From NCBI GenBank assembly GCA_041742375.1, contig JBGSIU010000044.1:2161-66160 (forward strand): 64,000 nt of DNA, written 5' to 3'. A program made the position numbers and the translations under genes. Positions 1-64,000 of this stretch are shown here, piece after piece. A model generated the notes under the pieces. The model was not told the DNA's origin and ran no database searches. It saw nothing but the letters and a program-made list of their open reading frames with translations. This DNA is from Patescibacteria group bacterium. GTDB lineage: Bacteria > Patescibacteriota > Microgenomatia > JBGSIU01. Numbering within the stretch: position 1 is the first letter of the stretch; every line of letters begins with the position of its first letter.

Positions 1-403
1 TACTTGGTATTTAAATGACTATTATTTGGTTTACGCCAAAACGCAGGGAAAATATTTTCAATATGGTTACCGTCAAGCCGTGGATTATATTATGGCACAT
101 AAAAATGAATACCGGCAAATTTATTTAACAAGTCATTACGGTCGGCCGTATATTTACGTGCTCTGGTATGGAAAAATTCCGGCAACTGAATTTTTGGCAA
201 ATTCAAATGTGGTTAAAAATGAATTCGGGTTTTATAACGTTTATCGATTTGAAAACATCTATTTTAATATTACGGATCTTGGCGCGGGAAATTCGTTGTT
301 GATTATCGAACCGCAAAAAATGGACGATTCTCCCAATCGGAAAATTCTGGAAAAGATTAATTATCCGAGTGGCGAACCGGCGTTTATAATTTGGGAAACA
401 TAG
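1..403 (+). CDS. 3' end of a GT-C-type membrane glycosyltransferase; the gene starts upstream of the window and the reading frame is open from position 2
   Basis: The frame is open from the window edge. The C-terminal domain (YGYRQAVDY...QIYLTSHYGRPYIYVLWYG) is paralogous to the C-terminus of the next gene (QYGYKQVAEF...NQPYIYMLLYGG). Confidence 0.6.
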   Translation, partial: TWYLNDYYLVYAKTQGKYFQYGYRQAVDYIMAHKNEYRQIYLTSHYGRPYIYVLWYGKIPATEFLANSNVVKNEFGFYNVYRFENIYFNITDLGAGNSLLIIEPQKMDDSPNRKILEKINYPSGEPAFIIWET

Positions 404-550
404 AAAATTTGAAATTTTTAATTTGAAATTCGAAATCAAATCTTAAATATTTTAAATTTAAAAATTAAGACATTAGATATTGATTAAAAATTAAAATTTA
501 AAAATTAAAAATTTCTGAAATCAAAAATAATACTAACTTCGATTGTTCTA

Positions 551-2008
551 TTGGCGTTTGTTTTACGTTTTTACAATCTATCAAGTAACCCACCGTCACT
601 CGATTGGGATGAAGCGGGGAACGCCTGGAGTTCATATTCGATTTTAAAAACGGGTTCTGATGAATACGGTCACAAATTTCCGATCACTCTGCGCTCGTTT
701 AGCGATTACAAGCCGGCCATGTATGCGTATGCCATGATGCCGGCCATCAAACTGTTCGGTTTAAACGAATTCGCCGTGCGTTTTCCGTCGGCGCTTGCTG
801 GTTCTTTGCTGCCGCTGGCAATATATCTTCTTTTTTCGTTGTTATCCTTTTCCTCTATGTCATTCCAGCGAAGGCTGGAATCTTCCGTTCTTCCTCTCCT
901 TGCCGCTTTTCTCACGGCGATTAACCCCTGGATAATTCAATTTTCCCGCGGGGGTTTTGAAGCGAATCTTGGACTTAGTCTGGTTCTATGGGGGATAGTG
1001 ATGATGTTATGCGGACGAAAAACCATAATCTATATTTTGGGTTTGGGTTTATTGGTACTTTCGGTATATGTATATCATGCCAACAAATTTGTCGCACCGG
1101 TTTTTGCCGTACTTCTGACGCTTTATTTATTTAAAAAAAGAAAAATTTCACGGCTTGCGGTTGTCGTGGCCGCGATCATAATGGTACTGTTACTTTTCCC
1201 GTTTAGTTTGACGGTGCAGCGTGGTTATGGTTTATCGCGTTTGAGTGGTGTTGCGGTGGGGAATGTATACGATTCCCTGCAAAATTTTCTTTCTCATTTT
1301 AATTTTGACTTTTTGTTTTTGAACGGGGATGGAAATGCACGCCACCACGTGTTGGGCTTTGGTTTATTTTATGTTTTCGAAGCAATTCTCATGGGAGCAG
1401 GGATAATTTCATTTTCGAAAAACTTTCGTCACCGCGTCATTTTTCTCGTTTTGTTCATTGTGTCTCTCTTGCCGGCCGCGGTGGCCGCCGAGGCGCCGCA
1501 TGCCATTCGCAGTATCTTGTCATTTCCGTTTTTTTTAACACTGGTCGTTTTTGGTTTTGTGATAATCATCAAATATAAATGGGGAAAATTTTTACTCCTT
1601 ACCGCCTATGCATATTTTTTCCTGTTTTACGTGAACGCGCGTTTTAAGCACTATCCGTTTGAAGTTTCGCAATCTTGGCAATACGGCTACAAACAAGTGG
1701 CGGAGTTTCTTTTTGAAGAAAACAATTATCAAAAATACGATAAAATAGTAAGTACCACAGCGTACAACCAGCCGTATATTTATATGTTATTGTATGGGGG
1801 AAACAGATTTCTGGCATCAAAAAATGACGGCACGTTTCAAAACGGTTTTGCCAAATTCGAATTTAAAAAAATAAATTGGCAGGAAGAAAAAAACCGCCAA
1901 AATGTTTTGTTCGTCGGTACGGAAGACGAATTACGTGACGCAATAAACGTGGTCGATACAATATATTTTTTAGATGGAAAAGTGGCATTTAAAATAGTTG
2001 GTAGTTAG
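551..2008 (+). CDS. GT-C fold glycosyltransferase, PMT/ArnT-like (GT39/GT83-type); polytopic membrane protein that appears N-terminally short
   Basis: 485 aa with many hydrophobic helices. A 'LDWDEAGNAWSSYSIL' DE-loop motif, typical of PMT_2/ArnT, follows TM1. The annotated start is TTG, with an in-frame stop 15 nt upstream. The usual first TM helix is only partly present. Confidence 0.65.
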   Translation: MAFVLRFYNLSSNPPSLDWDEAGNAWSSYSILKTGSDEYGHKFPITLRSFSDYKPAMYAYAMMPAIKLFGLNEFAVRFPSALAGSLLPLAIYLLFSLLSFSSMSFQRRLESSVLPLLAAFLTAINPWIIQFSRGGFEANLGLSLVLWGIVMMLCGRKTIIYILGLGLLVLSVYVYHANKFVAPVFAVLLTLYLFKKRKISRLAVVVAAIIMVLLLFPFSLTVQRGYGLSRLSGVAVGNVYDSLQNFLSHFNFDFLFLNGDGNARHHVLGFGLFYVFEAILMGAGIISFSKNFRHRVIFLVLFIVSLLPAAVAAEAPHAIRSILSFPFFLTLVVFGFVIIIKYKWGKFLLLTAYAYFFLFYVNARFKHYPFEVSQSWQYGYKQVAEFLFEENNYQKYDKIVSTTAYNQPYIYMLLYGGNRFLASKNDGTFQNGFAKFEFKKINWQEEKNRQNVLFVGTEDELRDAINVVDTIYFLDGKVAFKIVGS

Positions 2009-2043
2009 CAGTCGGCAGTCAACAGAAAAAAATATTTAATTTT

Positions 2044-2064
2044 CTGCAAACTGTAAACTGCAAA
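2044..2064 (+). repeat. Three tandem imperfect heptamers (CTGCAAA CTGTAAA CTGCAAA), preceded by a GCAGTC(G)GCAGTC direct repeat, in the 65-bp leader upstream of the epimerase gene
   Basis: Read directly from the sequence. They end 9 nt before the ATG at 2074. Confidence 0.8.
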
Positions 2065-2073
2065 CTCTCAATA

Positions 2074-2994
2074 ATGAACATTCTAGTTACGGGCGGCGCG
2101 GGTTTTATCGCCTCCCACGTTACGGATTTATACATCGCAGAGGGGTATAACGTGTTAATTGTTGACGATTTGTCTTCCGGCAGCGAAAAAAATCTTAATC
2201 CCAAAGCGAAATTCGTGAAAATGGATATCCGCGATGCAAAAATCCGTGATTTGATCAAAGAGAATCACATCGAGGTGGTTAATCACCACGCCGCACAATT
2301 AAAAGTGCGCGATTCGGTGGAAAATCCCCTTAATGACGCGGACATTAATATCAAGGGTATACTTAACATTCTGGAAGTCATAAAAACTCATCCTTTGAAA
2401 AAATTCATCTTTGCCTCATCCGGCGGTGCCGTGTATGGCGAAGCGGATGTGATTCCGACGCCGGAAACGTTTATGCCGCGGCCATTGTCACCATATGGCA
2501 TCGCAAAATTGGCCAGTGAAAAATATCTCTTTTATTATCACAAAAATTTCGGGTTGAGTTACACGGCCCTGCGCTATGCAAATGTGTTTGGTCCGCGACA
2601 GGATCCATTCGGCGAAGCCGGCGTGGTCGCGATTTTTGCCAAAAAAATGCTGAAAAATGAAACACCGGTGATTAATGGCGACGGCTTGCAAACCCGCGAC
2701 TATGTTTTCGTGAAAGATGTGGCCGCCGCAAATCTCGCGGTCCTCGAAAAAGATTATTGCGGGGAAATCAATATCGGCACCGCACAAGAAATTAACGTCA
2801 ATGATTTGGCAGAAACGCTCAAAAAAGAAACCGGCTACCTTGGCGAAATCAAGCACGGCGAAGCCAAATTGGGGGAACAAAAAAGAAGTTGTTTAAATAT
2901 CTCCAAAGCAAAAAAGATTTTAAACTGGGAGCCAAAATATTATTTATCACAAGGTTTAAAAGAAACAGTGAAATATTTTAAGAAGAATTTATGA
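2074..2994 (+). CDS. NAD-dependent nucleotide-sugar epimerase/dehydratase (UDP-hexose 4-epimerase family)
   Basis: N-terminal Rossmann motif 'ILVTGGAGFIASHV'. 306 aa, with YxxxK-type SDR architecture (YGIAKLASE). Confidence 0.85.
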   Translation: MNILVTGGAGFIASHVTDLYIAEGYNVLIVDDLSSGSEKNLNPKAKFVKMDIRDAKIRDLIKENHIEVVNHHAAQLKVRDSVENPLNDADINIKGILNILEVIKTHPLKKFIFASSGGAVYGEADVIPTPETFMPRPLSPYGIAKLASEKYLFYYHKNFGLSYTALRYANVFGPRQDPFGEAGVVAIFAKKMLKNETPVINGDGLQTRDYVFVKDVAAANLAVLEKDYCGEINIGTAQEINVNDLAETLKKETGYLGEIKHGEAKLGEQKRSCLNISKAKKILNWEPKYYLSQGLKETVKYFKKNL

Positions 2995-3743
2995 TTAGCG
3001 GTAAAAAAATAATCGTCGTCATGCCCGCGTATAACGCGGAAAAAACCATCGAAAAAACCTACGCCGATTTGCCGAAAAATGTGGTTGACGAAGTGATTGT
3101 GGTGGACGATTGCTCGCGCGATCGGACGGTGGAAATCGCCAAAAAGATGGGTTTAAAAACAGTGGTGCACCAGAAAAACACGGGCTACGGCGGCAACCAG
3201 AAAACTTGTTACGCCGAAGCATTGAAAGACGGCGCGGACGTCGTTGTCATGCTGCACCCCGACTATCAATATGACAGCACGCTCACGCCAGATTTGGTGA
3301 AGCCGATTATCGAAGGAAGATATGATTTGATGTTTGGTTCCCGCATTCGCACGCGTGTTGAGGTTTTGGCCGGCGGCATGCCCTTGAAAAAATATATTTT
3401 GAACAGAATTTTCTGCGTCATTGAAAATCTGGTTCTCGGTGTCAATTTCACCGAGCATTTTAGCGGCTACCGCGCGTATTCAAAAAAAGTTTTGCAAGCC
3501 TTGCCATTCAAAAAATTTTCTGATGATTTTGCCTTTGATCAGGAATTCATGATCTCGGCCATTGCCGCGGGTTTTCGCGTGGGCGAAATTCCGGTCCCTG
3601 TCCGCTATTTTTCCGAAGCCTCGTCCATCAAATGGTGGCGCGGCAGCAAATTCCTTTTGCAAACTCTTTCGACGCTTCTAAAATTTATTATCTTCAAAAT
3701 TGGCAGAGTTAAATTTAAGATTTTTATATCGCAAAAGGCATGA
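2991..3743 (+). CDS. GT2 glycosyltransferase, polyprenol-phosphate-sugar synthase-like (Dpm1/GtrB/ArnC-type)
   Basis: 'IIVVMPAYNAEKTIEKT...VIVVDDCSRDRT' N-terminus. Has a DxD region. The ATGA overlap with the upstream gene indicates an operon. Confidence 0.85.
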   Translation: MISGKKIIVVMPAYNAEKTIEKTYADLPKNVVDEVIVVDDCSRDRTVEIAKKMGLKTVVHQKNTGYGGNQKTCYAEALKDGADVVVMLHPDYQYDSTLTPDLVKPIIEGRYDLMFGSRIRTRVEVLAGGMPLKKYILNRIFCVIENLVLGVNFTEHFSGYRAYSKKVLQALPFKKFSDDFAFDQEFMISAIAAGFRVGEIPVPVRYFSEASSIKWWRGSKFLLQTLSTLLKFIIFKIGRVKFKIFISQKA

Positions 3744-5437
3744 AAAATTTCAAAGCAGATATATTTTTTATTTTCGTATTGCTTATTGTCAGTATTTGGG
3801 CGCTAAAGAGTCTTTTTGGTGGAGCATATTACACGTCTCAAGATGGAATTCATCAAATTGCTAGGCTTTATCATTTTAAGCTTGCTTTGAAGGACGGCGT
3901 GTTCCCGCCGCGATGGGCAAATCAGGCGATGTATGGTTTCGGCTATCCGCTTTTCGAATTTAATTATCATTTGCCCTGGTATGCGGCGATGCCATTAATT
4001 TTCTTGCGGGTGGATCTTTTCGACATCATTAAAATCCTGCATTTTGCCGCGTATTTTTTCTCCGGCGTTTTCATGTATTTTTTCTTAAGGGAGCTTGTAA
4101 AAAAACAATGGGTGGTCGCGGCCGGAACAATATTATTTTTAATTTCGCCGTATCGTTTTTTAAACATTTACGTCCGCAATGCCATGGGGGAAGTTTTTGC
4201 CTTCATGTTCTTTCCGCTGGTTTTTTACGCGCTTTTAAAACTCGCGCGCGCGCCAAAAGCGTGGCATGTGGTGCTTCTCTCAATTTCACTTTATGGCATC
4301 ATTTTGTCGCACGCGTTGTCGTTTGTGATTTTTTTGCCGTCCATCCTCATTTTTGCCGCGTATTGTTTGTTGATTACCCAAAACAAAAAACATTTTGTGG
4401 TTCGCGGAACGGCCGCTTTCTTATTATTCCTGTCTCTTTCGGCATATTATCTTTTTCCGGCATATCTTGAGAAAAGTTACACGATTTTTGATTCCAAGTT
4501 CCAGCAAATCTATGGGGGTGAACTTTTGGACATCAAAAAAGTAATATATACCCCTTGGGGTTACGCTGGCAATGGGAACCCCGCAGACACGGTGATGAGT
4601 TTTCAATTTGGGATTGCCAATTGGGCGGCGGCACTCAGCGGATTGATTGCGGTTTTGTACTTTGTTATCAAAAGAAAAATTAAGGAAAATTTATTGATTG
4701 TGATTTCATCTCTCACAATTTTATTTTCTATTTCTCTTACCATGAAGCAATCTTTGCCATTCTGGGACATGATGGCGAAAATTTTTGCGATTGATTTTCC
4801 GTGGAAGTTGGTGGGAATTGCGGTTTTGTGGTCTGGCATTTTATTGTCTCTGGTTCTTAATAAAATCAAGAATCCCGCCAAATATTTCATTTTGATCGTG
4901 ATTTTGGGACTCGCTTTCTATGCCAACCGCAACCACATTCGTGTCAATAAATATGTTTCGTTTGACATTCCCATGGCCGTCTTTTTCGAAAAAAGCACCA
5001 ACACGGAAGACGAATATCTGCCTCAGAGAGTGAATGGTTTTAATTTTGGCGACGACAAAAATATGACGATCAAGTTAATCGACCGAGTCGAGACAGATAA
5101 AAAAGGAAAAGTGTCTCGCGTTGTGGATAAAAATCAAGAATTCTCTTTTAATTATGTTGGCCCGGAAGCAAATGCCACCGTTAAAAAAATCTACTTTCCT
5201 GGCTGGTCAGTAATGACAAATGATAATCATAAAATAAATTTTACCTTCGAAAATGGTTTTTTTAATTTCAAATTGCCCAAAGGCAACTCGAATATCAAGA
5301 TTATGTATGAGGGAACCCTTCTGGTGAGGACATCAACGCTTCTGTCTGTTTTTGCTTGGGGGTTAACACTCGCATATTTTTTATCCCTTATTGGTACCTA
5401 TGTTAAAAACAAAAGTAAAAAAAATAATCAAAAATAA
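3740..5437 (+). CDS. Large polytopic membrane protein, probable GT-C glycosyltransferase (YfhO/ArnT-like acceptor glycosylase)
   Basis: 565 aa with >10 predicted TM helices and a C-terminal soluble domain. It lies immediately downstream of the GT2, with the start overlapping the upstream stop (ATGA). Confidence 0.6.
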   Translation: MKNFKADIFFIFVLLIVSIWALKSLFGGAYYTSQDGIHQIARLYHFKLALKDGVFPPRWANQAMYGFGYPLFEFNYHLPWYAAMPLIFLRVDLFDIIKILHFAAYFFSGVFMYFFLRELVKKQWVVAAGTILFLISPYRFLNIYVRNAMGEVFAFMFFPLVFYALLKLARAPKAWHVVLLSISLYGIILSHALSFVIFLPSILIFAAYCLLITQNKKHFVVRGTAAFLLFLSLSAYYLFPAYLEKSYTIFDSKFQQIYGGELLDIKKVIYTPWGYAGNGNPADTVMSFQFGIANWAAALSGLIAVLYFVIKRKIKENLLIVISSLTILFSISLTMKQSLPFWDMMAKIFAIDFPWKLVGIAVLWSGILLSLVLNKIKNPAKYFILIVILGLAFYANRNHIRVNKYVSFDIPMAVFFEKSTNTEDEYLPQRVNGFNFGDDKNMTIKLIDRVETDKKGKVSRVVDKNQEFSFNYVGPEANATVKKIYFPGWSVMTNDNHKINFTFENGFFNFKLPKGNSNIKIMYEGTLLVRTSTLLSVFAWGLTLAYFLSLIGTYVKNKSKKNNQK

Positions 5438-6851
5438 TCTTTCACCGATTTTAGTTTCCGTTTTTTGTTTTTTCCTCTTTTTTGATGGTTTTCTAACATA
5501 TTTTCATCAAGACGATTTTATTCAAATGTTTTATTCCCAAAATCTAAAATCAGTTTTAGATGCTTTTAACATTTTTCGCTCCGCAGAATTTGCTTTTTAC
5601 AGACCAATTCCCACCCAGCTATATTTTTTTATCACTAAATCAATTTTTGGTTGGAACCCGCTTGGGTATCACGTGGTTAATTTTTTAATTTTTGCAGTTA
5701 ATATTTTTCTTTTTTATCATTTAGTCAAAACGCTTGTTAATAAAAAAATTGCATCGTTCGCGGTGATTTTTTTTGCCGTCAACACAACTCATTTTGCCCC
5801 GCTCCATGCGGCGTCATACGTACATGAACTTTTTCTGGTTTTATTCTCACTTTTATCATGCTTATCTTTTGCCAAATATTTAAAATCTGCGGTTCGTTTT
5901 AATTTATTCTTAGCGGTTTTGTTTTTTATAGGTGCTTTAATGTCAAAGGAAACCGCGGTCGTCGTCCCGGGGCTTTTGGCAATCGAATATCTGCTTTTTT
6001 CTCCCAAAAAGTCAATGATAAGCTTTTTTAAAATTATTTTATTATTTTTAATTTTTTTAATATCGTATTTATCTTTTCATTTTTTTTTATATGGGATGCC
6101 GGAAAGTTCTTCTTACAGATTAGTTATTGGAAAAGAAAATTTAAAAATGTATTTATGGTATTTTATTTGGGGTCTTTCCGCACCGAATATTTTGATTGAT
6201 TTTATAGAACCCGGATTAAAAATTAAAAATGTTTTTTTTGATATTACAAAAATTAATGGTTATGTATTTTTTATGGGATTTTTTGCATTAATGATCTTTC
6301 TTGGAATATTATTTACCATCAATTTGTTAAAAAAACGAGACAATAATAAGGTTCTAATTTTTTCTTTTCTTTGGTTTTTCCTAAGTTTGATTCCCCTAGT
6401 TGTTTTTCCACTTCATAAACTTGCCATCGAACAAGCGCTTGCCATCCTTGGACTATCTCTTTTTGTTGGTTTTGTTATTTCAAAGTTTTCGAACAAAGTG
6501 GCTTTTTGTTTTATATGTCTATATGTTCTTATTGCTATTAATTCAGCAGTGATCGAAAGACGCACTCATTGGATTATTAGGAGTTCCATTCAGGCAAAAA
6601 ACATCGTTAATTTGATTAAAAATGCAAAAATAGGTTCCAAGAAACAAATATATTTTAAAGATGGCGCGGTGGTGATTCCTGAATATGGTTCGTCAAAACA
6701 GATCTTTCTTGCTTCGGGAAACGGAAAACTGTTTTCCCTGATGTTTGGAATCATAGAGCGGCACGTGCACTTTGAAAGCGTTAATCCGCTACCTCTAAAT
6801 TACACTGGCGAAATTCTGAAAGTTGACTCTTCCAAGCTTCTAGGTTATTGA
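5391..6851 (+). CDS. Polytopic membrane protein, GT-C-like (PMT/ArnT-type, with a 'DD' loop motif)
   Basis: 486 aa, hydrophobic, with the motif 'HQDDF...FYRPIPTQLYFF'. Paralogous to the convergent minus-strand gene 6781..8430. The true start may be the ATG at 5400. Confidence 0.55.
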   Translation: MVPMLKTKVKKIIKNNLSPILVSVFCFFLFFDGFLTYFHQDDFIQMFYSQNLKSVLDAFNIFRSAEFAFYRPIPTQLYFFITKSIFGWNPLGYHVVNFLIFAVNIFLFYHLVKTLVNKKIASFAVIFFAVNTTHFAPLHAASYVHELFLVLFSLLSCLSFAKYLKSAVRFNLFLAVLFFIGALMSKETAVVVPGLLAIEYLLFSPKKSMISFFKIILLFLIFLISYLSFHFFLYGMPESSSYRLVIGKENLKMYLWYFIWGLSAPNILIDFIEPGLKIKNVFFDITKINGYVFFMGFFALMIFLGILFTINLLKKRDNNKVLIFSFLWFFLSLIPLVVFPLHKLAIEQALAILGLSLFVGFVISKFSNKVAFCFICLYVLIAINSAVIERRTHWIIRSSIQAKNIVNLIKNAKIGSKKQIYFKDGAVVIPEYGSSKQIFLASGNGKLFSLMFGIIERHVHFESVNPLPLNYTGEILKVDSSKLLGY

Positions 6852-8430
6852 TTTTTAGAAAATTAAGACCTCCGGTTTTTTCCATAATCAGTTTTTGTTC
6901 ATAAATATTTAAACACCGATCCATGTCATAGTAGTTTTCCTGCAGGTTCTGGGGGAGCAGAGAAGATTTCAGAAGATATCTTTTGCTGAAATCATCGGTT
7001 AAAACATTAAAAGCCACCCCGTCAGCAAGCGTCGCACGTGCACCGGGACTATCTATCCGCCAAACGACATAGTGAATCTTTTTTGGAATTTTCAGCTTTT
7101 CAAAAGCGGTAAACCTGTTTTTCACTTCAAACGGATCGGCAAAAACCCAGTGATTGTTGTCGAGGAATCTCAAAGTTAAAAAACTGGTTAAGATAAATGA
7201 CAAAATCACCAGATATGTCAGCGCATATTTATGGTTTGAATATATCACGGAAGCAAAAGCGATCCAGAAACCAACCTGCGCCAAAAAAGGATAATATGGA
7301 TATACTCTTTTTGGAATCACCAGAATGGGGAGAAGTGCCATAAAAAACCAAAGTACGCCAAAGAGGGTAATTTTATTAAAAATAGATCTTGGATTTTTGA
7401 TTAAAGCCAAAATGCCGGTGATGAACAACAATATAACGTTGAGGCTTAGAATAAGCGGATAGATTTGGAACGTTTCCGTAAACCACTGGTCCGTAAAAGG
7501 AAATTGGCGGGGGGCAAGATGAACCGTGGTTGGCTCGGAAAAATTAAGAAGCCAAGCAAAAAAAACAATAACATTTTTAATTATCATTTGAGGAGAAAAA
7601 CCCAAAGAATATGAATCCGTGGTGGGGATTTTAAAAACGATAAAACGAAAAATAAGATAAAAGAGGACGATACCAAACTGAAAAGTGAGGCGTAGAAAAG
7701 TTTGCTTATTCATTTTTCTGAAAAAAATAACCGTTAAAAACATTATGGTAGGCAAGACCACGGCGGTTTCGATTGACAGTAGTGATAAAACAAGAAAAAG
7801 TTCCGGAAGAAAAAATTTGCAGGCTCGTTTCTTATCAAACAGTAAAAAATAGAGCAAAATATAAAATAAAGCAATCGAGTTAAACGTTGAAGCCACCCAA
7901 GTCAATTCATAAAAATGGGTGGCGCTGATTGAAAAAAGAAACGCGGTAAAAAACCCGGTTAAATTATTCCGGAGAAGTTTTTTGACAAAATAAAAAACCA
8001 AAACTGAATTAACGGAATGAAGAATAAGTTGAAAAAAATGATAATAGTTAGCATTTAAACCGAAAAGCCGGTAGAATGTGAAATAAAACAGTTGCAAAGA
8101 AATCGGACGGTAATAAATCGTGTCGCTTCGCGGAATAAAGAATTGAAAAAACTCTCTTAAATTTGAAGCTCGGGAGATAGAAAAAAGAAAAAAATCATCT
8201 TTAAAAAAATAGACAGAAAAAGATTTACGAAATAATATAAAATTAAGGGAAGAAAAAAAAGCAACCTGCACGAAAAATAAAAATATATGAAAATATCTAT
8301 CCTTATTCCCGTGTTTAACGAAGAGGAAACGATGATGCAAATTCTTGATAAAGTTTCTTCGGTTAATATCTTCCATATAAAAAAAGAAATAATTGTTATT
8401 GATGATTGTTCTACAGACCGAACTGCTCAA
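6781..8430 (-). CDS. Polytopic membrane protein, GT-C-like; inverted paralog of 5391..6851
   Basis: 549 aa. Shares the 'FKDDFF...YYRPISLQLFYF' motif with the upstream + strand gene. Its 3' end overlaps that gene by ~70 bp. Confidence 0.55.
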   Translation of the reverse strand: MSSSVCRTIINNNYFFFYMEDINRRNFIKNLHHRFLFVKHGNKDRYFHIFLFFVQVAFFSSLNFILFRKSFSVYFFKDDFFLFSISRASNLREFFQFFIPRSDTIYYRPISLQLFYFTFYRLFGLNANYYHFFQLILHSVNSVLVFYFVKKLLRNNLTGFFTAFLFSISATHFYELTWVASTFNSIALFYILLYFLLFDKKRACKFFLPELFLVLSLLSIETAVVLPTIMFLTVIFFRKMNKQTFLRLTFQFGIVLFYLIFRFIVFKIPTTDSYSLGFSPQMIIKNVIVFFAWLLNFSEPTTVHLAPRQFPFTDQWFTETFQIYPLILSLNVILLFITGILALIKNPRSIFNKITLFGVLWFFMALLPILVIPKRVYPYYPFLAQVGFWIAFASVIYSNHKYALTYLVILSFILTSFLTLRFLDNNHWVFADPFEVKNRFTAFEKLKIPKKIHYVVWRIDSPGARATLADGVAFNVLTDDFSKRYLLKSSLLPQNLQENYYDMDRCLNIYEQKLIMEKTGGLNFLKINNLEAWKSQLSEFRQCNLEVAD

Positions 8431-8970
8431 ATTTTAATGAAAAGCGGCAATAAAATCAAATATCTGAGAAATGAAAAAAATCGCGGGAAAGGATATTCGG
8501 TGCGACGCGGTATTAAAGTGGCAACGGGTGACGTCATGATCATGCAGGATGCGGATTTGGAATATGACCCCAACGATTATGAAAAGCTTCTAAAACCGAT
8601 TTTCGACGGGAAAGCAAATGTTGTTTTTGGCTCGCGTTTCACCGGAGAACATAACAATCTTTTCTTCACGCATTTCATCGCCAACAAATTTATCACCTTT
8701 TTAATCGACGTCTTTTTTAACACCACCTTATCCGATGTTGAAGTGGGATACAAAGTTTTTAAAAAAAGCTTGCTTGATAAAATTAATCTTCGTGAAGACC
8801 GATTTAGTTTTGAGATTGAAATCACCGCCAAAATTTTAAAACTTAAAGAAAAAATCTTTGAAGTGCCGATTTCGTATACGGGCCGTGGCTATGAAGAAGG
8901 AAAAAAAATCGGATGGAAAGATGGTCTTCAGGCTTTGTGGTGCGTTTTTAAATATCGATTTTTTGTATGA
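8287..8970 (+). CDS. GT2 glycosyltransferase (polyprenol-phosphate sugar synthase-like)
   Basis: 'ISILIPVFNEEETMMQILDKV...IIVIDDCSTDRT' and a 'QDADLEYD' DxD motif. Confidence 0.85.
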   Translation: MKISILIPVFNEEETMMQILDKVSSVNIFHIKKEIIVIDDCSTDRTAQILMKSGNKIKYLRNEKNRGKGYSVRRGIKVATGDVMIMQDADLEYDPNDYEKLLKPIFDGKANVVFGSRFTGEHNNLFFTHFIANKFITFLIDVFFNTTLSDVEVGYKVFKKSLLDKINLREDRFSFEIEITAKILKLKEKIFEVPISYTGRGYEEGKKIGWKDGLQALWCVFKYRFFV

Positions 8971-10487
8971 AAAAATATACGATACTTCTCATCTTGATAC
9001 TCCTTCTTTCGTTCTTTCTTCGCGTTTTCCGGTTCGAAAATCGCGTTTTTATCATCGGTGACGGTGCGCGTGACATTCTTGTTGCGCGCGGCGCACTGCA
9101 GGCGAAAATAATTCCTCAGATTTCGTCTTTTTCTTCAACTGGTCCATTTGTTTTTGGACCTCATTATTATTGGCTTTTAATGGCGGTTTATTTTTTTAGT
9201 CCCGAAAGTTGGTCGATTTTTTATTATTTTCTGATTTTTCAATCCGTGTTTATGGTTTTTATTCTTGTTAAAACGGGGGAGTTGATTTGTAATAAAAAAT
9301 TCGGGCTTTTCTTGGGGCTTGTGGCGGCTGTCTCTCCGGTTTTTATCTCCCGTTCCACGGGAATAGTTCAACACGCAATCATGGCGTTCCTTGCAGCCAT
9401 TTCATTATATTATTTTGTGAAGTTTTCGAAGCGTAAAAGAACGATCGATGCTTTTTGGAGCGGATTCTGGACGGCGATTGCCATTATGATGCATTTTCAA
9501 GCAATGGGACTTCTCGTAATGTCTCTTGCTTTTTTTGTCTCATCGAGATCGATTAAGGAAAAAGTAAAAAATTCATTTTCGTATTTTTTGGGATTAATCT
9601 TGCCCTCCGCAAGTTTTATTTTTTGGGACGCGGCGCAAAACTTTGCCAACGCCCGGAATTTTCTTGATTACGTGTTAATCGGCCAAAACCGAATTTATGT
9701 GGCCAACCGCTGGACGTGGCACATCTTCAAATTTTGGCCTGAATATGCGGCGAGCCTTTTTGGCGGACAAAATCTCGTCGGAGGGATAATTCTGTATTTT
9801 GCGCTTGTGATTAGTGTTTTTCTCATCATCCGCGGTAAATTAAACAAAATCGTAAAATATCTTCTTGTATTTTTCTTGTTTTTTTACATTTATTTAAGAT
9901 TTTACAAAGGAGAAAAATCTGAAGGCTATTTGGCATTTATCCAGCCATTGACAATTATCGTCATGGCATACGGATTTTTCTGGTTGGCAAGATTTAAGAA
10001 ATTATTTTTCGTTGTTTCAACCATTATAATATTTTGCACGATTCGCGTGACACGGGATTATTATATCTCGCAAAATGTCAACGAGTTCCAGGAGCTTTCG
10101 GTCACCTTGTTGTCCCTCGAGAAAGAAACCGGCGCAAAAAAATTCGCCATCTATGATTTTGCAGATATCAAAAATCAAACTCAAACTTGGCAAGTTTCAG
10201 ATGCGTTAGCGGTTTTTTTGGGAAGCGTGAACAAGCTTGATTTTGAAAATGGTTATAAAATCGGCCTTTGTCAGGATTATTGTCCGGAAGAAAATTTGCA
10301 AGAAGTCAGGAGCGGTTTTTTTAAGGACGGCAAAAACCATCTCCTTTTAATCGGCGCGGCAAAAAAGAAATTTAATTTGGTCGCGCGTTCTCCAAAATCA
10401 GTCATGGACGAGGTGATTTTTTGGTGGAAAGATCGTCCCTTAGCTTCGCCATTTAATTTGAGGAAATATATCCTTGAAAAAATATGA
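8967..10487 (+). CDS. Polytopic membrane protein, putative GT-C-type glycosyltransferase (first of a tandem paralog pair)
   Basis: 506 aa. N-terminal TM, then 'FRFENRVFIIGDGARDILVARGALQAKIIPQ...STGPFVFGPHYYWLLMAVYFF'. About 45% identical in this region to the next gene. Confidence 0.55.
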   Translation: MKKYTILLILILLLSFFLRVFRFENRVFIIGDGARDILVARGALQAKIIPQISSFSSTGPFVFGPHYYWLLMAVYFFSPESWSIFYYFLIFQSVFMVFILVKTGELICNKKFGLFLGLVAAVSPVFISRSTGIVQHAIMAFLAAISLYYFVKFSKRKRTIDAFWSGFWTAIAIMMHFQAMGLLVMSLAFFVSSRSIKEKVKNSFSYFLGLILPSASFIFWDAAQNFANARNFLDYVLIGQNRIYVANRWTWHIFKFWPEYAASLFGGQNLVGGIILYFALVISVFLIIRGKLNKIVKYLLVFFLFFYIYLRFYKGEKSEGYLAFIQPLTIIVMAYGFFWLARFKKLFFVVSTIIIFCTIRVTRDYYISQNVNEFQELSVTLLSLEKETGAKKFAIYDFADIKNQTQTWQVSDALAVFLGSVNKLDFENGYKIGLCQDYCPEENLQEVRSGFFKDGKNHLLLIGAAKKKFNLVARSPKSVMDEVIFWWKDRPLASPFNLRKYILEKI

Positions 10488-12046
10488 AAAAAACCAAATT
10501 TTTTCTCATAATCTTCCTCATCTTGTACTTGTCATTATTTCTGAGAATTCATGATTTTGAAAACCATGTTTATGTCTGGGGAGACAGTGCGCGCGATATT
10601 CTGACGGCGCGTGAATCTTTAAGAGTGGGAACGATTCCTTTGACGACGGCTTTTTCCTCCGCCGGCCCTTTTGTTTTCGGTCCGCAATATTATTGGCTTC
10701 TGATGGTGGTATATTTTTTTAATTTTAACTCATGGAATATTTTTTATTACTTTCTCATTATGCAGTCTCTTTTTTTTGTGATCGTGATGATGTTCATCGG
10801 CAAAGAACTTGTGGGTCGGAAATTTGCTCTTGTTTTGGGTCTTGTCACCGCCTTCTCCGGCAGACAAATAATTCGTGCAACGTATTTTTCTCAGCATTCG
10901 TTTGTTGCTCTGCCAAGCGCGCTCGCCGTGTTGTCTTTAATTAAATTTTTCCGGAAAAAAAATAATTCACACGTTTTTTGGTGTGCTTTTTGGGTTTCAA
11001 ACTCCATTCTTCTTCATTATCAAGCGCTTGGGCTTCTTGTTTTAATTTTGCCATTCATATGTGATAAGTCGCCCGTAAAAGAAAAATTTAAACGAATGGC
11101 AACTTTTGTTCTTGGTTTAATTCTTCCGGCAACGCCTTTTTTGGTGTGGGATTATCAAATGCAATTCGCCAACATAAGGAACGTCTTGGATTATGTGCTG
11201 ATCGGTCAATACCGAATTTATATTCCCAACCGGTGGACATGGCATCTTTTTAATTTTTGGCCGGAATATACCGCCGATATTTTTACCGGTAATAATATTT
11301 TCGCGGGAATTTTGCTTTATTTCGCACTTGGGGTTTTACTCATGAAATGCGGCCTCAAAAAAGTTAACCGGAAAATTATTTGGATATTTTTAATTTTTAT
11401 CTTCTATTTTTTTTATTTGAGGTTTTACCGGGGAGAGAAGTTTGAAGGTTATTTAATGTATCTCCATCCGTTTATTTTGTTCATTTTGGCCTGTGGGCTT
11501 TATTTTTTTTCAAAAGCTAAAATTCTATTCCTCGCGCTCTTTTTATTTGCCGCTTTTTCTTCCGCAAACATGCTTAAAGAATATTATGCAAATCCCAAGC
11601 CAAATCAGGAAAGTATGTTTCAGGAAATAGCTGAAAATCTGGTTAAACAATCCGGTTCAAAAAAACGTAAGTTTTCCGTGTTTGATTTTGCCATCTATGA
11701 TAGTCAAACAGAAACTTGGAGTTATTCAGAAGCTTTTTCGCTTTATCTCGACACGAAAAACATGCTTGATGAAAAAAACGGATTTAAGATTGGATTTTGC
11801 TTCAGTTTTTGTCCGAAAAATGCGGTGTTTTTGAAGGATAAAACACTTCAGGAATCGGGGCACAAGATTGTTTTGATAGATTTGGTTAAGAAAAAAAATC
11901 GCGACAAATTCCGATTAGTAAATAGGTCGCCGCACGCGGTTTATGAGGAAATGATTTTTTGGTGGGCAAATCGCCCTTTAGAATCATCTTTCAGTTTGGA
12001 TAAATTTATTTATGAACGGACAATTGGAAAATTTATAAAATCATGA
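10484..12046 (+). CDS. Polytopic membrane protein, putative GT-C-type glycosyltransferase (second of the tandem paralog pair)
   Basis: 520 aa. 'HDFENHVYVWGDSARDILTARESLRVGTIPL...SAGPFVFGPQYYWLLMVVYFF' and a C-terminal 'EEMIFWWANRPL' conserved with its neighbour. Confidence 0.55.
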   Translation: MKKTKFFLIIFLILYLSLFLRIHDFENHVYVWGDSARDILTARESLRVGTIPLTTAFSSAGPFVFGPQYYWLLMVVYFFNFNSWNIFYYFLIMQSLFFVIVMMFIGKELVGRKFALVLGLVTAFSGRQIIRATYFSQHSFVALPSALAVLSLIKFFRKKNNSHVFWCAFWVSNSILLHYQALGLLVLILPFICDKSPVKEKFKRMATFVLGLILPATPFLVWDYQMQFANIRNVLDYVLIGQYRIYIPNRWTWHLFNFWPEYTADIFTGNNIFAGILLYFALGVLLMKCGLKKVNRKIIWIFLIFIFYFFYLRFYRGEKFEGYLMYLHPFILFILACGLYFFSKAKILFLALFLFAAFSSANMLKEYYANPKPNQESMFQEIAENLVKQSGSKKRKFSVFDFAIYDSQTETWSYSEAFSLYLDTKNMLDEKNGFKIGFCFSFCPKNAVFLKDKTLQESGHKIVLIDLVKKKNRDKFRLVNRSPHAVYEEMIFWWANRPLESSFSLDKFIYERTIGKFIKS

Positions 12047-13437
12047 AAATTAAATTTAATTGGGAATATTTTATTGTTATATTTTTCATTATTATTTATG
12101 CGGTGGCGGCACTCGCAGTCTCACTTAACAGATATTGGCAATTTAACGCATTTTGGTATGATTTTGGGATCTTTGATTCAACTATTTGGCAACTTAGTCG
12201 TTTTCATTTTCCTCTTATCATTCAAAAAGCACCACCGACAGGGATAATTGTTTGGGGTGACCATTTCAATCCGAGCGCCATTTTTCTTTCGCCTCTTTAT
12301 TGGCTAACAAGCAAACAGGAAATTTTAATTGCAACACAAGCTATTTTCGTATGCTTAGGAGCAGCAGTGGCATATCTAACAGTAAAGAAAACTGTAAAGA
12401 GTTCAGTTGTTAAAATTGCATTGATTGTAAGTTATCTTGGATTTGTTGGTATGCAAAATGCGCTTTTCACAGATGTTCATAACATAGTTTTTGCAGTTCT
12501 ACCTCTAACTCTTACAATTTGGGCAATTTTTAACAAAAAATGGAATTTGTATTTTATTTTTTTACTTTTAACAATTGGTTTTCAAGAAAATCTGGCATTG
12601 ACTGGGGCAATGCTTGGAGTTTTTCTTGTCCTTTCAAGGAAGAATGTGAAAATAGGCATAATTAGTATACTTGTATGCATCTCTTATTTTTTTATTGTGA
12701 TTAAGTTTATAACTCCGTATTTTAATCACTCACCCTATGCCTATCAACCTGAACCTTTTAACAATCCTTTTGAACTTATCGCAAGATTTTTCATTCCAAG
12801 TATTAAATTGAAAACAATTGTTCTTTCATTTTTGACGTTTGGCCTGCTTCCTGCGGTTTCAATCCCGACATTGCCGCTTATAGTTGAACAATATTTTGAA
12901 AGATTTGTTTTGAATTCTGCGGCAACTCGCTGGGATTTGGGTTTCCACTATAATTCGATCCTGTCACCAATTTTTTTCTTGGGTTCGCTATCGGTGGTTA
13001 TTAAGTTTCAGAATAAACCTATTTTTTCAAAACTAATGAAATTGTGGGGGGTCACAACGATTCTAATTGTAATTTTTCTCCACAGATTCTATCTCCATGG
13101 TCCATTAATGCAGTCAACAATGCCTGCTTTTTACCAAGCGACGAAAGATACAGAATTTCTGTATAAATTCACTGATAAAATTCCAAGAGGGAAATTTCTC
13201 ATGATTCAAAATAATCTTGCCAGTCACTTTACGCATGAGAAGATGATGCTTCTTGATTCAAGGTATAATCAAATTAAGCCTGATATTATTGTGTTTGACA
13301 CGCGCTCAGGACAAAACGCGAACAATTTCTATCCGTTAGAATTTTCCCAGGTCAAAAAAATGATTTCTGCATTGGAAAAAGATAAAAACTATAAAAAAAT
13401 ATTAGTAACCAACGATCAATTCTATTTTGAAAAATAA
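12043..13437 (+). CDS. DUF2079-like polytopic membrane protein (glycosylation-associated)
   Basis: 464 aa. The 'WGDHFNPSAIFLSPLYW' motif resembles DUF2079 'GDHF' proteins. Paralog of 19275..20678. Confidence 0.55.
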   Translation: MKIKFNWEYFIVIFFIIIYAVAALAVSLNRYWQFNAFWYDFGIFDSTIWQLSRFHFPLIIQKAPPTGIIVWGDHFNPSAIFLSPLYWLTSKQEILIATQAIFVCLGAAVAYLTVKKTVKSSVVKIALIVSYLGFVGMQNALFTDVHNIVFAVLPLTLTIWAIFNKKWNLYFIFLLLTIGFQENLALTGAMLGVFLVLSRKNVKIGIISILVCISYFFIVIKFITPYFNHSPYAYQPEPFNNPFELIARFFIPSIKLKTIVLSFLTFGLLPAVSIPTLPLIVEQYFERFVLNSAATRWDLGFHYNSILSPIFFLGSLSVVIKFQNKPIFSKLMKLWGVTTILIVIFLHRFYLHGPLMQSTMPAFYQATKDTEFLYKFTDKIPRGKFLMIQNNLASHFTHEKMMLLDSRYNQIKPDIIVFDTRSGQNANNFYPLEFSQVKKMISALEKDKNYKKILVTNDQFYFEK

Positions 13438-13446
13438 AAAAAACTA

Positions 13447-13481
13447 ATTAGTAATTTGTCATTAGTAATTAGTAATTAATT
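13447..13481 (+). repeat. Direct repeats of ATTAGTAATT (x3, two overlapping) in the junction preceding the GT2 gene that lacks a canonical start
   Basis: 'aATTAGTAATTtgtcATTAGTAATTAGTAATTaattacg'. Confidence 0.8.
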
Positions 13482-14231
13482 ACGAATTTATCTGTTGCAA
13501 TTGCTACATTCAACGAAGAACAAAAAATAGAGAGAACTTTGAAGTCGGTAGAGGGTTGGGCGGATGAAATTGTGGTTGTCGACGGTAACTCCACCGACAA
13601 AACCGTTGAAATCGCAAAAAAGTTCACGGATAAAATTTTCTCTCATAAAAATGAATTAATGTTTCACAAAAACAAAAATTTGGCGATTGAGAAATGCACA
13701 AGTGATTGGATTTTTTTTCTTGATGCGGATGAAGTGGTGACCGATGAATTAAAAAAGGAAATTACCGATATCATAAATAATGCCGCCAATAGTTTTGACG
13801 GTTATGACATGCCACGCTCCAATTATTTTCTTGGAAGATTTTTAAAAAAAGGCGGCCAATATCCGGACACGCGCGTACGTCTTTTTAAAAAGGGTAAAGG
13901 CGTATGGCCGTGCAAATCCGTACACGAACAGATCAACATGAATGGGGAGGTGGGACATCTCAAAAACAACCTTCTCCATTATTCCTACGAATCCCTTGGA
14001 GAATATTGGAAAAAAGCAAACATATACACATTGCTGACCGCAGAAAATATCAAAAAAGAAAGAAGTGGCGTATTCGTAAAATTCCTCAAATATGTTTTTT
14101 ATCTGCCGATCTACACATTTTTCAACATTTTCGTTCGTCACAAGGGCTATGTCGATTCTTGGCAAGGCCTGTTATTCGCCAAATTCTCCGCCCTCCATTT
14201 TCCAATTGCTTATATAAAATCCCTACGGTAA
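13476..14231 (+). CDS. GT2 glycosyltransferase; start codon unresolved
   Basis: The conserved GT2 N-terminus 'LSVAIATFNEEQKIERTL...EIVVVDGNSTDKT' is encoded from 13476, right after an in-frame TAA. There is no ATG/GTG/TTG before the ORF-track TTG at 13539. DxD 'FFLDADEV'. Confidence 0.7.
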   Translation, partial: LITNLSVAIATFNEEQKIERTLKSVEGWADEIVVVDGNSTDKTVEIAKKFTDKIFSHKNELMFHKNKNLAIEKCTSDWIFFLDADEVVTDELKKEITDIINNAANSFDGYDMPRSNYFLGRFLKKGGQYPDTRVRLFKKGKGVWPCKSVHEQINMNGEVGHLKNNLLHYSYESLGEYWKKANIYTLLTAENIKKERSGVFVKFLKYVFYLPIYTFFNIFVRHKGYVDSWQGLLFAKFSALHFPIAYIKSLR

Positions 14232-14254
14232 TTTTTTTGCTAAAATGAAATTGT

Positions 14255-15430
14255 ATGAAATTCAAAACAATTTTTTCTTTCTGGTTTTTGTGGCGAGCGG
14301 GGTCATTTTTAATTTCCGTACTCGCCATAATAATTCTTCCGAATTTTGGAAATAAATTTCCCTACGTGAACGAAATGCTAAAAAATTCCGGTCTGCCTGC
14401 TTGGTTTTGGCAATCTGGCAATTTTGATGGTGTGCATTATGTCGGAATTGCCAAAGATGGTTACATCAGACAGTTCACTCAAGCCTTTTTTCCGGTTTAT
14501 CCAATGATGATAAAAATTATTTCTCCGATATTTTTTAATAACTTTGTTTTTGCCGGAGTTTTTTTGTCGTCAGTTTTTACGCTTTTGGCGGCATGGATGT
14601 TGCGTAATCTATTGATAATTAATGATCTGAACCATTCATTACAACGAAAAAATATTAAATGGGCGTTGCTGTTCTTTTTGTTCTTTCCCATGTCCTTTTT
14701 TTACGGCTCAATATACAATGAATCGTTTTTTTTGTTTTTGGTTTTCTCAGTCTTTTATTTTGCAAAAAAAAGAAACTGGCTAACAGTTGGTATATTGGGA
14801 GCACTGGCGAGTGGAACAAGACTCGTTGGAATATTTTTATTGCCTACAATACTCTATGCATTTATTGTAGGAACGCCCCTACAGACAACAAGATACAAGA
14901 TACAAAATATCGCGTATATTTTCTTAATTCCCCTCGGTTTTCTCATCTACATACTTTTTCTTCAAATTAATTTCGGTGATGCTCTATATTTTTTACATGC
15001 ACAAAGCGCCTTTGGTGCTTCAAGATCAACAGGGATAGTCTTGCCAATAGTCACATTTTGGCGCTACGTTAAAATTTTAACAACTGTTCCAGTTTTTCAA
15101 TATAACTTTTGGGTTGCAGTATGGGAGGCTGGATTTTTTGCCACAGGTGGAGTAATTCTTGCCATACTCAGCTGGATGAAGATAAAAAACAAAGACGGTA
15201 TAAAAGGGGTAGGATCTTCATATCTAATTTTCTCTTGGTTTTGTTTGCTACTCCCAACATTGACCGGAACTCTTTCGTCTTTTCCAAGATATTTGCTTAT
15301 ATGTTTTCCGATCTATATTTTTCTCGGATCTTTACCAAACAAATTTGTTAAACTATCGATATTATTTCTTTTTTTAATTCTCAATTTCATATTTTCGACT
15401 TTATTCCTAAGAGGATATTGGGTTTCGTAA
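14255..15430 (+). CDS. GT-C membrane glycosyltransferase, PIG-V/GT76-like (mannosyltransferase-like)
   Basis: 391 aa, polytopic. 'NFDGVHYVGIAKDGY' resembles the FxDxxHYxxIAxxGY signature of PIG-V-type mannosyltransferases. Confidence 0.55.
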   Translation: MKFKTIFSFWFLWRAGSFLISVLAIIILPNFGNKFPYVNEMLKNSGLPAWFWQSGNFDGVHYVGIAKDGYIRQFTQAFFPVYPMMIKIISPIFFNNFVFAGVFLSSVFTLLAAWMLRNLLIINDLNHSLQRKNIKWALLFFLFFPMSFFYGSIYNESFFLFLVFSVFYFAKKRNWLTVGILGALASGTRLVGIFLLPTILYAFIVGTPLQTTRYKIQNIAYIFLIPLGFLIYILFLQINFGDALYFLHAQSAFGASRSTGIVLPIVTFWRYVKILTTVPVFQYNFWVAVWEAGFFATGGVILAILSWMKIKNKDGIKGVGSSYLIFSWFCLLLPTLTGTLSSFPRYLLICFPIYIFLGSLPNKFVKLSILFLFLILNFIFSTLFLRGYWVS

Positions 15431-15448
15431 AAAAATACTTAAAAATCT

Positions 15449-16054
15449 ATGTCAATAAATGTAACTAGAGGATACGGCTTACTTGAAAAATTTCTCGCCG
15501 AGCGGCGTGTCGCGCAAGCAAATTCTCTCATCGATTTAAAACACAGAAAAGGCAGAGTTTTGGACATTGGTTCCGGAAGTCACCCTTTTTTTCTTTTAAA
15601 CACAATTTTTTTTGAAAAATTCGGTGTCGATCAGCTTATTTCGGAAAACGACAAGAAAAAATATCTCAACGATAAAATTAAGCTTTTCCGATTTGACATT
15701 GACATCAACACAAAACTGGAATTTGCCGATAACTATTTTGATTGCATCATCATGCTGGCGGTGGCGGAGCATTTGAGGGAAAAAGAATTATTGTCTCTTT
15801 TGCACGAGGTTCACCGTGTCTTAAAAAAAGATGGTTGTTTTATCTATACCACTCCGGCGGCTTGGAGTGATATCATTCTAAAAATCGGGTCATACATTGG
15901 TTTTGTGAGCAGAAATGAAATTGAAGAACATAAAGAATATTATGATCATGAAAAAATGAAAAAATTACTGGTTTCTTCGGGTTTCGATAAAAACAAAATG
16001 AAATTTGGATATTTTGAATTTAAACTTAACACCTGGGGGATGGTGACAACATGA
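15449..16054 (+). CDS. Class I SAM-dependent methyltransferase
   Basis: Motif I 'VLDIGSGSHPFF' and post-I 'IIMLAVAEHL'. Confidence 0.75.
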   Translation: MSINVTRGYGLLEKFLAERRVAQANSLIDLKHRKGRVLDIGSGSHPFFLLNTIFFEKFGVDQLISENDKKKYLNDKIKLFRFDIDINTKLEFADNYFDCIIMLAVAEHLREKELLSLLHEVHRVLKKDGCFIYTTPAAWSDIILKIGSYIGFVSRNEIEEHKEYYDHEKMKKLLVSSGFDKNKMKFGYFEFKLNTWGMVTT

Positions 16055-16722
16055 AAAATCAAATTTTAATCGCGCTACCGGCATATAACGAAGGAAAAGT
16101 AATCGTCGCGGTGATTTCAGATGTGAAAAAACAGGGATATAAAAACATCTTAATTATCGATGACGGATCAAGTGATGAAACGAAATTCAAAGCAGAAAAA
16201 TCAGGAGCCATAGTGGTCTCACATTTTAAAAATTGCGGATTGGGAGTTTCTTTGAGAACGGCAATTAAATATGCTAAAAAAAATCAATTTGACGTTTTAG
16301 TGACGATGGATTCCGACGGACAACACCAGGCGGAAGATATAAAAAAATTAATTTCGAAAATTGAAGCCGGATTCGACGTCGTAATTGGCATACGCGATTT
16401 CAGGCGGGGAAAAGTCAATTTTGTCCGAAGGGTGATTCTTGTTCTCTCAGACATATATACTTTCATCCTGTTTGGAATTTTCACTCATGATTCCCAGTCC
16501 GGTTTTCGGGCATTTTCAAAAAATGCAATCCGGAAAATAAATTTAAAAAGTGAAAGGATGGAGGTTTCTTCGGAAATATTTGCGGAAATTAAGCAATTTA
16601 AGTTAAAATATGCCGAAGTGCCGATTAAAGCAATCTATACGAAATATTCGCTCAGCAAGGGCCAAAAAAACTCCAATGTGTTTAGCGTCAGCTGGAAATT
16701 GTTGATTAATATGTTCAGATAG
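16051..16722 (+). CDS. GT2 glycosyltransferase (Dpm1/GtrB-like)
   Basis: 'ILIALPAYNEGKVIVAVISDV...ILIIDDGSSDET' and 'VTMDSDGQH'. Confidence 0.8.
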   Translation: MKNQILIALPAYNEGKVIVAVISDVKKQGYKNILIIDDGSSDETKFKAEKSGAIVVSHFKNCGLGVSLRTAIKYAKKNQFDVLVTMDSDGQHQAEDIKKLISKIEAGFDVVIGIRDFRRGKVNFVRRVILVLSDIYTFILFGIFTHDSQSGFRAFSKNAIRKINLKSERMEVSSEIFAEIKQFKLKYAEVPIKAIYTKYSLSKGQKNSNVFSVSWKLLINMFR

Positions 16723-16749
16723 CGGTAAACTATTAAATATGTATACGAT

Positions 16750-17085
16750 ATGATTCTTCAAGCAATATTAATTCTATTTTTGATTTTTGCCGTGAGCCGG
16801 GTATATCTGCAGTGGAAAAACGGGAATTTAAAAATCGTCAGTTTTATTTTCTGGGTGACAATTTTTTGTGGTGCGATTTTTGGCATTATCCAGCCTGAAA
16901 TGACAAGTAAAATCGCAAGGCTCGTCGGAATTGGCCGGGGAGCCGATGTCGTGTTATATTTTTCGGTGGCAATTTTATTTTATCTTTTATTCAGACTGTA
17001 CATTTATGTTGAAAATCTGCGGCATGAAATTTCCGACATTATTTCTCAGCTTGCTTTAAAAGAAGATAAAAAAAACCAGAAATGA
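16750..17085 (+). CDS. Small 3-TM membrane protein (DUF2304/GtrA-like candidate lipid-linked sugar flippase)
   Basis: 111 aa with three hydrophobic segments and a charged C-terminal tail. It sits immediately downstream of a GT2, as small flippase-like partners often do. Confidence 0.4.
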   Translation: MILQAILILFLIFAVSRVYLQWKNGNLKIVSFIFWVTIFCGAIFGIIQPEMTSKIARLVGIGRGADVVLYFSVAILFYLLFRLYIYVENLRHEISDIISQLALKEDKKNQK

Positions 17086-18197
17086 AAATTTTAATTCTTT
17101 CTGAATTTTTCCCCCAAAGTGAAGATCCTGAATTCACAGGTGGAGTTGAAGCCCGAAACTTCTTCCTTTGTAAATATTTGAGCAAAAATAATGAGTTAAC
17201 TTTATTATGTTCTCGTATCTTGAATACAAAATACAAAATACAAAATGCAAAATGCAAAGTTTCCCCCATTGGTTTTTCCCGTTCCTATCTTCAATCAGGA
17301 GACTTATTTAAGCGTTTAATTTTTATTTTAGCTTGTATTTTTCAGGGTTTAAAAACAGATTTTGATATTGTCGATGGAAGTAATTTTGTCACCCATTTGG
17401 CGGCGATTATTTTGGGGTTTTTAAAAAGAAGACAGGTTTTTCTTTGGTATGCTGATGTTTGGGTGGGAAGATGGATAAAAAACATCGGGTGGACCGGAAT
17501 TATCGGAGAAATTTTGGAAAGATTGGTTTTAACTCTTGGGAAAAACGCAAAATTCATCGCGATTTCAAAATATACAAAAAATAATTTAATAAAAAACGGA
17601 ATTCCGGGCAGGAATATCACCGTTATCCCTTTGGGAGTAGACGAAGAAGAATTAGGCGCGTGCGCGCACAGCAAAAAAAAATATGATCTTATTGCGGTTA
17701 ACCGACTCGTGAAATATAAAAAAACAGAAGAAATAATCGAAGCAATAAATTTCATACGCAAAAACAAACTCCCTAAAGTTATACTCCTTGGTGATGGTCC
17801 AGAAAAAGAAAACCTTCAAAATTCAATTAATAAATATAAACTTCAAAAAAACGTCGAAATCATCAGCGGACAAAATCATAAAGATGTCATGAAATTAATC
17901 TCCCAGTCGAGAATTTTCGTTTCGGCGTCTTCTGTTGAAGGTTTCGGTATTGCACCGGTTGAAGCGGCCGGTTTTGGCTTGCCTTGCCTTCTCAAGAACA
18001 TTGTGCCCTACAAAGAACATGAAAAAAATCTTGGCGGATGCCTAATGTTTGATAATTCAAAAGAACTGAGTGTGAAAACATTGCTTTTGTTAAAAGATAC
18101 CGAAAAATATAAAAAATTGTCGGAAGCTAACAAAAATAACGCGCGAAAATTTTTCTGGAAGAAAATTGCGCAGGAAACGGAGGTTTATTACTCTTGA
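17082..18197 (+). CDS. GT4 (GT-B fold) glycosyltransferase
   Basis: C-terminal 'SSVEGFGIAPVEAAGFGLPCL' EX7E-type motif. Contains an internal 7-bp tandem repeat at 17223-17257. Confidence 0.8.
   Translation: MKILILSEFFPQSEDPEFTGGVEARNFFLCKYLSKNNELTLLCSRILNTKYKIQNAKCKVSPIGFSRSYLQSGDLFKRLIFILACIFQGLKTDFDIVDGSNFVTHLAAIILGFLKRRQVFLWYADVWVGRWIKNIGWTGIIGEILERLVLTLGKNAKFIAISKYTKNNLIKNGIPGRNITVIPLGVDEEELGACAHSKKKYDLIAVNRLVKYKKTEEIIEAINFIRKNKLPKVILLGDGPEKENLQNSINKYKLQKNVEIISGQNHKDVMKLISQSRIFVSASSVEGFGIAPVEAAGFGLPCLLKNIVPYKEHEKNLGGCLMFDNSKELSVKTLLLLKDTEKYKKLSEANKNNARKFFWKKIAQETEVYYS
17223..17257 (+). repeat. Heptanucleotide tandem repeat (AATACAA)x3(AATGCAA)x2 inside the GT4 coding sequence
   Basis: Read directly from the sequence. 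The unit length is not a multiple of 3. Confidence 0.9.
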
Positions 18198-19211
18198 TAG
18201 TGGGACAAATATTAAGGGTGAGAAGCCAATCAGCGTTGGCATGAAAGTAATACCCCAATAATCGTTGTAATTTTGAGCTGCAAAAGGTAAGACAAGGAGC
18301 AAAGACCAAAAAGAGAGCAGCAGATAATTCATATTTTCGCGGCGAATTCTCAAGACACAAAAAAACGTCGAGATAAATGAGATGGCGATCAAAAATATAT
18401 TACTTCGGAAGTTGATTAGGGGAAACTTCCTCATTGAAAAAGCGGTCATATTTAAAAAAGCAATTTTATTAAATTTTAAATAATGCGAGAAAGACAAAGA
18501 TTTAGGTAGGGGATAATTATTGATGTTTTCAACATGAATTAGGTAAAAAATCCCAAAAATGAAAATTGGAATAAAAAAAACAATTCGGTTTTTCTTCAAA
18601 AGAAGTGAATAAATAAACATTGCCAAGACGGGGATTATAAAAATTTCCCGAGTTAAAATTGATAAAGTGGAAAATAATACGGAGGTTGACAATTTATCAT
18701 AAATAAGAAAGAGCAAGGCGAAAATAAAAGCAAACCATCCCCACCATTCGTGAAAAAGAAAAGACGTTGCGTAACTAAAAACATCTCTAAAATAAAAGGA
18801 CACGAGCAATGGTCCAAAAACAGCCATTTGCCACGGAATGAACTTTTTGAGTATTAAAAAAATACCATAAAAAGATAAAAAAGCACCAAGCCAAAATAAA
18901 ATTGCAATTTGTGAGCCGTTTGAAGCAAATAATCTCCAAAAATAATAAACCGTCGGAGGCCTCCACATGAAAGGATCTTTTGTCAGTCCGCCTTGCCGTG
19001 CGTCGTTTCGGAAAGCAATGGGTAATGCTTCGTAATAGTCCTTACCGGATTTAACGAGATAAAAAACTTTCAGATAGAGCATTCCGTCGCTCCTCACGAT
19101 TGTCGGTTCCGGAAAGCGGTTTTCTTTCAAAAAGGAAAATACTAACGTAATACAATTTAGAAAATATATGAAAATGAAAAAGCACAACAGGCAGGAAAGG
19201 ATTTTTTTCAT
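18090..19211 (-). CDS. Polytopic membrane protein of unknown function, on the minus strand
   Basis: 373 aa, strongly hydrophobic. Its 3' end overlaps the convergent GT4 by ~108 bp. Confidence 0.45.
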   Translation of the reverse strand: MKKILSCLLCFFIFIYFLNCITLVFSFLKENRFPEPTIVRSDGMLYLKVFYLVKSGKDYYEALPIAFRNDARQGGLTKDPFMWRPPTVYYFWRLFASNGSQIAILFWLGAFLSFYGIFLILKKFIPWQMAVFGPLLVSFYFRDVFSYATSFLFHEWWGWFAFIFALLFLIYDKLSTSVLFSTLSILTREIFIIPVLAMFIYSLLLKKNRIVFFIPIFIFGIFYLIHVENINNYPLPKSLSFSHYLKFNKIAFLNMTAFSMRKFPLINFRSNIFLIAISFISTFFCVLRIRRENMNYLLLSFWSLLLVLPFAAQNYNDYWGITFMPTLIGFSPLIFVPLSRVINLRFLRNFLPEKFSRVIFVSFRQFFIFFGIF

Positions 19212-19274
19212 GAGTTAAGTATACCAGTTTATACATTTTAAGGCGAAATTTAGTAAAATTAACGAAGAACAATA

Positions 19275-20678
19275 ATGTTTAATAAAATAATCAATCACAA
19301 ATATATTATTCCGTTTCTGATTATCATCTTTTTCTCAACCTGCGACGTCATTTTGCTTCTTAACAAGTTTTGGCAAGGTGAGTTTTACGCGGTAGATAAC
19401 GTATATTTTGACACCGCCATCTGGAAAGCGTCGCGTTTTCAAGCTCCAATCGTGCAGCATTTTGCTCTTGGCCGAGTAAACATTCTGGGCGATCATTTTC
19501 ATCCGACAATTTTTCTCTTGTCTCCTCTTTATTGGTTTTCGTCTTCGCCAGCGGTGATTCTTGTCGGCATGGTGCTTGCTTATGCGGCAAGCGCGGTTAT
19601 TCTGGCCATGACCGGATACAAACTCGTGAAAAATAAATTAATCGTTAATATTCTTTTGATTTCATATTTTTTATATATCGGAACACAGAATGCGTTTCTT
19701 TATGGGTTTCATGAATTAAATTTGATGCCTCTATTTTTCTCGCTGGTGTTTTATTCTTTAATTTCCGGCAAAAATAAACTTTTCTGGATTTCAATTTCTC
19801 TTCTCCTGTTAACAAAAGAAACAATGGCTCCAGTTATGATTGGTGTTGGAATATATATATTTTTCTGGTATCCTCAAAAACGAAAAACTGCAATTTTTTC
19901 AATCGTTCTTTCTGTTGTATATTTTTTAATCGTCACCCGATTTGTTATCCCCGTTTTTTCCGGTAAATTTTTTTATCAAAATATTTCTCACCCAAATTCC
20001 GTTGGTGAAGTATTTACTCATTTTTTTAATCCTGCTGAAAAGAGAGATGTTATTTTTAAAACATTTGCTTCTTTTGGTTTCCTGCCAATTTTTAATTTGC
20101 CATTCCTGCCGATTATTCTTCAAGATTTATTAATAAGATTTTTATTTTCTCCAAATTGGGTGGTGCAATACACAATTAATTATCATTACAATATTGTTCT
20201 TGCGCCAATGATGTTTGTTTCATTTATATATATGGCGGCGAAAATTCAAACAAGAAAAATAGGAAGAATGATATCAACGATTTTTGTTTTTATCGGCTTA
20301 TTATCAAGCCTGATAATGTTTAGACAATGTCCCCTGCGGCTCGTGTCTAACCCTTTTTTCTACGAGCAAACGGCAAAAACCTTTGAAATGAGAAATTTTG
20401 TTAACAAAGTTCCCGTCCGAGGAAGGATTATGGCGCAAAATAATTTAGCATATTATTTTTCTCATACCGATGTCTTTCTTTTTGTTATGAATGAAAAAGA
20501 ATTTAATAAAATAGATCCTGACATTGTTGTTTGTGATTTGACAAAAGGACAGTTTCCAAAGAATTATTTGCCTTTGACTGAAAGAGAAATGGGATTATTT
20601 GTCAAAAAACTTACGCAAAATCATGAATACAGGTTATTATATAAAGAGAAAAGTAGATATATTTTTACCAAAAAATGA
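19275..20678 (+). CDS. DUF2079-like polytopic membrane protein (paralog of 12043..13437)
   Basis: 'ILGDHFHPTIFLLSPLYW' motif and an overall N-terminal alignment to the 12043 gene. Confidence 0.55.
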   Translation: MFNKIINHKYIIPFLIIIFFSTCDVILLLNKFWQGEFYAVDNVYFDTAIWKASRFQAPIVQHFALGRVNILGDHFHPTIFLLSPLYWFSSSPAVILVGMVLAYAASAVILAMTGYKLVKNKLIVNILLISYFLYIGTQNAFLYGFHELNLMPLFFSLVFYSLISGKNKLFWISISLLLLTKETMAPVMIGVGIYIFFWYPQKRKTAIFSIVLSVVYFLIVTRFVIPVFSGKFFYQNISHPNSVGEVFTHFFNPAEKRDVIFKTFASFGFLPIFNLPFLPIILQDLLIRFLFSPNWVVQYTINYHYNIVLAPMMFVSFIYMAAKIQTRKIGRMISTIFVFIGLLSSLIMFRQCPLRLVSNPFFYEQTAKTFEMRNFVNKVPVRGRIMAQNNLAYYFSHTDVFLFVMNEKEFNKIDPDIVVCDLTKGQFPKNYLPLTEREMGLFVKKLTQNHEYRLLYKEKSRYIFTKK

Positions 20679-21766
20679 AAAAAATAATTATTCTTGTCGA
20701 TGTTTATTTGCCATTTGTTGGGGGTGGGCAAATTTGGGTTAAGGAAATTTCAGAATATCTTGTGAAAAATAAAGATATTGCAATCGAAATCGTCACCCGA
20801 AAGCTAAGGTGGAATGGCACAATCGCGTCATCTTCAGAAAACCTGCTTGGCGGAAAATTAAAAATAACGCGGCTTGGATTTGTTTCGTCCTGGAATAATA
20901 TCTTCTCAAGGCTTGCGTTTATTGTCCAGTCATTTATTTATCTTATATTTTTGGATTTTGACCTAATAGATGTGCAGGTTTTTGTTTCCGCAATTCCCGG
21001 CAAGTTTGCGGCATTAATTAAAGGTAAGCCGATCATCCTGACGGTTCACGGTACATCCCTTGAGAAAGAAAACTGCAGTTTGCTTGAAAAAATCATTTTA
21101 ACTGGAATAAAATACGATGCCGAGATAACGGTGGCATCTAACTTTCTTAAGTTCGCGAACGTCAACTCACAAATTAAGGTTATTCATCCGGGAATAGACG
21201 CGGAAAATTTTAAATCCGGCCCGAAGCAACATAAAAAAAGTAAAATTATATTTGTCGGAAGATTGGAACCGGAAAAGGGTATAGACATTTTGAAAAAAAT
21301 CATATCTTGTTATAAACAGCAAGGGGTTGATTTTGCGATTGTTGGGGAAGGATCGCTGAAAAATGATTTGAAAAATTATATTTTCTTGAAAAATATCAAC
21401 AACGCTCATTTTCTTGGCGTTCTTTCTCAAAAAGATCTGGCAAAAGAATATGCAAGATCGAATATATTTTTAATGACCTCATACACGGAGGGATATCCGT
21501 TAACTATCATCGAGGCAATGGCTTCCGGTCTGCCGATTGTGGCATCAAACGTTGGCGACATAGGAAAAATCGTCCAAAACAGAGTGAATGGATTTCTGGT
21601 GGATGACTTTCAGGTTGGCAGTTATACTAAGCATATCGATACTTTACTGGAAAATAAAAGCATGCGGGAAATAATGGGACGCACGAATTTGAAAAAATCA
21701 AAAAACTATTCTTGGCATAAAACTGCCGCATCGGTTTATGACATTTATCAAGTTTTATTGAAATGA
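20675..21766 (+). CDS. GT4 (GT-B) glycosyltransferase
   Basis: 'SYTEGYPLTIIEAMASGLPIVASNVGD'. Confidence 0.85.
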   Translation: MKKIIILVDVYLPFVGGGQIWVKEISEYLVKNKDIAIEIVTRKLRWNGTIASSSENLLGGKLKITRLGFVSSWNNIFSRLAFIVQSFIYLIFLDFDLIDVQVFVSAIPGKFAALIKGKPIILTVHGTSLEKENCSLLEKIILTGIKYDAEITVASNFLKFANVNSQIKVIHPGIDAENFKSGPKQHKKSKIIFVGRLEPEKGIDILKKIISCYKQQGVDFAIVGEGSLKNDLKNYIFLKNINNAHFLGVLSQKDLAKEYARSNIFLMTSYTEGYPLTIIEAMASGLPIVASNVGDIGKIVQNRVNGFLVDDFQVGSYTKHIDTLLENKSMREIMGRTNLKKSKNYSWHKTAASVYDIYQVLLK

Positions 21767-23184
21767 AAAAAACGTTTGCGATTTTTATCTATTTAATACT
21801 TTTTTCTTTGCTTCCGGTCATATTCTTCTGGCACATTGTGGAAGACGATTTTATGGACACTATTGCCACTGCCGATGGTCTATTTAAGCTTCATGAGTTG
21901 TGTTATGCGTATTATCATAACTTTGCGGGGGTGGTTGGGATGACCGGTTTCTCTCTGCGCCCGCCCCTGCCAGCGATGAGCTTGGCATTATTTTTTAACC
22001 TTTTTGGGCACAAAACCGTTGCTATTTTTTTCGCATATCTGCTGCCGAGAATTTTAGTGATACCTTTGGTTTTTTTGGTGGCCGAGGAAATAATGAGTAA
22101 ATTTAAAGCTTATCTGGCCGCAACGATAACCGGTTTTTTCTTATTTTTCCAAACATATGCACTGTCGACTTTGAAAGCGGATTCTTTTGTTGTCTTGTTT
22201 ACGCTGGCGAGTCTTTATTTTTATCTTTGCTGGAAAAGAAAAAAAGCGAATTTATATTTATGTTTAAGCGGACTATTTTTGGCTTTCAATCTCCTTTCAA
22301 AAGAAACGGCCATGCCTTTGTCGCTCGTTCTATTTGGTGCAGTGGCGTTTGATGTCGTGCGGCAGAAAAAAATAACCCGATTAATATATTTTCTGATTCC
22401 CGGTGTGATTTTTTATGGATCGTATTTCCTAGTTAATTTTATGTTAACCAAACAAGCGTCTCCGAGTTTTTTCGCATCAAAACTCTACGTTTCGACTTTT
22501 TTCGGCAGTTTCAAAACCTACTTTATGACCGTTTTTTATTATGCCGGTGTTAATTTTAATTATGGGAAACTGTATTCCTTGCAAAGCCTGATTGTTTTTA
22601 TATTTCTGTCTGCGGGAGTTTTATTTTTAATAAAAAGTAAAAAATACATGTTGGTACTCGTTCCTTTCGGATTAATTTTTTTTATTTGTTTTTTAAATTA
22701 CAAAAATATTCAATCCGGTGTTGTTGGTAACAGAGAAATACTTCATCGGATATCGCCGGTCGTGCCCTTTTTGTCGATTTATCTTTTTTGTGGAGCAGAA
22801 TATCTCGCAAAAATAATGCACCGGTTTTTAAAAAAGATTTCCCGGAGAAATTTAGCCATTTGTTTTTCGTTATTCATTTCTTTTACTTTCATATTTAATT
22901 ATTTCCGTTCTCCCTTTGCGCTTGATTATACGGATGAAGAATTTTATGTTAACGCACAGACGATGTTAACCAACAAGCGCGAAATCCGGCCAAGCGATTT
23001 TACATTGAAAAGAAACATCTGCGTTGTTATAAGTTATCCTCAAAAAGAATTCATGGTTAGGAATTTGAGAAAATACCGAGTGAGTGCTTTCCCAAAAAAT
23101 TATAAGGAAATAATTATTTTTTTCTGGGCGATTCCGGCGATTTTTCTGTTATTTTTTGAGAGAAAATATAAAAAATATGATTGA
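21763..23184 (+). CDS. GT-C glycosyltransferase, PMT_2/ArnT-like
   Basis: 473 aa, polytopic. An N-terminal TM followed by the acidic loop 'HIVEDDFMDT'. Confidence 0.6.
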   Translation: MKKTFAIFIYLILFSLLPVIFFWHIVEDDFMDTIATADGLFKLHELCYAYYHNFAGVVGMTGFSLRPPLPAMSLALFFNLFGHKTVAIFFAYLLPRILVIPLVFLVAEEIMSKFKAYLAATITGFFLFFQTYALSTLKADSFVVLFTLASLYFYLCWKRKKANLYLCLSGLFLAFNLLSKETAMPLSLVLFGAVAFDVVRQKKITRLIYFLIPGVIFYGSYFLVNFMLTKQASPSFFASKLYVSTFFGSFKTYFMTVFYYAGVNFNYGKLYSLQSLIVFIFLSAGVLFLIKSKKYMLVLVPFGLIFFICFLNYKNIQSGVVGNREILHRISPVVPFLSIYLFCGAEYLAKIMHRFLKKISRRNLAICFSLFISFTFIFNYFRSPFALDYTDEEFYVNAQTMLTNKREIRPSDFTLKRNICVVISYPQKEFMVRNLRKYRVSAFPKNYKEIIIFFWAIPAIFLLFFERKYKKYD

Positions 23185-23959
23185 CATTCTGACAAGCGTA
23201 AGAAACGGCGAAGAATATATCGCGCTTGCGATTAAAAGCGTTTTGGAACAGACATGTGCCGACTTTTCTTTTTATATCGTCGATGATGCGTCTGATGACA
23301 GCACTTCTGTCGTCATCAGAAGTTTCAAAGATTGTCGAATTAAATTTTTTCAAAACATGAAGCCACGCGGATTGACAGAAAATTTAAATTTTCTTCTTGG
23401 GCAGAGTAAGGGGGAACATATCGCAAGATTCGACGCGGATGACATTTGTCAGAAAGACAGGTTGGAAAAAGAGATGCAATTTATGGCCAAAAATAAGCTT
23501 GACATTATCGGAAGCGATGCGTTCATCATCGATCGCGTGGGGAAAGTAAAAGGAGAAATTAGATATAAGGGAAAAGACATTAAAAAAGACATGTTTGTCG
23601 CAAATGTTTTTCTCCACTCTTCTGTTTTAATGAAAAGAAAAATTTTTGGGAAATTATGTTCGTATCGTGAAAAATATCCAAGAAATGAAGATTATGATCT
23701 CTGGCTTCGGGCATTAAAAGAGGGATTTCGACTGGGTGTTTGCCGGGAGAAATTGATTAATTTCCGAGTTTATCCTTCCTCGGTCTCTCTTGTCAATCTA
23801 AAAGAGCAGCAAATCAATTCGATAAAACTGCGATTTTCGATGATTCAAAATAAAACATATCCGGTGTTTTATGCGCTTTGTCTTGTCCCCCAACTAATTT
23901 CATATCTCCTGCCAAAAAATATCAATCTGCTGATTCATAAATCAATATATCATTCTTAA
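23156..23959 (+). CDS. GT2 glycosyltransferase
   Basis: 'ILTSVRNGEEYIALAIKSVLEQTCADFSFYIVDDASDDST' and 'RFDADD'. Confidence 0.8.
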   Translation: MRENIKNMIDILTSVRNGEEYIALAIKSVLEQTCADFSFYIVDDASDDSTSVVIRSFKDCRIKFFQNMKPRGLTENLNFLLGQSKGEHIARFDADDICQKDRLEKEMQFMAKNKLDIIGSDAFIIDRVGKVKGEIRYKGKDIKKDMFVANVFLHSSVLMKRKIFGKLCSYREKYPRNEDYDLWLRALKEGFRLGVCREKLINFRVYPSSVSLVNLKEQQINSIKLRFSMIQNKTYPVFYALCLVPQLISYLLPKNINLLIHKSIYHS

Positions 23960-23963
23960 TTTT

Positions 23964-25088
23964 ATGTTAAGCGATAAAATCTTAGTTTTATTTTTAATGC
24001 GGGGAATGTCTCTTGAAAAATGGAAAGAGGTGGGAATTTATGATCGTGAAATAGAAACATATAAACGACTGTCGCGTCGGTTTAAAAAAATATACATTGT
24101 GTCATATGGTAACAAAGAGGAAAAAAAATTTGAAAAAAAACTTCCGGAAAATATCGAAATACTTCCGAAGGGCAGGCATATTAATAGTTATGTCTATTCT
24201 TTTCTTTCACCCCTTTTGCATTATTCGAAAATAGTGAAAGCAGATTACATAAAAACCGAACAAATGGATGGCGCGTGGAGCGGGGTTATTACGAAGCTTA
24301 TATCTAAAGGAAAATTCATTTTGCGAACCGGATATATTTGGTCAAGATTTCACGCACAAAAAACAAAAAAAACTTTCTTCGACCCTATTGTTCAACTGGG
24401 GATAGAGCTTATCGAAAGAATCTGTTGCTTTTTTGCAGATTATGTAGTCGTTGTCTCTTTGGAGGATAAAAAATATTTAATCGAAAAGCATGCATTTATC
24501 AAAAATAAAATTTACCTGATCCCAAACTATATAAATACGGACATATTTAAAAATAGCAATGTAAACAAAGACAAAGATATCATTTTTGTGGGTAGATTAT
24601 CTCCCCAAAAAAATATTACCTACCTTCTTGAGGCGCTTTCTGGTTTGCCATATAAACTAACAATTATTGGTCAGGGAGACTTGGAAACTGAAATAAAAAG
24701 CGCGGCAGAAAAACTACAGGTCAAAGTAAATTTCATCAAGAATGTTAATAACTACGGGCTTGCGGACATTTTAAACCGACACAAAATCTTTGTTTTGCCT
24801 TCGTTTTTTGAAGGTATGCCAAAAGCACTCCTCGAAGCGATGAGCTGCGGTCTTTGTTGTCTTGTGTCCAATGCTCCGGGTAATCGAGAAGTAATCAAAT
24901 CAGAGAAAAACGGCATTCTTTTTCCGATTAATCAGTCTGATTATCTAAGGAAAACAATTGTCAGATTGATGGAAGATGAAAAAATAAGGGAAGAGCTGGG
25001 AAGAAATGCGCAAGAATGTATTATAAAAAATTATTCGCTGGCTAAAAATATTAGTTTAGAAATTCAAATATATGAATCCGCTAAATAA
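23964..25088 (+). CDS. GT4 (GT-B) glycosyltransferase
   Basis: 'PSFFEGMPKALLEAMSCGLCCLVSNAPGNREVI'. Confidence 0.8.
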   Translation: MLSDKILVLFLMRGMSLEKWKEVGIYDREIETYKRLSRRFKKIYIVSYGNKEEKKFEKKLPENIEILPKGRHINSYVYSFLSPLLHYSKIVKADYIKTEQMDGAWSGVITKLISKGKFILRTGYIWSRFHAQKTKKTFFDPIVQLGIELIERICCFFADYVVVVSLEDKKYLIEKHAFIKNKIYLIPNYINTDIFKNSNVNKDKDIIFVGRLSPQKNITYLLEALSGLPYKLTIIGQGDLETEIKSAAEKLQVKVNFIKNVNNYGLADILNRHKIFVLPSFFEGMPKALLEAMSCGLCCLVSNAPGNREVIKSEKNGILFPINQSDYLRKTIVRLMEDEKIREELGRNAQECIIKNYSLAKNISLEIQIYESAK

Positions 25089-25722
25089 CGAAAAAATTAA
25101 TTACTGGCTTACGAGAATATTTGTATTTTTATATAATTTTTCCTATGCGGCGTTGTCCAGTCTTGCGGTTAGGTTTGGCAGAGGGGTTCATCCGAAATAC
25201 CGGATTTTAAAATATCACGAATTTTTTCTTGAGAATATTTTAAGCGAAGATAGTGTTGTTGACATTGGTTCGGGAAGCGGATTGATCGCTTTTGAAGTTT
25301 CCAAAAAAGTTAAAAATGTTGTTGGGATTGAAATTGATGAAAACAAGATTAAGCTTGCCAAAAAAACATATAAACGCCACAATCTTGAGTTCATTCAGGG
25401 AGATGCCATCACTTATCCATTTAAAGAAAAGTTTGACGCGGTTATCTTGTCAAATGTTTTAGAACATATTGAGAAAAGAATAAACTTTTTACAATCATTA
25501 CATAAAATATCCGACAAAATACTGCTTCGTGTTCCGCTTGTCACTCGTGATTGGCTTCCGGTCTATCTTAAATCGCGCGGTTTCGAATATCGTCTTGATA
25601 AAACCCATTTCATTGAATACACAATCGATAATTTAAATAAAGAGCTGAAAAAGTCTTGTTGGAAAATTTCTTTCTCCGAAATATGTTTTGGCGAAATTTG
25701 GGGAGTCGTAAAACCAGTATAA
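25072..25722 (+). CDS. Class I SAM-dependent methyltransferase
   Basis: 'VVDIGSGSGLIAFEVSKK...VVGIEIDE...AVILSNVLEHI'. Confidence 0.75.
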   Translation: MNPLNNEKINYWLTRIFVFLYNFSYAALSSLAVRFGRGVHPKYRILKYHEFFLENILSEDSVVDIGSGSGLIAFEVSKKVKNVVGIEIDENKIKLAKKTYKRHNLEFIQGDAITYPFKEKFDAVILSNVLEHIEKRINFLQSLHKISDKILLRVPLVTRDWLPVYLKSRGFEYRLDKTHFIEYTIDNLNKELKKSCWKISFSEICFGEIWGVVKPV

Positions 25723-25728
25723 AACAAT

Positions 25729-26784
25729 ATGAACTATTTAATATATTCGGCAAGTATCGGCACTAATTTTCTTTCCAATTTTCAAAGATATTATTTAAGT
25801 TATTTGGTGGAGGATTCGGACTGGGTGATTAAAAGGGTTGGTGAGAATTTGGTTAAAAGCCTCAAGGAGATGAAGCCGAATTTTAAAACGAGAATCAGTT
25901 TGTCCCCATTTTTACTCAATAACCAGATTGTTCACTATGGTTCGGAAAATGTTTTTTTCGGAAAAAATAGATGCTATTTGCCTTCATCTTCGTGCAAAAT
26001 AATTCTCACATGGTTTCATTTTGGGGAGAGAGACAAGAGATTGAAACTGCTTCTTGAAAATCAGGATAAAATTGCCTTTCTTCACACGGCGTGTTCAGAA
26101 ATGAAAAATCGATTTGTGAAAGCAGGCTTTGATAATAATAAAATTGTGGTAATTCCCCTTGGCGTTGATCTTTCGAAATTCAAACAATACAAAGAAGATG
26201 TCCGTAAGTTTTTGCGCACGAAATACAAAATTCCGTCACGTCGTTTGATTATCGGTTCTTTTCAGAAAGACGGCACCGGTTGGCAAGAGGGAAATCGCCC
26301 TAAAATGATCAAAGGGCCGGACATTTTGGTTGACACGCTGATTAAATTGAAAAAACATCATCCCTTTGTTTTGCTTTCCGGTCCGGCACGCGGCTATGTC
26401 ATCCAAAATCTGAAAAAGAATAAAATTGAACACGTTCATATTTTTTTGAATGACCACTCAAAAATGCCGGAACTTTATCAATGTCTTGACACGTATTTAA
26501 TTACCTCTCGTGAAGAAGGCGGACCAATGGCGCTTCTGGAAGCGATGGCATGCGGTGTGCCGGTTGTTTCGACACGCGTCGGAATGTCAAACGATTTGAT
26601 AAAAGACGGAGTAAACGGTTTTTTTGCCGACTTTAATCCCGAAAATATCGCCGCAAAAGCAATAAAATTAATAAATAATACGTCTCTGAAGGAAAAAATA
26701 ATAGATAGCTCGAAAAAAACAATTATGGATTTCGACGAAAAAAAAATCACAAAAAGGTATTTTAATGAAATTTATAGCAAATAA
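25729..26784 (+). CDS. GT4 (GT-B) glycosyltransferase
   Basis: 'TSREEGGPMALLEAMACGVPVVSTRVGMSNDLI'. Confidence 0.8.
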   Translation: MNYLIYSASIGTNFLSNFQRYYLSYLVEDSDWVIKRVGENLVKSLKEMKPNFKTRISLSPFLLNNQIVHYGSENVFFGKNRCYLPSSSCKIILTWFHFGERDKRLKLLLENQDKIAFLHTACSEMKNRFVKAGFDNNKIVVIPLGVDLSKFKQYKEDVRKFLRTKYKIPSRRLIIGSFQKDGTGWQEGNRPKMIKGPDILVDTLIKLKKHHPFVLLSGPARGYVIQNLKKNKIEHVHIFLNDHSKMPELYQCLDTYLITSREEGGPMALLEAMACGVPVVSTRVGMSNDLIKDGVNGFFADFNPENIAAKAIKLINNTSLKEKIIDSSKKTIMDFDEKKITKRYFNEIYSK

Positions 26785-26808
26785 TAGATATCATATAATA
26801 TTAAAGAT

Positions 26809-28275
26809 ATGAAATTTCTCCAAAAGAAAAACTTGGCGATCATCTGTTTAATTGCGATTATTATCTTTTCAATAATTATTCGATTTTGGTTTTTCTGGGA
26901 CGGCAATTTTTCCGGTGATGAATCTGCACACGCAATGAAAGCAATAAGCGTTGGCATAGGCATTAAAGATTTAATTACGATTAAAAATACGCAAATCGCC
27001 CTTCATAATGTTTTTGATCCAATTATGTCCCATGCTCATCCTCCCCTTGAATTTTTAATCGTTGTTCCTTTTGTGATCTTTCAACCGAGAGAGTTTTTTG
27101 TTAGGTTGCCGTTTATTCTTGTTAATTTGGTGACTTTAATTTTAGGCTGTGTATTAGTTGGAAAAAAACAGAACAAGATCAAAACAATATCGTTTTTGAT
27201 ATTTTTCGGGACGTCTCTGTATGTTGTTTGGTGGAGTCAAACTGCAATGTACCAGAGTTTGGCAATTTCAGTCGGATTTTTTATTTCCCTTTCTTTTATT
27301 AAACTGTCAAAGCAACCTACGAAAAAGATATTATTCACGAATTCTGTTTTACTGGGAATTGGCTTAATGGTGTTTTCTGATTTTTTTCTGTATATCCCAG
27401 TTTTTCTGTTTATTTTATATGAAAAACGATCGTATTTCTCAAAAAATGACATGCTTTTCGCGTTAACAATTTTTATTTTGATTTGTGGGCCGTTTTATTT
27501 AACCTGGATTATTTACGGTTTTTTGCCGGGTACGGAAAAAATCGGCTTTAACTATTTTATTCATAATAAATTCAGTGGGCAGATAAATATTTTTCGGAAT
27601 ACCGAAAGTTACGCAAGGAATTTTTTTCTTTTTCCTGGAGTTTTTGTTCTCTTTCCCGCAGTCATCTATTCTTTGTTTAAAAAGACGAGAGAATCGAAAT
27701 ATCTAATACCTGTTTTTTTATCGTATTATATTATTTATGTTTTAAAACCAACCGCCCCATATTTTTATTTTTGTGCGGTTTTTGGACCTTTATGTTTAAT
27801 CGCGATTTCAGGAATATCGAAAATGAAAAAAAGACACGCATTAATTTTATTGATACTGACTTTATTAGTTAATATTTTCACTCTTTCGCCTATTTTTAAT
27901 AGACAATTTAATGGTTTAATTTTTTTCGATACGAATCCGAAAGATCGAGTTAAATATTTTGGAGATATCATCAAAAGATGTACTTTGCAAGATAATGAAA
28001 CCTATCTAAGTACCTCCGATCCTTGGCGAACAAATTATTATTTCGGCAGGCCTAGTCTATATGAATCCGAGAACTTTACAGGTGTCAAAAAAAAACTCAA
28101 GTTATTTTTATCCAAAAAAGATAATTATATTAACTTAACAGTAAAATTCATACATTTCCAAAATGGATTATTGGATGACAATTTGCAAAGCGAGTTAGAG
28201 AAAAAAGCATTAAAGATTCTATTTTTTGGCAATGAAAAACTGCTATTATTTCGCGACTGTAATATTCAAAAATGA
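26809..28275 (+). CDS. GT-C glycosyltransferase, PMT_2/ArnT-like
   Basis: 488 aa, polytopic, with 'RFWFFWDGNFSGDESAHAMKA' after TM1. Its N-terminal region is similar to the gene at 551. Confidence 0.65.
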   Translation: MKFLQKKNLAIICLIAIIIFSIIIRFWFFWDGNFSGDESAHAMKAISVGIGIKDLITIKNTQIALHNVFDPIMSHAHPPLEFLIVVPFVIFQPREFFVRLPFILVNLVTLILGCVLVGKKQNKIKTISFLIFFGTSLYVVWWSQTAMYQSLAISVGFFISLSFIKLSKQPTKKILFTNSVLLGIGLMVFSDFFLYIPVFLFILYEKRSYFSKNDMLFALTIFILICGPFYLTWIIYGFLPGTEKIGFNYFIHNKFSGQINIFRNTESYARNFFLFPGVFVLFPAVIYSLFKKTRESKYLIPVFLSYYIIYVLKPTAPYFYFCAVFGPLCLIAISGISKMKKRHALILLILTLLVNIFTLSPIFNRQFNGLIFFDTNPKDRVKYFGDIIKRCTLQDNETYLSTSDPWRTNYYFGRPSLYESENFTGVKKKLKLFLSKKDNYINLTVKFIHFQNGLLDDNLQSELEKKALKILFFGNEKLLLFRDCNIQK

Positions 28276-29273
28276 AAATTCATATTCTTTTTCCATTTGT
28301 TAACGGTCCATATGGAGGTGCCAATCAATTTCTTAAATCATTACGTAAAGAACTAAAAATAAGAAATGCATATGAAAACGATCCAAAGAAAACAGAGATA
28401 ATTCTTTTTAATTCCTTCCAAAATTTATCCAAGATTTTACTTTATAAATTAATATATCCACAGAAAATTTTTATCCACCGTGTCGATGGACCGATTTCAG
28501 ATTACCGAGGGCAGGACGAAGAAATTGACAAACAAATATATCAAGTAAACGAATTAATTGCCGACGGTACCATTTTACAGTCGGATTGGAGCAAAAAAAA
28601 TAATTACGCAAAAGGGATGCGTAAAAGTAAAGATTCGGTCGTTATTTTAAACTCGTGCGATAAATCAATTTTCAATAATAGAGGATCCGTTTTCTTTGAT
28701 CGTAAAAAGAAAATAAAATTAATTGCAGTTAGTTGGTCAAATAATAAGAATAAAGGCTTTAAATATTATGAATATTTAGACAAGAATTTGGATTTTTCAA
28801 AATTTGAAATGACGTTTATCGGTAATTCGCGAGTAAAGTTTAAAAACATCAGAATTTTGCCGCCTCTAACAAGTGATGGGCTATCCCACGAATTAAAAAA
28901 TCACCACATATATGTCATTGCCTCCAAGAACGATCCGTGTTCAAATTCCCTGATTGAAGCTCTGAGTTGTGGTTTACCCGCGGTCTATTTAAAAAGCGGC
29001 GGGCATGTTGAAATTGTCAAAAATGCCGGTGTTGGGTTTGCCAATGAACATGAATTGAAACAAGCTATTAAAAAAATTGTCAATAATTATTTTATATATA
29101 AAAACAGAATACATATTTCAGATATGCAAATGGTTGCAAAAGCTTATTCTGACTTTGCAAAATATCTCGAGGGGAAAAAACAATATAAAAGTATCAGATT
29201 TGGCGAAACGATAAAAATATTTCTCGAAATTAATACTTATAAATTAAGGAAAATCATGAAAATTACTATTTAA
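28272..29273 (+). CDS. GT4-like (GT-B) glycosyltransferase
   Basis: 'SNSLIEALSCGLPAVYLKSGGHVEIV'. The start overlaps the upstream stop. Confidence 0.6.
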   Translation: MKIHILFPFVNGPYGGANQFLKSLRKELKIRNAYENDPKKTEIILFNSFQNLSKILLYKLIYPQKIFIHRVDGPISDYRGQDEEIDKQIYQVNELIADGTILQSDWSKKNNYAKGMRKSKDSVVILNSCDKSIFNNRGSVFFDRKKKIKLIAVSWSNNKNKGFKYYEYLDKNLDFSKFEMTFIGNSRVKFKNIRILPPLTSDGLSHELKNHHIYVIASKNDPCSNSLIEALSCGLPAVYLKSGGHVEIVKNAGVGFANEHELKQAIKKIVNNYFIYKNRIHISDMQMVAKAYSDFAKYLEGKKQYKSIRFGETIKIFLEINTYKLRKIMKITI

Positions 29274-29279
29274 AAACAT

Positions 29280-30050
29280 ATGAAAATAGACGAAATCAAA
29301 TTTTTAAAATATAAAACAAAGGGGGCAGACTATCATTACCGTGAAATAAACAAATATAGGGTCTTTTCATTTAATGCATTTTTGTTTGCACGATACGAAA
29401 ATTTTATATATTGCATTGAAGAATATGTTTTAAAAATCAAGGACAAGGAGCGACCGCTAAAGATTTTGGATGTTGGGTGTGGTGATGCGGTGCTTTTCTA
29501 TTTGATGAAAAAGAAATTTGAAAACGTGAATTTATTATTTTACGGAACAGATTTATCGCGTGAAGCAATTTCTGTGGCAAAAAGAAAAAATGGGCAAGGT
29601 ATTTTTAAGGTTGCAAACGCTTATATGCTTCCTTTCAAATCCGAAGAATTTGATATTGTGATTTCAACCGACGTGATAGAACATGTGAATCATCCAAGAA
29701 AGATGATTTCAGAGATGTGCCGCGTATTGAAGAAAAAATGCCTCGTCGTCGTCGGAACGCCAATAAAATATACTGAAAGACCGTTGGATTCAATGCATGT
29801 ACACGAATTTTTCCCAGAAGAATTTGTTGGGTTGATGTCAAACTATTTTAGAGATTGTAAAATTATCAAAACACACGATTTAATCCCGCATTATCTATAT
29901 CTTTCAACGGTCAACATCTGGAAATATAAATTTACACTCTGGAAGTATTTTTTCAATTTATTAAATATATTTTTCGGATGGAATATTTTTTTATCGAAAA
30001 GAAAAAACATAAAGTATCCGTCGTATATGTTTGTTAAAGGATTTAAATGA
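29280..30050 (+). CDS. Class I SAM-dependent methyltransferase (type 11)
   Basis: 'ILDVGCGDAVLFYLMKK...IVISTDVIEHV'. Confidence 0.75.
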   Translation: MKIDEIKFLKYKTKGADYHYREINKYRVFSFNAFLFARYENFIYCIEEYVLKIKDKERPLKILDVGCGDAVLFYLMKKKFENVNLLFYGTDLSREAISVAKRKNGQGIFKVANAYMLPFKSEEFDIVISTDVIEHVNHPRKMISEMCRVLKKKCLVVVGTPIKYTERPLDSMHVHEFFPEEFVGLMSNYFRDCKIIKTHDLIPHYLYLSTVNIWKYKFTLWKYFFNLLNIFFGWNIFLSKRKNIKYPSYMFVKGFK

Positions 30051-31153
30051 AAAGAAAAAAAATTCTCTATATATTTGCAAAAGATAGGAGTAAATATTTG
30101 GAATCAAAGGAAGATTTTCCGAACAATCTTTTATATGGTTATGATTTTCTGAAAAAGCACGAATATAATCCCGGTATTTTAACAAAAAGAACAAGGCTCC
30201 TTCGTTATCTTGATTTGCCATTGAATTTTTTATTCAATTGTTATTTCGGAGTCGGATTTAACATTTTTTTCATTCTTTTTAATTTGAAAACAATTAAGGA
30301 ATACGATCTTGTCATATGTGTTCATGATTCGGTTGCCTTGCCGCTTCTTTTATTTAAAAAAATCGGCATTTTTAATGGAGATATCTGTGACATATCAATT
30401 GGTCTGGCACCGTTTTTAACAAATAGCATTTTTAATATAAAGGAAAAATTGATTAGAAAGTTGCTTGGCGCGGCAAAATACGTTTTTGTTTTTTCAAAAG
30501 ACGAACAGACCATAATTAAAGATTGTCTTGGTATCAAGTGCGATTTGATAAGATATGGTGTTGATACCAATTTCTTTTTCCCCAACAAAAAAAAGTTTCT
30601 CAATAGAGATAAAATAATTATCTCAAGCGGCGATGATAGTCAAAGAGACTATGAAGCATTGGTTAGAGCTTGGAAAATTATTCAGAACAAAAAAAACACA
30701 AATTTAAATCTTTTGATTGTTACCTCAAAAATTCATAAAGAAAAAATAGATAAAGAAATCATCAGTAACAAAGTTAACAATGTGACTGTAAAGCTAAGCG
30801 TTGATTACTCGTTGCCGGAAATGAGAGATTTGTACTCAAGAATGCTTCTGGGTGTTATTCCGATAAAAAGTACAAAAAGATCCGTTGGACAAATTGCCGT
30901 TCTTTCGATGCTTGCCATGGGAAAAAACGTTATAACCGGGGTAAACTCCTGGCAGAATCAGTATTGTTTAAATGAGCAGAATGGGCTATACACATACTTA
31001 ACGGAAAACTATATTGACCTGTCTGATAAAATTCTTTGTTTATTGAGGAAAAATCAAACAAAAAAACAAAAAAACAGCTTTGAAACTATCAGAAATAAAT
31101 ATTCATCAGAAATAATGGTGCGCGATATTTTAAAAAAGATACAAACATTGTAA
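30047..31153 (+). CDS. GT-B fold glycosyltransferase (group 1-like)
   Basis: 368 aa with a C-terminal 'SVGQIAVLSMLAMGKNVITGV' nucleotide-binding-half pattern. Lies in an operon with the GT4 genes. Confidence 0.5.
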   Translation: MKRKKILYIFAKDRSKYLESKEDFPNNLLYGYDFLKKHEYNPGILTKRTRLLRYLDLPLNFLFNCYFGVGFNIFFILFNLKTIKEYDLVICVHDSVALPLLLFKKIGIFNGDICDISIGLAPFLTNSIFNIKEKLIRKLLGAAKYVFVFSKDEQTIIKDCLGIKCDLIRYGVDTNFFFPNKKKFLNRDKIIISSGDDSQRDYEALVRAWKIIQNKKNTNLNLLIVTSKIHKEKIDKEIISNKVNNVTVKLSVDYSLPEMRDLYSRMLLGVIPIKSTKRSVGQIAVLSMLAMGKNVITGVNSWQNQYCLNEQNGLYTYLTENYIDLSDKILCLLRKNQTKKQKNSFETIRNKYSSEIMVRDILKKIQTL

Positions 31154-31167
31154 AATAAGCAAGTTTT

Positions 31168-32016
31168 ATGAAAGAAGGAAAAATTGTTGTTTACGATTCT
31201 ATAAGTTTATATTCCCGCGGAATTCGTTATTTGATTTTCGATATGGTTTCATCGGTTTGGAAGAGCCGAGAATTGATTTATCGTTTATTTCTTCGAAACT
31301 TTGTCGTGAGATATAAGCAGTCGCTCATAAATTGGGGATGGATTTTTCTGATGCCGTTCATAACGATGTTAACTTTTTTGCTTCTTAACATTTCTGGAAT
31401 TTTAAAAATCGGAGATTTAAAAGTTCCATATCCAATTTATGGAATGCTCGGTGTTTCCCTGTGGAATCTCTTTTCAAACGGTTTGCCTAGCACTACTCTC
31501 AGCGTGGATTCTCTCGGGGGTTTAATCGGAAAGATAAATTTTCCAAAAAGTGCAATTATTTTTGCTGCCTCCGGTCAGGTTCTTGTTGATTTTTATATCA
31601 GAATGCTTGTTATCCTGCCGGTTTTTTTAATTTATATGCGGTTTCCATCTTGGTTAATAATTCTTTTTCCAATATATATCATGCCGTTAGTTTTGTTGAT
31701 GCTGGGATGCGGATTCTTTTTTGCGATTGTCCAGGTGATTTTTAAAGATACCCAACATATTATTAATCTTGGACTCTCCTTTTTTCTTTTTTTAATGCCG
31801 ATAATGTATGATATGCCAAAAAAAGGGCTTCTTGTTGTTTTGAGCAGATATAATCCGATTTATTATTTAATTTCAGTGCCGCGCGATTTAATAATTTTCG
31901 GGACGACAAATAATTTTATCCCTTATTTTTTGTCAACGCTTATTTCTTTATTTATTTTTACCATCGGATGGTTTGTTTTTTATCTCTCCGAAACCAAACT
32001 TGCCGAAAGAATATAA
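31168..32016 (+). CDS. ABC-2 type polysaccharide exporter permease (Wzm/TagG-like)
   Basis: 282 aa with six hydrophobic segments. Immediately followed by an ABC ATPase. Confidence 0.7.
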   Translation: MKEGKIVVYDSISLYSRGIRYLIFDMVSSVWKSRELIYRLFLRNFVVRYKQSLINWGWIFLMPFITMLTFLLLNISGILKIGDLKVPYPIYGMLGVSLWNLFSNGLPSTTLSVDSLGGLIGKINFPKSAIIFAASGQVLVDFYIRMLVILPVFLIYMRFPSWLIILFPIYIMPLVLLMLGCGFFFAIVQVIFKDTQHIINLGLSFFLFLMPIMYDMPKKGLLVVLSRYNPIYYLISVPRDLIIFGTTNNFIPYFLSTLISLFIFTIGWFVFYLSETKLAERI

Positions 32017-32021
32017 ATTCT

Positions 32022-32786
32022 ATGAATATCAACTCAGCCATTGAATTTGAAAACGTTTCCAAGAAATTTTGTATCAGATTGGAAGAACAAATGTGGTATG
32101 GGTTTTCAGATATTCTAAGAAACATTTTAAACATGCGGAAAACTAACACTTTGCGCAAGGATGAATTTTGGAGCATTAACAAAGTCAATTTTAAAATTAA
32201 AAAAGGCGAATCAGTTGGAATTGTGGGACTAAACGGATCAGGTAAGAGTACAACACTCAAAATGATCAACGGAATTTTTATGCCGGATTTGGGAAAAATT
32301 TCTATAAGAGGAAGAGTTGGAGCATTGATTGAAGTTGGCGCCGGATTTCATCCATATTTAACAGGTAAAGAAAATATCTATTTAAGCGGCGCGATCTTTG
32401 GTATGCCGAAGAAATATATCGATCAAAAATTTGATGAAATCGTTGAGTTTTCAGAAATAGAAAAATTTCTTGATATGCCTGTTAAAAACTACTCAAGCGG
32501 AATGTATGTACGACTTGGCTTTGCAGTAGCCGCGCATATGCAAACAGACATTTTGCTTATCGACGAGATTTTTGCCGTCGGTGATGTTGATTATCAGAAA
32601 AAGTGCTTAACGAAAATCCAAGAATTAAAAAATATCGGTAAAACAATCGTATTTGTAAGTCACAACGAAAAAAACTTGAAAGAAATTTGCAGCAAAGGAA
32701 TATTGCTTCATGAAGGTAAAATGGTCTATCGTGGGAATATTGACGATGTTTTGAAAAAATATAAAGAGTATAATCTAAAAAATTAA
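32022..32786 (+). CDS. ABC transporter ATP-binding protein (Wzt/TagH-like, short form without a C-terminal carbohydrate-binding domain)
   Basis: Walker A 'GIVGLNGSGKST', signature 'YSSGMYVRLGF' and Walker B 'LLIDEIFAVGD'. The ATG at 32022 is preferred over the ORF-track start at 31968, which overlaps the permease. Confidence 0.85.
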   Translation: MNINSAIEFENVSKKFCIRLEEQMWYGFSDILRNILNMRKTNTLRKDEFWSINKVNFKIKKGESVGIVGLNGSGKSTTLKMINGIFMPDLGKISIRGRVGALIEVGAGFHPYLTGKENIYLSGAIFGMPKKYIDQKFDEIVEFSEIEKFLDMPVKNYSSGMYVRLGFAVAAHMQTDILLIDEIFAVGDVDYQKKCLTKIQELKNIGKTIVFVSHNEKNLKEICSKGILLHEGKMVYRGNIDDVLKKYKEYNLKN

Positions 32787-32822
32787 CAAAAAATACAAGA
32801 CCGGCATTTATACTAATTAATT

Positions 32823-33839
32823 ATGAACATTAACGGTAAAAGCATTTTAGTGACTGGTGGAACAGGATCTTTTGGTAGAGAAGTAACTCAGGTTCTTCTC
32901 GAACAATATAAACCGAGAAAAATAGTGATATTTTCGCGGGACGAATATAAGCAATATCTTTTGAAAAATGAACTTGGGAGAAAATATGGAAAACGGCTCA
33001 GATTTTTTCTTGGAGATGTTCGCGACAAAGAAAGGTTAATGAGGGCATTTGACGGAATCGATATTGTTATTCACGCGGCGGCTTTAAAACAAGTTCCTGC
33101 GCTTGAATACAATCCGATTGAAGCGATTAAAACAAACATTAATGGGGCGATTAATGTGATCGATGTAGCAATCGAAAGGCAAGTTGAAAAAGTTATTGCT
33201 TTGTCAACCGATAAAGCTGTTCATCCAATAAGTTTATACGGTGGGACGAAGCTTGTTTCTGATAAAATGTTTATATCGGCAAGTGCTTACGCAGGAAACA
33301 AGAATATCTCGTTTTCTGTTGTCCGATACGGTAATGTAGCGGGAAGCAGAGGATCTGTTGTCCCCTTTTTTAAACATTTGATTGAACAAAAAGCAAAATT
33401 TTTTCCCATAACTGATTTTCGTATGACAAGATTTTGGTTGTCGCTTGAAAGAGCCGTGAGTTTGGTAATCGAAGCAATAAAAAACGGTCAAGGAGGGGAA
33501 GTATATGTTGCAAAATGTCCATCTTTTAAGATTATAGATTTGGCAAAAGCAATGGACAGCAAAATGGAAATAAGGGAGGTTGGCATTAGACCGGGAGAAA
33601 AACTGCACGAGGTGATGTTGACTGATGATGATGCGGCAAGAACCTACGAATATAAAAATTATTTCATCACTTATTACGCACTTGATTGGTGGAGCAAAAA
33701 GAAAATTATTCCGAAAGGCGGGAAAAAAATAAAGAATAGCTTTAATTATTCCTCCGGGACAAATAGTGTCTGGCTAGAAACTGCGGAAATAAATAAACAA
33801 TTGAAAAATGTCAAAATTGACAACCATAATAAACTGTGA
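32823..33839 (+). CDS. pseB: UDP-N-acetylglucosamine 4,6-dehydratase (inverting), PseB/FlaA1-type
   Basis: The full length aligns with PseB/FlaA1: 'ILVTGGTGSFG', 'SRDEYKQ', 'IHAAALKQVP', 'YGGTKL', 'VVRYGNVAGSRGSVVPFF', 'ITDFRMTRFW', 'GIRPGEKLHE'. Confidence 0.85.
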   Translation: MNINGKSILVTGGTGSFGREVTQVLLEQYKPRKIVIFSRDEYKQYLLKNELGRKYGKRLRFFLGDVRDKERLMRAFDGIDIVIHAAALKQVPALEYNPIEAIKTNINGAINVIDVAIERQVEKVIALSTDKAVHPISLYGGTKLVSDKMFISASAYAGNKNISFSVVRYGNVAGSRGSVVPFFKHLIEQKAKFFPITDFRMTRFWLSLERAVSLVIEAIKNGQGGEVYVAKCPSFKIIDLAKAMDSKMEIREVGIRPGEKLHEVMLTDDDAARTYEYKNYFITYYALDWWSKKKIIPKGGKKIKNSFNYSSGTNSVWLETAEINKQLKNVKIDNHNKL

Positions 33840-34978
33840 AAAATTATCCATACGGAAAACAATCAATAAGCCGTCATGATATTAAGGAAGTTGTGCGTGT
33901 TTTAAAATCAGATTTTCTAACACAGGGTTCTGAGGTGGATAATTTTGAAAAAAAACTTGCCAAAAATACCAATGCAAAATTTGCAGTTTGTTTTAATTCC
34001 GGAACCGCGGCCCTTCATGCGGCGTATTTTGCCGCAGGTATCGGCAAGAATGATGAATTCATAACATCTCCGATGACATTCGCGGCAACAGCAAATGCCG
34101 GTCTTTATCTTGGCGCGCGCCCTGTTTTTGTTGATATATTAACGAACGGGAACATTAATCCGGGTCTTATCGAAGAAAAAATAACTAAAAAAACAAAAAT
34201 AATTATTCCGGTTCATTATGGTGGGTTGCCCTGCGAAATGGTAGCTATTCAAAAAATTGCCCGAAAGCATAAACTGATTATTATCGAGGATGCTTGCCAC
34301 GCACTTGGAGCAAAATATAAAGACACAAAAGTGGGAGGTTGTGCATATTCTGACATGGCAGCTTTCAGTTTTCATCCTGTTAAACATATTACAACAGGGG
34401 AAGGCGGCGCAGTTACAACCAATAGCAAAGAGTACTATGAGAAAATGAAAATTTTCCGAACACACGGAATAACAAAAAAAACTTTCTCATCAAAAACAAG
34501 AAATGACGGAGATTGGTATTATGAAATGCAGCATCTTGGGTATAATTATCGCCTGACTGATTTTCAGGCGGCACTTGGGAGTTCTCAGCTCGAAAAACTG
34601 GATAAATATGTCAAAAAAAGAAGAGAAATTGCAATAATCTATCAAGAGAAATTTAAAAATAACAATTTTTTCGATCTTATTTCTGAAGAAAAAAATGTCA
34701 AGAATTCATTTCATCTTTTCCCGATTTTATTAAAAAATGTTTTGAGTCGAAAAATAATTTTTGAGAAGTTAAGAGAAAAAGGTATCGGGGTGCAAGTACA
34801 TTATATCCCAATATATTTTCATCCCTATTATCAAAGACTAGGATACAAAAAAGGTTTATGTCCAAGGGCGGAAGATTTTTACGAAAGAGAAATAAGTCTT
34901 CCTATGTATTTTTCACTAAGCGATAATGAAGTTGATCACGTAATTTCTATCATGCTTAAAGCTTTTAATAACATATGA
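33836..34978 (+). CDS. pseC: DegT/DnrJ/EryC1-family PLP aminotransferase, PseC-like
   Basis: 380 aa in the DegT family. It lies directly downstream of pseB, with an ATGA overlap. The N-terminus 'YGKQSISRHDIKEVVRVLKSDFLTQG' is typical of PseC-type enzymes. Confidence 0.7.
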   Translation: MKNYPYGKQSISRHDIKEVVRVLKSDFLTQGSEVDNFEKKLAKNTNAKFAVCFNSGTAALHAAYFAAGIGKNDEFITSPMTFAATANAGLYLGARPVFVDILTNGNINPGLIEEKITKKTKIIIPVHYGGLPCEMVAIQKIARKHKLIIIEDACHALGAKYKDTKVGGCAYSDMAAFSFHPVKHITTGEGGAVTTNSKEYYEKMKIFRTHGITKKTFSSKTRNDGDWYYEMQHLGYNYRLTDFQAALGSSQLEKLDKYVKKRREIAIIYQEKFKNNNFFDLISEEKNVKNSFHLFPILLKNVLSRKIIFEKLREKGIGVQVHYIPIYFHPYYQRLGYKKGLCPRAEDFYEREISLPMYFSLSDNEVDHVISIMLKAFNNI

Positions 34979-35982
34979 TAAGAATAGGCATTATTGGTTT
35001 TGGCTATTGGGGGCCGAATTTGGTCAGAAATTTTTCGCTTGTCGATGGTTGTTCCATCAAAATCGTGTCAGATCTGCGAAAAGACAGACTCGACCTTTTA
35101 AAAAGACAATATCCGGGTGTCGCAACTGTTAACTTGAGTGATAATGTTATAAACAATAAAAACATTGATGCGGTGGTTGTCGCGACTCCGGTTTCTTCTC
35201 ATTTTGATCTCGCGTCTGCTGCTTTGAGCCACGGCAAGCATGTTTTAATTGAAAAACCGATGGCAACATCGGTTGCGGAAGCCAAGATGTTAATTGATTT
35301 GGCGAAAAAGCAAAAGAAGATTTTAATGGTTGACCACACCTTCCTGTACGCCGGCGCGGTTCAGAAAATCAAGAGTCTAATTGATAAAAATGAGCTTGGG
35401 AATATTAACTATTTTGACTCGACGCGTATCAATTTGGGATTATTTCAAAAAGACGTCAATGTTTTATGGGATCTTGCCCCCCATGACATTTCGATTTTCA
35501 GCTATCTATTTAATAAAAATCCACTAAGTGTTCAAGCGATTGGTGTTTCACATCTGAAAAACGGCATCGAAGATGTCGCATACTTAACCCTCCGTTATCG
35601 ATCAGACCTAATTGCCCATTTTAATTGTTCCTGGTCCTCGCCAATTAAAATAAGAATGATGTTAATCGGAGGGGATAAGAAAATGATTGTTTATAATGAT
35701 ATGGAACCGACAGAAAAGGTTAAGGTTTATGATAGCGGTTATATATTGAAAACAGATGAAGACAAGAGAAAAATTTTGGTCGATTATCGCGTGGGCGACA
35801 TTTTTATCCCAAAAGTTGAAATACGAGAAGCACTGTTTGAAATGGCGAAAGATTTTATAAAATCGATAAATGCAGGGAGTGATCCGATTTCAAACGGCGC
35901 TCTCGGTTTAAAAGTTGTAAAAATATTAGAAATGTCCCAAAAATCAATAAAACAGCACGGAAGAGAAATTCCGTTTAAATAA
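34975..35982 (+). CDS. Gfo/Idh/MocA-family NAD(P)-dependent oxidoreductase (WbpB-like sugar dehydrogenase candidate)
   Basis: 'IGIIGFGYWGPNLVRN', 'EKPMATS' and 'DHTFLY' motifs. Confidence 0.8.
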   Translation: MIRIGIIGFGYWGPNLVRNFSLVDGCSIKIVSDLRKDRLDLLKRQYPGVATVNLSDNVINNKNIDAVVVATPVSSHFDLASAALSHGKHVLIEKPMATSVAEAKMLIDLAKKQKKILMVDHTFLYAGAVQKIKSLIDKNELGNINYFDSTRINLGLFQKDVNVLWDLAPHDISIFSYLFNKNPLSVQAIGVSHLKNGIEDVAYLTLRYRSDLIAHFNCSWSSPIKIRMMLIGGDKKMIVYNDMEPTEKVKVYDSGYILKTDEDKRKILVDYRVGDIFIPKVEIREALFEMAKDFIKSINAGSDPISNGALGLKVVKILEMSQKSIKQHGREIPFK

Positions 35983-35984
35983 TA

Positions 35985-36464
35985 ATGAAAAATGGTTCGC
36001 TTACGAGTCTTAATAATGTGTCTCTTGGAAATAATGTAAAAATATCGAAATTTGTAAATCTATACGGGTGCAAAATCGGCGATAATACAAAAATTGGCGC
36101 TTTTGTCGAAATTCAAAAAGGTGTTGTTGTCGGAAAAAACTGTAAAATTTCAAGTCATACATTTATCTGCGAAGGGGTTGAAATTAAGGATAATGTTTTC
36201 ATCGGACACAATGTTACGTTTATTAATGATAGATATCCCCGCTCAGTGAATGACATGGGATTCCTGAAAAGCGATAAGGATTGGAAACTAGAGAAAACAT
36301 TTATCAATAATAATGTTTCAATTGGTTCATCCGTTACAATTCTTTGTGGATTAACAATAAGTGAAGGATCAATGATTGGCGCGGGATCAGTTGTCACAAA
36401 AGATGTCCCACCTAAAACTTTAGTTATGGGAAATCCTGCGCGAGTTCGAAGCAAAATTAAATAA
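35985..36464 (+). CDS. Left-handed beta-helix (hexapeptide-repeat) N-acetyltransferase (WbpD-like)
   Basis: 159 aa with repeated [LIV]Gx4 hexapeptides. Confidence 0.75.
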   Translation: MKNGSLTSLNNVSLGNNVKISKFVNLYGCKIGDNTKIGAFVEIQKGVVVGKNCKISSHTFICEGVEIKDNVFIGHNVTFINDRYPRSVNDMGFLKSDKDWKLEKTFINNNVSIGSSVTILCGLTISEGSMIGAGSVVTKDVPPKTLVMGNPARVRSKIK

Positions 36465-36470
36465 TTAATT

Positions 36471-37568
36471 ATGAAACCTATTCCTTTTGCCGATCTGAAA
36501 AGACAATATATAGATATTAAAAGCGAAGTTTTGTTGGCTATAAAAAAAGTGTGTGAGGAAACGGCTTTTTCCGGAGGTAAATTTTCCGAAAAATTTGAAA
36601 AGGAGTTTGCGAAATATTCCGACGCAAAATATTTTTCCGGACTTAATAATGGGACAAATGCCATATTTCTTGCGCTTAAAGTTTTAGGCATTGGTTCTCT
36701 TGACGAAGTTATCGTTCCCACAAGCACGTTTATTGCAACTGCATCTGCCGTAAGCTGCACGGGGGCAGTTCCTGTTTTTGTGGACTGTGATCCTGACACT
36801 TGGGAAATTGACGCGGGTAAACTGGAAAAGTCTCTAACTAAAAAAACAAAAGCCGTGATTGGCGTACATCTCTATGGCCAGCCATTCGATGTCGATGTGG
36901 TAGCAAGAATATGCCGGAAACATAAATTATACTTGGTTGAAGATTGTGCACAGGCACATGGAGCAAAATATAAAAATATAATTGTCGGAGCATTTGGCGA
37001 AATGGGTTGTTTTTCATTTTATCCGGGTAAAAATTTGGGTTGTTATGGTGAAGGCGGCGGCGTTTTAACCAATAATAAAATATATTTTGAGCACATTACT
37101 AAATTAAAAAACCATGGGAGTACTTCAAAATACTTCCATGATGAAATTGGTTACAACATGAGAATGGAGGGGATACAGGGGGCAGTTTTAAGCGTAAAAC
37201 TAAAACATCTTGATAAATGGAATGCAAGACGCAAAGAAATTGCGGAAATATACCGCAGCTTGATAAAGAACCCAAAAATAAAAATGCAGTATCGGCCAAA
37301 GTGGGCAGATTCTGTCTTCCATTTATTTGTGGTCATTACAGAAGATAGAGACGATTTGAAAAAATATCTCGAGAAGCATAATATTTTTCCGGCGATGCAT
37401 TACCCGGTTCCGTGTCATTTACAGAAAGCATATAGTTTTTTAAAATATAAAAAAGGCGATTTTCCCAACACGGAATATTTGGCTGCGCATTGTTTGTCAC
37501 TGCCAATGTATCCGGAGCTAACTGACAACGAAGTTAAAAAAATTATTAAAATCATCAATCGATATTAA
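36471..37568 (+). CDS. DegT/DnrJ/EryC1-family PLP aminotransferase (WbpE-like)
   Basis: 365 aa in the DegT family. Confidence 0.85.
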   Translation: MKPIPFADLKRQYIDIKSEVLLAIKKVCEETAFSGGKFSEKFEKEFAKYSDAKYFSGLNNGTNAIFLALKVLGIGSLDEVIVPTSTFIATASAVSCTGAVPVFVDCDPDTWEIDAGKLEKSLTKKTKAVIGVHLYGQPFDVDVVARICRKHKLYLVEDCAQAHGAKYKNIIVGAFGEMGCFSFYPGKNLGCYGEGGGVLTNNKIYFEHITKLKNHGSTSKYFHDEIGYNMRMEGIQGAVLSVKLKHLDKWNARRKEIAEIYRSLIKNPKIKMQYRPKWADSVFHLFVVITEDRDDLKKYLEKHNIFPAMHYPVPCHLQKAYSFLKYKKGDFPNTEYLAAHCLSLPMYPELTDNEVKKIIKIINRY

Positions 37569-37571
37569 TAT

Positions 37572-38198
37572 ATGAAAACTAAACTGCTTATCTTTCCATA
37601 TAACGGCAATGGTTTGGAAGCCTTGGGATGCTTAGACGGAAATTACGAATTTATCGGGTTTATTGATGATGAATCAACTAAGCAGGGAAAGAAAAAAGAG
37701 GGATTCACGGTTTTTTCCCGTGAAGTACTGCAAAAATATCGAGAGGCAAAATTGCTGGCGGTTCCCGGTAGTCCGACGACATATTTAAATCGAAAAAAAG
37801 TGATTGCTAGTTTAAAAATACCCCAAACACGATTTGCCACGGTTATTCATAAAAACGCGTACATATCTCCTTTGGTAAAAATTGGGTTTAATGTTTTAAT
37901 TATGGCGGGGGTTGTTCTGACGAGCAATGCCATTATCGGGAATCATGTTTGTATTTTGCCAAACAGCGTTATCCATCATGATGTTGTGCTGGCTGATTAT
38001 ATACTTGTGGGATCACAGGTGGTCATTGCCGGATATGTAAAAATACACGATAATTGTTATATTGGCAGTCAAAGTTCTCTTATCAATCAGATAGAGATTG
38101 GTAAAAATTCTCTTGTTGGAATTGGATCGAACGTTATCAAATCTTTTCCTCCTAATTCAAGAATTGTTGGGAATCCTGCCCGATTAATAAATAATTAA
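37572..38198 (+). CDS. NeuD/PglD-family sugar N-acetyltransferase (hexapeptide)
   Basis: N-terminal Rossmann-like 'LLIFPYNGNGLEALGCLD...FIGFIDDE' and a C-terminal hexapeptide beta-helix. Confidence 0.75.
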   Translation: MKTKLLIFPYNGNGLEALGCLDGNYEFIGFIDDESTKQGKKKEGFTVFSREVLQKYREAKLLAVPGSPTTYLNRKKVIASLKIPQTRFATVIHKNAYISPLVKIGFNVLIMAGVVLTSNAIIGNHVCILPNSVIHHDVVLADYILVGSQVVIAGYVKIHDNCYIGSQSSLINQIEIGKNSLVGIGSNVIKSFPPNSRIVGNPARLINN

Positions 38199-38201
38199 GA
38201 T

Positions 38202-38217
38202 CCCCGCTTTCGCGGGG
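38202..38217 (+). terminator. GC-rich hairpin CCCCGC-TTTC-GCGGGG between the acetyltransferase and the GT2; possible terminator or attenuator lacking a U-tract
   Basis: A perfect 6-bp GC stem with a 4-nt loop in an otherwise AT-rich genome. Confidence 0.4.
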
Positions 38218-38225
38218 ACAAGCTT

Positions 38226-39155
38226 ATGGAACACAATATTAGCATAATAATCCCCATATATAATGAAGAGAAAGGTATCGATCGGCTTGTTAAAAATCTC
38301 AATGCATATTTTCAAAAGCACGCGAACTTAGAACCAGAAGTTATTTTTGTTGACGATGGATCAAGTGATAATTCGGTTAAAGCGATAAAAAAACTGAAAC
38401 ACGTAAATTATTCGGCAAAGCTTATCAAACTCACAAGAAATTACGGATCCCACTTGGCAATTCGTGCGGGGATACAAGTTGCCGCCGCGTCTGTGGTGAC
38501 GTTCATTTCAAGTGACCTTCAGGATCCGCTTTCATTAATCGGCAACATGTATGCTGAAATGAAAGAGGGCAATGATTTAATTTGGGCAAAAAGAAGAAAA
38601 ATCGAAAACAAATTTATCGCCAATTTTTCGACAAAACTTTATGCGAAATTAATGAAACTTTTTGTATTTTGTGATTTTCCCGAAAATGGATTCGATGTGG
38701 TTATGTTTAGCGATAAAATCAAAAATGAACTTAATCGAAATATTGAAGCAAACTCATCAATTTTTTTACAAATTATGAATATGGGTTTTCATAGCTCAAC
38801 AATTACATATGATAAAAAAGCGCGACAGATCGGCGGCTCAAAATGGAATTTCTCAAAAAAAATCAAATTATTAATCGATTCATTCGTGTCATTTTCTTAT
38901 GCGCCGATTAGGTTTGTGAGTGTGATGGGGCTAGTTCTTTCGACAGTGGGTTTTATCTGGGCGATATATATTTCCTTGAGGGCAATCATGTCAGGGAATT
39001 TAAATCCGGGATGGCCATCTTTAATTGCGATTTTAACCATTGGTTTTGGCGTGACCAATCTTTCGCTCGGGATTATCGCCGAATATTTATGGCGAACCCT
39101 AGATATTTCAAGAAAAAGAAGCGCCTTCTTAATCGATGAAATGATAAATCTATGA
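38226..39155 (+). CDS. GT2 polyprenol-phosphate glycosyltransferase with C-terminal TM helices (ArnC/GtrB/DPM1-like)
   Basis: 'ISIIIPIYNEEKGIDRLV...VIFVDDGSSDNS' and two C-terminal TM helices 'GLVLSTVGFIWAIYI...LIAILTIGFGVTNLSLGIIAEY'. Confidence 0.8.
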   Translation: MEHNISIIIPIYNEEKGIDRLVKNLNAYFQKHANLEPEVIFVDDGSSDNSVKAIKKLKHVNYSAKLIKLTRNYGSHLAIRAGIQVAAASVVTFISSDLQDPLSLIGNMYAEMKEGNDLIWAKRRKIENKFIANFSTKLYAKLMKLFVFCDFPENGFDVVMFSDKIKNELNRNIEANSSIFLQIMNMGFHSSTITYDKKARQIGGSKWNFSKKIKLLIDSFVSFSYAPIRFVSVMGLVLSTVGFIWAIYISLRAIMSGNLNPGWPSLIAILTIGFGVTNLSLGIIAEYLWRTLDISRKRSAFLIDEMINL

Positions 39156-40147
39156 AAAAACAAAAAATATTAATCACAGGTGGGGCCGGTTTTATCGGCT
39201 CTCACCTTGTCGATGAGCTTCTTGCAAAAAATTACATTGTGATCTGTTTAGATAATTTAGTAAATGGCTCTTTGAGTAATTTAAAAACTGCCCTGACTAA
39301 CCCAAATTTTCAATTTATCAAAGGAGATATTTTAAAAGAGCAGGACGCCTTAAAATCAACAAAAATAGTAGATATCGTGTTTCATTTGGCATGCCTTGGC
39401 GTTCGCCATTCGATCCATAGTCCGCTTGCGAATCATCGCGTGAATGCCGAAGGAACACTACGGATGCTTCAGGCGGCAAGAGTAAATAAAATAAAAAAAT
39501 TTTTTTATATCTCGAGTTCTGAAATCTATGGCGACGTGAAGCATTTCCCGATCGCGGAAGATTATGTCCCGGCACCAACTACGATATACGGCGCCAGTAA
39601 GCTTGCCGGCGAACATTATTCGATTGCATATAATAAATGTTACGGTTTAAAGACGACGATTCTGAGAATTTTTAATAACTATGGTCCGCGTGCCCATTAT
39701 GAAAGTGATGCCGGAGAAATTATTCCAAGAACAATTGTGATGGCCATATATAATAAACCACCAACGGTTTTTGGTGACGGGAAAACCACCCGTGATTATT
39801 TTTATGTGAGAGATACGGTGCGGGCGCTGGCTGACTTAATTAATTATCCCAATCTAACCGGTGAAATAATCAATATTGGCGCGGGGCTGGAAACGAAAAT
39901 AATCGATATTGTTAGAAAGATATTAAACTTGATGGATAAACAAAATCTTGAAATCATCCATGCCGGCAACCGCCCGGCTGATTTACCGAGATTGTGGGTT
40001 AATGCCAATAAATTTTATGAAATGACGCGTTTTGCACCGGCTTATGATTTCGAACAAGGCTTAAAAGAAACAATTGTTTATTATAAAAAATTATCTCAAG
40101 GAAAATTATTATATAAAAAAATTAAATTAAGAAACTGGGAGAAATAA
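39152..40147 (+). CDS. NAD-dependent nucleotide-sugar epimerase/dehydratase
   Basis: 'ILITGGAGFIGSHLVDELL', 'YGASKLAGE'. Confidence 0.85.
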   Translation: MKKQKILITGGAGFIGSHLVDELLAKNYIVICLDNLVNGSLSNLKTALTNPNFQFIKGDILKEQDALKSTKIVDIVFHLACLGVRHSIHSPLANHRVNAEGTLRMLQAARVNKIKKFFYISSSEIYGDVKHFPIAEDYVPAPTTIYGASKLAGEHYSIAYNKCYGLKTTILRIFNNYGPRAHYESDAGEIIPRTIVMAIYNKPPTVFGDGKTTRDYFYVRDTVRALADLINYPNLTGEIINIGAGLETKIIDIVRKILNLMDKQNLEIIHAGNRPADLPRLWVNANKFYEMTRFAPAYDFEQGLKETIVYYKKLSQGKLLYKKIKLRNWEK

Positions 40148-40148
40148 T

Positions 40149-41903
40149 ATGATTCCTGTCGCAAAACCATATTTGACAAAAACGGAGGCAGAAACGGCGG
40201 CGGATGTGATTCTGTCGGGATGGGTAACGCAAGGATCTAAAGTTGAAGAATTTGAAAAGAAATTCGCGAGCTTTGTCGGATCAAAATATGCCGTTTGTGT
40301 TTCAAACTGCACCGCCGCTCTCCATTTGTCGCTCATCGTTTCAGGTGTCCGCGCGGGTGATGAGATCATCTGTCCTTCGATGAGTTTTATTGCAACGGCA
40401 AATTCTATTCGTCACGCGGGAGGAGTTCCGGTTTTCGCAGATTGTGAAAAAGAAACATACAATATCGACCCAATAAGCGCAGAAAAATTAATCACCAAGA
40501 GAACAAAAGGTATTTTAATCGTCCATCAGATGGGTTGGCCGGCCGATATTGATGCCTTTAAAAAAATTTGCCTGAAGCATAGTCTCGTTCTAATAGAAGA
40601 TGCGGCCTGTGCCGTCGGCTCAGAATATAAAGGTAAAAAAATAGGTTCACATTCTGATTTGGTTTGTTTTTCATTCCATCCGAGAAAAGTAATCACGACT
40701 GGCGACGGGGGCATGATCACCACTTCAAACAAAGATTATTATGAGCGGCTAAAAAGATTAAGGCAACATGGAATGAGTGTGAATGACAGAGAGCGTCATT
40801 TTTCAAACAGGATTATTAATGAAGATTATCTTGAACTCGGTTATAACTATAGAATGACAGATATTCAGGCGGCCGTAGGCATTAAGCAACTTGAAAAGAT
40901 TAATTACTTGATTAAAGAGAGAACCAAATTGGCCGAGTTTTACAATAAAGCATTTGCAAAAACCGAAAAAATTATTTTGCCAAAAATTGATCCAAAAAAT
41001 AAACCAAACTTTCAGTCGTATCCGATCTATTTTGCCGGAATCAATGAAAACAAAAGAGATGAAATTATGCAAAAACTACTTGATGTGGGAATCAGTACTC
41101 GGCGCGGAATAATGCTTGCTCATAAAACATCCGCATATTGTAAATATAAACTTCGTGGCAAACTGTCTGCTTCCGAAGATTTATCATCAAAAAGCATTCT
41201 TTTGCCGCTTTATAACGGTTTTACAAAAAATGAAGCAAGCTTTGTTATTAAAAATTTGAAAAAAACGCTTGAGATAAACGAAACGGATAGATTTCAAAGT
41301 CTAAAAGGAAGAATGCCCCAAATTTTAGAACGACCTTTTCTTTATAATTTGATTCAAGATATTTTAGGTTATGGGTCAGAAAAACTTATTTTAAAAAAGC
41401 TAAAAGAAATATTTAGATTCGTCTCGCCAGATGAGAATATTCTTGATGTTGGGTGCGGACCAAGCTCCCGACTGTGGAAGCTTGGGTATAAACCTTTTGG
41501 TCTTGATATTTCAAAATCATATGTGTCAGAGTTTAATAAAACATGCGACAAAGCAAAACTTGGATCTGCCGACACCCTTCCTTTTAAAAAACAAGAATTT
41601 AAAATAGTTTGGTCGTTTGGTTTACTTCATCATTTGGAAGATAACGTTGCTCGAAAATCTATTTTAGAAATGATAAGGGTGTGTAAAAAAAATGGAGAGG
41701 TATTAATTTTTGACGCAGTTTTACCTGTTTCTTTTTGGTTTTATCCTTTTGCTTCTATAATTCGAAAATTTGACAGAGGATGCTATATGCGAACAGAAGC
41801 AGATTTTGACAGTATTCTTCCCCAAAAATCCAAATGGGAAAAAGAAAGGTATATTTATGCCAAAACGGGCCTTGAGCTTTTGATTCTGACTTATAGAAAA
41901 TAA
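40149..41903 (+). CDS. Fusion protein: N-terminal DegT-family aminotransferase, C-terminal class I SAM methyltransferase
   Basis: Residues ~1-370 are DegT-like. Residues ~400-584 contain 'ILDVGCGPSSRLWKLGYKPFGLDIS...GLLHHLED'. Confidence 0.75.
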   Translation: MIPVAKPYLTKTEAETAADVILSGWVTQGSKVEEFEKKFASFVGSKYAVCVSNCTAALHLSLIVSGVRAGDEIICPSMSFIATANSIRHAGGVPVFADCEKETYNIDPISAEKLITKRTKGILIVHQMGWPADIDAFKKICLKHSLVLIEDAACAVGSEYKGKKIGSHSDLVCFSFHPRKVITTGDGGMITTSNKDYYERLKRLRQHGMSVNDRERHFSNRIINEDYLELGYNYRMTDIQAAVGIKQLEKINYLIKERTKLAEFYNKAFAKTEKIILPKIDPKNKPNFQSYPIYFAGINENKRDEIMQKLLDVGISTRRGIMLAHKTSAYCKYKLRGKLSASEDLSSKSILLPLYNGFTKNEASFVIKNLKKTLEINETDRFQSLKGRMPQILERPFLYNLIQDILGYGSEKLILKKLKEIFRFVSPDENILDVGCGPSSRLWKLGYKPFGLDISKSYVSEFNKTCDKAKLGSADTLPFKKQEFKIVWSFGLLHHLEDNVARKSILEMIRVCKKNGEVLIFDAVLPVSFWFYPFASIIRKFDRGCYMRTEADFDSILPQKSKWEKERYIYAKTGLELLILTYRK

Positions 41904-41908
41904 AATAC

Positions 41909-42775
41909 ATGCAAAAATTAATTTTAGGTTCAGCTCAATTTGGACTGAATTATGGGATTAATAACAAAAACGGAAAAATTAAAATACCTGAAGTTTTCAA
42001 AATTCTTGATTACGCCATATCTCATGGAATTAAAGAAATCGACACGGCAACTGCCTACGGGAATGCTCAGCAAGTTATCGGTGAATATCTGAGAAAAAGA
42101 AAGCAGAGATTAAAAATCATAACAAAATGCAGTGGAACAAATGCTTCAGAGATAGAAAATGAAGTAAATACCAGTTTATCAAACCTAGGAATGGAGAAAA
42201 TCCACGGACTTCTAATTCACAAATTCGATAGTTATAAAAGAAATAAAGAAATATATAAAAAATTAATCGCATTAAAAAGAGAAAAATGTGTTGATAAAAT
42301 TGGTTTCTCTCTATATTTTCCGAAAGAAGCAGAATATTTGTTAAAACAAAAAATACCCATTGATATTTTGGAAATTCCGTATAACCTTTTTGACAGAAGA
42401 TTTGAGGTTTTGTTTAAAGAGTTTAAACGTAAAAAAATTAAAATTTACGCACGATCTATTTTTTTACAGGGACTTTTTTTTAAGAAAGAAAATGAGCTTG
42501 GAGTTTTTTTCAAGAGGATGGGAGACAGAATAAAATCTCTAAATGAAATTGCGTATAAAAATAGTTTGCCGCTTTCAGTAATTTGTCTTAATTTTGTTCA
42601 ACTAAATAAAAATATAGATAAGATATTGGTTGGGGTTGACAGCTTGGACAATCTAAAAGAAAATGCTGAGGCATTCAATGCAGTTAAAAAAGTAAAACGG
42701 ATATATAATGATTTGCTATGTCTAAAATTAGATAACGAAAAAATTATACTTCCTATTAATTGGGAAAAAACATGA
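41909..42775 (+). CDS. Aldo/keto reductase family oxidoreductase
   Basis: 'LILGSAQFGLNYGINNKNGK...IDTATAYGNAQQVIGE'. Confidence 0.65.
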   Translation: MQKLILGSAQFGLNYGINNKNGKIKIPEVFKILDYAISHGIKEIDTATAYGNAQQVIGEYLRKRKQRLKIITKCSGTNASEIENEVNTSLSNLGMEKIHGLLIHKFDSYKRNKEIYKKLIALKREKCVDKIGFSLYFPKEAEYLLKQKIPIDILEIPYNLFDRRFEVLFKEFKRKKIKIYARSIFLQGLFFKKENELGVFFKRMGDRIKSLNEIAYKNSLPLSVICLNFVQLNKNIDKILVGVDSLDNLKENAEAFNAVKKVKRIYNDLLCLKLDNEKIILPINWEKT

Positions 42776-43548
42776 AAATAAAAAATTTAGCAATTATTCA
42801 AGCTCGAGTTAGGTCAACAAGGTTGCCGGGAAAAGTGTTGCTGAAAATTTTTGACAAAACAATTCTTGAACATGTCGTAAGCCGTATTAAAAAATGTAGA
42901 TTAGTTAATCTTGTTGTCGTTGCAACAACAACAAATAGTGCTGATTCAAAAATAGCGTCTTTATGTAAAAAAAACAAAATCCCCATTTACCGAGGAAGTG
43001 AAGAAGATGTGCTGGACAGATATTATCAAGTGGCAAAGCTATATCACGCAAAAAATATTATTCGTATCACCTCGGATTGCCCATTGATAGACCCAATAAT
43101 AATTGATGATGTAATTAACGCTCATCTGAAATACAAAGTTGATTACACGTCAAACACTCTTCTCGAAAAATTTCCGGACGGAGAAGATATAGAGATTTTT
43201 AAATTTGCGACGCTTGAAAAAGCCTGGGTAAATGCAAAACTTAAATCAGAAAGAGAGCATGTTACGCCATATATGAGAAAACATTGTGAAATTTTTAAAC
43301 TTCATAGTGTTGGAGCTAAAAAAGATTATAGTGGAAAAAGATGGACACTTGATGAAGCAAAGGATTTTTTATTTATTGAAAAAATATATAAATATTTATA
43401 TAAAAATAGCAATTATTTCGGAATGAAAGAAATTTTGAAGTTATTATATATACGCCCCGAACTAGAAAGAATAAATTCAAATATTACCAGGAATGAAGGC
43501 TATCTCAAATCTTTGCAAAACGATAAAATAGTGAAAAATATATTATGA
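42772..43548 (+). CDS. Cytidylyltransferase of the SpsF/FlmC (CMP-KDO synthetase-like) family
   Basis: 'LAIIQARVRSTRLPGKVLLKI'. The ATG at 42772 gives an ATGA overlap with the upstream stop; the ORF-track start at 42760 is TTG. Confidence 0.7.
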   Translation: MKIKNLAIIQARVRSTRLPGKVLLKIFDKTILEHVVSRIKKCRLVNLVVVATTTNSADSKIASLCKKNKIPIYRGSEEDVLDRYYQVAKLYHAKNIIRITSDCPLIDPIIIDDVINAHLKYKVDYTSNTLLEKFPDGEDIEIFKFATLEKAWVNAKLKSEREHVTPYMRKHCEIFKLHSVGAKKDYSGKRWTLDEAKDFLFIEKIYKYLYKNSNYFGMKEILKLLYIRPELERINSNITRNEGYLKSLQNDKIVKNIL

Positions 43549-44855
43549 ACAAAACGCAAAAATTATACGAAGAGGCGAAGAAAATAATTCCCGGAGGTAC
43601 TCAGCTTTTGTCAAAACGCCAAGAGATGTATGCTCCGGGATTGTGGCCGGCATATTATAAAAAAGCTAAAGGTTGCGAGGTTTGGGATCTAGATGGAAAA
43701 AAATATTTAGACATGAGTTCAATGGGTATTGGTTCATGTATCCTGGGCTATGCCGACCCAGATGTTAACAGGCAGGTAAAAAGAGCAATTGATAAAGCTT
43801 CGATAACCACATTAAACTGTTTTGAGGAAGTTGAATTGGCAAAAATTTTGCTTGACCTTCATCCTTGGGCAGAAAAAGTCAGATTTGCGAGGTGTGGTGG
43901 TGAAGCGATGGCCATTGCGGTTCGAATTGCACGAGCAAAAACAAAGAAAGATGTTGTTTTATTTTGTGGCTATCACGGATGGCATGATTGGTATCTTTCG
44001 GCTAATTTAGCGGACGATAAAAATCTTGACGGTCATCTGCTCGCCGGTTTGAATCCTCTGGGTGTGCCGCGAGGACTTAAAGGAACAGCAATTCCTTTTC
44101 AATATAATAATGCGAAAGAATTTATAAGAGTTTTTAAAGAAAATATAAATAATGTAGGGGCAATTATTCTTGAGCCGATTAGAAATATTTACCCACACAA
44201 AGAATTTATCGACAAGATTCATACAGTCTGCCTTCAATATTCAATTCCGTTGATTGTCGACGAAGTTTCAACCGGATTCAGGCTTTGTCTTGGCGGCGCA
44301 CATCTTATTTTGGGCATTAAACCAGATATCGCGGTCTTTGCCAAAGCCATGAGTAACGGTTTTCCCATGGGAGCAATCATTGGGAAAAAGAATGTTATGA
44401 ATATCGCTCAGGATACATTCATAAGCAGTACATACTGGACTGAAAGAATTGGCCCAACTGCGGCAATTGCCACCATAAGTAAAATGAAAGCCCGTAAGGT
44501 AGATTCTCATTTAAAAAAGATTGGAGAATTAATCATGGAAGGCTGGAAAAAGGCAGCTAAAAAAAATAATATCAAAATTCATATTTCAGGATTTGCAACT
44601 CTTTCCCACTTTGATTTTGTTTGCGAGAACAAACTTGCGGCAAAAACATTTTTTGTGCAGGAAATGTTGAAAAAAGGATTTCTTGCAACAAACGGATTTT
44701 ATCCTTCGTTTGCTCATAAGGAAAAGCATGTGAAACGATACCTTTCAGCTTTAAATTTAGTATTTATCGGATTATCCGCTTCTCTTAAAAAAAGAGATTT
44801 GGCAAAAAGACTAAAGGGTCAGGTTTGTCAATCCGGATTTCAAAGATTAAATTAA
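43545..44855 (+). CDS. Class III PLP aminotransferase (glutamate-1-semialdehyde aminomutase-like)
   Basis: 436 aa with 'GYADPDVNRQVKRAI', 'VDEVSTGFRL' and 'AKAMSNGFPMGA' (PLP lysine region). Confidence 0.8.
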   Translation: MNKTQKLYEEAKKIIPGGTQLLSKRQEMYAPGLWPAYYKKAKGCEVWDLDGKKYLDMSSMGIGSCILGYADPDVNRQVKRAIDKASITTLNCFEEVELAKILLDLHPWAEKVRFARCGGEAMAIAVRIARAKTKKDVVLFCGYHGWHDWYLSANLADDKNLDGHLLAGLNPLGVPRGLKGTAIPFQYNNAKEFIRVFKENINNVGAIILEPIRNIYPHKEFIDKIHTVCLQYSIPLIVDEVSTGFRLCLGGAHLILGIKPDIAVFAKAMSNGFPMGAIIGKKNVMNIAQDTFISSTYWTERIGPTAAIATISKMKARKVDSHLKKIGELIMEGWKKAAKKNNIKIHISGFATLSHFDFVCENKLAAKTFFVQEMLKKGFLATNGFYPSFAHKEKHVKRYLSALNLVFIGLSASLKKRDLAKRLKGQVCQSGFQRLN

Positions 44856-44858
44856 ATT

Positions 44859-45935
44859 ATGCTTGAAATAGTTGAAAAAAAACATCGTAATTTCAATAAA
44901 ATGTGGAATTCCTATCTCCAAACCAATCCGACGGTTTCCTGGCGATATTTAAATGACTGGATTGTCTACCAAAAAGAGTATTCAAAATCGTTTCAAAAAG
45001 ACTTATCGTTTTTGATTAAAGAAGGACAGAATGTTTTAGCAATTTGCCCTTTGCTGATAGAGAATAATAATTCACATTTTCAAGCTTCATCAGGGGATGA
45101 TTATATGCCGTCGCCCGATGTTTCAATGAAATATGACAAAAAATTCAGAAAAAAAATAGAAAATTTTTGTTTTTACCAAATAGATCATTATGCGAAAACA
45201 AAAAAAATTAAAAAAATAAAGATGATGACAGATCCTTGTTCACAGAATTGGGATTTTAATCATTTAACGCAATACGGTTTTCTTGATTCGTCAATCGCCA
45301 CGGAAATTATAGATTTACGTAATTCAGTTTCTGAGATAAAAAGTTCCTTTAGGTCAAGTTATAAATCAATTATTAATCAATCATCAAAAATATATCAAAT
45401 TAAAATAATCGATTGTAAAAATCCGGAATATCAAATTCATGAAGAATATAGAAAATTACACCATAAATCAGCCGGCAGAATTACCAGAAATATAAAAACT
45501 TTTGATCTGCAGTTTGAATTGTTAAAAAAAGACAACGCGATGCTTATAGGTTTAATGTTTGAAAAGAAATTTATTGCCTTCAGCTATTTTTTCCATCATA
45601 ATAGAAATATTTATTATGCATCGTCTTCCGACAACCCCAATTTTAAAGTAAAAGTACCAATTGAACACCTAATCATTTGGTCGGCGATTGAATATTACGT
45701 AAACCGAAAGTTTTCAAAAATGGAGATTGGTTGGCAGCAATTCGGTCCCCAACTTTTTGATTTTCCATCGAACAAAGATATTAATATTTCCTTTTTTAAG
45801 CGCGGATTTGGAGGATCAACAGTTTCTCTATTCCGAGGGGTTAAATATTACGAAACAGGCTTGATGAAAAGAGAAATTAATGAGCAATCAGAAAAAATAA
45901 TTCAGTTATATGAAAAAACAAAACGTAAAAAATAG
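44859..45935 (+). CDS. Hypothetical protein, possibly a FemAB-like/acyl-CoA N-acyltransferase fold
   Basis: 358 aa, soluble, no strong motif recognised. Assigned by context only. Confidence 0.3.
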   Translation: MLEIVEKKHRNFNKMWNSYLQTNPTVSWRYLNDWIVYQKEYSKSFQKDLSFLIKEGQNVLAICPLLIENNNSHFQASSGDDYMPSPDVSMKYDKKFRKKIENFCFYQIDHYAKTKKIKKIKMMTDPCSQNWDFNHLTQYGFLDSSIATEIIDLRNSVSEIKSSFRSSYKSIINQSSKIYQIKIIDCKNPEYQIHEEYRKLHHKSAGRITRNIKTFDLQFELLKKDNAMLIGLMFEKKFIAFSYFFHHNRNIYYASSSDNPNFKVKVPIEHLIIWSAIEYYVNRKFSKMEIGWQQFGPQLFDFPSNKDINISFFKRGFGGSTVSLFRGVKYYETGLMKREINEQSEKIIQLYEKTKRKK

Positions 45936-46629
45936 TCCGGAAAAGTGGTACGAAAATTCATATCAGGAAATGGGTGATTCCGCTCAAAGGAAATACCCAA
46001 ATGAAGAATTGATCAGATTTCTAGGTCGGGATTTTTTTGGAACAAACAAAAAAGTCAGGCAAAAAATTAAAATGCTTGAAGTTGGTTGTGGAATGGGAGC
46101 AAATTTATGGCCGATTGCTCGCGAGGGATTCAGCACTTACGGGATTGACATTTCAGAAAAATCAATTAAATTAGCGAGAAAATATCTTATGTCTTGGGGA
46201 GTAAATGCCGATTTAAGAAAAGCGAACATGGTCAAACTTCCATACAAACAGAATTTCTTTGAGGTTGTCTTTGACGTATTTTCGTCTTATTGTTTAACAA
46301 CGAAAGAATACGAAATTTTTTTACATGAAGTCAGAAGAGTTCTTAAAAAAGGAGGGAAATTTTTTTCCTACACTCCTTCTGTAACGTCACAAGCATTTAT
46401 CAATTATTTGCCATCTGAAAAAATTGATGAGTTTACAATAAATGGTATTAAAAGAAAAACCTCCCCTTTCTATGGAAATGATTATCCATGTCGTTTCACC
46501 AATCAATTTTATCTTGCAAAAAAGCTTAAAGAAAATAATTTTAAAATAGAATATTTAGAAACAGTGTCCAGAAGTTATAATTCTCAATCGGAGAATTTTG
46601 ATTTTCTAGTTGTTGTTGCAATTAAATGA
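45910..46629 (+). CDS. Class I SAM-dependent methyltransferase
   Basis: 'MLEVGCGMGANLWPIAREGFSTYGIDISEKSIKLARK'. Confidence 0.75.
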   Translation: MKKQNVKNSPEKWYENSYQEMGDSAQRKYPNEELIRFLGRDFFGTNKKVRQKIKMLEVGCGMGANLWPIAREGFSTYGIDISEKSIKLARKYLMSWGVNADLRKANMVKLPYKQNFFEVVFDVFSSYCLTTKEYEIFLHEVRRVLKKGGKFFSYTPSVTSQAFINYLPSEKIDEFTINGIKRKTSPFYGNDYPCRFTNQFYLAKKLKENNFKIEYLETVSRSYNSQSENFDFLVVVAIK

Positions 46630-46663
46630 AAAAAACACATATATTATCCGTTGTGTGAATAAT

Positions 46664-47344
46664 ATGAAAAATAATATTCTTATCATTGCCGCTCATCCGG
46701 ATGATGAAGTTTTAGGCTGTGGTGGAACAATTGCGAGATTGTCGTCTGAAGGACAGGAAGTCAATGTTTTGATTTTGGGTGAAGGAATTACCGCAAGAGA
46801 CAGAAGACGAAACTCAGCAAAAAGAAAAAAAGAGATATGGACTCTGCATAAGCAAACGGATAAGGCAAATTTACTTCTCGGGGTAAAGAAAGTCATAAAT
46901 CTTGGTCTTCCCGACAATAGATTTGATGAACTTCCGCTTATTGAAATCGTGAAAAAAATTGAAGAAGTGAAAAATAAAATTAATCCAAAAGTTATTTTTA
47001 CCCACTATAGAAATGATTTGAATATAGACCACAGGACAACATACAGAGCAGTTATAACTGCAACACGACCGATTAAAGGAGAACTTGTCCAAGAAATATA
47101 TTCTTTTGAAACAATTTCATCCACTGAATGGAATTTTCCGCAAACATTTTCACCAAACGTTTTTTTTGATATTTCAAAATTTATCGATATCAAAATAAAA
47201 GCCATGGAGCAGTATCTAAGCGAAATCAAGAAAAACATCCATCCGCGCTCTTCAAGAGGAATAAAACTCGAAGCCGAAAGTCATGGAATTAAAACTGGCT
47301 TCGATTTTGTCGAGGCCTTTGAAGCAGTTAGGATCATGAAATGA
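46664..47344 (+). CDS. PIG-L/LmbE-family N-acetyl-sugar deacetylase
   Basis: 'ILIIAAHPDDEVLGCGGTIARL'. The ATG at 46664 is preferred; the ORF-track start at 46610 overlaps the upstream gene. Confidence 0.8.
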   Translation: MKNNILIIAAHPDDEVLGCGGTIARLSSEGQEVNVLILGEGITARDRRRNSAKRKKEIWTLHKQTDKANLLLGVKKVINLGLPDNRFDELPLIEIVKKIEEVKNKINPKVIFTHYRNDLNIDHRTTYRAVITATRPIKGELVQEIYSFETISSTEWNFPQTFSPNVFFDISKFIDIKIKAMEQYLSEIKKNIHPRSSRGIKLEAESHGIKTGFDFVEAFEAVRIMK

Positions 47345-48042
47345 ATACTATTTTGATTGTCACTATTAAATCTTGGAACATAAAAAATGCGCGAATTTTA
47401 AAACAAAAATTGAGTAAAAAGATAAAAGTAGAGATAATAACCGAAAAAGACGGATTAACGATTGAAAAAGTAAAAAAAATAGCCCCAAAATACATTTTTT
47501 TCCCTCACTGGTCGTGGATTGTTCAAAAAGAAATTTACGAAAACTTTTTATGTGTCAATTTCCATGAAACAGATTTACCATTTGGCCGTGGTGGAAGTCC
47601 CCTGCAAAATTTAATTTCGCGAAAAATTTATAAAACAAAAATCACAGCCCATAAGATAACCAAAGAAATTGACGCAGGGGATATTTATCTTCAAACGGGA
47701 ATAAACATCAAGAGAGGATCAGCACAAGAGTTGTTTTCGAAAATATCTAAAATCATTTTTTTCAGAATGATAACCGAAATTTTAGAAAAAGGCCTTTATC
47801 CTGAACCGCAAAAAGGGAAAATCGTTATTTTCAAAAGGCGAAAATCAGAAGAAAGCAATTTGGCAGAATTTAACGGAAAAAGTCTAAATAATTTATATGA
47901 TTTTATCCGTATGCTCGATGCCGAAGGATATCCAAAAGCGTTTATTAAATTAAATAATATGAAAATTCTTTGCTCTGATGTAAAATACGCTCATAATTCC
48001 CTTTTGGGAAAATTTGAAGTAGTCAAAAATGAAACAAATTAA
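47341..48042 (+). CDS. Formyltransferase-family protein (Fmt/PurN-like catalytic domain)
   Basis: 'VNFHETDLPFGRGGSPLQNLI' matches the HxSLLPxxRG formyltransferase signature. Confidence 0.65.
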   Translation: MNTILIVTIKSWNIKNARILKQKLSKKIKVEIITEKDGLTIEKVKKIAPKYIFFPHWSWIVQKEIYENFLCVNFHETDLPFGRGGSPLQNLISRKIYKTKITAHKITKEIDAGDIYLQTGINIKRGSAQELFSKISKIIFFRMITEILEKGLYPEPQKGKIVIFKRRKSEESNLAEFNGKSLNNLYDFIRMLDAEGYPKAFIKLNNMKILCSDVKYAHNSLLGKFEVVKNETN

Positions 48043-49078
48043 GATTGGCAACAAGACAATAAACGAAAATTCTCCGGTATATTTTGTGGCAGAAATGTCG
48101 GCCAATCATTTGCAGAAATATGACCTGGCTGTTGAAACGATTCATGCCATGAAAAAAGCGGGGGCTGACGCAGTTAAGCTTCAAACCTACACCCCTGATA
48201 CAATAACTCTTGACTGCGATAATAAATATTTTACACTCCATCAAGGCACAATTTGGGACGGACAAAAATTTTATGAGCTATATAAAACAGCATACACGCC
48301 ATGGGCTTGGCACTCGAAGCTTCAAAAAGTTGCCCACAACCTTGGTATGGAATTTTTTTCCACACCGTTTGACGAATCTGCAGTTGATTTTTTGGAAAAA
48401 TTAAAAGTTCCCGCATATAAAATTGCTTCTTTCGAAATTGTCGATATTCCCTTAATTGAAAAAACTGCCTCAAAAGGTAAACCCATGATAATTCCAACCG
48501 GTGTCGCTGGGATTTCTGATATTGCAGAAGCAGTCGAAGCATGCAGGCGTCAAGGAAACGATCAAATAATCCTTCTCATCTGCTCGTCATCATATCCTGC
48601 TTTGCTCGAAGAGATGAATTTAAAAACATTGCCGAATATGGCGAGTACTTTCGGAACTCTAATCGGTTTATCCGACCATACACTTGGGCAAACCGTTTCA
48701 ATTGCTGCAGTCGCGCTTGGAGCAAAAATGATAGAAAAACATTTTACCCTAGATAAGAAGCTTAGCGGTCCAGATTCAGCTTTTTCCTTAGAGCCAAAAG
48801 AGTTTAAAGAGATGGTTACGGCTGTTAGAGAAGCTGAAAAGGCATTAGGAAGAGTAACGTATGAAATAACTGATAAGAAAAGGAAAAACCGCGAACTTTG
48901 TCCCTCTCTTTTTGTGTCAGAAAATGTAAAAAAAGGAGATATTTTAACAAATAAAAATATTCGGTCCGTGAGACCGGGATTTGGTTTGCCGCCAAAATAT
49001 TTAAGCCAATTATTGGGTAAAAAAATGCGTTTCAATTTAAAAAGGGGCACGCCTCTTAAATGGGAGCATGTAGAATAA
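48029..49078 (+). CDS. NeuB-family nonulosonic acid synthase (pseudaminic acid synthase PseI-like) with a C-terminal SAF domain
   Basis: 'IGNKTINENSPVYFVAEMSANH...AGADAVKLQTY', 'IGLSDHTLG' and C-terminal 'IRSVRPGFGLPPKY'. Confidence 0.85.
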   Translation: MKQIKIGNKTINENSPVYFVAEMSANHLQKYDLAVETIHAMKKAGADAVKLQTYTPDTITLDCDNKYFTLHQGTIWDGQKFYELYKTAYTPWAWHSKLQKVAHNLGMEFFSTPFDESAVDFLEKLKVPAYKIASFEIVDIPLIEKTASKGKPMIIPTGVAGISDIAEAVEACRRQGNDQIILLICSSSYPALLEEMNLKTLPNMASTFGTLIGLSDHTLGQTVSIAAVALGAKMIEKHFTLDKKLSGPDSAFSLEPKEFKEMVTAVREAEKALGRVTYEITDKKRKNRELCPSLFVSENVKKGDILTNKNIRSVRPGFGLPPKYLSQLLGKKMRFNLKRGTPLKWEHVE

Positions 49079-49093
49079 AAACCTTCTATTTAT

Positions 49094-49585
49094 ATGTTGT
49101 CTATAAATCATACTATTATCCGTACAGTCACGAAAGATGATTCGCAATTAATTTTGAGCATAAGAAACGATAAAGAGTTACGTAAATTTTCTTTTAACGA
49201 CAAAAAAATATCTAAACAAGCTCATAAAAGATGGTTTGATAAAATGATCTCAGAGGAAAATAATATCCATTTAATATTAGAATATAATTCTAAAACAGCC
49301 GGACTCATTCGTTTAGATATATTAAATATAGATAAAAAATCTGCTCTTGTAGGAATTATTGTAATTGTAAAAGAATTTAGAGGGAAGGGATTAGGAAAAA
49401 TTCTTTTTAATGAGGCAATTAAAAAGCTTCGTGAAACATTTCCCAATATAAAAAGCATTAAAGCATATGTTTTAACAACGAATGTAAAATCAATGAATTA
49501 TTTTTTAGCCCTAGGTTTTAAAAATAAAAAAAGTGTGTTAAGAAAAGGTAAAAGTGCAATCGAATATGAACTTACAAATATATGA
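49094..49585 (+). CDS. GNAT N-acetyltransferase, PseH-like
   Basis: 163 aa GNAT fold ('VGIIVIVKEFRGKGLGKILFNEAIK...KAYVLTTN'). Lies between the NeuB-family gene and the CMP-synthetase gene. Confidence 0.6.
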   Translation: MLSINHTIIRTVTKDDSQLILSIRNDKELRKFSFNDKKISKQAHKRWFDKMISEENNIHLILEYNSKTAGLIRLDILNIDKKSALVGIIVIVKEFRGKGLGKILFNEAIKKLRETFPNIKSIKAYVLTTNVKSMNYFLALGFKNKKSVLRKGKSAIEYELTNI

Positions 49586-50295
49586 ATAAAATATTGTTGA
49601 CAATTTGTGCACGAGGTGGGTCAAAAGGTGTTAAAAATAAAAATATAAAAAATTTAAACGGTTCTCCTTTAATTTACTACACGATTCAACAAGCACGAGA
49701 ATGGGGAAGAGCTAAACACATTGTGGTCAGTACGGATTCGGAAAAAATCGCAAAAATAGCAAAAACTTGCGGAGCTGAAGTTCCGTTTTTACGACCAAAA
49801 GAGCTTGCTGAAGATAAAAGTCCAAAATTACCAGTCATTCGCCACGCACTTCTGGAATGTGAAAAAATATATCGTGAAAAATATGATTTTGTTGTTGATT
49901 TGCAGCCGACATCGCCCGTGAGGAAAATTAAAGATTTAAAAAATTGCTTAAAGCTTTTTCTTAAAGCGAAACCGCACATGCTTATCAGTGTCTCAAATTC
50001 AGACAAAAATCCATATTTCAATTTAGTTGAACAAGTTAACAGAATGGAAATTCGTCTGTGTAAAAACGCCGACAGACAAATAACCAGACGTCAGGATGCG
50101 CCAAAAATTTATGCAATTAACGGATCGATTTACATCTATGACAGAAGTTATCTCCTGAAAAAGGAAAATCTTTCACCGATTAGCGACAAAACTGTCATAT
50201 ATCAAATGGATGAATACTCTTCAATTGATATAGATAATGAAATTGATTTCAGATTTGTTGAATTTTTAATTAAAGAAAAATATATTTCTATATAG
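49582..50295 (+). CDS. CMP-nonulosonate synthetase (acylneuraminate cytidylyltransferase family, NeuA/PseF/LegF-like)
   Basis: 'ILLTICARGGSKGVKNKNIKNLNGSPLIYYTI'. Confidence 0.8.
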   Translation: MNKILLTICARGGSKGVKNKNIKNLNGSPLIYYTIQQAREWGRAKHIVVSTDSEKIAKIAKTCGAEVPFLRPKELAEDKSPKLPVIRHALLECEKIYREKYDFVVDLQPTSPVRKIKDLKNCLKLFLKAKPHMLISVSNSDKNPYFNLVEQVNRMEIRLCKNADRQITRRQDAPKIYAINGSIYIYDRSYLLKKENLSPISDKTVIYQMDEYSSIDIDNEIDFRFVEFLIKEKYISI

Positions 50296-50298
50296 CAT

Positions 50299-51153
50299 AT
50301 GCTTCATAGGATTATCGCGCGACTTGATATTAAAGGTCCTAATTTGGTTAAGGGGATACATCTTGAAGGTTTGAGAGTGTTGGGAAAACCGGAAGAGTTT
50401 GCTAAATATTACTTTAATGAAGGAATTGATGAGTTAATTTACGTTGACACGGTTGCAAGTTTATATGGCAGAAATAGTTTGGATGATATTATTTCTAAAA
50501 CAGCCGCCAAAATTTTTATTCCACTAACGGTTGGTGGGGGTATACGTTCAATAGAAGATATAAAGAGAATTCTAAGAGCGGGGGCAGACAAAGTTGCGTT
50601 AAACACGGCGGCCATCAAAAACCCAAAAATTATAAGTGAGGCAGCCAATATTTTTGGTTCATCAACGATTACTGTTTCCATAGAAGCACTAAAACAAAAT
50701 AATGGTGAATATCTGGCATATACCGACAACGGAAGAGAATATACGGGGATTGAAGTTGTTGCCTGGGCAAAAAAAGTTGAAAAATTGGGAGCCGGAGAAA
50801 TTCTTTTAACCTCAATTGATAATGAGGGGACAGGGAAAGGATATGATTTGGAATTAATTAAAAAGGTCGCGCGTAGAGTTTCGATCACAACTGTTGCCTG
50901 TGGTGGAGCAGGTTCAATGAAAGATCTCTCCGAAGCGATTATTTTTGCAGGGGCCGATGCAGTTTCTGTTTCATCGATACTGCATTATAGTTATATCAAA
51001 AAACATAAACGCATTGATGGTTATGAAGATGAAGGGAATATCGAATTTTTAAAGAATGAAAATTTAAACCCGGATGCTTCTTTTGTTGAAGCCAATATTG
51101 AATCGATTAAATTTTTTTTATCTAAGAAAAAAATACCAGTACGTCTGTCCTGA
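50299..51153 (+). CDS. HisF-like cyclase subunit paralog (WbuZ/HisF2-type; acetamidino-group biosynthesis)
   Basis: 'IIARLDIKGPNLVKGIHLEGLRVLG...VDTVAS' with a (beta/alpha)8 HisF pattern. Sits in a glycan cluster next to HisH-like and WbuX-like genes. Confidence 0.85.
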   Translation: MLHRIIARLDIKGPNLVKGIHLEGLRVLGKPEEFAKYYFNEGIDELIYVDTVASLYGRNSLDDIISKTAAKIFIPLTVGGGIRSIEDIKRILRAGADKVALNTAAIKNPKIISEAANIFGSSTITVSIEALKQNNGEYLAYTDNGREYTGIEVVAWAKKVEKLGAGEILLTSIDNEGTGKGYDLELIKKVARRVSITTVACGGAGSMKDLSEAIIFAGADAVSVSSILHYSYIKKHKRIDGYEDEGNIEFLKNENLNPDASFVEANIESIKFFLSKKKIPVRLS

Positions 51154-51180
51154 AAATTATACCAATATTTATAAAAATTA

Positions 51181-51834
51181 ATGATTAAACCGAAAATCGC
51201 GATTATTGATTATAAAATGAGCAATTTATTCAGTATAAAACATGCCTGTGATTTTGTCGGCGGCGCGTCTTCCATCACTTCAGACAAAAAAGATATTAAA
51301 AATGCCGATGCAATCATTCTTCCGGGAGTTGGTGCCTTCGGCGCGGCAATGCAAAATCTAAAAAAGTTAGATTTATTAGATTTGATTATTCAGTTGGTTG
51401 AAAAGAAAAAACCTTTTATGGGCGTCTGTTTGGGAATGCAGCTCTTTTTCTCCCAAAGCGAAGAATTTGGGATTCATAAAGGACTTAATTTAATTCAAGG
51501 CAAAATAATGAGGTTTCCTTCATCTTATGGATCTAAAAACAAAATTAAAGTTCCACAAATCGGCTGGAATAAAATTTATCACGTTAAAAAGAAAAAAAAA
51601 CAATGGGGGCTTTCGCCATTAAGCGATGTGAAAGAATTTGCGTATATGTATTTTGTTCACTATTACTATTGTTGCCCAAGCAACAAAGAAGACGAAGTTT
51701 GCGCAACTTCTTACGAAGGGGTTGAATATTGTTCGGGCATCCTGCATAATAATATTTTTGCAGTACAATTTCATCCGGAGAAAAGTGGGCAGATTGGATT
51801 ACAAATTTACAAAAATTGGATACATAATTTATAA
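51181..51834 (+). CDS. HisH-like class I glutamine amidotransferase subunit (WbuY/HisH2-type)
   Basis: 'IAIIDYKMSNLFSI...AIILPGVGAFG', catalytic 'GVCLGMQL' and 'FAVQFHPEKS'. Confidence 0.85.
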   Translation: MIKPKIAIIDYKMSNLFSIKHACDFVGGASSITSDKKDIKNADAIILPGVGAFGAAMQNLKKLDLLDLIIQLVEKKKPFMGVCLGMQLFFSQSEEFGIHKGLNLIQGKIMRFPSSYGSKNKIKVPQIGWNKIYHVKKKKKQWGLSPLSDVKEFAYMYFVHYYYCCPSNKEDEVCATSYEGVEYCSGILHNNIFAVQFHPEKSGQIGLQIYKNWIHNL

Positions 51835-51840
51835 ATTAAT

Positions 51841-53064
51841 ATGAAAAAAGTTAAAACTAAATTTGGCTTGCCGAGAAAAGTTGTCTTTTGCACGAATTGT
51901 GTCATATCGAATCAGCGTCCAGCGTCATCAATTGAATTTTTCAACAAGAAGGAAAGCAAAAAAGCCACAATGCATATAGACGAGAGCGGAGTTTGCGATG
52001 CGTGTTTGGCCGCAAAGCAGAAAGAAAAAATTGATTGGAAAGAGAGAGAAAAAGAACTGATGAGACTGCTTGACAAATATCGCCGAAATGACGGGAATTA
52101 CGACTGTGTCGTGCCTGGAAGCGGAGGAAAGGATAGTGCTTGTCAAGCTCACCTTTTAAAATATAAATATGGCATGCATCCATTAACCGTGACATGGTCA
52201 CCAATCCTTTACACCGATTATGGATACAAAAATTTCAAAAATTGGATAGAAATCGGAGGTTTTGACAACATAGCTTTCAAACCAAATGGTCGGGTTATGA
52301 AGCTTTTAACAAAACTTGCGATTGAAAATCTTCTGCATCCATTTCATACTTTTATCCTCGGCCAAAAAAATTTAGGGCCCAAAATCGCTCTTAAATATAA
52401 AATCCCCCTCATTTTTTATGGTGAGAACGAAGCGGAATATGGAAACCCAATCGCAGACAACTCAACATCGTTGAGAACAAAATCATATTATTCCATTTCT
52501 AATCTCGATAATATTTTTTTAAGCGGAGTAAAAATCAGTAGACTAATCGAAAAATATAAAATCGCACTTTCGGATTTGATGGCATTTTTACCGGTGCATT
52601 ATAACGAGCTTAAAAATCGTAATTTACAAGTTCACTATCTCGGTTATTATCTTAAATGGGTTCCGCAAGAAGCATATTACTTTGCAGTTAAACACACAGG
52701 TTTTCAGCCCAGACCTTTTCGAACTCAGGGAACATATAGTAAATATAACAGTATTGATGATAAAATTGACGACCTTCATTATTACACAACATATATAAAG
52801 TTTGGAATTGGTAGGGCGACATATGATGCTTCTCAGGAGATCAGAAATAAACATTTAACTCGTGAAGAAGGTGTTGCTTTGGTAAAAAAATTTGACGGAG
52901 AATTCCCAGACAAGTATTTTCAGGAGGTAATGGATTACTTGGAAATTAAACCTGAATTTTTTCATAAACTTTGTAATAAATTCAGATCTCCGCATCTTTG
53001 GAAAATAGTTGGAAATCAATGGAGGTTACGGCACAATGTTTGGAATGGAGGTACAGACGATTAA
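51841..53064 (+). CDS. N-acetyl sugar amidotransferase (WbuX/WbpG-like, PP-loop ATP-pyrophosphatase)
   Basis: N-terminal Cys cluster 'CTNCVISNQRP...CDAC' and PP-loop 'VVPGSGGKDS'. Confidence 0.8.
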   Translation: MKKVKTKFGLPRKVVFCTNCVISNQRPASSIEFFNKKESKKATMHIDESGVCDACLAAKQKEKIDWKEREKELMRLLDKYRRNDGNYDCVVPGSGGKDSACQAHLLKYKYGMHPLTVTWSPILYTDYGYKNFKNWIEIGGFDNIAFKPNGRVMKLLTKLAIENLLHPFHTFILGQKNLGPKIALKYKIPLIFYGENEAEYGNPIADNSTSLRTKSYYSISNLDNIFLSGVKISRLIEKYKIALSDLMAFLPVHYNELKNRNLQVHYLGYYLKWVPQEAYYFAVKHTGFQPRPFRTQGTYSKYNSIDDKIDDLHYYTTYIKFGIGRATYDASQEIRNKHLTREEGVALVKKFDGEFPDKYFQEVMDYLEIKPEFFHKLCNKFRSPHLWKIVGNQWRLRHNVWNGGTDD

Positions 53065-53108
53065 AATATTGTTAATTATAATGCTTACAGTATTATAATG
53101 TTGTTGAT

Positions 53109-54494
53109 ATGAAAGTATTATTGGTGGTTTATGATAATGATTCGTATATTTCTTGGTTTCCGCAAGGCTTGGCGTATGTGGCAACCGTTTTGAGGAAAAA
53201 AGGGCATGAGGTGACAATTTATAGCCAGGATGTTTATCATTGGAAAGAATCACATCTAAGAAAGTTCCTTGATAAAAGAAAATTTGACGTGGTCGGAGTT
53301 AGTGTGATCGCCGGATATTATCAATATCGTAAACTTCTTCAAATATCAAAAGCAATAAATCGATCAAAGTACAGACCTTTTTACATTCTGGGCGGTCATG
53401 GACCGGCACCTGAACCGGAATATTTTATGAAAAAAACTAAAGCTGATATCATTGTAATTGGAGAAGGTGAAATTACAACAGTCGAAATCATGGAAGCTTT
53501 GGAGAAGAAAAGAAAATTTTCTTCAGTGAAAGGAATAGCATACAGGGATGGCAAAAAAATTATCGTTAACGAAAGAAGACCATTAATCGCCAATATTGAC
53601 CAAATTGATTTTCCTGCTTATGATCTGTTTCCCTTAGATCACTATGCTTTGATGCGTACTCTTCCGGGTCTTGAGAATAATGAGCGTTGTATGCCGATGT
53701 TGTCTGGAAGGGGATGTATCTTTCAGTGCAATTTTTGTTACAGAATGGATAAAGGGTTCAGACCCCGTTCGATTAAAAATATTCTTGAAGAAGTGGAAAA
53801 GCTGCAGAAAGACTATGCCATTACTTCAATTGTTTTCTCAGACGAATTACTGATGAGTTCAGTAGACAGAACGATTGAAGTTTGTGAAGGATTGCTGAAA
53901 TCAAAAGTCAAATTCAAATGGGGTTGCAACGGACGCTTGAATTTTGCAAAGTTTGACGTTTTAAAATTAATGAAAAAAGCAGGCTGCACATTCATTAATT
54001 ACGGAATTGAATCAATGGATCAAGATGCTTTGAATGTCATGAAAAAAGGATTAACAGTTAAAATGATTCACGATGGCATTAAAAACACATTGCAGGTTGG
54101 TATCAATCCGGGTTTAAATATTATTTTTGGCAACATCGGTGAAACGAAAGCAGTCTTAAAAAAAGACGTTGAATTTCTCCTGAAATACGACGATCACGCG
54201 CAAAGAAGAACTATCCGTCCGGTGACACCTTACCCAGGTTCACCTCTTTATTATTATGCAATAGAAAAAGGATTGCTTAAAGATTGCCAAGATTTTTACG
54301 AGAATAAACATGTTAACTCCGATCTTTTAGCGGTTAACTTCACCAATATGTCAGACGACGAATTCCACAAGGCTTTATTTCGGGCTAATAAAAAATTGCT
54401 CACCGCATACTTCGAAGATTCTAAACAAAAAATCATTGAAAGCGCGAGACAACTTTACACAGGAAAAAATAATGCGTTTCGAGGTTTCCGCTAA
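53109..54494 (+). CDS. B12-binding domain radical SAM enzyme (class B radical SAM, methyltransferase-like)
   Basis: N-terminal B12-binding Rossmann region, then 'LSGRGCIFQCNFCY' (CxxxCxxC). 461 aa. Confidence 0.8.
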   Translation: MKVLLVVYDNDSYISWFPQGLAYVATVLRKKGHEVTIYSQDVYHWKESHLRKFLDKRKFDVVGVSVIAGYYQYRKLLQISKAINRSKYRPFYILGGHGPAPEPEYFMKKTKADIIVIGEGEITTVEIMEALEKKRKFSSVKGIAYRDGKKIIVNERRPLIANIDQIDFPAYDLFPLDHYALMRTLPGLENNERCMPMLSGRGCIFQCNFCYRMDKGFRPRSIKNILEEVEKLQKDYAITSIVFSDELLMSSVDRTIEVCEGLLKSKVKFKWGCNGRLNFAKFDVLKLMKKAGCTFINYGIESMDQDALNVMKKGLTVKMIHDGIKNTLQVGINPGLNIIFGNIGETKAVLKKDVEFLLKYDDHAQRRTIRPVTPYPGSPLYYYAIEKGLLKDCQDFYENKHVNSDLLAVNFTNMSDDEFHKALFRANKKLLTAYFEDSKQKIIESARQLYTGKNNAFRGFR

Positions 54495-54512
54495 TTTCCT
54501 CGAGTAATTAAA

Positions 54513-54572
54513 AATTAATATCAATTTTATGTTGATGAATAAGTTTATATCAGTATAATATTGATATTAATT
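54513..54572 (+). promoter_or_regulatory. Nested inverted repeats (AATTAATATCAAT ... ATTGATATTAATT, inner ATATCA-gtataat-TGATAT) containing a TATAAT box, upstream of the second NeuB gene
   Basis: A perfect 13-bp inverted repeat with an inner 6-bp inverted repeat. TATAAT at 54553-54558. Confidence 0.45.
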
Positions 54573-54580
54573 AAGCGTAA

Positions 54581-55627
54581 ACGATTACTATTAAAAATAA
54601 AAAGATCGGTCAAGGTCATCCTTGCTTCATTATCGCCGAAGCAGGAGTTAATCATAACGGAAATTTGGATTTGGCGTTTAAATTAGTTGACGCAGCAAAA
54701 GAAGCTGGTGCCGATGCAGTCAAGTTTCAAACATTTAAAGCAGAAAATGTTGTTATTCCGCGAGGGAAAATGGTCGGTTATCAAATTAAAAATATTGGTC
54801 AAGAAAAAAGTCAACTGGAGATGATTAGGAAAATTGAGTTAAAAGATAAAGATTTTGGTAAAATTAACGAATATTGTAAAAAAAAAGAGATCATATTTCT
54901 TTCCACACCGCACGGTGGTAAACAAAGCGTTGATATGCTTGCTTCTTTGCGTATGCCAGCCTATAAGATAGCTTCAGGAGATTTAACAAATTACATCATG
55001 TTGGAAAAAATTGCTAAACTTGGCAAGCCTGTCATTCTGAGTACGGGTATGGCAACTTTAAAAGAAATTAGAAATACGGTTGCTTATCTTCAATCGAAGG
55101 GCAATGATCAAATTATTGTTTTACAATGCACAACTAGCTACCCATGCCCAGCAGATGAGGCAAATGTAAGATCGATGTTAACCATCGCCCAAAAAGTCAA
55201 CGTTTTAGTTGGTTATTCCGATCACACTTTGGGAAATGAAGCTGCCATAGCCGCGACTACTCTCGGAGCCATGATGTACGAGTGTCATTTTACTCTTGAT
55301 AAAAAGTTACCGGGACCGGATCACATTGCTTCAGCAAGTCCCCAAGAATTGAAATCGCGAATCAAAGCTATAAGAATAACAGAAAAGATTCTTGGAAATT
55401 GGCAAAAGGAACCGACTAAGAGTGAAACAGGGGAAATGTTGGAAACGATGAGGAAAAGTGTCGTTGCGGCACACAGGATGAAAAAGGGGCATATTATATC
55501 TACTAATGATTTAGAAGCCAAAAGACCAGGAGATGGTTTATCTCCGGTTTATTTTGAAAAGCTTATCGGACTGGTTCTAAAAAGAAATATAAAGAAAAAT
55601 GAGCAGTTATTAATATCTCATTTCTAA
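54581..55627 (+). CDS. Second NeuB-family nonulosonic acid synthase (LegI/NeuB-like) with SAF domain; start codon unresolved
   Basis: The conserved N-terminus 'IGQGHPCFIIAEAGVNHNGNLDLA' is encoded upstream of the ORF-track TTG at 54665. The frame is open back to the TAA at 54578-80 with no ATG/GTG/TTG. 'VGYSDHTLG' and a C-terminal SAF 'LEAKRPGDGLSP'. Confidence 0.75.
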   Translation, partial: TITIKNKKIGQGHPCFIIAEAGVNHNGNLDLAFKLVDAAKEAGADAVKFQTFKAENVVIPRGKMVGYQIKNIGQEKSQLEMIRKIELKDKDFGKINEYCKKKEIIFLSTPHGGKQSVDMLASLRMPAYKIASGDLTNYIMLEKIAKLGKPVILSTGMATLKEIRNTVAYLQSKGNDQIIVLQCTTSYPCPADEANVRSMLTIAQKVNVLVGYSDHTLGNEAAIAATTLGAMMYECHFTLDKKLPGPDHIASASPQELKSRIKAIRITEKILGNWQKEPTKSETGEMLETMRKSVVAAHRMKKGHIISTNDLEAKRPGDGLSPVYFEKLIGLVLKRNIKKNEQLLISHF

Positions 55628-55633
55628 TAATAT

Positions 55634-56785
55634 TTGATGAATTCTAATAAAAAAACAATTGCTTTTATAACAGGAACAAGAGCGGATTATGGTATCATGC
55701 AGCCTGTTTTGCAAAAAATTCAGCAAAGCCCGAAATTAAAACTCCAACTATACGCGACAGGCATGCATTTAATGTCTGATTATGGCCATACAATTGATAT
55801 TGTTAAACGTGATTTCCCAGAAGTTTCGACAATTAACGTTGTTTTTAAAACCAATAATCGTTTAGGCATGGCTCGTTTTACTTCTCAACTCCTCAGTAAA
55901 CTGACAGAAATTTTTGCAAAAAATCGCCCAGATCTGTCTTTAGTATTTAGTGATCGATCCGAGATGCTGTGCGTAGCGATTACTTCTTTATATTTTGGTA
56001 TACCTATTGTTCATATTCATGGAGGCGATATAACAAACACTATTGATGATTCGACTCGTCATGCCATTAGCAAAATGTCTCATATCCATTTTCCTCCAAC
56101 AGAAGAAGCAAAAAATCGACTAATTAACATGGGAGAAGAAAAATGGCGAATTCATGTTGTTGGTGCTCTTGGTCTTGATTCATCTGCCAATAAAAATCTT
56201 TTAGCAAGAAAAGAATTGTTTGAGAAATTTAAAATTGCCACAGGATCAAAATTTGTTTTAGTCACTCAACATCCGGTCAGCGAAGAAATAAATGAAGCTG
56301 CAAAGCAGATGAAAGAAACGATAGAAGCGATTAAAAAAATAAATTTGCCGGTAATAGTTATATACCCAAATGCTGATGCAGGTAGCCGTGATATGATAAA
56401 AATCATAAATAAAGAAAAAAATAATCCAGTATTCCATATTTTCCCCAACATCGATCATAAAATTTTTCTTTCTCTGGAAAAGGAAGCAAATGTTTGGGTA
56501 GGTAATAGTAGCGCCGGAATTGTGGACTCATCTTTTTATAAAACGCCCGTTGTTAATATTGGTATCAGACAGCTTGGTCGACCGCAAGGAGAAAACATTA
56601 TCAATGTTAACCATGATGCAGGAGAAATATATAAGGCGATGAAAAAATCATTATATGATAAAAAGTTTTTAAAAAAAATATCTTTTTGTCATAACTCTTG
56701 GGGCAACGGGTCTGGAACGCCAAAAATTATAAAAATATTAGAAAATCTTATAATTAATAAGAGAATGTTGATAAAACATGCATGA
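55634..56785 (+). CDS. UDP-N-acetylglucosamine 2-epimerase (hydrolysing), NeuC/LegG-like
   Basis: 'IAFITGTRADYGIMQPVLQKI...ATGMHLMSDYGHT' and 'VHIHGGDITNTIDDSTRHAISKMSHIHF'. Confidence 0.85.
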   Translation: MMNSNKKTIAFITGTRADYGIMQPVLQKIQQSPKLKLQLYATGMHLMSDYGHTIDIVKRDFPEVSTINVVFKTNNRLGMARFTSQLLSKLTEIFAKNRPDLSLVFSDRSEMLCVAITSLYFGIPIVHIHGGDITNTIDDSTRHAISKMSHIHFPPTEEAKNRLINMGEEKWRIHVVGALGLDSSANKNLLARKELFEKFKIATGSKFVLVTQHPVSEEINEAAKQMKETIEAIKKINLPVIVIYPNADAGSRDMIKIINKEKNNPVFHIFPNIDHKIFLSLEKEANVWVGNSSAGIVDSSFYKTPVVNIGIRQLGRPQGENIINVNHDAGEIYKAMKKSLYDKKFLKKISFCHNSWGNGSGTPKIIKILENLIINKRMLIKHA

Positions 56786-56791
56786 TTATAT

Positions 56792-57811
56792 ATGAAAAGT
56801 AATCTCATAAAAATTGCTGTGACAAGTGTTGGTGGGGGAGTCGGACAAAGTATTGTGAAAGCGTTAAGTGATTCTGATTATCATCTAATTGGTTTAGATG
56901 CAAATATTTTAAGCGCAGGTTTATATGCTGTTCCAGTGGCTTATATTATTCCTCGGGCAAATGAGCTCCATTATATCAGTTCACTATTAAAAATCTGTGA
57001 AAAGGAAAAATGCCGTATAATTTTTCCCGGCTCCGACACTGAATTATCAATTCTTTCGAAAAATACAAAAAGATTTGAAAAAATTGGAACAACCGTGGTC
57101 ATCAGTCGTCCAGCAGTGATTGATGCCTGTGATGACAAACTGCAGACGTATTTATTATTAAAGGATAGAATTTCCATATCTAAAACGAGAGAAGCTGAAG
57201 ATTTTTTTAATAAAAAGGCTAAATTTGACTATCCGGTCATTATTAAACAAAAAATTGGCGGTTCAAGATCAAAAAATGTTTTCTTAGTAAAAAATGAAAA
57301 CGGTCTGACAAATCTTTTTTCAAAAGATGGTTTTTATGTCAAAGACTATATTGTGCAAGAATATATTGAATGGGACGAATACACCTGTGGGAGCATAAAT
57401 CTGAACGGAAAATGTTATGGTGTCATCGTGATGAGACGGATATTAAGAGATGGTGACACGTATAAATGTTTCGTTGAAAAAAATCAAAAAATCGAAGATC
57501 TCGTATTTAAAATAATGAAGATTCTTAAACCATTTGGAGCTTGTAACGTTCAACTGCGCCTGAAGAAAAATATCCCCTATATTTTTGAAATTAATGCCCG
57601 CTGTTCTGGCACGACCGCAGCAAGAGCTATTTGTGGTTTTAATGAACCGAAAATGGTTGCTGACTATATTTGTTATGGTAAAAAGCCCTCGTTCTCTATA
57701 AAAGAACTGTCAATCTTAAGATACTGGAAAGAATTAGTTATTGAACCAAAACAGATAGAGGAAATTATAAAGACAAATAAGCTTAATAATGAGTTTTTCA
57801 CACGATTATAA
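56792..57811 (+). CDS. ATP-grasp domain protein (carboxylate-amine ligase-like)
   Basis: 339 aa. A PreATP-grasp N-terminus, then 'YPVIIKQKIGGSRSKNVFLV', 'NVQLRL' and 'IFEINARCSGTT'. Confidence 0.7.
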   Translation: MKSNLIKIAVTSVGGGVGQSIVKALSDSDYHLIGLDANILSAGLYAVPVAYIIPRANELHYISSLLKICEKEKCRIIFPGSDTELSILSKNTKRFEKIGTTVVISRPAVIDACDDKLQTYLLLKDRISISKTREAEDFFNKKAKFDYPVIIKQKIGGSRSKNVFLVKNENGLTNLFSKDGFYVKDYIVQEYIEWDEYTCGSINLNGKCYGVIVMRRILRDGDTYKCFVEKNQKIEDLVFKIMKILKPFGACNVQLRLKKNIPYIFEINARCSGTTAARAICGFNEPKMVADYICYGKKPSFSIKELSILRYWKELVIEPKQIEEIIKTNKLNNEFFTRL

Positions 57812-57821
57812 AACTACAAAT

Positions 57822-58655
57822 ATGAAAGTATTAATTGTCGGAGCAAACGGTTTCCTCGGCAGGCATCTTGTTGAAAAATGTTTAGCATATCGATGGAAAG
57901 TATCAGTCGTGTATTCTAAAAACAGAAACAATTTGCCGGCAAACTGCGAACAAATACATATTGATAACATTGATAATCTTGATGATAATTACGAAATGAT
58001 TTTTTTATCAACGGGAAATTTTTCCCTGAGTTACCACGATTTGATTAAAGCTAATGTGGAAACGATTTTAATTCTACTGAAAAAGTTTAGGAAGTCAAAA
58101 ATAATTTTTATTTCTAGTGTATCGGTATATGGCGATCAAAAAAAAATAATAAATGAGGAGACATGCTTTAATAATCCCACTATTTACGGTTTATCTAAGA
58201 TTGCAGGTGAATTCGTCACTGCGAGTTTTCGGCGATATGCGATTATCAGATTAAGTTATTTATATGGTAAAGACATGATGCCCAAATCTTTTCTGCCAAT
58301 TATATTAAGAGATGCAAAAAGAAATAGAAAAATTATATTAACTAATCAAGGAAAAAGATTGCAGGATTATCTTCATGTTGATGATGCGGCGACAATTTGC
58401 CTAAAAGCAGCTCTCCATAATAAAAACGGGATTTTTTTAGGAGCAACGGGAAAATCATACTCAAATCTTAAAGTCGCGCAAGTGATTAGTAATGACATTG
58501 AGAGATGTGAAATAGTTTTTTCTCAACTGAATAAATATTCCCCTTCGTATGTTATTAACAATAAAAAAACAAAAGATGCTTTAAACTGGTCACCTGAACA
58601 TTTATTGATTAATGACCTGCATGAATTAATTAAAAATGAAAATTGCAATTTTTAG
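57822..58655 (+). CDS. NAD-dependent epimerase/dehydratase family protein
   Basis: 'MKVLIVGANGFLGRHLVEKC' and 'YGLSKIAGE'. The ATG at 57822 avoids overlap with the upstream gene; the ORF-track start is 57789. Confidence 0.7.
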   Translation: MKVLIVGANGFLGRHLVEKCLAYRWKVSVVYSKNRNNLPANCEQIHIDNIDNLDDNYEMIFLSTGNFSLSYHDLIKANVETILILLKKFRKSKIIFISSVSVYGDQKKIINEETCFNNPTIYGLSKIAGEFVTASFRRYAIIRLSYLYGKDMMPKSFLPIILRDAKRNRKIILTNQGKRLQDYLHVDDAATICLKAALHNKNGIFLGATGKSYSNLKVAQVISNDIERCEIVFSQLNKYSPSYVINNKKTKDALNWSPEHLLINDLHELIKNENCNF

Positions 58656-59271
58656 TGACATACATGGTAATTTGCCTGCGTTTGAAATCCTCTTAAAAAC
58701 TCTTGGGAAAGTAGATCAGTATATTTTTCTTGGTGACGTTGTTAACTATGGTCCGTGGAACAATGAATGTCTTGAGCTTCTCGCAAGTTTAAACAACTGT
58801 ATTAAAATATTTGGTAATCACGATAAATATTTCATTAACAAAAAGTGCATGGGAAATACGCCTCTAGTTCAGCTATTTTTTTCATTTTGCATAAAAGAAT
58901 TTTCAGCCTTTTCCTATTTTTCTGATTTCGTGGAAAGTTACGAATTTAATCATTATTACTTTCAGCATACCATTAACCAAGAACGCGTTTACCCGGACGA
59001 TCATCTATCTCTGGAGAAGAACACAGTAATTGGTCATTCTCACTATATGTTTCATATGCAGTCAAATGGTTTCCAATTTTATAATGCAGGTAGCGTTGGG
59101 CAGAATAGAAAGTATATCAATGTAATTAACTATCTTTTATACTATCCGGATAAAGGAAAAATAGAAATGAAAAACATTGTATATAATGTTGATCGTGTTA
59201 TTAATGAGATGAAAAAGAAGGGGTATCCCAAGTTATGTATCGATTATTATTTAAATAAAAACAGATATTAA
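58636..59271 (+). CDS. Calcineurin-like metallophosphoesterase (YfcE-like)
   Basis: 'MKIAIFSDIHGNLPAF...GDVVNYGPWNNEC...GNHD'. Confidence 0.7.
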   Translation: MKIAIFSDIHGNLPAFEILLKTLGKVDQYIFLGDVVNYGPWNNECLELLASLNNCIKIFGNHDKYFINKKCMGNTPLVQLFFSFCIKEFSAFSYFSDFVESYEFNHYYFQHTINQERVYPDDHLSLEKNTVIGHSHYMFHMQSNGFQFYNAGSVGQNRKYINVINYLLYYPDKGKIEMKNIVYNVDRVINEMKKKGYPKLCIDYYLNKNRY

Positions 59272-59272
59272 C

Positions 59273-60376
59273 ATGAAGCAGTATCAAGTTGCAAAACCAT
59301 TTATCACGGACAAAGACAAAAAAAATGTTTTAAGCGTATTAAATTCAGCCAAATTGTCTCTAGGACCGAAATATCTGGAATTTGAATCAAATATAAAAAA
59401 ATACATTGGTTGTAAATATGCTTGCGCGGTGGCGAATGGCACCTGCGGTTTACATCTTGCGGTTAAAGCGCTTTCTTTAAAAAAAGGGGACGAGGTTGTT
59501 ACCTCGCCGTTTTCTTTCATTTCTTCCTCAAATTGCCTTTTATATGAACGTGTAAAACCAATATTTGTTGATATTGAGGAAGAAACATATAATATTGATC
59601 CGGATAAAATTGAGAAAGCCATAACTAGGAAAACGAAGGCAATTTTAGTTGTTCACATTTTTGGCCAAACGGCAGCGATGGATAAAATAACGCAACTGGC
59701 GAAAAAACATAATTTAAAAATTATTGAAGATGCTTGTGAAAGCATAGGGGCGGCCTACAAAAGAAAAATGGCTGGAACATTTGGACAGGTTGGTGTCTAT
59801 GCTTTTTATCCAAATAAACAGATGACGACAGGCGAGGGAGGGATGATCGTGACAAATTCAAAAAAGATAGATGCTCTTTGCAAAAGTTTGAGGAATCAGG
59901 GCAGAAACGTAAAGGGAGATTGGCTAATTCACGAGCGACTTGGATTTAATTACCGAATGGACGAAATGAGTTCGGCCCTTGGCATTACACAGCTTGAAAA
60001 ATTAAATTGGATGATTGAGGAAAAACGGAAAATAGCTGGATTGTATAATCGGCAATTAGCAAATATTCACCAAGTTATTACTCCCAAAGTTGCTGCGGAC
60101 AGGACTCATTCTTGGTTTGTCTACGTAATACGAGTTAAATATGGAGAAAGAAATAATTTGATGAAAAAATTAATGTCGCATGGTATCCAAACAAAACCTT
60201 ATTTACCCGTGATCCATCTCCAGCCATTCATGAGAAAAATGTTCCATTATAAATTGGGAGATTTTCCCGTTGCTGAGAAAATTTCTTCACAAACGCTTGC
60301 CCTGCCTTTTTATATTGGTTTAAAGGTAAAAGATATTAACAATATCTCTTCTTTAATTACAAAAATTTTGCATTAG
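59273..60376 (+). CDS. DegT/DnrJ/EryC1-family PLP aminotransferase (fourth in the window)
   Basis: 367 aa in the DegT family ('ACAVANGTCGLHLAVKAL'). Confidence 0.85.
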   Translation: MKQYQVAKPFITDKDKKNVLSVLNSAKLSLGPKYLEFESNIKKYIGCKYACAVANGTCGLHLAVKALSLKKGDEVVTSPFSFISSSNCLLYERVKPIFVDIEEETYNIDPDKIEKAITRKTKAILVVHIFGQTAAMDKITQLAKKHNLKIIEDACESIGAAYKRKMAGTFGQVGVYAFYPNKQMTTGEGGMIVTNSKKIDALCKSLRNQGRNVKGDWLIHERLGFNYRMDEMSSALGITQLEKLNWMIEEKRKIAGLYNRQLANIHQVITPKVAADRTHSWFVYVIRVKYGERNNLMKKLMSHGIQTKPYLPVIHLQPFMRKMFHYKLGDFPVAEKISSQTLALPFYIGLKVKDINNISSLITKILH

Positions 60377-60381
60377 AAAAT

Positions 60382-61824
60382 ATGAATATTTTAGTTTATG
60401 GATATTACGATGAGAAAGATACGATTTCGCTGAATGAAACCCTGAAAACTATTATGAAAAAATTCCGCGTCAGGAAATATTACATAAATGCCGATTATGA
60501 TGAAAAGCTCGAACTTACACCCTTCAAAGAATTAAATAATCATGATAATCCCAGCGTTGATTGGTCGGTATTAAAACCACTTGATGGAGAATTGCTGAAA
60601 AAAATGGCAGATTGTGAAGTAACCGTGTTAAAGATGATGGATAGGCTGGAATGCGAGCAAATAAAACATGTTACCTATGCTGAAAGAAAGAGATTGTATC
60701 TGAGATACTTGAGATATTGCAACGATTTTCTCAAAAATAATAAAATCAACATGCTTCTTCATGGCAACGTTCCGCATTCGGTTTATGATTTCATTATATA
60801 TTCTCTCTGTCGAGTGAAAGGAATTCCGGTTATTTTTGTCTATCAGGTGATGGAAGATATGATGTTTTTTGAAAGTAAGTGGGAAAATCTTGGAGATGAT
60901 ATTCGGAAAGAATACGCGAGAATGGAAAAAGGGACGAACGTCACCCTTGCATATCCGTATTCTACTTTGTTCAACAAACAGACGTCGAAGAAGAACCCGG
61001 TACAATTCTATATGATAAAAGAGAATGCTATTAAAAAGTATTTTCGTGATTTGCTCATCGGCGTAAGGACCAACCCAAAAATTTTTATTAGAAAGATGAG
61101 CTCTTTGACATATTGGAAGACACAGGGAAAAGAAAGAATAAATAAATTTATTCATCTGCTTAAATCAAAAATTTTGTTTACATATTATAACGCACGAGCT
61201 GAAGTTCCTGATTTGCAGAGAAAATACATATATATCCCCTTGCATTATCAACCCGAGAGATCGACGTCGCCACTCGCAGGATCATTCGTCAACCAACTGT
61301 TAATAATTGAGATGCTTTCTGTACTTATTCCCGAAAACACATTATTATTTGTTAAAGAACATCCAAGACAGCATGACATTGGCCGCGATCGCCACTTTTA
61401 TCAAGATCTAAAGAAATACAGAAATGTAAAGTTAATGCCAAGAGATTTTGATTCGTTTACTCTCATCAATCATTGTCTTGCCGTAGCAACAGCTACGGGA
61501 ATGGCTGGTATTGAAGGATTGTTCAGAGAAAAACCTGTTATCTGGTTTGGACATGATTTTTTCCAATTCGCCCCCGGATCTTTTAGAGTTTCAAAATTGA
61601 AAGATTGTGAATATGCCTTAAACCAAATCATCAACAAACAGGTAAAACCAAAACTTTGCGATATTAAATTATATTTAAAAGCGATGGAAAAAATTGGAAT
61701 TGTTGGTTATGTAAGCCCTGATTACCGTAAAGTTTCGCTTTTGTCAACTTATGAGAACAATAGGAATATTACGGAAGGTTTAATTAGAAAAATGAAACAA
61801 CTTGGTTTTAAAACATATGAATAA
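60382..61824 (+). CDS. GT-B-like transferase (capsule-polysaccharide KpsC/KpsS/LpsZ-like or TagB/F-like); candidate CMP-sugar or CDP-alditol transferase
   Basis: 480 aa. 'YIYIPLHYQPERSTSP' and C-terminal 'NHCLAVATATGMAGIEGLFREKPVIWFGHDFF'. The family assignment is tentative. Confidence 0.35.
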   Translation: MNILVYGYYDEKDTISLNETLKTIMKKFRVRKYYINADYDEKLELTPFKELNNHDNPSVDWSVLKPLDGELLKKMADCEVTVLKMMDRLECEQIKHVTYAERKRLYLRYLRYCNDFLKNNKINMLLHGNVPHSVYDFIIYSLCRVKGIPVIFVYQVMEDMMFFESKWENLGDDIRKEYARMEKGTNVTLAYPYSTLFNKQTSKKNPVQFYMIKENAIKKYFRDLLIGVRTNPKIFIRKMSSLTYWKTQGKERINKFIHLLKSKILFTYYNARAEVPDLQRKYIYIPLHYQPERSTSPLAGSFVNQLLIIEMLSVLIPENTLLFVKEHPRQHDIGRDRHFYQDLKKYRNVKLMPRDFDSFTLINHCLAVATATGMAGIEGLFREKPVIWFGHDFFQFAPGSFRVSKLKDCEYALNQIINKQVKPKLCDIKLYLKAMEKIGIVGYVSPDYRKVSLLSTYENNRNITEGLIRKMKQLGFKTYE

Positions 61825-63121
61825 AAAAATTTCTATTATTTCTTTAGCGTGCGCGCCCTTTGCAGTTGAAGCGTATGACGAAACAGTAAAATGCTTGGAA
61901 AAAAAAGGGTGCGAAATTACACATATCGGTTTTTCCGTGAAAAACTGGATTCCTTCAGATTATCATGATGTTTCGATGACCTACCGGAAATTTAATTATC
62001 CCGTTTTTGTTATCCCGCGAGTTAATCCAGAAAGCATGCAAATTGCGTGCGTTCCCGATTATAGATTTGAGTTTCAGCGCTCGTTTGCTGAAATTCATAA
62101 ATGGTTAGTGGCTATGATACGACAGTATCACCCCGATATATTTTTAATCGATAACGAACGTCCGGTAACAATTCTTATTGCTAAAATGTTGAAGGAAGAT
62201 GCCAGGATTCCGGTTATTGCCTTTGGCTACCATAGCTTCATTTATAGTTATAACAGAATATACCGGAATATATATTGGAAAAAAATAATTGATTTGTTCC
62301 GTTTGTTCAAATATGGCATTCCCAAGAGGATAAAAAGATTATTAGGGAAAAACGATTGGGAAATTTTCGTATCATGCCCCAAGGTGGATTTATTTGGAGA
62401 AAATGAGAGCGATATTATCTGTTCAGCCTCAGGAATTGATACAAAAACGATGATCAAATATGGAGTTTCGGCATCAAAAATTATCGAGGTTGGATCTCCG
62501 TATTTTGATAAAGCGGTTAATTATAAAAACAAATTTAGAACTTTAGTAGACAAAAGAAGCAAGAAGAAAATATTGATTATCTCAAGCGCGTTTGCTTATG
62601 GAAATAAATCGAAAATCATTAACAACTATTATGAATTGGTATGCCGGATGGTTAACAAGTTAAGCGATAAATATGATTTTTATCTGCGTTTCAAACCGTC
62701 AGTTATGCTTCCTGATTTTTTACCGAAAAGGATAAAAAAAATCATTAACAAGATAAAAACTGACGATAATTCAAAAACAGCCTATGAAGCAATCTATCAT
62801 TACGATTTGATAATGGGTGATGTTTCTTTTGTTTTGTATGAAGCGTTGATTGGTAAAAGACCGATCGCGATGTTTAATTATCGCCAACCACAAAATGTTT
62901 CCGAGATAAATTTCCTGAAAAAAGAAGTAGGTATTAAAGAAATAAAAATAGAAAATACTGATTCAGAGATCGATTCAATTATATCGGTGGCTTTTTCAAA
63001 AAAATATCTTGAGCTGATATTAAAAAATTTTAAAAATCAAGAGTATAACTTATTTTATAAACTTGACGGCAAATGCGGCGAAAGAGCGGCTGCGATAATA
63101 ACTAAAACTCTTTCAAATTGA
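61802..63121 (+). CDS. TagB/TagF-like (CDP-glycerol glycerophosphotransferase-type) GT-B transferase, tentative
   Basis: C-terminal 'YDLIMGDVSFVLYEALIGKRPIAMFNY' resembles the TagF 'DxLITDYSSxxFDxxxLxKPIIF' signature. Confidence 0.35.
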   Translation: MVLKHMNKKISIISLACAPFAVEAYDETVKCLEKKGCEITHIGFSVKNWIPSDYHDVSMTYRKFNYPVFVIPRVNPESMQIACVPDYRFEFQRSFAEIHKWLVAMIRQYHPDIFLIDNERPVTILIAKMLKEDARIPVIAFGYHSFIYSYNRIYRNIYWKKIIDLFRLFKYGIPKRIKRLLGKNDWEIFVSCPKVDLFGENESDIICSASGIDTKTMIKYGVSASKIIEVGSPYFDKAVNYKNKFRTLVDKRSKKKILIISSAFAYGNKSKIINNYYELVCRMVNKLSDKYDFYLRFKPSVMLPDFLPKRIKKIINKIKTDDNSKTAYEAIYHYDLIMGDVSFVLYEALIGKRPIAMFNYRQPQNVSEINFLKKEVGIKEIKIENTDSEIDSIISVAFSKKYLELILKNFKNQEYNLFYKLDGKCGERAAAIITKTLSN

Positions 63122-64000
63122 TTTTCGTGCCGTGATTTCCATGCCGTCAGATAATTTAAAAAAATTAAGAAAGCGGAGCAATAAACTTAACGGGTAAGTT
63201 AAAGAGCCAAACTTTTTTTCTACATTGTCAAAACCAAAAAGATAGAATAGACTCCATAGAAACGAATAGGTTGATTGATTATATTCGATTTTTATGTTGG
63301 TAAAACCGTTTGTTTGTAAAAGGCGAGTAATTGTCTTACGTGTAAATTGGAATAAATGGCGCGGCGGCTCCAGTGGGAACCAATATGATTTAAATATTTT
63401 AAAAAATAAGCTGTCGATATTCGGAACTTTGATGACGACCAAACCACCAGATTTTAATATTTTTGCCGTTTTTTTCAAAACTTGTGTCGGAGACGAGGTA
63501 TGTTCTAAAACTTGAGAAAAATTAACAACGTCAAAAAAATTCTTATTATAAAGAGTTTTTTCAAAATCGCCGCATTTAATGTTTTTTATACCATTTTCTT
63601 TGGCGGATAAAACTGCTTTTTTATTTATTTCTATCCCGAATGTATCCCACCCCCAGCCGTTAAGAATTTGTAAATATTTCCCAGATCCGCACCCAACGTC
63701 CAGGATTTTCCCCCTTTTATCGGCAAAAAACAACTGATCCTTGATCAATATCCTCGCAAGTAATTTATTATTTTTTATCAGTTTTCTGACGAATCTTTGA
63801 ATGATGGTGGGTTTGGTTTGCGAGGAGTATGCGGTATATCCAGAAGGATAGTAATTCGCCAAATATTCCTTTTTAGGTCTTGGAGATAATCTTACCAACC
63901 CGCATTTGTCGCAGGAAACGTAAATGTATTCGCCGGTGCGGAAATTTAAATCCCTTGATTTGATAAAAAGTTTATATTTATAACTTCCGCACGAGTCGCA
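63113..64000 (-). CDS. Class I SAM methyltransferase with an N-terminal zinc-ribbon (partial; its 5' end lies beyond the window edge)
   Basis: Minus-strand frame open to the window end, encoding 'CDSCGSYKYK...YIYVSCDKCG' (CxxC...CxxC) before 'ILDVGCGSGKYLQILNGWGWDTFGIEINKK'. Confidence 0.65.
   Translation of the reverse strand, partial: CDSCGSYKYKLFIKSRDLNFRTGEYIYVSCDKCGLVRLSPRPKKEYLANYYPSGYTAYSSQTKPTIIQRFVRKLIKNNKLLARILIKDQLFFADKRGKILDVGCGSGKYLQILNGWGWDTFGIEINKKAVLSAKENGIKNIKCGDFEKTLYNKNFFDVVNFSQVLEHTSSPTQVLKKTAKILKSGGLVVIKVPNIDSLFFKIFKSYWFPLEPPRHLFQFTRKTITRLLQTNGFTNIKIEYNQSTYSFLWSLFYLFGFDNVEKKFGSLTYPLSLLLRFLNFFKLSDGMEITARKSI

Follow-up and report, generated by a model that had tools for sequence, protein, structure and literature searches.

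How far can a single reading frame that joins a sugar aminotransferase of the DegT family to a SAM-dependent methyltransferase be trusted, and which sugar would such a protein help to make? This question is raised by an ORF at 40149..41903 (+ strand) of the window, i.e., the whole 64-kb stretch of DNA that was analysed. The earlier note had described a single 584-aa ORF with a complete aminotransferase followed by a methyltransferase domain, and this description is borne out by the ORF listing and by Pfam: the frame starts with ATG, has zero internal stops, encodes 584 aa followed by the stop codon, and contains both Pfam domains, with ILDVGCGPSS at aa 431-440 and LLHHLED at aa 492-498. The Pfam scores of both domains exceed the curated thresholds and are far beyond chance.

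The two enzyme domains and their rarity in one protein

The N-terminal half (aa 1-372; 40149..41264, +) is a DegT/DnrJ/EryC1 PLP-dependent sugar aminotransferase domain, matching PF01041 (DegT_DnrJ_EryC1) at aa 9-370 over profile positions 3-359 of 360 (E 4.8e-110, 368.6 bits, cutoff 19.8). Lys180 in the sequence FSFHPRK (codon at 40686..40688, +) is the predicted PLP Schiff-base lysine, aligning with the FSFFGNK lysine of perosamine synthase 3bn1; the same position is Ala in 3dr4, where it was mutated. Asp151 (IEDAA) corresponds to the Asp for the PLP pyridine nitrogen, and both D151 and K180 are invariant in an alignment of concatenated DegT–methyltransferase pairs (A5). By its aligned Schiff-base lysine, this half is assigned as an aminotransferase rather than as a dehydratase of the ColD/E1 type, which carries a His. 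The best NCBIfam models, i.e., PseC (308.6 bits, cutoff 423.5), LegC-like, ArnB (260 bits, cutoff 631) and WecE, each score under their equivalog cutoffs, and no named equivalog model among PseC, LegC, ArnB, WecE and perosamine synthase reached its cutoff for the DegT half. Among solved structures, perosamine synthase (3bn1/3dr4) and ArnB (1mdo) come nearest. The nearest enzymes are all C-4 aminotransferases, and the DegT half is probably one as well.

The C-terminal half (aa 396-584; 41334..41900, +) is a class I SAM-dependent methyltransferase domain, which scores above the cutoffs of both PF08241 (Methyltransf_11; aa 432-520, E 4.2e-11, 43.8 bits, cutoff 21.2) and PF13649 (aa 431-516, 43.3 bits, cutoff 27). 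A closer look at its SAM-binding motifs, as suggested earlier, found all family motifs present. The glycine-rich SAM-binding loop of motif I, LDVGCGP (aa 432-438; 41442..41462, +), has family-invariant D, G, C, G and P residues, an acidic residue for the ribose hydroxyls ends β2, and the domain has the seven-strand α/β fold. His494-His495 in WSFGLLHHL (41628..41633, +), the candidate general base, and Asp522 in FDAVLP (41712..41714, +) are likewise family-invariant. The window protein keeps 17/17 of the family-invariant residues, and the idea that this half is a decaying remnant was rejected on that ground.

The small uncharacterised family to which this domain belongs was delimited by a search of 1.84 billion representatives, yielding 209 representatives at E ≤ 1e-30, nearly all of about 200 aa and all from uncultured organisms. 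Two segments are specific to the family, i.e., an N-terminal P..Y.LSQ helix and a C-terminal DAVLP...DRG...R...E segment. A second methyltransferase in the window, at 45910, was considered as a paralog and rejected, having only the SAM core in common and lacking the HH and C-terminal motifs. The 1.84-billion-representative search brought up GT2–methyltransferase fusions but did not return the window protein itself, fused proteins presumably being hidden inside DegT clusters, and it is thus unfit for counting DegT–methyltransferase fusions.

Fusions were counted with a profile of the concatenated DegT–methyltransferase pair (alignment A5), which was built to favour them; a word-index search with the C-terminal part only missed both fused proteins and was not used for counts. 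Among 5.8 billion protein clusters, both halves were found in one protein only in P0001, the exact window fusion, which is recorded both in NCBI and in Logan, and in P0002, with 1026 and 1011 bits, respectively; the next match, at 722 bits, is a stand-alone protein. The view that such a fusion is uncommon is upheld by this count, which includes, besides the window protein itself, an independent fused homolog. P0002, from another metagenome (JGI 3300075153, on a contig of 3,213 bp), comprises 586 aa, is 68% identical over the full length, has an SDR upstream as in the window, and keeps 16/17 of the family-invariant residues in its methyltransferase half. Its DNA was not found in a metagenome scan with two fused C-termini, whose over-specific patterns gave one unrelated weak match. 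Literature searches found no published DegT–methyltransferase fusion or ArnC-plus-methyltransferase system.

The gene module and the methylated position

In the nearest relatives, the two halves are encoded by adjacent genes, mostly with an ATGA stop/start overlap. One such locus, L001 (Logan ERR12076137), contains P0003, a DegT protein with 80% identity to the window half (92% over aa 1-250), whose gene overlaps at an ATGA with the next one, encoding a methyltransferase of 51% identity (E 9e-63). The same overlap occurs in L002 and L003, and L004 has a 15-nt gap. Across these split pairs, L011 included, the DegT proteins are 64-80% and the methyltransferases 42-51% identical to the window halves. 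The split, translationally coupled genes give two polypeptides, whereas the window has one frame through the junction; NeuD-type acetyltransferase, ArnC-like GT2 and SDR neighbours are common to both. The two marks of a Rosetta-stone fusion are thus seen here, i.e., split adjacent orthologs in relatives and recurrence of the fused form in P0002, and such a fusion points to four genes conserved as a module that makes a methylated amino-deoxysugar.

In the window, one of the neighbours is a NeuD/PglB/VioB-family sugar N-acetyltransferase (37572..38198, +; TIGR03570, 160.6 bits, cutoff 160.8), 91% identical to its ortholog in L001. It is followed by an ArnC/PgfS-like GT2, a predicted polyprenyl-phosphate glycosyltransferase (38226..39155, +; PF00535), which aligns end-to-end with PgfS (149.6 bits) and ArnC (125 bits, cutoff 529), both below cutoff. 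An NDP-hexose 4,6-dehydratase-like SDR (39152..40147, +; Epimerase/GDP_Man_Dehyd), a conserved partner in related loci, scores 211.7 bits with the dTDP-glucose 4,6-dehydratase model, below its cutoff of 365, and 184.6 with a LegB-like model; its stop codon lies 1 nt upstream of the fusion ATG. The conserved module accordingly comprises the 4,6-dehydratase-like SDR, DegT, the ArnC-like GT2 and the methyltransferase, often with a NeuD/VioB-type N-acetyltransferase, which roughly one half of the related modules contain and which is absent from the fetched DNA of the other half. DegT accompanies the family methyltransferase in 21/22 loci, together with the ArnC-like GT2 in 20/22, and the methyltransferase is always the last module gene. 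The window also encodes three PMT_2 proteins with 7-9 TM-like segments, i.e., an ArnT-like GT-C membrane protein (21763..23184, +; PF13231) and others at 5391-6851 and 8967-10487, as well as two DUF2079 proteins. The PMT_2 proteins are candidate users of a polyprenyl-phosphate sugar and may be tied to the module. In L010 the gene immediately after the methyltransferase encodes a PMT_2 GT-C protein, and in five loci the methyltransferase has polytopic membrane proteins as neighbours.

The reading adopted here, held with slightly better than even confidence, is a Rosetta-stone fusion of a coupled 4-aminotransferase and O-methyltransferase at the end of a module for a lipid-linked amino-deoxysugar. 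For this module we infer the substrates, the order of steps, the methylated position and the lipid-linked destination as follows. The SDR (39152) would make an NDP-4-keto-6-deoxyhexose, which the DegT half would aminate at C-4; the acetyltransferase (37572) would then N-acetylate the amine and likely acylates the 4-amino group in this manner. The methyltransferase half would, most likely, place a methyl on a sugar hydroxyl via a RebM-like His-His/Asp general-base site, giving an anthrose- or 2-O-methyl-Vio4NAc-like sugar, which the ArnC-like GT2 (38226) would attach to polyprenyl phosphate, making it available to a membrane transferase of the GT-C type.

The choice of a hydroxyl rests on RebM (3bus) and AtmM (6uv6), the top PDB profile matches of the methyltransferase (E 4e-19 and 8e-17, respectively). 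In this alignment LHHM falls on LHHL and iaDfv on ifDav, so that the family-invariant histidines and Asp522 correspond to RebM His140/His141 and Asp166; the catalytic residues of RebM are reportedly H140/H141/D166, as Singh et al. are said to have found in 2008. RebM and AtmM are indolocarbazole sugar 4'-O-methyltransferases, and on these alignments a 4-acetamido-4,6-dideoxyhexose is more likely methylated on oxygen than on nitrogen. The match spans positions 28-141 of the 202-position profile with an identity of about 20%, i.e., the SAM-binding core up to β5. Differences are also evident: RebM and AtmM have about 270 aa, methylate a sugar that has already been transferred to an aromatic aglycone, and are without the P..Y.LSQ helix and the DAVLP...DRG...R...E segment of the window family, whose C-terminal, substrate-binding third (DRG...R...E) is without a characterised counterpart.

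Alternatively, the methyltransferase may N-methylate the fresh 4-amino group. The fusion would then channel the keto-sugar to a product with an N-methylamino or N,N-dimethylamino group, and the methylation, being irreversible, would pull an unfavourable transamination forward. This possibility is tentative and on balance unlikely, although several observations are consistent with it. In the window, P0002, L001, L002, L004, L011, L015 and L017, the methyltransferase is either fused to DegT or directly and translationally coupled with it; the two co-occur in 21/22 loci, and the modules of L004, L010, L015 and L024 have no NeuD-type acetyltransferase in view; with about half of the modules being of this kind in the fetched DNA, there is room for N-methylation in part of them. 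The amine N-methyltransferases PfPMT and PmtA are among the fold neighbours (TM 0.62-0.65), and the near-invariant Tyr of the N-terminal helix and the His after β4 resemble the PfPMT Tyr19/His132 dyad, which is presumably their equivalent (mutants of it are among the fold matches). In phosphoethanolamine N-methyltransferase, the presumably equivalent His is the base, an H132A mutant being among the fold matches. The fold searches are flat, with the N-methyltransferases PfPMT, PmtA and DesVI scoring nearly the same as O-methyltransferases, which counts against the O-methylation reading. No sequence homology to N-methyltransferases of the TylM1/DesVI type is detectable, however. TylM1 and DesVI (3bxo), NDP-amino-sugar N,N-dimethyltransferases, are the enzyme type that N-methylation implies; both are class I SAM enzymes that act on a DegT-made amino group and are encoded nearby in deoxysugar clusters.

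N-methylation also enters a broader and rather doubtful proposal, namely a phylum-spanning Arn-like system of uncultured bacteria, composed of a 4,6-dehydratase, DegT, the methyltransferase, an ArnC-like GT2 and a GT-C, in which the methyltransferase would N-methylate the nascent 4-amino group, trap the transamination product, and give a permanently cationic N-methylamino-6-deoxyhexose destined via polyprenyl phosphate for lipid A, LPS or surface proteins. If true, the charge of the envelope would be modified by a chemistry of a new type, with the DegT–methyltransferase fusion as the kinetically coupled core of the system.

The earlier suggestion that the fusion channels a keto-sugar to an N-methylamino sugar thus holds in part. 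A covalent fusion of an aminating with a methylating enzyme is present, but N-methylation is less likely than O-methylation, with RebM/AtmM as nearest characterised matches and no detectable relation to TylM1/DesVI, and a dedicated channel is explained less well than a consequence of gene order. Other fusions within the module join GT2 to the methyltransferase (P0199, P0210, L020) or DegT to GT2 (L022). Since the methyltransferase joins up with the gene in front of it, whichever that is, and since GT2–methyltransferase and DegT–GT2 fusions also exist, the fusion mirrors gene order more than a dedicated amination–methylation channel. As gene fusions go it is ordinary, and no new principle is involved.

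The junction between the two domains

The boundary between aminotransferase and linker coincides with an A7 homopolymer (41259..41265, +), at which a change of one base in either direction brings back a stop codon: A6 gives a 375-aa ORF in the DegT frame and A8 one of 374 aa. The fused or split state hence hangs on one base, the run being placed exactly at the domain boundary. On the preferred O-methylation reading, a 1-nt change at the stop/start junction, now A7, would have merged two adjacent, translationally coupled genes. The linker (aa 373-395; 41265..41333, +) derives from the DegT tail and from what was the N-terminal extension of the methyltransferase when that still stood alone; P0002 has a linker of equal length, and the N-terminus of the L001 methyltransferase can be aligned with it. 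Structure prediction, which the earlier note had proposed for the linker, gave a full-length pTM of 0.63 and pLDDT below 50 for aa 379-391, and thus a predicted disordered segment. Two methyltransferase domains would be tethered to an obligate DegT dimer by a flexible stretch some 15-20 residues long, and such a tether would fix 1:1 stoichiometry and proximity rather than form a rigid channel.

An internal ATG at codon 389 (41313..41315, +), where P0002 has Ile, would start a stand-alone methyltransferase of 196 aa and is possibly the vestigial start codon of that gene. Reading of the window sequence upstream of codon 389 revealed no ATG, GTG or TTG in the linker frame. An SD-like AAAGGAAGA upstream of codon 389 was considered as a sign of an internal start and set aside, because SD-like motifs occur in only 3/38 cluster genes.

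The ORF could be an artefact in which a miscall of one base in the A7 tract (41259-41265) merged two truly separate genes in the assembly, as would fit the canonical stand-alone lengths obtained from A6 or A8 (DegT, 375/374 aa) and from codon 389 (methyltransferase, 196 aa), and the split state of every other close homolog. However, an independent assembly (Logan run SRR28170473, 12.7-kb contig L006) agrees with the window at 100% identity across 3,755 bp, and P0002, from another sample, is also fused with the same linker length and no Met at the codon 389 position. From the would-be stop to codon 389 there are 16 codons without a start codon, and these align with the P0002 linker and with the N-terminal extensions of the stand-alone methyltransferases L001/P0121, conserved Phe included. 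Nor is the tract suspicious by itself, with A/T runs of at least 7 being ubiquitous here (203 in the 64-kb window, one per ~315 bp). An artefact is accordingly judged improbable, and the DegT–methyltransferase fusion in the window is rare and probably real. Phase variation classically affects the methylation of surface glycans. In a slip-strand switch, the length of the A7 tract would toggle between the fused protein and a lone aminotransferase, the methyltransferase then being made at a lower level or not at all, and surface-sugar methylation would vary in phase. A tract exactly at the boundary, with both ±1 frames stopping within 1-4 codons, would suit such a switch; but seven A are short for efficient slippage, the AT-rich window has one such run per ~315 bp, and both assemblies at hand have A7, leaving this explanation barely credible.

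Comparison with known sugar pathways

The Arn pathway, which provides L-Ara4N for lipid A, comprises ArnB, ArnA, ArnC, ArnE/F and ArnT, with ArnA as a precedent for fused steps. The window module would follow the same logic, i.e., DegT amination, N-acylation, an ArnC-type GT2 acting on undecaprenyl phosphate and a GT-C outside the membrane, and the DegT half has an ArnB-like loop insertion. The ArnB and ArnC models, however, reach 260 of 631 and 125 of 529 bits, respectively. The window SDR is 4,6-dehydratase-like, whereas that of Arn is a UDP-GlcA decarboxylase, and the module acetylates, whereas Arn formylates and has no methyltransferase. If both N-methylation and delivery to the envelope on undecaprenyl phosphate were true, the Arn-type paradigm of resistance and decoration would be extended.

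As a fusion, this is a modest finding. It ties a small and entirely uncharacterised family of methyltransferases, whose roughly 200 representative clusters all stem from uncultured bacteria, to the pathway of a sugar 4-aminotransferase and an ArnC-like GT, and the single polypeptide is handy for testing the chemistry in vitro.

A closer parallel for the product is found in Mimivirus, in which the UDP-Vio4NAc pathway consists of the dehydratase R141, the aminotransferase L136, the N-acetyltransferase–GT fusion L142 and the predicted methyltransferase R132 (PMC9614988). L142 demonstrates that consecutive pathway steps do fuse (PMC9614988). A viral fold search with the window methyltransferase for an R132-like relative returned generic methyltransferases only, with no specific giant-virus similarity. 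Mimivirus 2OMeVio4NAc and Bacillus anthracis anthrose are natural O-methylated 4-acylamino-4,6-dideoxyhexoses (PMC9614988). Their enzyme set is that of the window module, i.e., a 4,6-dehydratase, a DegT aminotransferase, an N-acyltransferase and a SAM methyltransferase, and their product is a 2-O-methylated 4-acylamino-4,6-dideoxyglucose. In the favoured case of O-methylation, the module would provide another route to anthrose-like sugars, with no general principle altered; the Mimivirus and anthrose sugars are polymerised directly, whereas the window sugar would pass through an ArnC-like polyprenyl-phosphate step.

The fused protein and its two halves

The earlier note had described one open reading frame at 40149-41903 (+) that joins a complete sugar aminotransferase to a methyltransferase. 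The ORF list gives a single ATG-started frame of 584 aa with no internal stops, which contains the sequence strings quoted in that note; the observation is right in its coordinates and far beyond chance. The aminotransferase is indeed complete, with the Pfam domain DegT_DnrJ_EryC1 covering aa 9-370 (profile positions 3-359 of 360, E 4.8e-110), and this half (hereafter DegT) has the membership features of PF01041. The methyltransferase domain lies at aa 431-520, where Methyltransf_11 (43.8 bits) and Methyltransf_25 (43.3 bits) both exceed their gathering scores, and the C-terminal half (MT) carries the defining features of class I SAM methyltransferases. The SAM-binding motif left to closer alignment is present as motif I, LDVGCGP at aa 432-438, invariant in the family alignment.

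The DegT half aligns end to end with perosamine synthase (3bn1/3dr4, E 7e-66) and with ArnB (1mdo). Lys180, within FSFHPRK, occupies the Schiff-base lysine position, at which 3dr4 has Ala, and the EDAA aspartate is retained; this half is therefore predicted to be a transaminase, and a ColD-type dehydratase is ruled out by the same two residues. The top NCBIfam models, i.e., PseC, LegC-like, ArnB and WecE, are C-4 aminotransferases without exception, each scoring below its equivalog cutoff. Since none of the named aminotransferase equivalogs among the NCBIfam models reached its cutoff, no exact substrate is assigned.

The MT half belongs to a compact family, the METHYLTRANSFERASE family, for which an HMM search run exhaustively over 1.84 billion representatives recovered no more than 209 at E<=1e-30; these are almost all ~200 aa long, and every member is from an uncultured organism. 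Besides motif I, its invariant residues (full-length numbering) are D453 of motif II, H494 and H495, E507, D522 and P526 (FDAVLP), D542 and G544 (DRG), R567 and E576. In P0002, the second fused protein, the otherwise invariant LDVGCGP reads as ILDDGCGP, placing a charged Asp instead of Val in the SAM-binding strand, either through a sequencing error or as a tolerated change. The cluster that holds the fusion also encodes a stand-alone class I methyltransferase of 239 aa (45910-46629), which shares with the fused domain only the SAM-binding core (hhalign, 27% identity over 93 columns). In that comparison the 239-aa protein has neither the HH motif nor the C-terminal motifs of the MT family; it would thus belong to another family and act on another target.

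Rarity, junction and origin of the fusion

The exact 584-aa protein (P0001) is recorded in both NCBI and Logan, and a Logan contig from an independent assembler (run SRR28170473) matches the window with 100% identity across 3,755 bp. P0002 (586 aa, JGI metagenome 3300075153) carries both Pfam domains, shows 68% full-length identity to P0001, follows the same kind of 4,6-dehydratase-like short-chain enzyme (SDR) as in the window, and has a linker of equal length with several residues in common. All others among the 120 best homologs are stand-alone aminotransferases of ~376 aa. A profile built from the two real fusions and conceptual concatenations of split DegT/MT pairs was searched against 5.8 billion clusters, and both halves were matched by P0001 (1026 bits) and P0002 (1011 bits) alone, the third-ranked match being a stand-alone protein at 722 bits. 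The architecture is therefore rare in this lineage, and the fusion that the earlier note called uncommon is so within the lineage that the profile covers. No earlier description of a DegT-MT fusion or of the MT family was found in the searchable literature; what is new is the domain fusion, the enzyme kinds themselves being already known.

The closest stand-alone aminotransferase is P0003, with an identity of 80% across the whole protein and 92% within aa 1-250. L001 (Logan ERR12076137) encodes it in the gene order of the window: NeuD-type acetyltransferase, glycosyltransferase (GT2), SDR, DegT. There, a separate MT gene follows, its ATG overlapping the DegT stop (TCATGA) and its product 51% identical to the window C-terminal half (E 9e-63). 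L002 and L003 have an ATGA overlap at the same junction, and L004 has a 15-nt spacer. The window linker (aa 373-395) can be aligned to the tail of DegT followed by the N-terminal extension of the L001 MT, suggesting that making the fusion required no new sequence. An A7 homopolymer (41259-41265) lies exactly at the aminotransferase/linker boundary. With A6, the DegT frame stops at 375 aa, and with A8 at 374 aa; the next ATG after the would-be stop is codon 389 (41313), from which an MT of 196 aa would be read, these being the canonical stand-alone lengths. Fused and split states thus differ by one base.

A one-base change at this junction would provide a natural mechanism for the fusion, and the run could also be a slippage site. 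A miscall of the A7 run could have joined two separate genes, the only error route to the fusion; however, the NCBI and Logan assemblies agree, P0002 is also fused and lacks a Met where codon 389 would fall, the 16 codons 5' of codon 389 hold no start codon and align with the P0002 linker and the N-terminal extension of stand-alone MTs (conserved Phe included), and an A7 is unremarkable among the 203 A/T runs of >=7 in this AT-rich window. The fusion is very probably real.

The fused gene is a mosaic when 40149-41903 is compared with L001 4536-6295 and P0002. Over residues 1-250, identity is 92% with L001 and 79% with P0002; over residues 251-372 it is ~51-55% with either; and over the MT half it is 70% with P0002 but 48% with L001. 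This pattern suggests recombination within the gene, with a breakpoint near residue 250. The neighbours are also unevenly similar to L001 (NeuD-type 91%, GT2 85%, SDR 64%).

The conserved module and its surroundings

MT contexts were collected from the encoding contigs and by scanning 185,579 species genomes, and were annotated by BLAST against window proteins and by Pfam. The scan gave 29 MT loci, MAGs throughout, from Pseudomonadota, Desulfobacterota, Acidobacteriota, Omnitrophota, Verrucomicrobiota and Chloroflexota. In 20 of the 22 distinct loci, MT stands with a 4,6-dehydratase-like SDR, DegT and an ArnC-like GT2, and a NeuD/VioB-type acetyltransferase (AcT) is a frequent extra member. 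The window counterparts are a NeuD/PglB/VioB family protein (37572-38198; 160.6 bits against a cutoff of 160.8), a GT2 that aligns end to end with PgfS and ArnC (38226-39155) and a dTDP-glucose 4,6-dehydratase-like SDR (39152-40147). The order is GT2-SDR-DegT-MT in the window, L001, L002, L004, L011 and L015, and SDR-DegT-(AcT)-GT2-MT in L007-L010, L012, L014 and L018-L024. MT is the last gene in every case and, where fused, is joined to whichever gene precedes it: DegT in the window and P0002, GT2 in L020 (4906-6513, 535 aa), P0199 (403 aa) and P0210 (435 aa). L022 has a DegT-GT2 fusion (3908-5986, 692 aa). These varied pairings are therefore good evidence that DegT, GT2 and MT act in one pathway, and they give amination and methylation no special status as a coupled pair. 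The fusion provides a functional link and a handle for experiments; to a specialist it would come as no surprise.

P0295 is a tandem DegT-DegT protein of 783 aa. In several loci the neighbour of MT is a polytopic membrane protein (646-770 aa), which in L010 has a PMT_2 domain. Between GT2 and SDR, L002 (1520-3877) and L004 (1550-3897) encode three further proteins: a small EamA/ArnE-like one of 126-129 aa in the membrane, a carbon-nitrogen amidase (CN_hydrolase), and one of 385 aa without a Pfam match. All three are absent from the window; by analogy with ArnE/F and ArnD, these could include a flippase and a de-N-acylase. The exception to the otherwise constant context is L005 (5201-6615; ENA ERZ28763718, a 4.07-Mb contig), where MT has no adjoining DegT and instead overlaps a WbmS-like gene (PF22537) at that gene's end.

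Taken as a whole, the window forms a single, very large glycan locus with its genes in one direction. Some 38 tightly packed plus-strand genes at 25729-63121 form a glycan and nonulosonic-acid locus, with NeuB (48029, 54665), CMP-sugar-type cytidylyltransferase (42760, 49582), four DegT (33836, 36471, 40149, 59273), PseB-like (32823), B12-radical-SAM (53109), HisF/HisH-like amidotransferase (50299/51181), ATP-grasp (56792), FemAB-like (44859), class-III aminotransferase (43545), PIG-L (46610), formyltransferase (47341) and Capsule_synth (60382) genes. At least 10 polytopic membrane proteins of 460-565 aa cluster at 551-28275, an unusually rich array of putative lipid-linked-sugar transferases. 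Upstream of the fusion, they include three PMT_2 (ArnT-like GT-C) proteins (5391-6851, 8967-10487, 21763-23184) and two DUF2079 proteins (12043-13437, 19275-20678); those at 551-2008, 3740-5437, 10484-12046, 26809-28275 and, on the minus strand, 6781-8430 have no Pfam match. Of 38 genes starting between 25729 and 61802, only 3 are preceded by a Shine-Dalgarno-like motif, the start regions being A/T-rich. Window GC is ~35%, and the nearest DegT homologs are mostly from Bacteroidota; taken together, these features hint at a source resembling Bacteroidota.

Proposed pathway and comparison with known systems

In the proposed pathway, the SDR would convert an NDP-hexose into its 4-keto-6-deoxy form, the DegT half would aminate C-4, the acetyltransferase would N-acetylate the new amine, the MT half would add a methyl group, GT2 would transfer the sugar to polyprenyl phosphate and a GT-C enzyme would pass it to the final acceptor, with acetylation, methylation and transfer to the lipid listed here in a provisional order. 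The earlier note had proposed conversion of a keto-sugar to an N-methylamino sugar. Its amination half is supported (Lys180, C-4 models), whereas N-methylation is disfavoured by the best structural relatives and the N-acetyltransferase. By a clear margin, the best solved relatives of the MT family profile are RebM (3bus, E 4e-19, 71.9 bits) and AtmM (6uv6, E 8e-17), both indolocarbazole sugar O-methyltransferases, and phosphoethanolamine/phosphatidylethanolamine N-methyltransferases score 22-41 bits. TylM1/DesVI are not among the 60 solved-structure matches listed for the profile, nor do they appear at E<=1 in a single-sequence search. Counted in the alignment, RebM His140/His141 correspond to the invariant H494/H495 and RebM Asp166 to the invariant D522; these RebM residues are reportedly its proposed general acid/base residues. 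The amine would be taken up by N-acetylation in the window module and in about half of its relatives, which encode the N-acetyltransferase. The same enzyme set yields 2-O-methylated 4-acylamino-4,6-dideoxyglucose in 2OMeVio4NAc of Mimivirus and in anthrose, the Mimivirus methyltransferase R132 being predicted only (PMC9614988). On balance, O-methylation by the MT half is slightly favoured, N-methylation is rather unlikely, and some chance is left to another reaction.

The channelling suggested in the earlier note was considered on a full-length model, which has two confident domains. Linker aa 379-391 have pLDDT <50 and the overall pTM is 0.63, and therefore no confident inter-domain geometry is predicted; two fused sequences are too few to give a co-evolution signal. 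The most defensible reading is that the linker would be a flexible tether, holding the two activities close together and in fixed stoichiometry on a DegT dimer, equivalent in effect to the ATGA translational coupling of the split form.

Compared with known systems, the MT half is not detectably related, by sequence, to TylM1/DesVI. The window module may work like the Arn pathway, but its components fall below the ArnB and ArnC equivalog cutoffs. The MT half probably works like the RebM/AtmM O-methyltransferases, of which it is a candidate member.

Follow-up and report, generated by a model that had tools for sequence, protein, structure and literature searches.

The window (the whole 64 kb stretch of DNA analysed) carries a closely spaced run of genes around a pseudaminic acid (Pse) synthase, with two earlier Pse pathway genes and an ArnC-like GT2 gene at lower coordinates. 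The features are as follows:

32823..34978, + strand: PseB and PseC, steps 1 and 2 of the Pse pathway (TIGR03589, 483 bits; TIGR03588, 512 bits; both above cut-off)
38226-39155: ArnC-like GT2 (NF007986, E=3e-36, below cut-off)
44859..45935, + strand: FemAB-like protein, 358 aa (NCBIfam TIGR04421 FemAB family, E=3e-30, below cut-off)
45910..46629, + strand: class I SAM methyltransferase, 239 aa (Pfam Methyltransf_25/11/31)
46664..47344, + strand: PIG-L/LmbE-family metal-dependent de-N-acetylase, 226 aa, here PIG-L (Pfam PF02585)
47341..48042, + strand: formyltransferase-fold protein of the 1ZGH / PF21553 family, 233 aa, here FT-like (PDB 1ZGH, Pfam PF21553)
48029..49078, + strand: PseI, pseudaminic acid synthase (TIGR03586, 483.7 bits against a cut-off of 340)
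49094..49585, + strand: PseH-like GNAT N-acetyltransferase (TIGR03585, 71 bits, below the cut-off of 93)
49582..50295, + strand: PseF-like CMP-sugar synthetase (TIGR03584, E=8e-42, below cut-off; Pfam CTP_transf_3)
50299..53064, + strand: HisF-like, HisH-like and WbuX N-acetyl sugar amidotransferase (WbuX: TIGR03573, 362 bits against a cut-off of 203)

The methyltransferase, PIG-L and FT-like genes are genuine; they all run in the same direction and lie close together upstream of a true PseI gene. The FemAB-like and methyltransferase genes overlap by 26 nt, a gap of 34 nt separates the methyltransferase from PIG-L, and there are overlaps of 4 nt between PIG-L and FT-like and of 14 nt between FT-like and PseI. 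Promoter and terminator scans found promoter-like and terminator-like sites to be no commoner in the region than in shuffled sequence. The original prediction had described a methyltransferase, an LmbE deacetylase and a formyltransferase immediately upstream of a 'NeuB' gene; all of these ORFs exist on the + strand where it placed them and a synthase does lie directly downstream, but its TIGR03586 score identifies it specifically as PseI and not as a generic NeuB. Membership of a Pse biosynthesis cluster is established by the equivalog scores of PseB, PseC and PseI (483, 512 and 484 bits, all above cut-off). The PseH-like ORF was also recovered with E=1e-30 using an HMM made from the PseH-like ORFs of related loci, and the HisF and HisH assignments are based only on ORF translations and the similarity of ORFs in related loci. 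Amidotransferases of the WbuX type convert acetamido to acetamidino groups. An HMM made from 51 sequences of PseG (UDP-sugar hydrolase) had no matches at E<=0.01 in the 64 kb window, and thus the Pse pathway is incomplete as read there; approximately 5 kb of the contig lies outside the window. That FT-like and PIG-L substitute for PseG was considered and rejected, as PseG is present beside the pair in 27 of 38 genome loci.

The PIG-L ORF spans 46610-47344, with an upstream extension reaching a TTG at 46610, but the true start is most likely the ATG at 46664, since exactly that 226 aa product is recorded in the protein collection. Its predicted identity, which was based on the motif AAHPDDE (residues 9-15), was confirmed by a Pfam PIG-L match (PF02585) of 94.4 bits against a cut-off of 28.2. 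Residues H11, P12, D13, D14, E15, H114, D118, N120, D122, H123, R135 and R195 are invariant across 74 orthologues; the metal ligands and catalytic residues H11, D13, D14 and H123 are therefore kept in all of them, and H123 aligns to the His of TT1542 HPDH. The solved structures nearest to PIG-L are TT1542, BC1534, diacetylchitobiose deacetylase and BshB. The invariance of the metal ligands and the catalytic base suggests that PIG-L is a competent deacetylase.

Enzymes of the PIG-L, MshB and BshB types all remove the 2-N-acetyl group from a GlcNAc-type residue, and together with diacetylchitobiose deacetylase they have the AHPDDE motif, the His-Asp-His metal site and the overall domain in common with the window PIG-L. 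Unlike these enzymes, the window protein belongs to a distinct orthogroup confined to nonulosonate clusters, and it has N-x-D-H where MshB has H-P-D-H. The top NCBIfam matches of PIG-L are BshB1 and BshB2, which would be consistent with a bacillithiol or mycothiol enzyme lying beside sugar genes by chance, a thiol-pathway outcome that had been named as fatal to the original prediction. However, both scores are far below the equivalog cut-offs (69.7 against 182.5 bits and 58.4 against 195 bits), as is that for the mycothiol (MshB/Mca) equivalog (25.8 against 224 bits), there were no BshA/BshC-like genes among the scanned window proteins, and the PIG-L orthologue adjoins at least one nonulosonate or FT-fold gene in 115 of 119 related loci. 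A thiol-pathway role was therefore rejected on scores and context; the context effectively refutes it, and it is almost certainly wrong.

FT-like matches PDB 1ZGH with E=3e-70 (57% identity, counted over the full-length alignment) and Pfam Formyl_trans_C_2 (PF21553) with 55.9 bits. The match to Formyl_trans_N (PF00551) is 27.0 bits against a cut-off of 26.1, and covers model positions 66-161 of 181 only. The segment HETDLPFGRGGSPLQN corresponds to residues 75-90. The AlphaFold model has a pLDDT of 93 and contains the formyltransferase fold (an N-terminal Rossmann-like and a C-terminal beta subdomain), with a TM of 0.93 to 1ZGH and, at a Foldseek probability of 1.00, of 0.65-0.76 to VioF, Rv3404c, WbkC, ArnA, Fmt and HypX. 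The structural modelling called for earlier thus agrees with the prediction, as the closest structural neighbours after 1ZGH are sugar 4-N-formyltransferases. These enzymes (VioF, Rv3404c, WbkC, WbtJ and the ArnA N-domain) work on amino sugars in glycan pathways, have the same two-subdomain fold and a size near that of FT-like (TM 0.65-0.73), and their triad His and Asp align with those of FT-like, but identity is only 15-20%. In contrast to them, the FT-like family is without the catalytic Asn, its N-terminal subdomain is shorter, it has gained an invariant Asp (TDLP), and it always occurs with a deacetylase partner.

The 1ZGH entry, deposited by structural genomics from Clostridium thermocellum as 'methionyl-tRNA formyltransferase' and belonging to the PF21553 family, has the same length and invariant motifs as the window FT-like, but carries Val at the position of Asn73. 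Its deposited name is almost certainly a misnomer, because the Pse-cluster context of the family is constant. FT-like itself scores 45.6 bits with the methionyl-tRNA formyltransferase model TIGR00460 (cut-off 201.5), is 233 aa long compared to approximately 315 aa for that enzyme, and always has Pse genes as its context.

Alignment to Fmt and VioF places the Asn/His/Asp triad of the window FT-like at N73, H75 and D111, so that the triad on which the original prediction depended is present in this protein but does not extend to its relatives: it is the sole carrier of the Asn among 312 members of the 1ZGH family, the other 311 having V, L, A, I or G. No variation is seen across the family in His75, Asp111 or the LP-G-GG-P loop, and D78, three residues past the triad His, is Asp in 310 of the 312. 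The window protein also has E76 where the family has Met, and with N73 and E76 it is an outlier. As the Asn is restricted to one of 312 members, formyl transfer is something we infer rather than regard as assured, and on these alignments the 1ZGH family may use a modified mechanism or another donor, or may carry out no formyl chemistry. FT-like would then not be a formyltransferase, and without the oxyanion-stabilising Asn the family would transfer another group, hydrolyse, or non-catalytically present the substrate to PIG-L. This is in keeping with the loss of the Asn alongside a new invariant Asp, with the marginal Pfam match of the N-domain, and with a literature in which no biochemical or genetic study of the FT-like family was found. 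It is nevertheless unlikely, as the invariance of His75, Asp111 and the loop argues for a conserved active site and the fold matches that of sugar N-formyltransferases at a TM of about 0.7; in addition, mutagenesis of E. coli GAR transformylase reportedly showed Asn106 to be replaceable with partial activity.

Among species-representative genomes, the FT-like/PIG-L gene pair occurs in at least 584 matched stretches. In each of 38 bacterial and archaeal genome loci with at least 6 kb of flank on both sides (Campylobacterota, Aquificota, Clostridia, Planctomycetota, CPR bacteria and archaea), the two genes share a strand and either adjoin or overlap, and Pse genes are present in most (PseI in 36, PseC in 35, PseB in 33, PseH in 30 and PseG in 27). 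The Sulfurimonas and Persephonella contexts agree with pairing of the two genes in Pse clusters. FT-like precedes PIG-L in all 38, whereas PIG-L comes first in the window, an order that is also seen in locus L157. PseH and FTpar, a second formyltransferase-fold family, largely replace each other (PseH only in 27 loci, FTpar only in five, both in three and neither in three); FT-like is in all 38 and is not redundant with the N7 acyltransferase. The dependence is one-way, as FT-like needs a PIG-L neighbour but PIG-L orthologues do not need FT-like: among 42 flanked metagenome loci with PIG-L orthologues (40-64% identity), FT-like is next door in 16, and 23 are without any formyltransferase-fold neighbour. 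Elsewhere PIG-L adjoins other amine-modifying or tailoring enzymes, namely five methyltransferases, four WbqC-like proteins, two LbH acyltransferases, an ATP-grasp with a HAD protein, a GNAT and a sulfotransferase, and this variety is expected if PIG-L frees an amine and the partner uses it. These data support the view that the deacetylase and the formyltransferase-fold protein truly work as a pair within Pse biosynthesis.

The obligate adjacency of FT-like to PIG-L would also fit transient protection, for which the established ArnA/ArnC/ArnD pathway is a precedent. FT-like would formylate an amino intermediate, either to pull the equilibrium of the aminotransferase or to tag the intermediate for a later step, PIG-L would later deformylate it, and the final sugar would be without formyl. 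The ArnC-like GT2 in the window, itself below cut-off, is in line with this. Deformylation cannot be the general role of PIG-L, however, because of the 23 metagenome loci without a formyltransferase-fold neighbour; furthermore, amination is already irreversible through PseH, and ArnD is from a deacetylase family other than PIG-L. Transient protection is consequently very unlikely.

The methyltransferase has Pfam matches to Methyltransf_25 (71 bits) and Methyltransf_11 (65 bits), and its orthologues (41-57% identity) adjoin FemAB-like genes in five loci (L051, L085, L086, L087 and L128); the window FemAB-like protein is homologous to the methyltransferase-adjacent ORFs of L085, L086 and L087. 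This two-gene combination recurs with or without PIG-L and FT genes nearby. The methyltransferase pairs with the upstream FemAB-like gene and is outside the PIG-L/FT pair, and we propose that these two partners form a further tailoring module of the operon, independent of the first. The methyltransferase, PIG-L and FT-like are therefore not a single unit, and a joint role was rejected because the constant partner of the methyltransferase is the FemAB-like gene. The N-acyl swapping suggested originally is partly supported, for the deacetylase and the FT-fold protein, which occur together in Pse clusters, with the rarity of the Asn counting against it; the N-methyl branch, in which the methyltransferase took part in the swap, is not upheld.

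Our preferred reading, to which we give a probability of about 0.5, is that PIG-L and FT-like are a two-gene tailoring module of Pse biosynthesis which takes an N-acetyl group out of the precursor and probably puts a formyl group in. PIG-L, as a zinc-type de-N-acetylase, would rid the precursor of its UDP-GlcNAc-derived 2-N-acetyl group, on the nitrogen that becomes N5 of Pse, and FT-like would re-acylate the freed amine, most probably with formyl from 10-formyl-tetrahydrofolate. The edited hexose would be condensed with PEP by PseI and the product activated by the PseF-like enzyme; with the PseH-like enzyme acting on N7, a Pse5Fo7Ac-type sugar would be expected, which the WbuX/HisH/HisF amidotransferase may modify further. 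We infer the substrate nitrogen, the order of the steps, the pathway stage at which they would occur (UDP-sugar or free hexose) and the group transferred. Deacetylation followed by re-derivatisation has precedents in LpxC/LpxD and NodB/NodS/NodA, where a de-N-acetylase bares the 2-amine of a GlcNAc unit for subsequent N-methylation and/or N-acylation. The window pair would follow this logic, but NodB (CE4) and LpxC (with its own fold) are of families unrelated to the window pair, and the substrates and products differ. No study characterising the pair emerged from literature searches combining PIG-L, LmbE or formyltransferase with pseudaminic or nonulosonic acid, and in papers on the flagellin glycosylation islands of Clostridium and Geobacillus formyltransferases are named as annotations only or are absent.

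The proposed N-acyl swapping parallels the SugarBase preprint of 2026, in which CMP-nonulosonates that have one amine free and the other formylated are described from Ca. Kuenenia stuttgartiensis, along with deacetylase and formyltransferase genes located between legB/F/C-like and neuB-like genes; the authors propose deacetylation and formylation at the nucleotide-sugar level (bioRxiv 10.64898/2026.04.20.719630). Compared by gene type, the arrangement is like that of the window, with the two genes between early pathway genes and a NeuB-type synthase, but the Kuenenia cluster is called Leg-like and its product has a free amine, whereas the window cluster is Pse. A homologue search from a planctomycete FT-like protein (L064) gave none named Kuenenia among the 120 matches listed. 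Because the Kuenenia sugar keeps a free amine, the nitrogen that its deacetylase exposes is not the one that carries formyl. By the same scheme, FT-like in the window would formylate the 4-amino group made by PseC (the future N7), competing with or replacing PseH, and PIG-L would do no more than remove the 2-N-acetyl, leaving N5 free and positively charged (Pse5N7Fo). The kinship of FT-like with sugar 4-N-formyltransferases is compatible with this scheme, but a PseH-type acetyltransferase accompanies FT-like in the window and in 30 of the 38 loci, it is FTpar, not FT-like, that alternates with PseH, and the strict reliance of FT-like on PIG-L would be unexplained if the two act on different nitrogens. 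We regard it as unlikely.

A broader and unlikely reading is that the PIG-L orthogroup is a general 'N5-editing hub' of Pse and related nonulosonic acids, exposing the GlcNAc-derived amine for a lineage-specific partner. The 1ZGH family, which mostly lacks the Asn but has the His/Asp dyad and the new invariant Asp, would then be an N-transferase with a mechanism of its own and not a classical formyltransferase. In the window the hub would be joined by the methyltransferase and by the FemAB-like protein acting as an aminoacyl-transferase, to yield an undescribed Pse whose N5 bears an aminoacyl group, N-methylated and/or N-formylated; a possible analogue of such a product is Leg5GluNMe7Ac, which occurs in Clostridium botulinum.

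The N-acyl groups of the Pse and legionaminic acids found on flagella, capsules and S-layers are highly varied, and they influence immune recognition, phage attachment and surface charge. Variants at N7 are explained by a swapped PseH-type acyltransferase, but we know of no established enzymology for replacement of the N5 acetyl group, which is inherited from UDP-GlcNAc. The PIG-L orthogroup, located in the Pse clusters of many phyla, offers a concrete and testable answer. In addition, thousands of database entries named 'methionyl-tRNA formyltransferase' are flagged as probable mis-annotations, and the orphan structural genomics entry 1ZGH gains a hypothesis for its function.

The original prediction placed a methyltransferase, an LmbE-type deacetylase and a formyltransferase at 45910-48042, and three open reading frames, all in the same direction, were found there together with both of the sequence motifs it quoted. 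The next gene encodes PseI of the pseudaminic acid (Pse) pathway, and further nonulosonate genes lie on either side:

32823-33839: PseB, above the equivalog cut-off
33836-34978: PseC, above the equivalog cut-off
45910-46629: class I SAM methyltransferase, 239 aa (Pfam Methyltransf_25, 71 bits)
46610-47344: PIG-L/LmbE deacetylase ORF, 226 aa from a start at 46664 (PF02585, 94.4 bits)
47341-48042: formyltransferase-fold protein, 233 aa (PF21553, 55.9 bits)
48029-49078: PseI (NCBIfam TIGR03586, 483.7 bits, cut-off 340)
49094-49585: PseH-like GNAT (NCBIfam comparison)
49582-50295: PseF-like cytidylyltransferase (NCBIfam comparison)
50299-53064: HisF, HisH and WbuX amidotransferase genes (WbuX 362 bits)
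54665-57811: second nonulosonate set, with a NeuB-type synthase (TIGR03569, 378 bits, just below cut-off)

From the upstream FemAB-like gene to PseI, neighbours overlap by 4-26 nt or are separated by a 34-nt gap, and promoter-like and terminator-like sites were no more frequent in the region than in shuffled sequence. The true start of the deacetylase (PIG-L) is most probably 46664, because this 226-aa product is already on record.

The formyltransferase-fold protein (FT-like) has a partial match to PF00551 (27.0 bits against a cut-off of 26.1, model positions 66-161) and falls below the Fmt equivalog cut-off (45.6 vs 201.5 bits). Its closest solved structure is 1ZGH (E=3e-70, 57% identity counted from the alignment), a structural-genomics entry for a Clostridium thermocellum protein deposited as a methionyl-tRNA formyltransferase, and the family holds more than 7,000 sequences of ~231 aa. 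The AlphaFold model (pLDDT 93) superimposes on 1ZGH with a TM of 0.93; its next-best matches, at TM 0.65-0.76, are the small sugar 4-N-formyltransferases VioF, Rv3404c, WbkC and WbtJ, plus HypX, Fmt and ArnA. The Asn/His/Asp triad by which formyl transfer was to be judged is present in the window protein as N73, H75 and D111. Among 312 distinct family members the His and Asp are invariant, but the window protein is the only one with Asn at the remaining position, which is otherwise V (237), L (30), A (19), I (16) or G (9). An additional Asp lies three residues past the triad His in 310 of the 312, and Glu76 of the window protein is shared by three, the residue being Met in 284. Residues 73 and 76, which flank the catalytic His, thus suggest a lineage-specific remodelling of the predicted active site. 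The full triad is thus found in the window protein and not in the rest of the family. Transfer of a formyl group is plausible but not proven, and a non-formyl chemistry is a rival reading for the Asn-less members.

The best NCBIfam matches of PIG-L are BshB1 and BshB2, far under cut-off (69.7 vs 182.5 bits). Ten residues are invariant in 74 orthologues (H11, D13, D14, H114, D118, N120, D122, H123, R135 and R195), of which H11, D14 and H123 match the metal ligands, and D13 the catalytic base, in MshB and BshB-type enzymes; the deacetylase looks catalytically competent.

A scan with the FT-like profile, using one genome per species, matched at least 584 relatives, and neighbours were counted at the 38 genome loci flanked by 6 kb or more on both sides. 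At all 38, the two genes share a strand and the PIG-L reading frame opens ahead of the FT-like stop codon; most of these loci also hold PseI (36), PseC (35), PseB (33), PseH (30) and PseG (27). FT normally precedes PIG-L, as in Sulfurimonas autotrophica and Persephonella, whose annotated flagellin glycosylation islands read PseB-PseC-(PseF)-PseG-FT-PIGL-PseH-PseI-Maf; the order is reversed in the window and at one other locus. When metagenome contigs were scanned reciprocally with the PIG-L profile, 16 of 42 flanked loci had an adjoining FT-like gene, three had only a member of a second formyltransferase-fold family (FTpar) and 23 had neither. FT-like therefore depends on PIG-L, and not vice versa. 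Where metagenome PIG-L genes have no FT-like neighbour, the adjacent proteins scanned include five class I methyltransferases, four WbqC-like proteins and two hexapeptide acyltransferases. A GNAT, a PhyH dioxygenase, HMGL-like and 2-hydroxyacid dehydrogenase enzymes also occur there, as do an ATP-grasp ligase paired with a HAD hydrolase and a sulfotransferase paired with an APS-kinase-like protein. The WbqC-like proteins (PF08889) lie directly upstream of PIG-L genes that have no FT-like neighbour.

Of the genome loci, 27 carry PseH only, five FTpar only, three both and three neither. PseH and FTpar mostly stand in for each other, whereas every one of these loci has FT-like, which is therefore no simple substitute for the N7 acetyltransferase. 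FTpar proteins (~215 aa, motif HNLVVHES-LP-GKGW) likewise have no Asn at the canonical position, and occupy the usual place of PseH at twelve loci.

The simplest account involves two steps. PIG-L would take off the 2-N-acetyl group brought into the Pse precursor by UDP-GlcNAc (at the future N5); to our knowledge, every characterised PIG-L-family enzyme has this regiochemistry. A partner enzyme would then decorate the exposed amine, and here and in many genomes that partner would be FT-like, probably with 10-formyl-THF as donor. With PseH acting on N7, a Pse5Fo7Ac-type sugar would be expected. LpxC/LpxD and NodB/NodS/NodA follow a parallel logic. It is an inference which site is edited, which group is transferred and whether this happens on the UDP-sugar or the free hexose; the pair is usually found beside PseG.

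No study of the FT-like/PIG-L pair in Pse clusters was found in the literature. A 2026 preprint (bioRxiv 10.64898/2026.04.20.719630) describes CMP-nonulosonates of Ca. Kuenenia in which one amine is free and the other formylated, and draws attention to deacetylase and formyltransferase genes within the nonulosonate cluster of that organism; both gene types also occur in the window, a likeness drawn from gene descriptions. A Kuenenia-like product, with the formyl on N7 and N5 free, is an alternative to N5 decoration by the pair, and transient formylation of the ArnA/ArnD kind is another.

The methyltransferase, which had been predicted to act in the same unit, stands apart. Its orthologues (41-57% identity) adjoin a FemAB-like gene, as in the window, in Pseudoalteromonas, Odyssella, a Lachnospiraceae Pse island, a metagenome locus and an unrelated locus that lacks sugar genes, and it is therefore part of a separate two-gene module. 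This pair (44859-46629, the FemAB-like gene at 44859-45935) is conserved both in and outside nonulosonate clusters, which suggests aminoacyl group transfer followed by methylation. Methyltransferases of several kinds do recur beside PIG-L, and N-methylation of the freed or newly attached amine is possible. The predicted genes are thus confirmed and the proposed N-acyl swap is partly supported: for the deacetylase/FT-like pair, which is tied to Pse clusters, but not for the methyltransferase as a member of that unit, and its formyl step is unproven.

The window itself is a long surface-glycan locus on one strand, with glycosyltransferases, membrane proteins and a transporter; at 2991-13437 and 31168-32786, repeated GT2 glycosyltransferases occur with PMT_2 and DUF2079 proteins and a Wzm/Wzt-like ABC-2 transporter pair. 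Of the window ORFs scanned, none encoded flagellin or Maf, which argues that the Pse genes here serve a surface polysaccharide and not flagellin glycosylation. An HMM from 51 PseG sequences detected no PseG (UDP-sugar hydrolase) in the 64-kb window, where PseB, PseC, PseI, PseH-like and PseF-like proteins are all present; PseG may sit in the ~5 kb of contig beyond it or in another part of the genome, or its role may be filled by a replacement. The second nonulosonate set also holds an ATP-grasp 'carbamoyl phosphate synthase-like' protein and a NeuC-type hydrolysing 2-epimerase that passes its cut-off with 400 bits; the products of the locus are probably two distinct nonulosonic acids.

Upstream of 45910, a LegB-like dehydratase (39152-40147) is followed by a 584-aa fusion of a DegT/PseC-like aminotransferase (residues 1-375) with a C-terminal SAM methyltransferase-like domain (40149-41903), then by an aldo-keto reductase, an SpsF-like cytidylyltransferase and a class III (GSA-aminomutase-like) aminotransferase (41909-44855), and the FemAB-like gene. 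The trio, whole or partial, was seen at nine related loci and recurs across unrelated phyla as part of Pse clusters; no cytidylyltransferase gene other than the SpsF-like one was seen in the Sulfurimonas locus. A B12-binding radical SAM protein after the amidotransferase genes (53109-54494) has relatives of 24-33% identity at nine Pse/PIG-L loci, a possible sign of C-methylation or of some other radical-based tailoring.

With its reversed gene order and unique Asn, the window pair is a slightly atypical member of a putative tailoring pair that is very widespread. The pair is a concrete candidate for N5 editing of pseudaminic acids, and the orphan structure 1ZGH gains a hypothesis for its function.

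Follow-up and report, generated by a model that had tools for sequence, protein, structure and literature searches.

An acetamidino-forming amidotransferase trio and a neighbouring class-B-type radical SAM protein as probable tailoring modules of a nonulosonate locus

The window, a stretch of 64,000 nucleotides from a Patescibacteria group bacterium (GCA_041742375.1 JBGSIU010000044.1:2161-66160), carries at 50299-54494 the three genes of an acetamidino-forming amidotransferase system, followed by a gene for a cobalamin-type radical SAM (rSAM) protein. Does the rSAM protein act on the product of the trio, as a sequence-only reading had proposed, or do two separate activities share one locus? 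We addressed this question through family scores and motifs, the genomic context of both modules in other genomes, and comparison with known rSAM enzymes.

The trio, the radical SAM gene and their surroundings

All four open reading frames lie where they had first been placed, and further genes of nonulosonate (NulO) biosynthesis are found in the window:

39152-40147, + strand: LegB-like 4,6-dehydratase (83% identity to the L093 gene)
40149-41903, + strand: LegC/PseC-like aminotransferase fused to a methyltransferase domain (67% identity to the L093 gene)
49582-50295, + strand: CMP-nonulosonate synthetase (PseF/LegF-like cytidylyltransferase; PF02348, 75 bits)
50299-51153, + strand: HisF-like (WbuZ/AglZ/HisF2-type) subunit of an acetamidino-forming amidotransferase system (284 aa; PF00977 His_biosynth, 207 bits)
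51181-51834, + strand: HisH-like class-I glutaminase subunit (WbuY/AglY/HisH2-type; 217 aa; PF00117, 67 bits)
51841-53064, + strand: WbuX/WbpG/PseA/PtmG-family N-acetyl-sugar amidotransferase (PP-loop; 407 aa; TIGR03573)
53065-53108, + strand: AT-rich spacer of 44 nt between the WbuX and rSAM genes, read from the sequence
53109-54494, + strand: class-B-type radical SAM protein, N-terminal B12-binding-like Rossmann domain and radical SAM core (461 aa)
54584-55627, + strand: NeuB/LegI-type nonulosonate synthase (TIGR03569)
55634-56785, + strand: NeuC/LegG-type hydrolysing NDP-sugar 2-epimerase (TIGR03568, 400 bits; cut-off 235.9)

The identities first given to the trio (HisF-like, HisH-like and WbuX-type) were borne out by Pfam and NCBIfam scores and by motifs. 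The WbuX-type protein lies far above the cut-off of TIGR03573 WbuX (362.3 versus 203.2 bits), carries the PP-loop SGGKDS at residue 94 and has homologues of 72-85% identity in several phyla, while the HisH-like protein passes TIGR01855 HisH (202.7 bits; cut-off 105.4) and contains the nucleophile motif GVCLG with its catalytic Cys. The HisF-like subunit finds its top NCBIfam match in TIGR03572 WbuZ, at 269.1 bits and under the cut-off of 299.7, and also falls under the cut-offs of the HisF (254.7 versus 294.55 bits) and AglZ_HisF2 (201 versus 310 bits) models. As the assignments of the open reading frames are strong homology matches, chance is of no concern.

The three genes are contiguous, with gaps of 27 and 6 nt, within a NulO/glycan cluster and stand in the conserved Z-Y-X order, which was seen again in L016, L045, L059, L073, L075 and L096-L100. 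Their components correspond to those of the known acetamidino-forming systems WbuX/WbuY/WbuZ of E. coli O145, WbpG with HisH2/HisF2 of P. aeruginosa, AglX/AglY/AglZ of Methanococcus maripaludis and PseA/PtmG of Campylobacter, and against these the trio shows nothing unusual, its HisF-like subunit scoring slightly under the WbuZ equivalog cut-off. By analogy with these families, the HisH-like glutaminase of this module (50299-53064) would release ammonia and the HisF-like barrel, whose presumed role is ammonia channelling, would hand it on to WbuX, which would then turn the N-acetyl substituent on an activated amino sugar into an acetimidoyl group.

The product of 53109-54494 had been read as a B12-binding radical SAM protein with the motif CIFQCNFC, and this too was confirmed: both expected domains are present (PF02310 B12-binding, 58 bits against a cut-off of 32; PF04055 Radical_SAM, 67 bits), and the motif, of the form CxxxCxxC, occupies residues 203-210. 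C203, C207 and C210 are invariant in family alignments of 23 and 26 sequences, and FRGFR near the C terminus is invariant across the family. The supposed translational linkage of this gene to WbuX did not hold, the two being separated by the 44-nt AT-rich spacer, in which we saw by eye no gene overlap and no Shine-Dalgarno-like motif. A further gap of 89-170 nt separates the rSAM gene from NeuB, and the two gaps that flank it are the largest of the stretch, the others ranging from -23 to +27 nt.

Among the adjoining genes, the CMP-nonulosonate synthetase scores 143 bits against TIGR03584 PseF, under its cut-off, and NeuB scores 377.7 bits against TIGR03569 when translated from TTG 54665 and 413 bits from 54584 (cut-off 399.65). 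Compared with the NeuB of L099, the conserved N-terminus lies upstream of this TTG, the first canonical start, and the gene may therefore start at a non-canonical codon or have lost part of its 5' end.

The radical SAM family accompanies legionaminic-acid-type pathways

The rSAM family comprises more than 4,400 homologues, the best 120 of which share 64-84% identity with the window protein and occur in Clostridia, Sulfuricella, Omnitrophota, Kuenenia, WOR-1 and others. It is a tight family, with 59-84% identity over many bacterial phyla and a Woesearchaeote (a DPANN archaeon) and a mean column identity of 77% in a 23-sequence alignment that includes the Woesearchaeote; the cultured hosts seen are anaerobes. 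The window protein matches no curated family, all 22 of its NCBIfam matches lying far under cut-off. By sequence the family is classed as uncharacterised, extremely conserved and of class-B type.

We surveyed 61 loci of this family whose flanks extend over 6 kb or more (hereafter well-flanked), and at least one core NulO gene is present in 47. A CMP-transferase occurs in 69% of the 61 and a NeuB-type synthase in 62%, followed by a DegT aminotransferase (57%), NeuC (51%), PtmE (38%) and PglD/LegH (31%); 43 of the 48 synthases near rSAM genes are of NeuB type, not PseI type. A typical operon reads SDR-DegT-PglD-NeuB-NeuC-PtmE-(PtmA/PtmF-like)-rSAM-CMP-transferase. The rSAM gene most often adjoins the CMP-NulO synthetase or NeuB, and is often squeezed between core pathway genes at gaps of 9-20 nt. 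Downstream partners differ among loci, from Maf and flagellin to LIC12162-type/polysialyltransferase-like enzymes and ABC-transporter polysaccharide loci: Desulfoscipio geothermicus combines flagellins, Maf and rSAM with a full Leg set adjoining the rSAM gene and no trio, and Acetivibrio cellulolyticus holds its family gene inside a flagellar glycosylation island. By genomic context, the family is an accessory of legionaminic-acid-type NulO pathways (LegB, LegC, LegH, NeuC/LegG, NeuB/LegI, PtmE, LegF). The earlier suggestion of a sugar-pathway (here NulO) enzyme outside the described Pse/Leg pathways is thereby supported, there being no curated-family match; in the literature we found no paper connecting radical SAM chemistry with nonulosonic acids, and no solved NulO structure for any organism with the rSAM gene.

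The radical SAM gene and the trio occur independently

The proposed functional tie between the rSAM protein and the trio was not supported by related genomes, in which the two are uncoupled, the outcome that the sequence-only reading had itself named as telling against it. Any trio gene is found in only 13 of the 61 well-flanked rSAM loci and in 7 of the 46 whose flanks reach 12 kb or more, and the rSAM family is absent from all five trio-centred contexts (L096-L100), three of which (L096-L098) place the trio cassette after the CMP-transferase of NeuB/NeuC-type clusters. The nearest relatives each carry one module. L093, which holds the closest rSAM relative (84% identity), has the order CMP-transferase-rSAM-NeuB with gaps of 12 and 9 nt and no HisH or HisF beside it; its CMP-transferase is 61% identical to the product of 49582-50295, which lies immediately before the trio in the window as its counterpart does before the rSAM gene, and the counterparts of the 39152-41903 genes lie immediately upstream of this run. 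L099, which holds the closest WbuX relative (85% identity; 72% for the HisF-like protein), reads WbuZ-WbuY-WbuX-NeuB-NeuC with no rSAM gene in the run: the colinearity detected by blastn breaks at 53073/54618, and window positions 53074-54617, including most of the 44-nt spacer, are missing. The rSAM sequences themselves are alike with and without the trio, since no residue tells the two groups apart (largest frequency difference 0.36), mean identities within and between them are 0.656, 0.664 and 0.661, and trio-positive loci are dispersed over the rSAM neighbour-joining (NJ) tree. We therefore conclude that trio and rSAM are independent tailoring modules that share a slot beside the CMP-sugar synthetase.

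It is thus improbable that the rSAM protein methylates or otherwise radically alters the acetimidoyl group made by the trio, with the four genes forming one functional unit. Such a unit would fit their adjacency in the window and in other loci: in 7 of the 13 well-flanked loci that contain both modules, no more than 70 nt separate the rSAM gene from a trio gene, L071 has it between WbuY and WbuZ, the window order WbuZ-WbuY-WbuX-rSAM recurs in L075, and in L097 another class-B-like rSAM gene comes after WbuX. The adjacency in 7 of 13 loci and the L071 layout leave some room for an rSAM reaction connected with the N-acyl group or the amidine. However, about 80% of well-sampled rSAM loci lack the trio, and the adjacency itself is accounted for by the common slot next to the CMP-transferase. 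In Campylobacter, moreover, N-methylation of the acetimidoyl group, the type of modification first proposed for the window enzyme, is assigned to PtmH (Cj1325/6), which makes N-methylacetimidoyl legionaminic acid and is a conventional SAM methyltransferase, not a radical SAM protein; the known precedent therefore needs no rSAM enzyme (PMC13317340).

Likely substrate and chemistry of the radical SAM protein

Since the family accompanies legionaminic-acid pathways, usually without the trio, the rSAM protein probably makes its own modification of a legionaminic-acid-like sugar. We favour, with some reserve, two independent tailoring modules in a large surface-glycan locus, the rSAM protein acting on a legionaminic-acid-type intermediate, most likely as a radical C-H tailoring enzyme. 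The NulO biosynthesis set is its sole constant partner, from which we infer a soluble pathway intermediate as substrate: from this context, the 5,7-diamino-3,5,7,9-tetradeoxynonulosonate, either free or activated with CMP, is the likeliest candidate, rather than the finished glycan or the amidine. A [4Fe-4S] cluster on C203/C207/C210 would cleave SAM reductively, and the resulting 5'-deoxyadenosyl radical would abstract hydrogen at a C-H position of the sugar. The radical so formed on the substrate would most likely be quenched by a methyl group from methylcobalamin in the N-terminal domain, yielding a derivative that is C-branched, has 10 carbons or is of N-propionyl type. Such C-methylation is our leading guess, tentatively held and drawn from family priors. 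The class B methylases GenK, GenD1, Fom3, TokK, CysS, TsrM and MgmA, whose substrates are sugars and small molecules, share 16-20% identity with the window protein, which misses the NCBIfam cut-off of every characterised methylase family; we know of no methylated NulO product. As a prior for methylation, the best-represented group among B12-dependent rSAM enzymes is that of the C-methyltransferases (PMC12931638), and, as a lead, mass spectrometry has hinted at rare ulosonic acids of the 'higher-carbon' kind (PMC8157484).

An unlikely but serious alternative is a non-methylating radical enzyme, perhaps without cobalamin, that acts on the NulO or an NDP-sugar precursor by AprD4-, OxsB-, HpnJ- or BchE-like dehydration, epimerisation, oxidation, anaerobic hydroxylation or skeletal rearrangement. 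These four non-methylating enzymes are all among the top structural or sequence neighbours: OxsB is the top Foldseek match, AprD4 and the cobalamin-dependent methylases TsrM, MgmA and CysS tie in their fold similarity to the window protein, and BchE (137.5 bits; cut-off 481) and HpnJ (134.7 bits; cut-off 578), the latter a remodeller of a glucosamine unit, lead the NCBIfam matches with alignments that span both domains. The rSAM gene is also present in a Woesearchaeote, from a lineage that generally has few pathways for making cofactors. Yet the similarities are remote. Identity to the neighbours is 16-20%, and NCBIfam scores are 3-5 fold under the cut-offs, all of which are missed (BchE, HpnJ, HpnR, PhpK, BzaD, MgmA, KedN5, TsrM, AprD4, ArsL and others); for the class B enzymes BchE and HpnJ the shortfall is 3.5-4.3 times, and their bacteriochlorophyll and hopanoid context is unrelated to the genomic setting of the window protein. 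AprD4 (PDB 6FD2; about 18% identity), the radical SAM 1,2-diol dehydratase of apramycin biosynthesis, matches only the radical SAM half of the window protein, its model aligning to residues 166-409 and the sequence match covering residues 194-397, whereas genuine B12-binding family models align over the N-terminal domain of the window protein as well; moreover, a dehydration of the AprD4 type would find no vicinal diol in legionaminic acid. In favour of this alternative, AprD4 and ArsL show that a Rossmann-like N-terminal domain need not bind cobalamin (PMC12931638), although the N-terminal domain of the window protein, for its part, scores above the B12-binding cut-off of Pfam.

We regard it as highly improbable that the protein hitch-hikes in surface-glycan islands and acts on another part of the glycoconjugate, be it another sugar, a lipid carrier or a protein acceptor. 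Consistent with such a role, NulO core genes are missing from the flanks of 14 of the 61 well-flanked loci, 25% of rSAM loci hold further B12-rSAM paralogues, and in Kuenenia the family gene is surrounded by several such paralogues, methyltransferases and glycosyltransferases with no NeuB within 10 kb, in an organism whose S-layer glycan is heavily methylated with no NulO reported (PMC5088730). Transferases, acceptors and other sugars nevertheless differ by locus, with NulO genes alone recurring; the tight insertion of the rSAM gene between core pathway genes also argues against this role, and the high similarity of the protein in different domains of life, above 60%, is in keeping with a single small-molecule substrate that does not vary. 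If our favoured reading of two independent modules is correct, the sugar of the window would bear both an amidine and a radical-SAM mark, each installed independently.

Gene content around the trio and the radical SAM gene

The entire 64-kb window is a single surface-glycan locus, whose content includes many GT2 and GT4 glycosyltransferases, PMT_2-type membrane transferases and DUF2079 proteins. Two nonulosonic acid (NulO) routes are represented, each by part of its set, one pseudaminic and one NeuB/NeuC-type. The amidotransferase trio and the B12-binding-domain radical SAM protein (hereafter rSAM) sit at the seam between the CMP-transferase and NeuB.

Trio and rSAM genes (window positions)
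50299-51153, +, HisF-type barrel, WbuZ-like; PF00977 207 bits, best NCBIfam 'glycosyl amidation-associated protein WbuZ' 269 bits (cut-off 299.7)
51181-51834, +, HisH-type class-I glutaminase (WbuY); TIGR01855 202.7 bits (cut-off 105.4), GVCLG nucleophile motif
51841-53064, +, WbuX-family N-acetyl-sugar amidotransferase; TIGR03573 362 bits (cut-off 203), PP-loop SGGKDS
53109-54494, +, rSAM; PF02310 B12-binding domain 58 bits (cut-off 32), then PF04055 core, CIFQCNFC at residues 203-210

Surrounding features (window positions)
31168-32786, Wzm/Wzt-type ABC-2 transporter
32823, PseB, pseudaminic set, 483 bits
33836, PseC, pseudaminic set, 512 bits
39152, LegB-like SDR, NeuB/NeuC-type set
40149-41903, LegC/PseC-like DegT aminotransferase fused to a class-I methyltransferase domain, NeuB/NeuC-type set, 584 aa
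48029, PseI, pseudaminic set, 484 bits
49094, PseH-like GNAT, pseudaminic set
49582, PseF-like CMP-transferase, pseudaminic set
54584/54665, NeuB, NeuB/NeuC-type set
55634, NeuC, NeuB/NeuC-type set
3' of NeuC, ATP-grasp protein, SDR, metallophosphoesterase and a further DegT aminotransferase, NeuB/NeuC-type set

The four ORFs of the sequence-only reading are all present on the + strand at the coordinates it gave, and their identities were borne out by profile matches. The translational linkage it proposed between WbuX and rSAM does not hold, as a 44-nt gap lies between the two genes. This spacer is AT-rich, with no Shine-Dalgarno-like motif seen on reading the sequence, and a further 89-170 nt separate rSAM from NeuB; the two are the largest spacers of the operon stretch, in which neighbouring genes are spaced by -23 to +27 nt. 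Promoter and terminator scans here gave results no better than shuffled sequence. The trio itself is ordinary and well precedented. WbuX is 72-85% identical in MAGs of Patescibacteria, Elusimicrobia, Nitrospirae, Bacteroidia and Omnitrophica, a cross-phylum conservation which suggests that the trio cassette may frequently be transferred horizontally.

Several peculiarities of the window were observed by comparison with other loci. The aminotransferase-methyltransferase fusion corresponds to two separate genes in the syntenic locus L093 (7485-9202; 373 and 199 aa). Relative to L093, the window also carries approximately 7.7 kb of extra genes (41909-49585) between the aminotransferase and the PseF-like CMP-transferase, encoding an aldo-keto reductase, a second cytidylyltransferase, a class-III aminotransferase, a FemAB-like protein, a methyltransferase, a PIG-L deacetylase, a formyltransferase, PseI and the GNAT; this block looks like a second, heavily tailored NulO route. 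The window NeuB has no canonical start codon before its conserved N-terminus (…IKNKKIGQGHPCFIIAEAGVNHNG; 54578-54667): an in-frame TAA occupies 54578-80, and no ATG, GTG or TTG follows it before the TTG at 54665. When translation is taken from 54584 instead, the TIGR03569 score climbs from 377.7 to 413 bits and passes the 399.65 cut-off; the orthologue in L099, the locus with the closest WbuX, begins MKKMIKIGNKRVGNNYPCF. Initiation at an ATT or ATC codon is possible, as is truncation of the gene's 5' end at the junction of the rSAM segment.

Association of the rSAM with the trio

The sequence-only reading had coupled the rSAM to the trio, with possible methylation of the acetimidoyl group. Trio genes were scored across rSAM loci by HMMs on six-frame ORFs; tblastn misses divergent WbuX such as that of L093, and both approaches led to the same conclusion. 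WbuX was detected in 17 of the 94 loci screened by HMM, WbuZ in 15 and WbuY in 12. One or more trio genes occurred in 7/46 loci whose flanks reach 12 kb or more, and in 6/15 loci with 6-12 kb.

The nearest relatives of the two modules are reciprocal. L093 encodes the closest rSAM (84% identity) and is syntenic with the window (GFO 76%, DegT 77%, SDR 83%), with the order SDR-DegT-MT-CMP-transferase-rSAM-NeuB-formyltransferase-NeuC-PIG-L and gaps of 12 and 9 nt around the rSAM, yet has no HisH or HisF. L099 encodes the closest WbuX (85%) in the order WbuZ-WbuY-WbuX-NeuB-NeuC, without an rSAM. Its DNA matches window positions 50674-53073 colinearly (78%) and resumes at 54618-55785; the intervening 53074-54617, comprising the rSAM and both spacers, is therefore extra in the window. 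The rSAM family was found in 0/5 trio-centred contexts picked by WbuX similarity, L099 being one of the five. Uncoupling from the trio in related genomes was looked for and found, in L093 and in these five contexts.

Trio-positive loci are dispersed across the rSAM tree, and no alignment column separates trio-positive from trio-negative rSAMs (largest frequency difference 0.36); a specialised subclade of trio-associated enzymes was rejected on these grounds. Pairs of trio-positive rSAMs average 0.656 identity and pairs of trio-negative ones 0.664, against 0.661 for mixed pairs. Taken together, the dispersed loci, the near-equal identities and the lack of a separating column indicate that the rSAM is the same with or without amidine formation. 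What survives of the earlier interpretation is a sugar-tailoring enzyme outside the described pathways, whilst its tie to the amidine is lost, given any trio gene in only 13/61 loci, reciprocal relatives and indistinguishable rSAMs. For a methylated acetimidoyl group, a non-radical route via PtmH is known (PMC13317340).

Where both modules are present with adequate flank, they are directly adjacent in 7/13 loci, the rSAM of locus L071 lying between WbuY and WbuZ, and in three loci (L096-L098) the trio stands beside the CMP-transferase. The modules could conceivably share a site of action, such as the same N-acyl group before amidination. The simplest reading is that trio and rSAM are tailoring cassettes sharing one slot beside the CMP-transferase, and they should be annotated as separate modules.

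Two variant arrangements were observed amongst the comparison loci. In L093 (4526-6479), a nitrilase-superfamily CN_hydrolase resembling an NAD-synthase glutaminase lies immediately 5' of the divergent WbuX (TIGR03573 231 bits), and may be an alternative ammonia-supplying partner of a WbuX-type amidotransferase. In L097 (9275-11299), another NeuB/NeuC cluster, the gene after WbuZ-WbuY-WbuX encodes a class-B-like radical SAM protein of a different kind, 674 aa long (29% identity to the window rSAM over only 119 residues; its KedN5-like match of 109 bits lies far under the cut-off), and a carbamoyltransferase comes next.

Conservation and genomic company of the rSAM family

A search of 5.8 billion proteins returned more than 4,400 rSAM matches, of which the top 120 are full-length at 457-498 residues (460-469 in nearly all cases) and 64-84% identical; named sources among these 120 include Clostridia, Desulfoscipio, Desulfitobacterium, Acetivibrio, Sulfuricella, Omnitrophota, Kuenenia and WOR-1. 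In an alignment of 23 family members that takes in a Woesearchaeote, a Melioribacteraceae MAG and a Planctomycetota MAG, mean column identity is 77% and a C-terminal FRGFR is invariant. Against 50%-identity cluster representatives, the family amounts to one or two representatives (61% and 55%), beyond which lie a graded set at 39-50% and a large cloud of paralogues at 30-37%. Three representatives (P0147, P0150 and P0157) are giant proteins of 2,096-2,331 aa with four B12-rSAM-like stretches, 28-30% identical to the window rSAM.

The rSAM is more conserved than the surrounding pathway enzymes: between the window and L093, identity is 84% for the rSAM, 61% for the CMP-transferase, 55% for NeuB and 39% for NeuC, and between the window and the archaeal locus L006 it is 62% for the rSAM and 39% for NeuB.

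We collected 91 loci with a family member: 8 from reference genomes (scanned with a single protein), 80 from metagenomes and 3 from look-ups. Their neighbouring genes were scored with tblastn and by clustering every flanking ORF de novo. Of the 61 loci flanked by 6 kb or more, 47 contain at least one core NulO gene.

Neighbours of the rSAM family (share of the 61 loci flanked by 6 kb or more)
CMP-NulO synthetase, 69%
NeuB-type synthase, 62%
DegT aminotransferase, 57%
NeuC, 51%
LegB-like SDR, 51%
PtmE, 38%
PglD/LegH, 31%

PtmE is the GlcN-1-P guanylyltransferase typical of the GDP-linked legionaminic (Leg) route. The typical operon order is SDR-DegT-PglD-NeuB-NeuC-PtmE-(PtmA-like SDR, PtmF-like GFO)-rSAM-CMP-transferase, and 43/48 nearby synthases are closer to the window NeuB than to the window PseI. 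The family is embedded in NulO pathways of many bacterial phyla and of DPANN archaea. Acceptor systems vary: Desulfoscipio geothermicus has flagellin and Maf, with a complete Leg set directly 3' of the rSAM and no trio; in Acetivibrio cellulolyticus the rSAM lies in a flagellar island (FlaG, FliD, FliS); other loci have LIC12162-type or polysialyltransferase-like transferases, or are ABC-transporter loci. Because the NulO biosynthesis set is the constant element while acceptor systems vary, we infer that the rSAM acts on a soluble NulO intermediate. Substitution for a missing core Leg enzyme was rejected, as complete Leg sets co-occur with the rSAM.

Three glycan loci (L003, L017 and L011 of Kuenenia stuttgartiensis) carry three or four B12-binding radical SAM paralogues beside the family member. 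The Kuenenia S-layer O-glycan is reported to bear up to five methyl groups on six sugars, at undetermined positions (PMC5088730).

Enzyme class and proposed reaction

No curated family accommodates the rSAM: all 22 NCBIfam matches score far below cut-off (BchE 137 vs 481 bits, HpnJ 135 vs 578, ladderane-lipid rSAM 118, PhpK 106, AprD4 79). A sequence profile search placed AprD4 (E 4.6e-21, over the radical SAM half alone) nearest among solved structures, followed by OxsB, MgmA, CysS, TokK and TsrM. An AlphaFold model (pLDDT 88.8, pTM 0.88, confident) retrieved OxsB and AprD4 first in Foldseek; sequence and fold matches in the PDB are remote and essentially tied. These neighbours make the architecture class-B, although structure comparison does not separate methylases from non-methylases. 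According to a 2026 review (PMC12931638), neither AprD4 nor ArsL binds cobalamin, although each has a Rossmann-like domain; the rSAM differs from AprD4 in that its N-terminal domain scores above the PF02310 threshold. The AprD4 model aligns to residues 166-409 only, whereas genuine B12-family models span the N-terminal domain, and this alignment together with the PF02310 score argues in favour of cobalamin use.

The protein displays motifs of a [4Fe-4S] site that cleaves SAM and of a B12-type domain, and its genes are associated with Leg-type pathways. The substrate would be a Leg-type NulO, either free or CMP-activated, or one of its late precursors. A 5'-deoxyadenosyl radical would abstract hydrogen from the sugar, and methylcobalamin would then donate a methyl group to yield a C-methylated sugar. 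[quoted passage not shown] Non-methylating chemistry (epimerisation, oxidation, anaerobic hydroxylation or rearrangement) is a less likely alternative, and the class-B neighbours are compatible with either. More broadly, it is possible, though less likely than not, that the family is the first radical SAM enzyme of NulO biosynthesis, modifying the carbon skeleton of legionaminic acid before transfer, by C-methylation to a branched or 10-carbon ulosonic acid or by anaerobic hydroxylation or epimerisation. Rare ulosonic acids described as 'higher-carbon (potentially 10 C)' were reported from Magnetospirillum gryphiswaldense and Methanococcus in a survey by mass spectrometry (PMC8157484); the family could explain such unassigned signals, which we regard as a lead only.

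The rSAM family appears undescribed. Literature searches on radical SAM with nonulosonic, legionaminic, pseudaminic or sialic acid or flagellin glycosylation returned nothing relevant, and a term search of the 2026 review gave no 'sugar' or 'glycan' and one generic 'carbohydrate' (PMC12931638). The protein is best classed with the radical SAM tailoring enzymes of class-B type, among which its substrate class would be new. NulOs decorate flagella, S-layers, capsules and LPS, and shape motility and phage and immune recognition; to our knowledge, their diversity consists of N-acyl and O-substituents added by conventional enzymes. That the rSAM exceeds the core pathway enzymes in conservation points to an undescribed, chemically demanding sugar modification. 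If the family does modify the carbon skeleton of legionaminic acid before transfer, the flagella and surface polysaccharides of anaerobes would bear sialic-acid-like sugars of a new class, widespread in bacteria and archaea. Knowing the reaction would enlarge the known chemistry of NulOs and the range of substrates accepted by class-B radical SAM enzymes, and would make the gene a genetic marker predicting the modified sugar from genomes.
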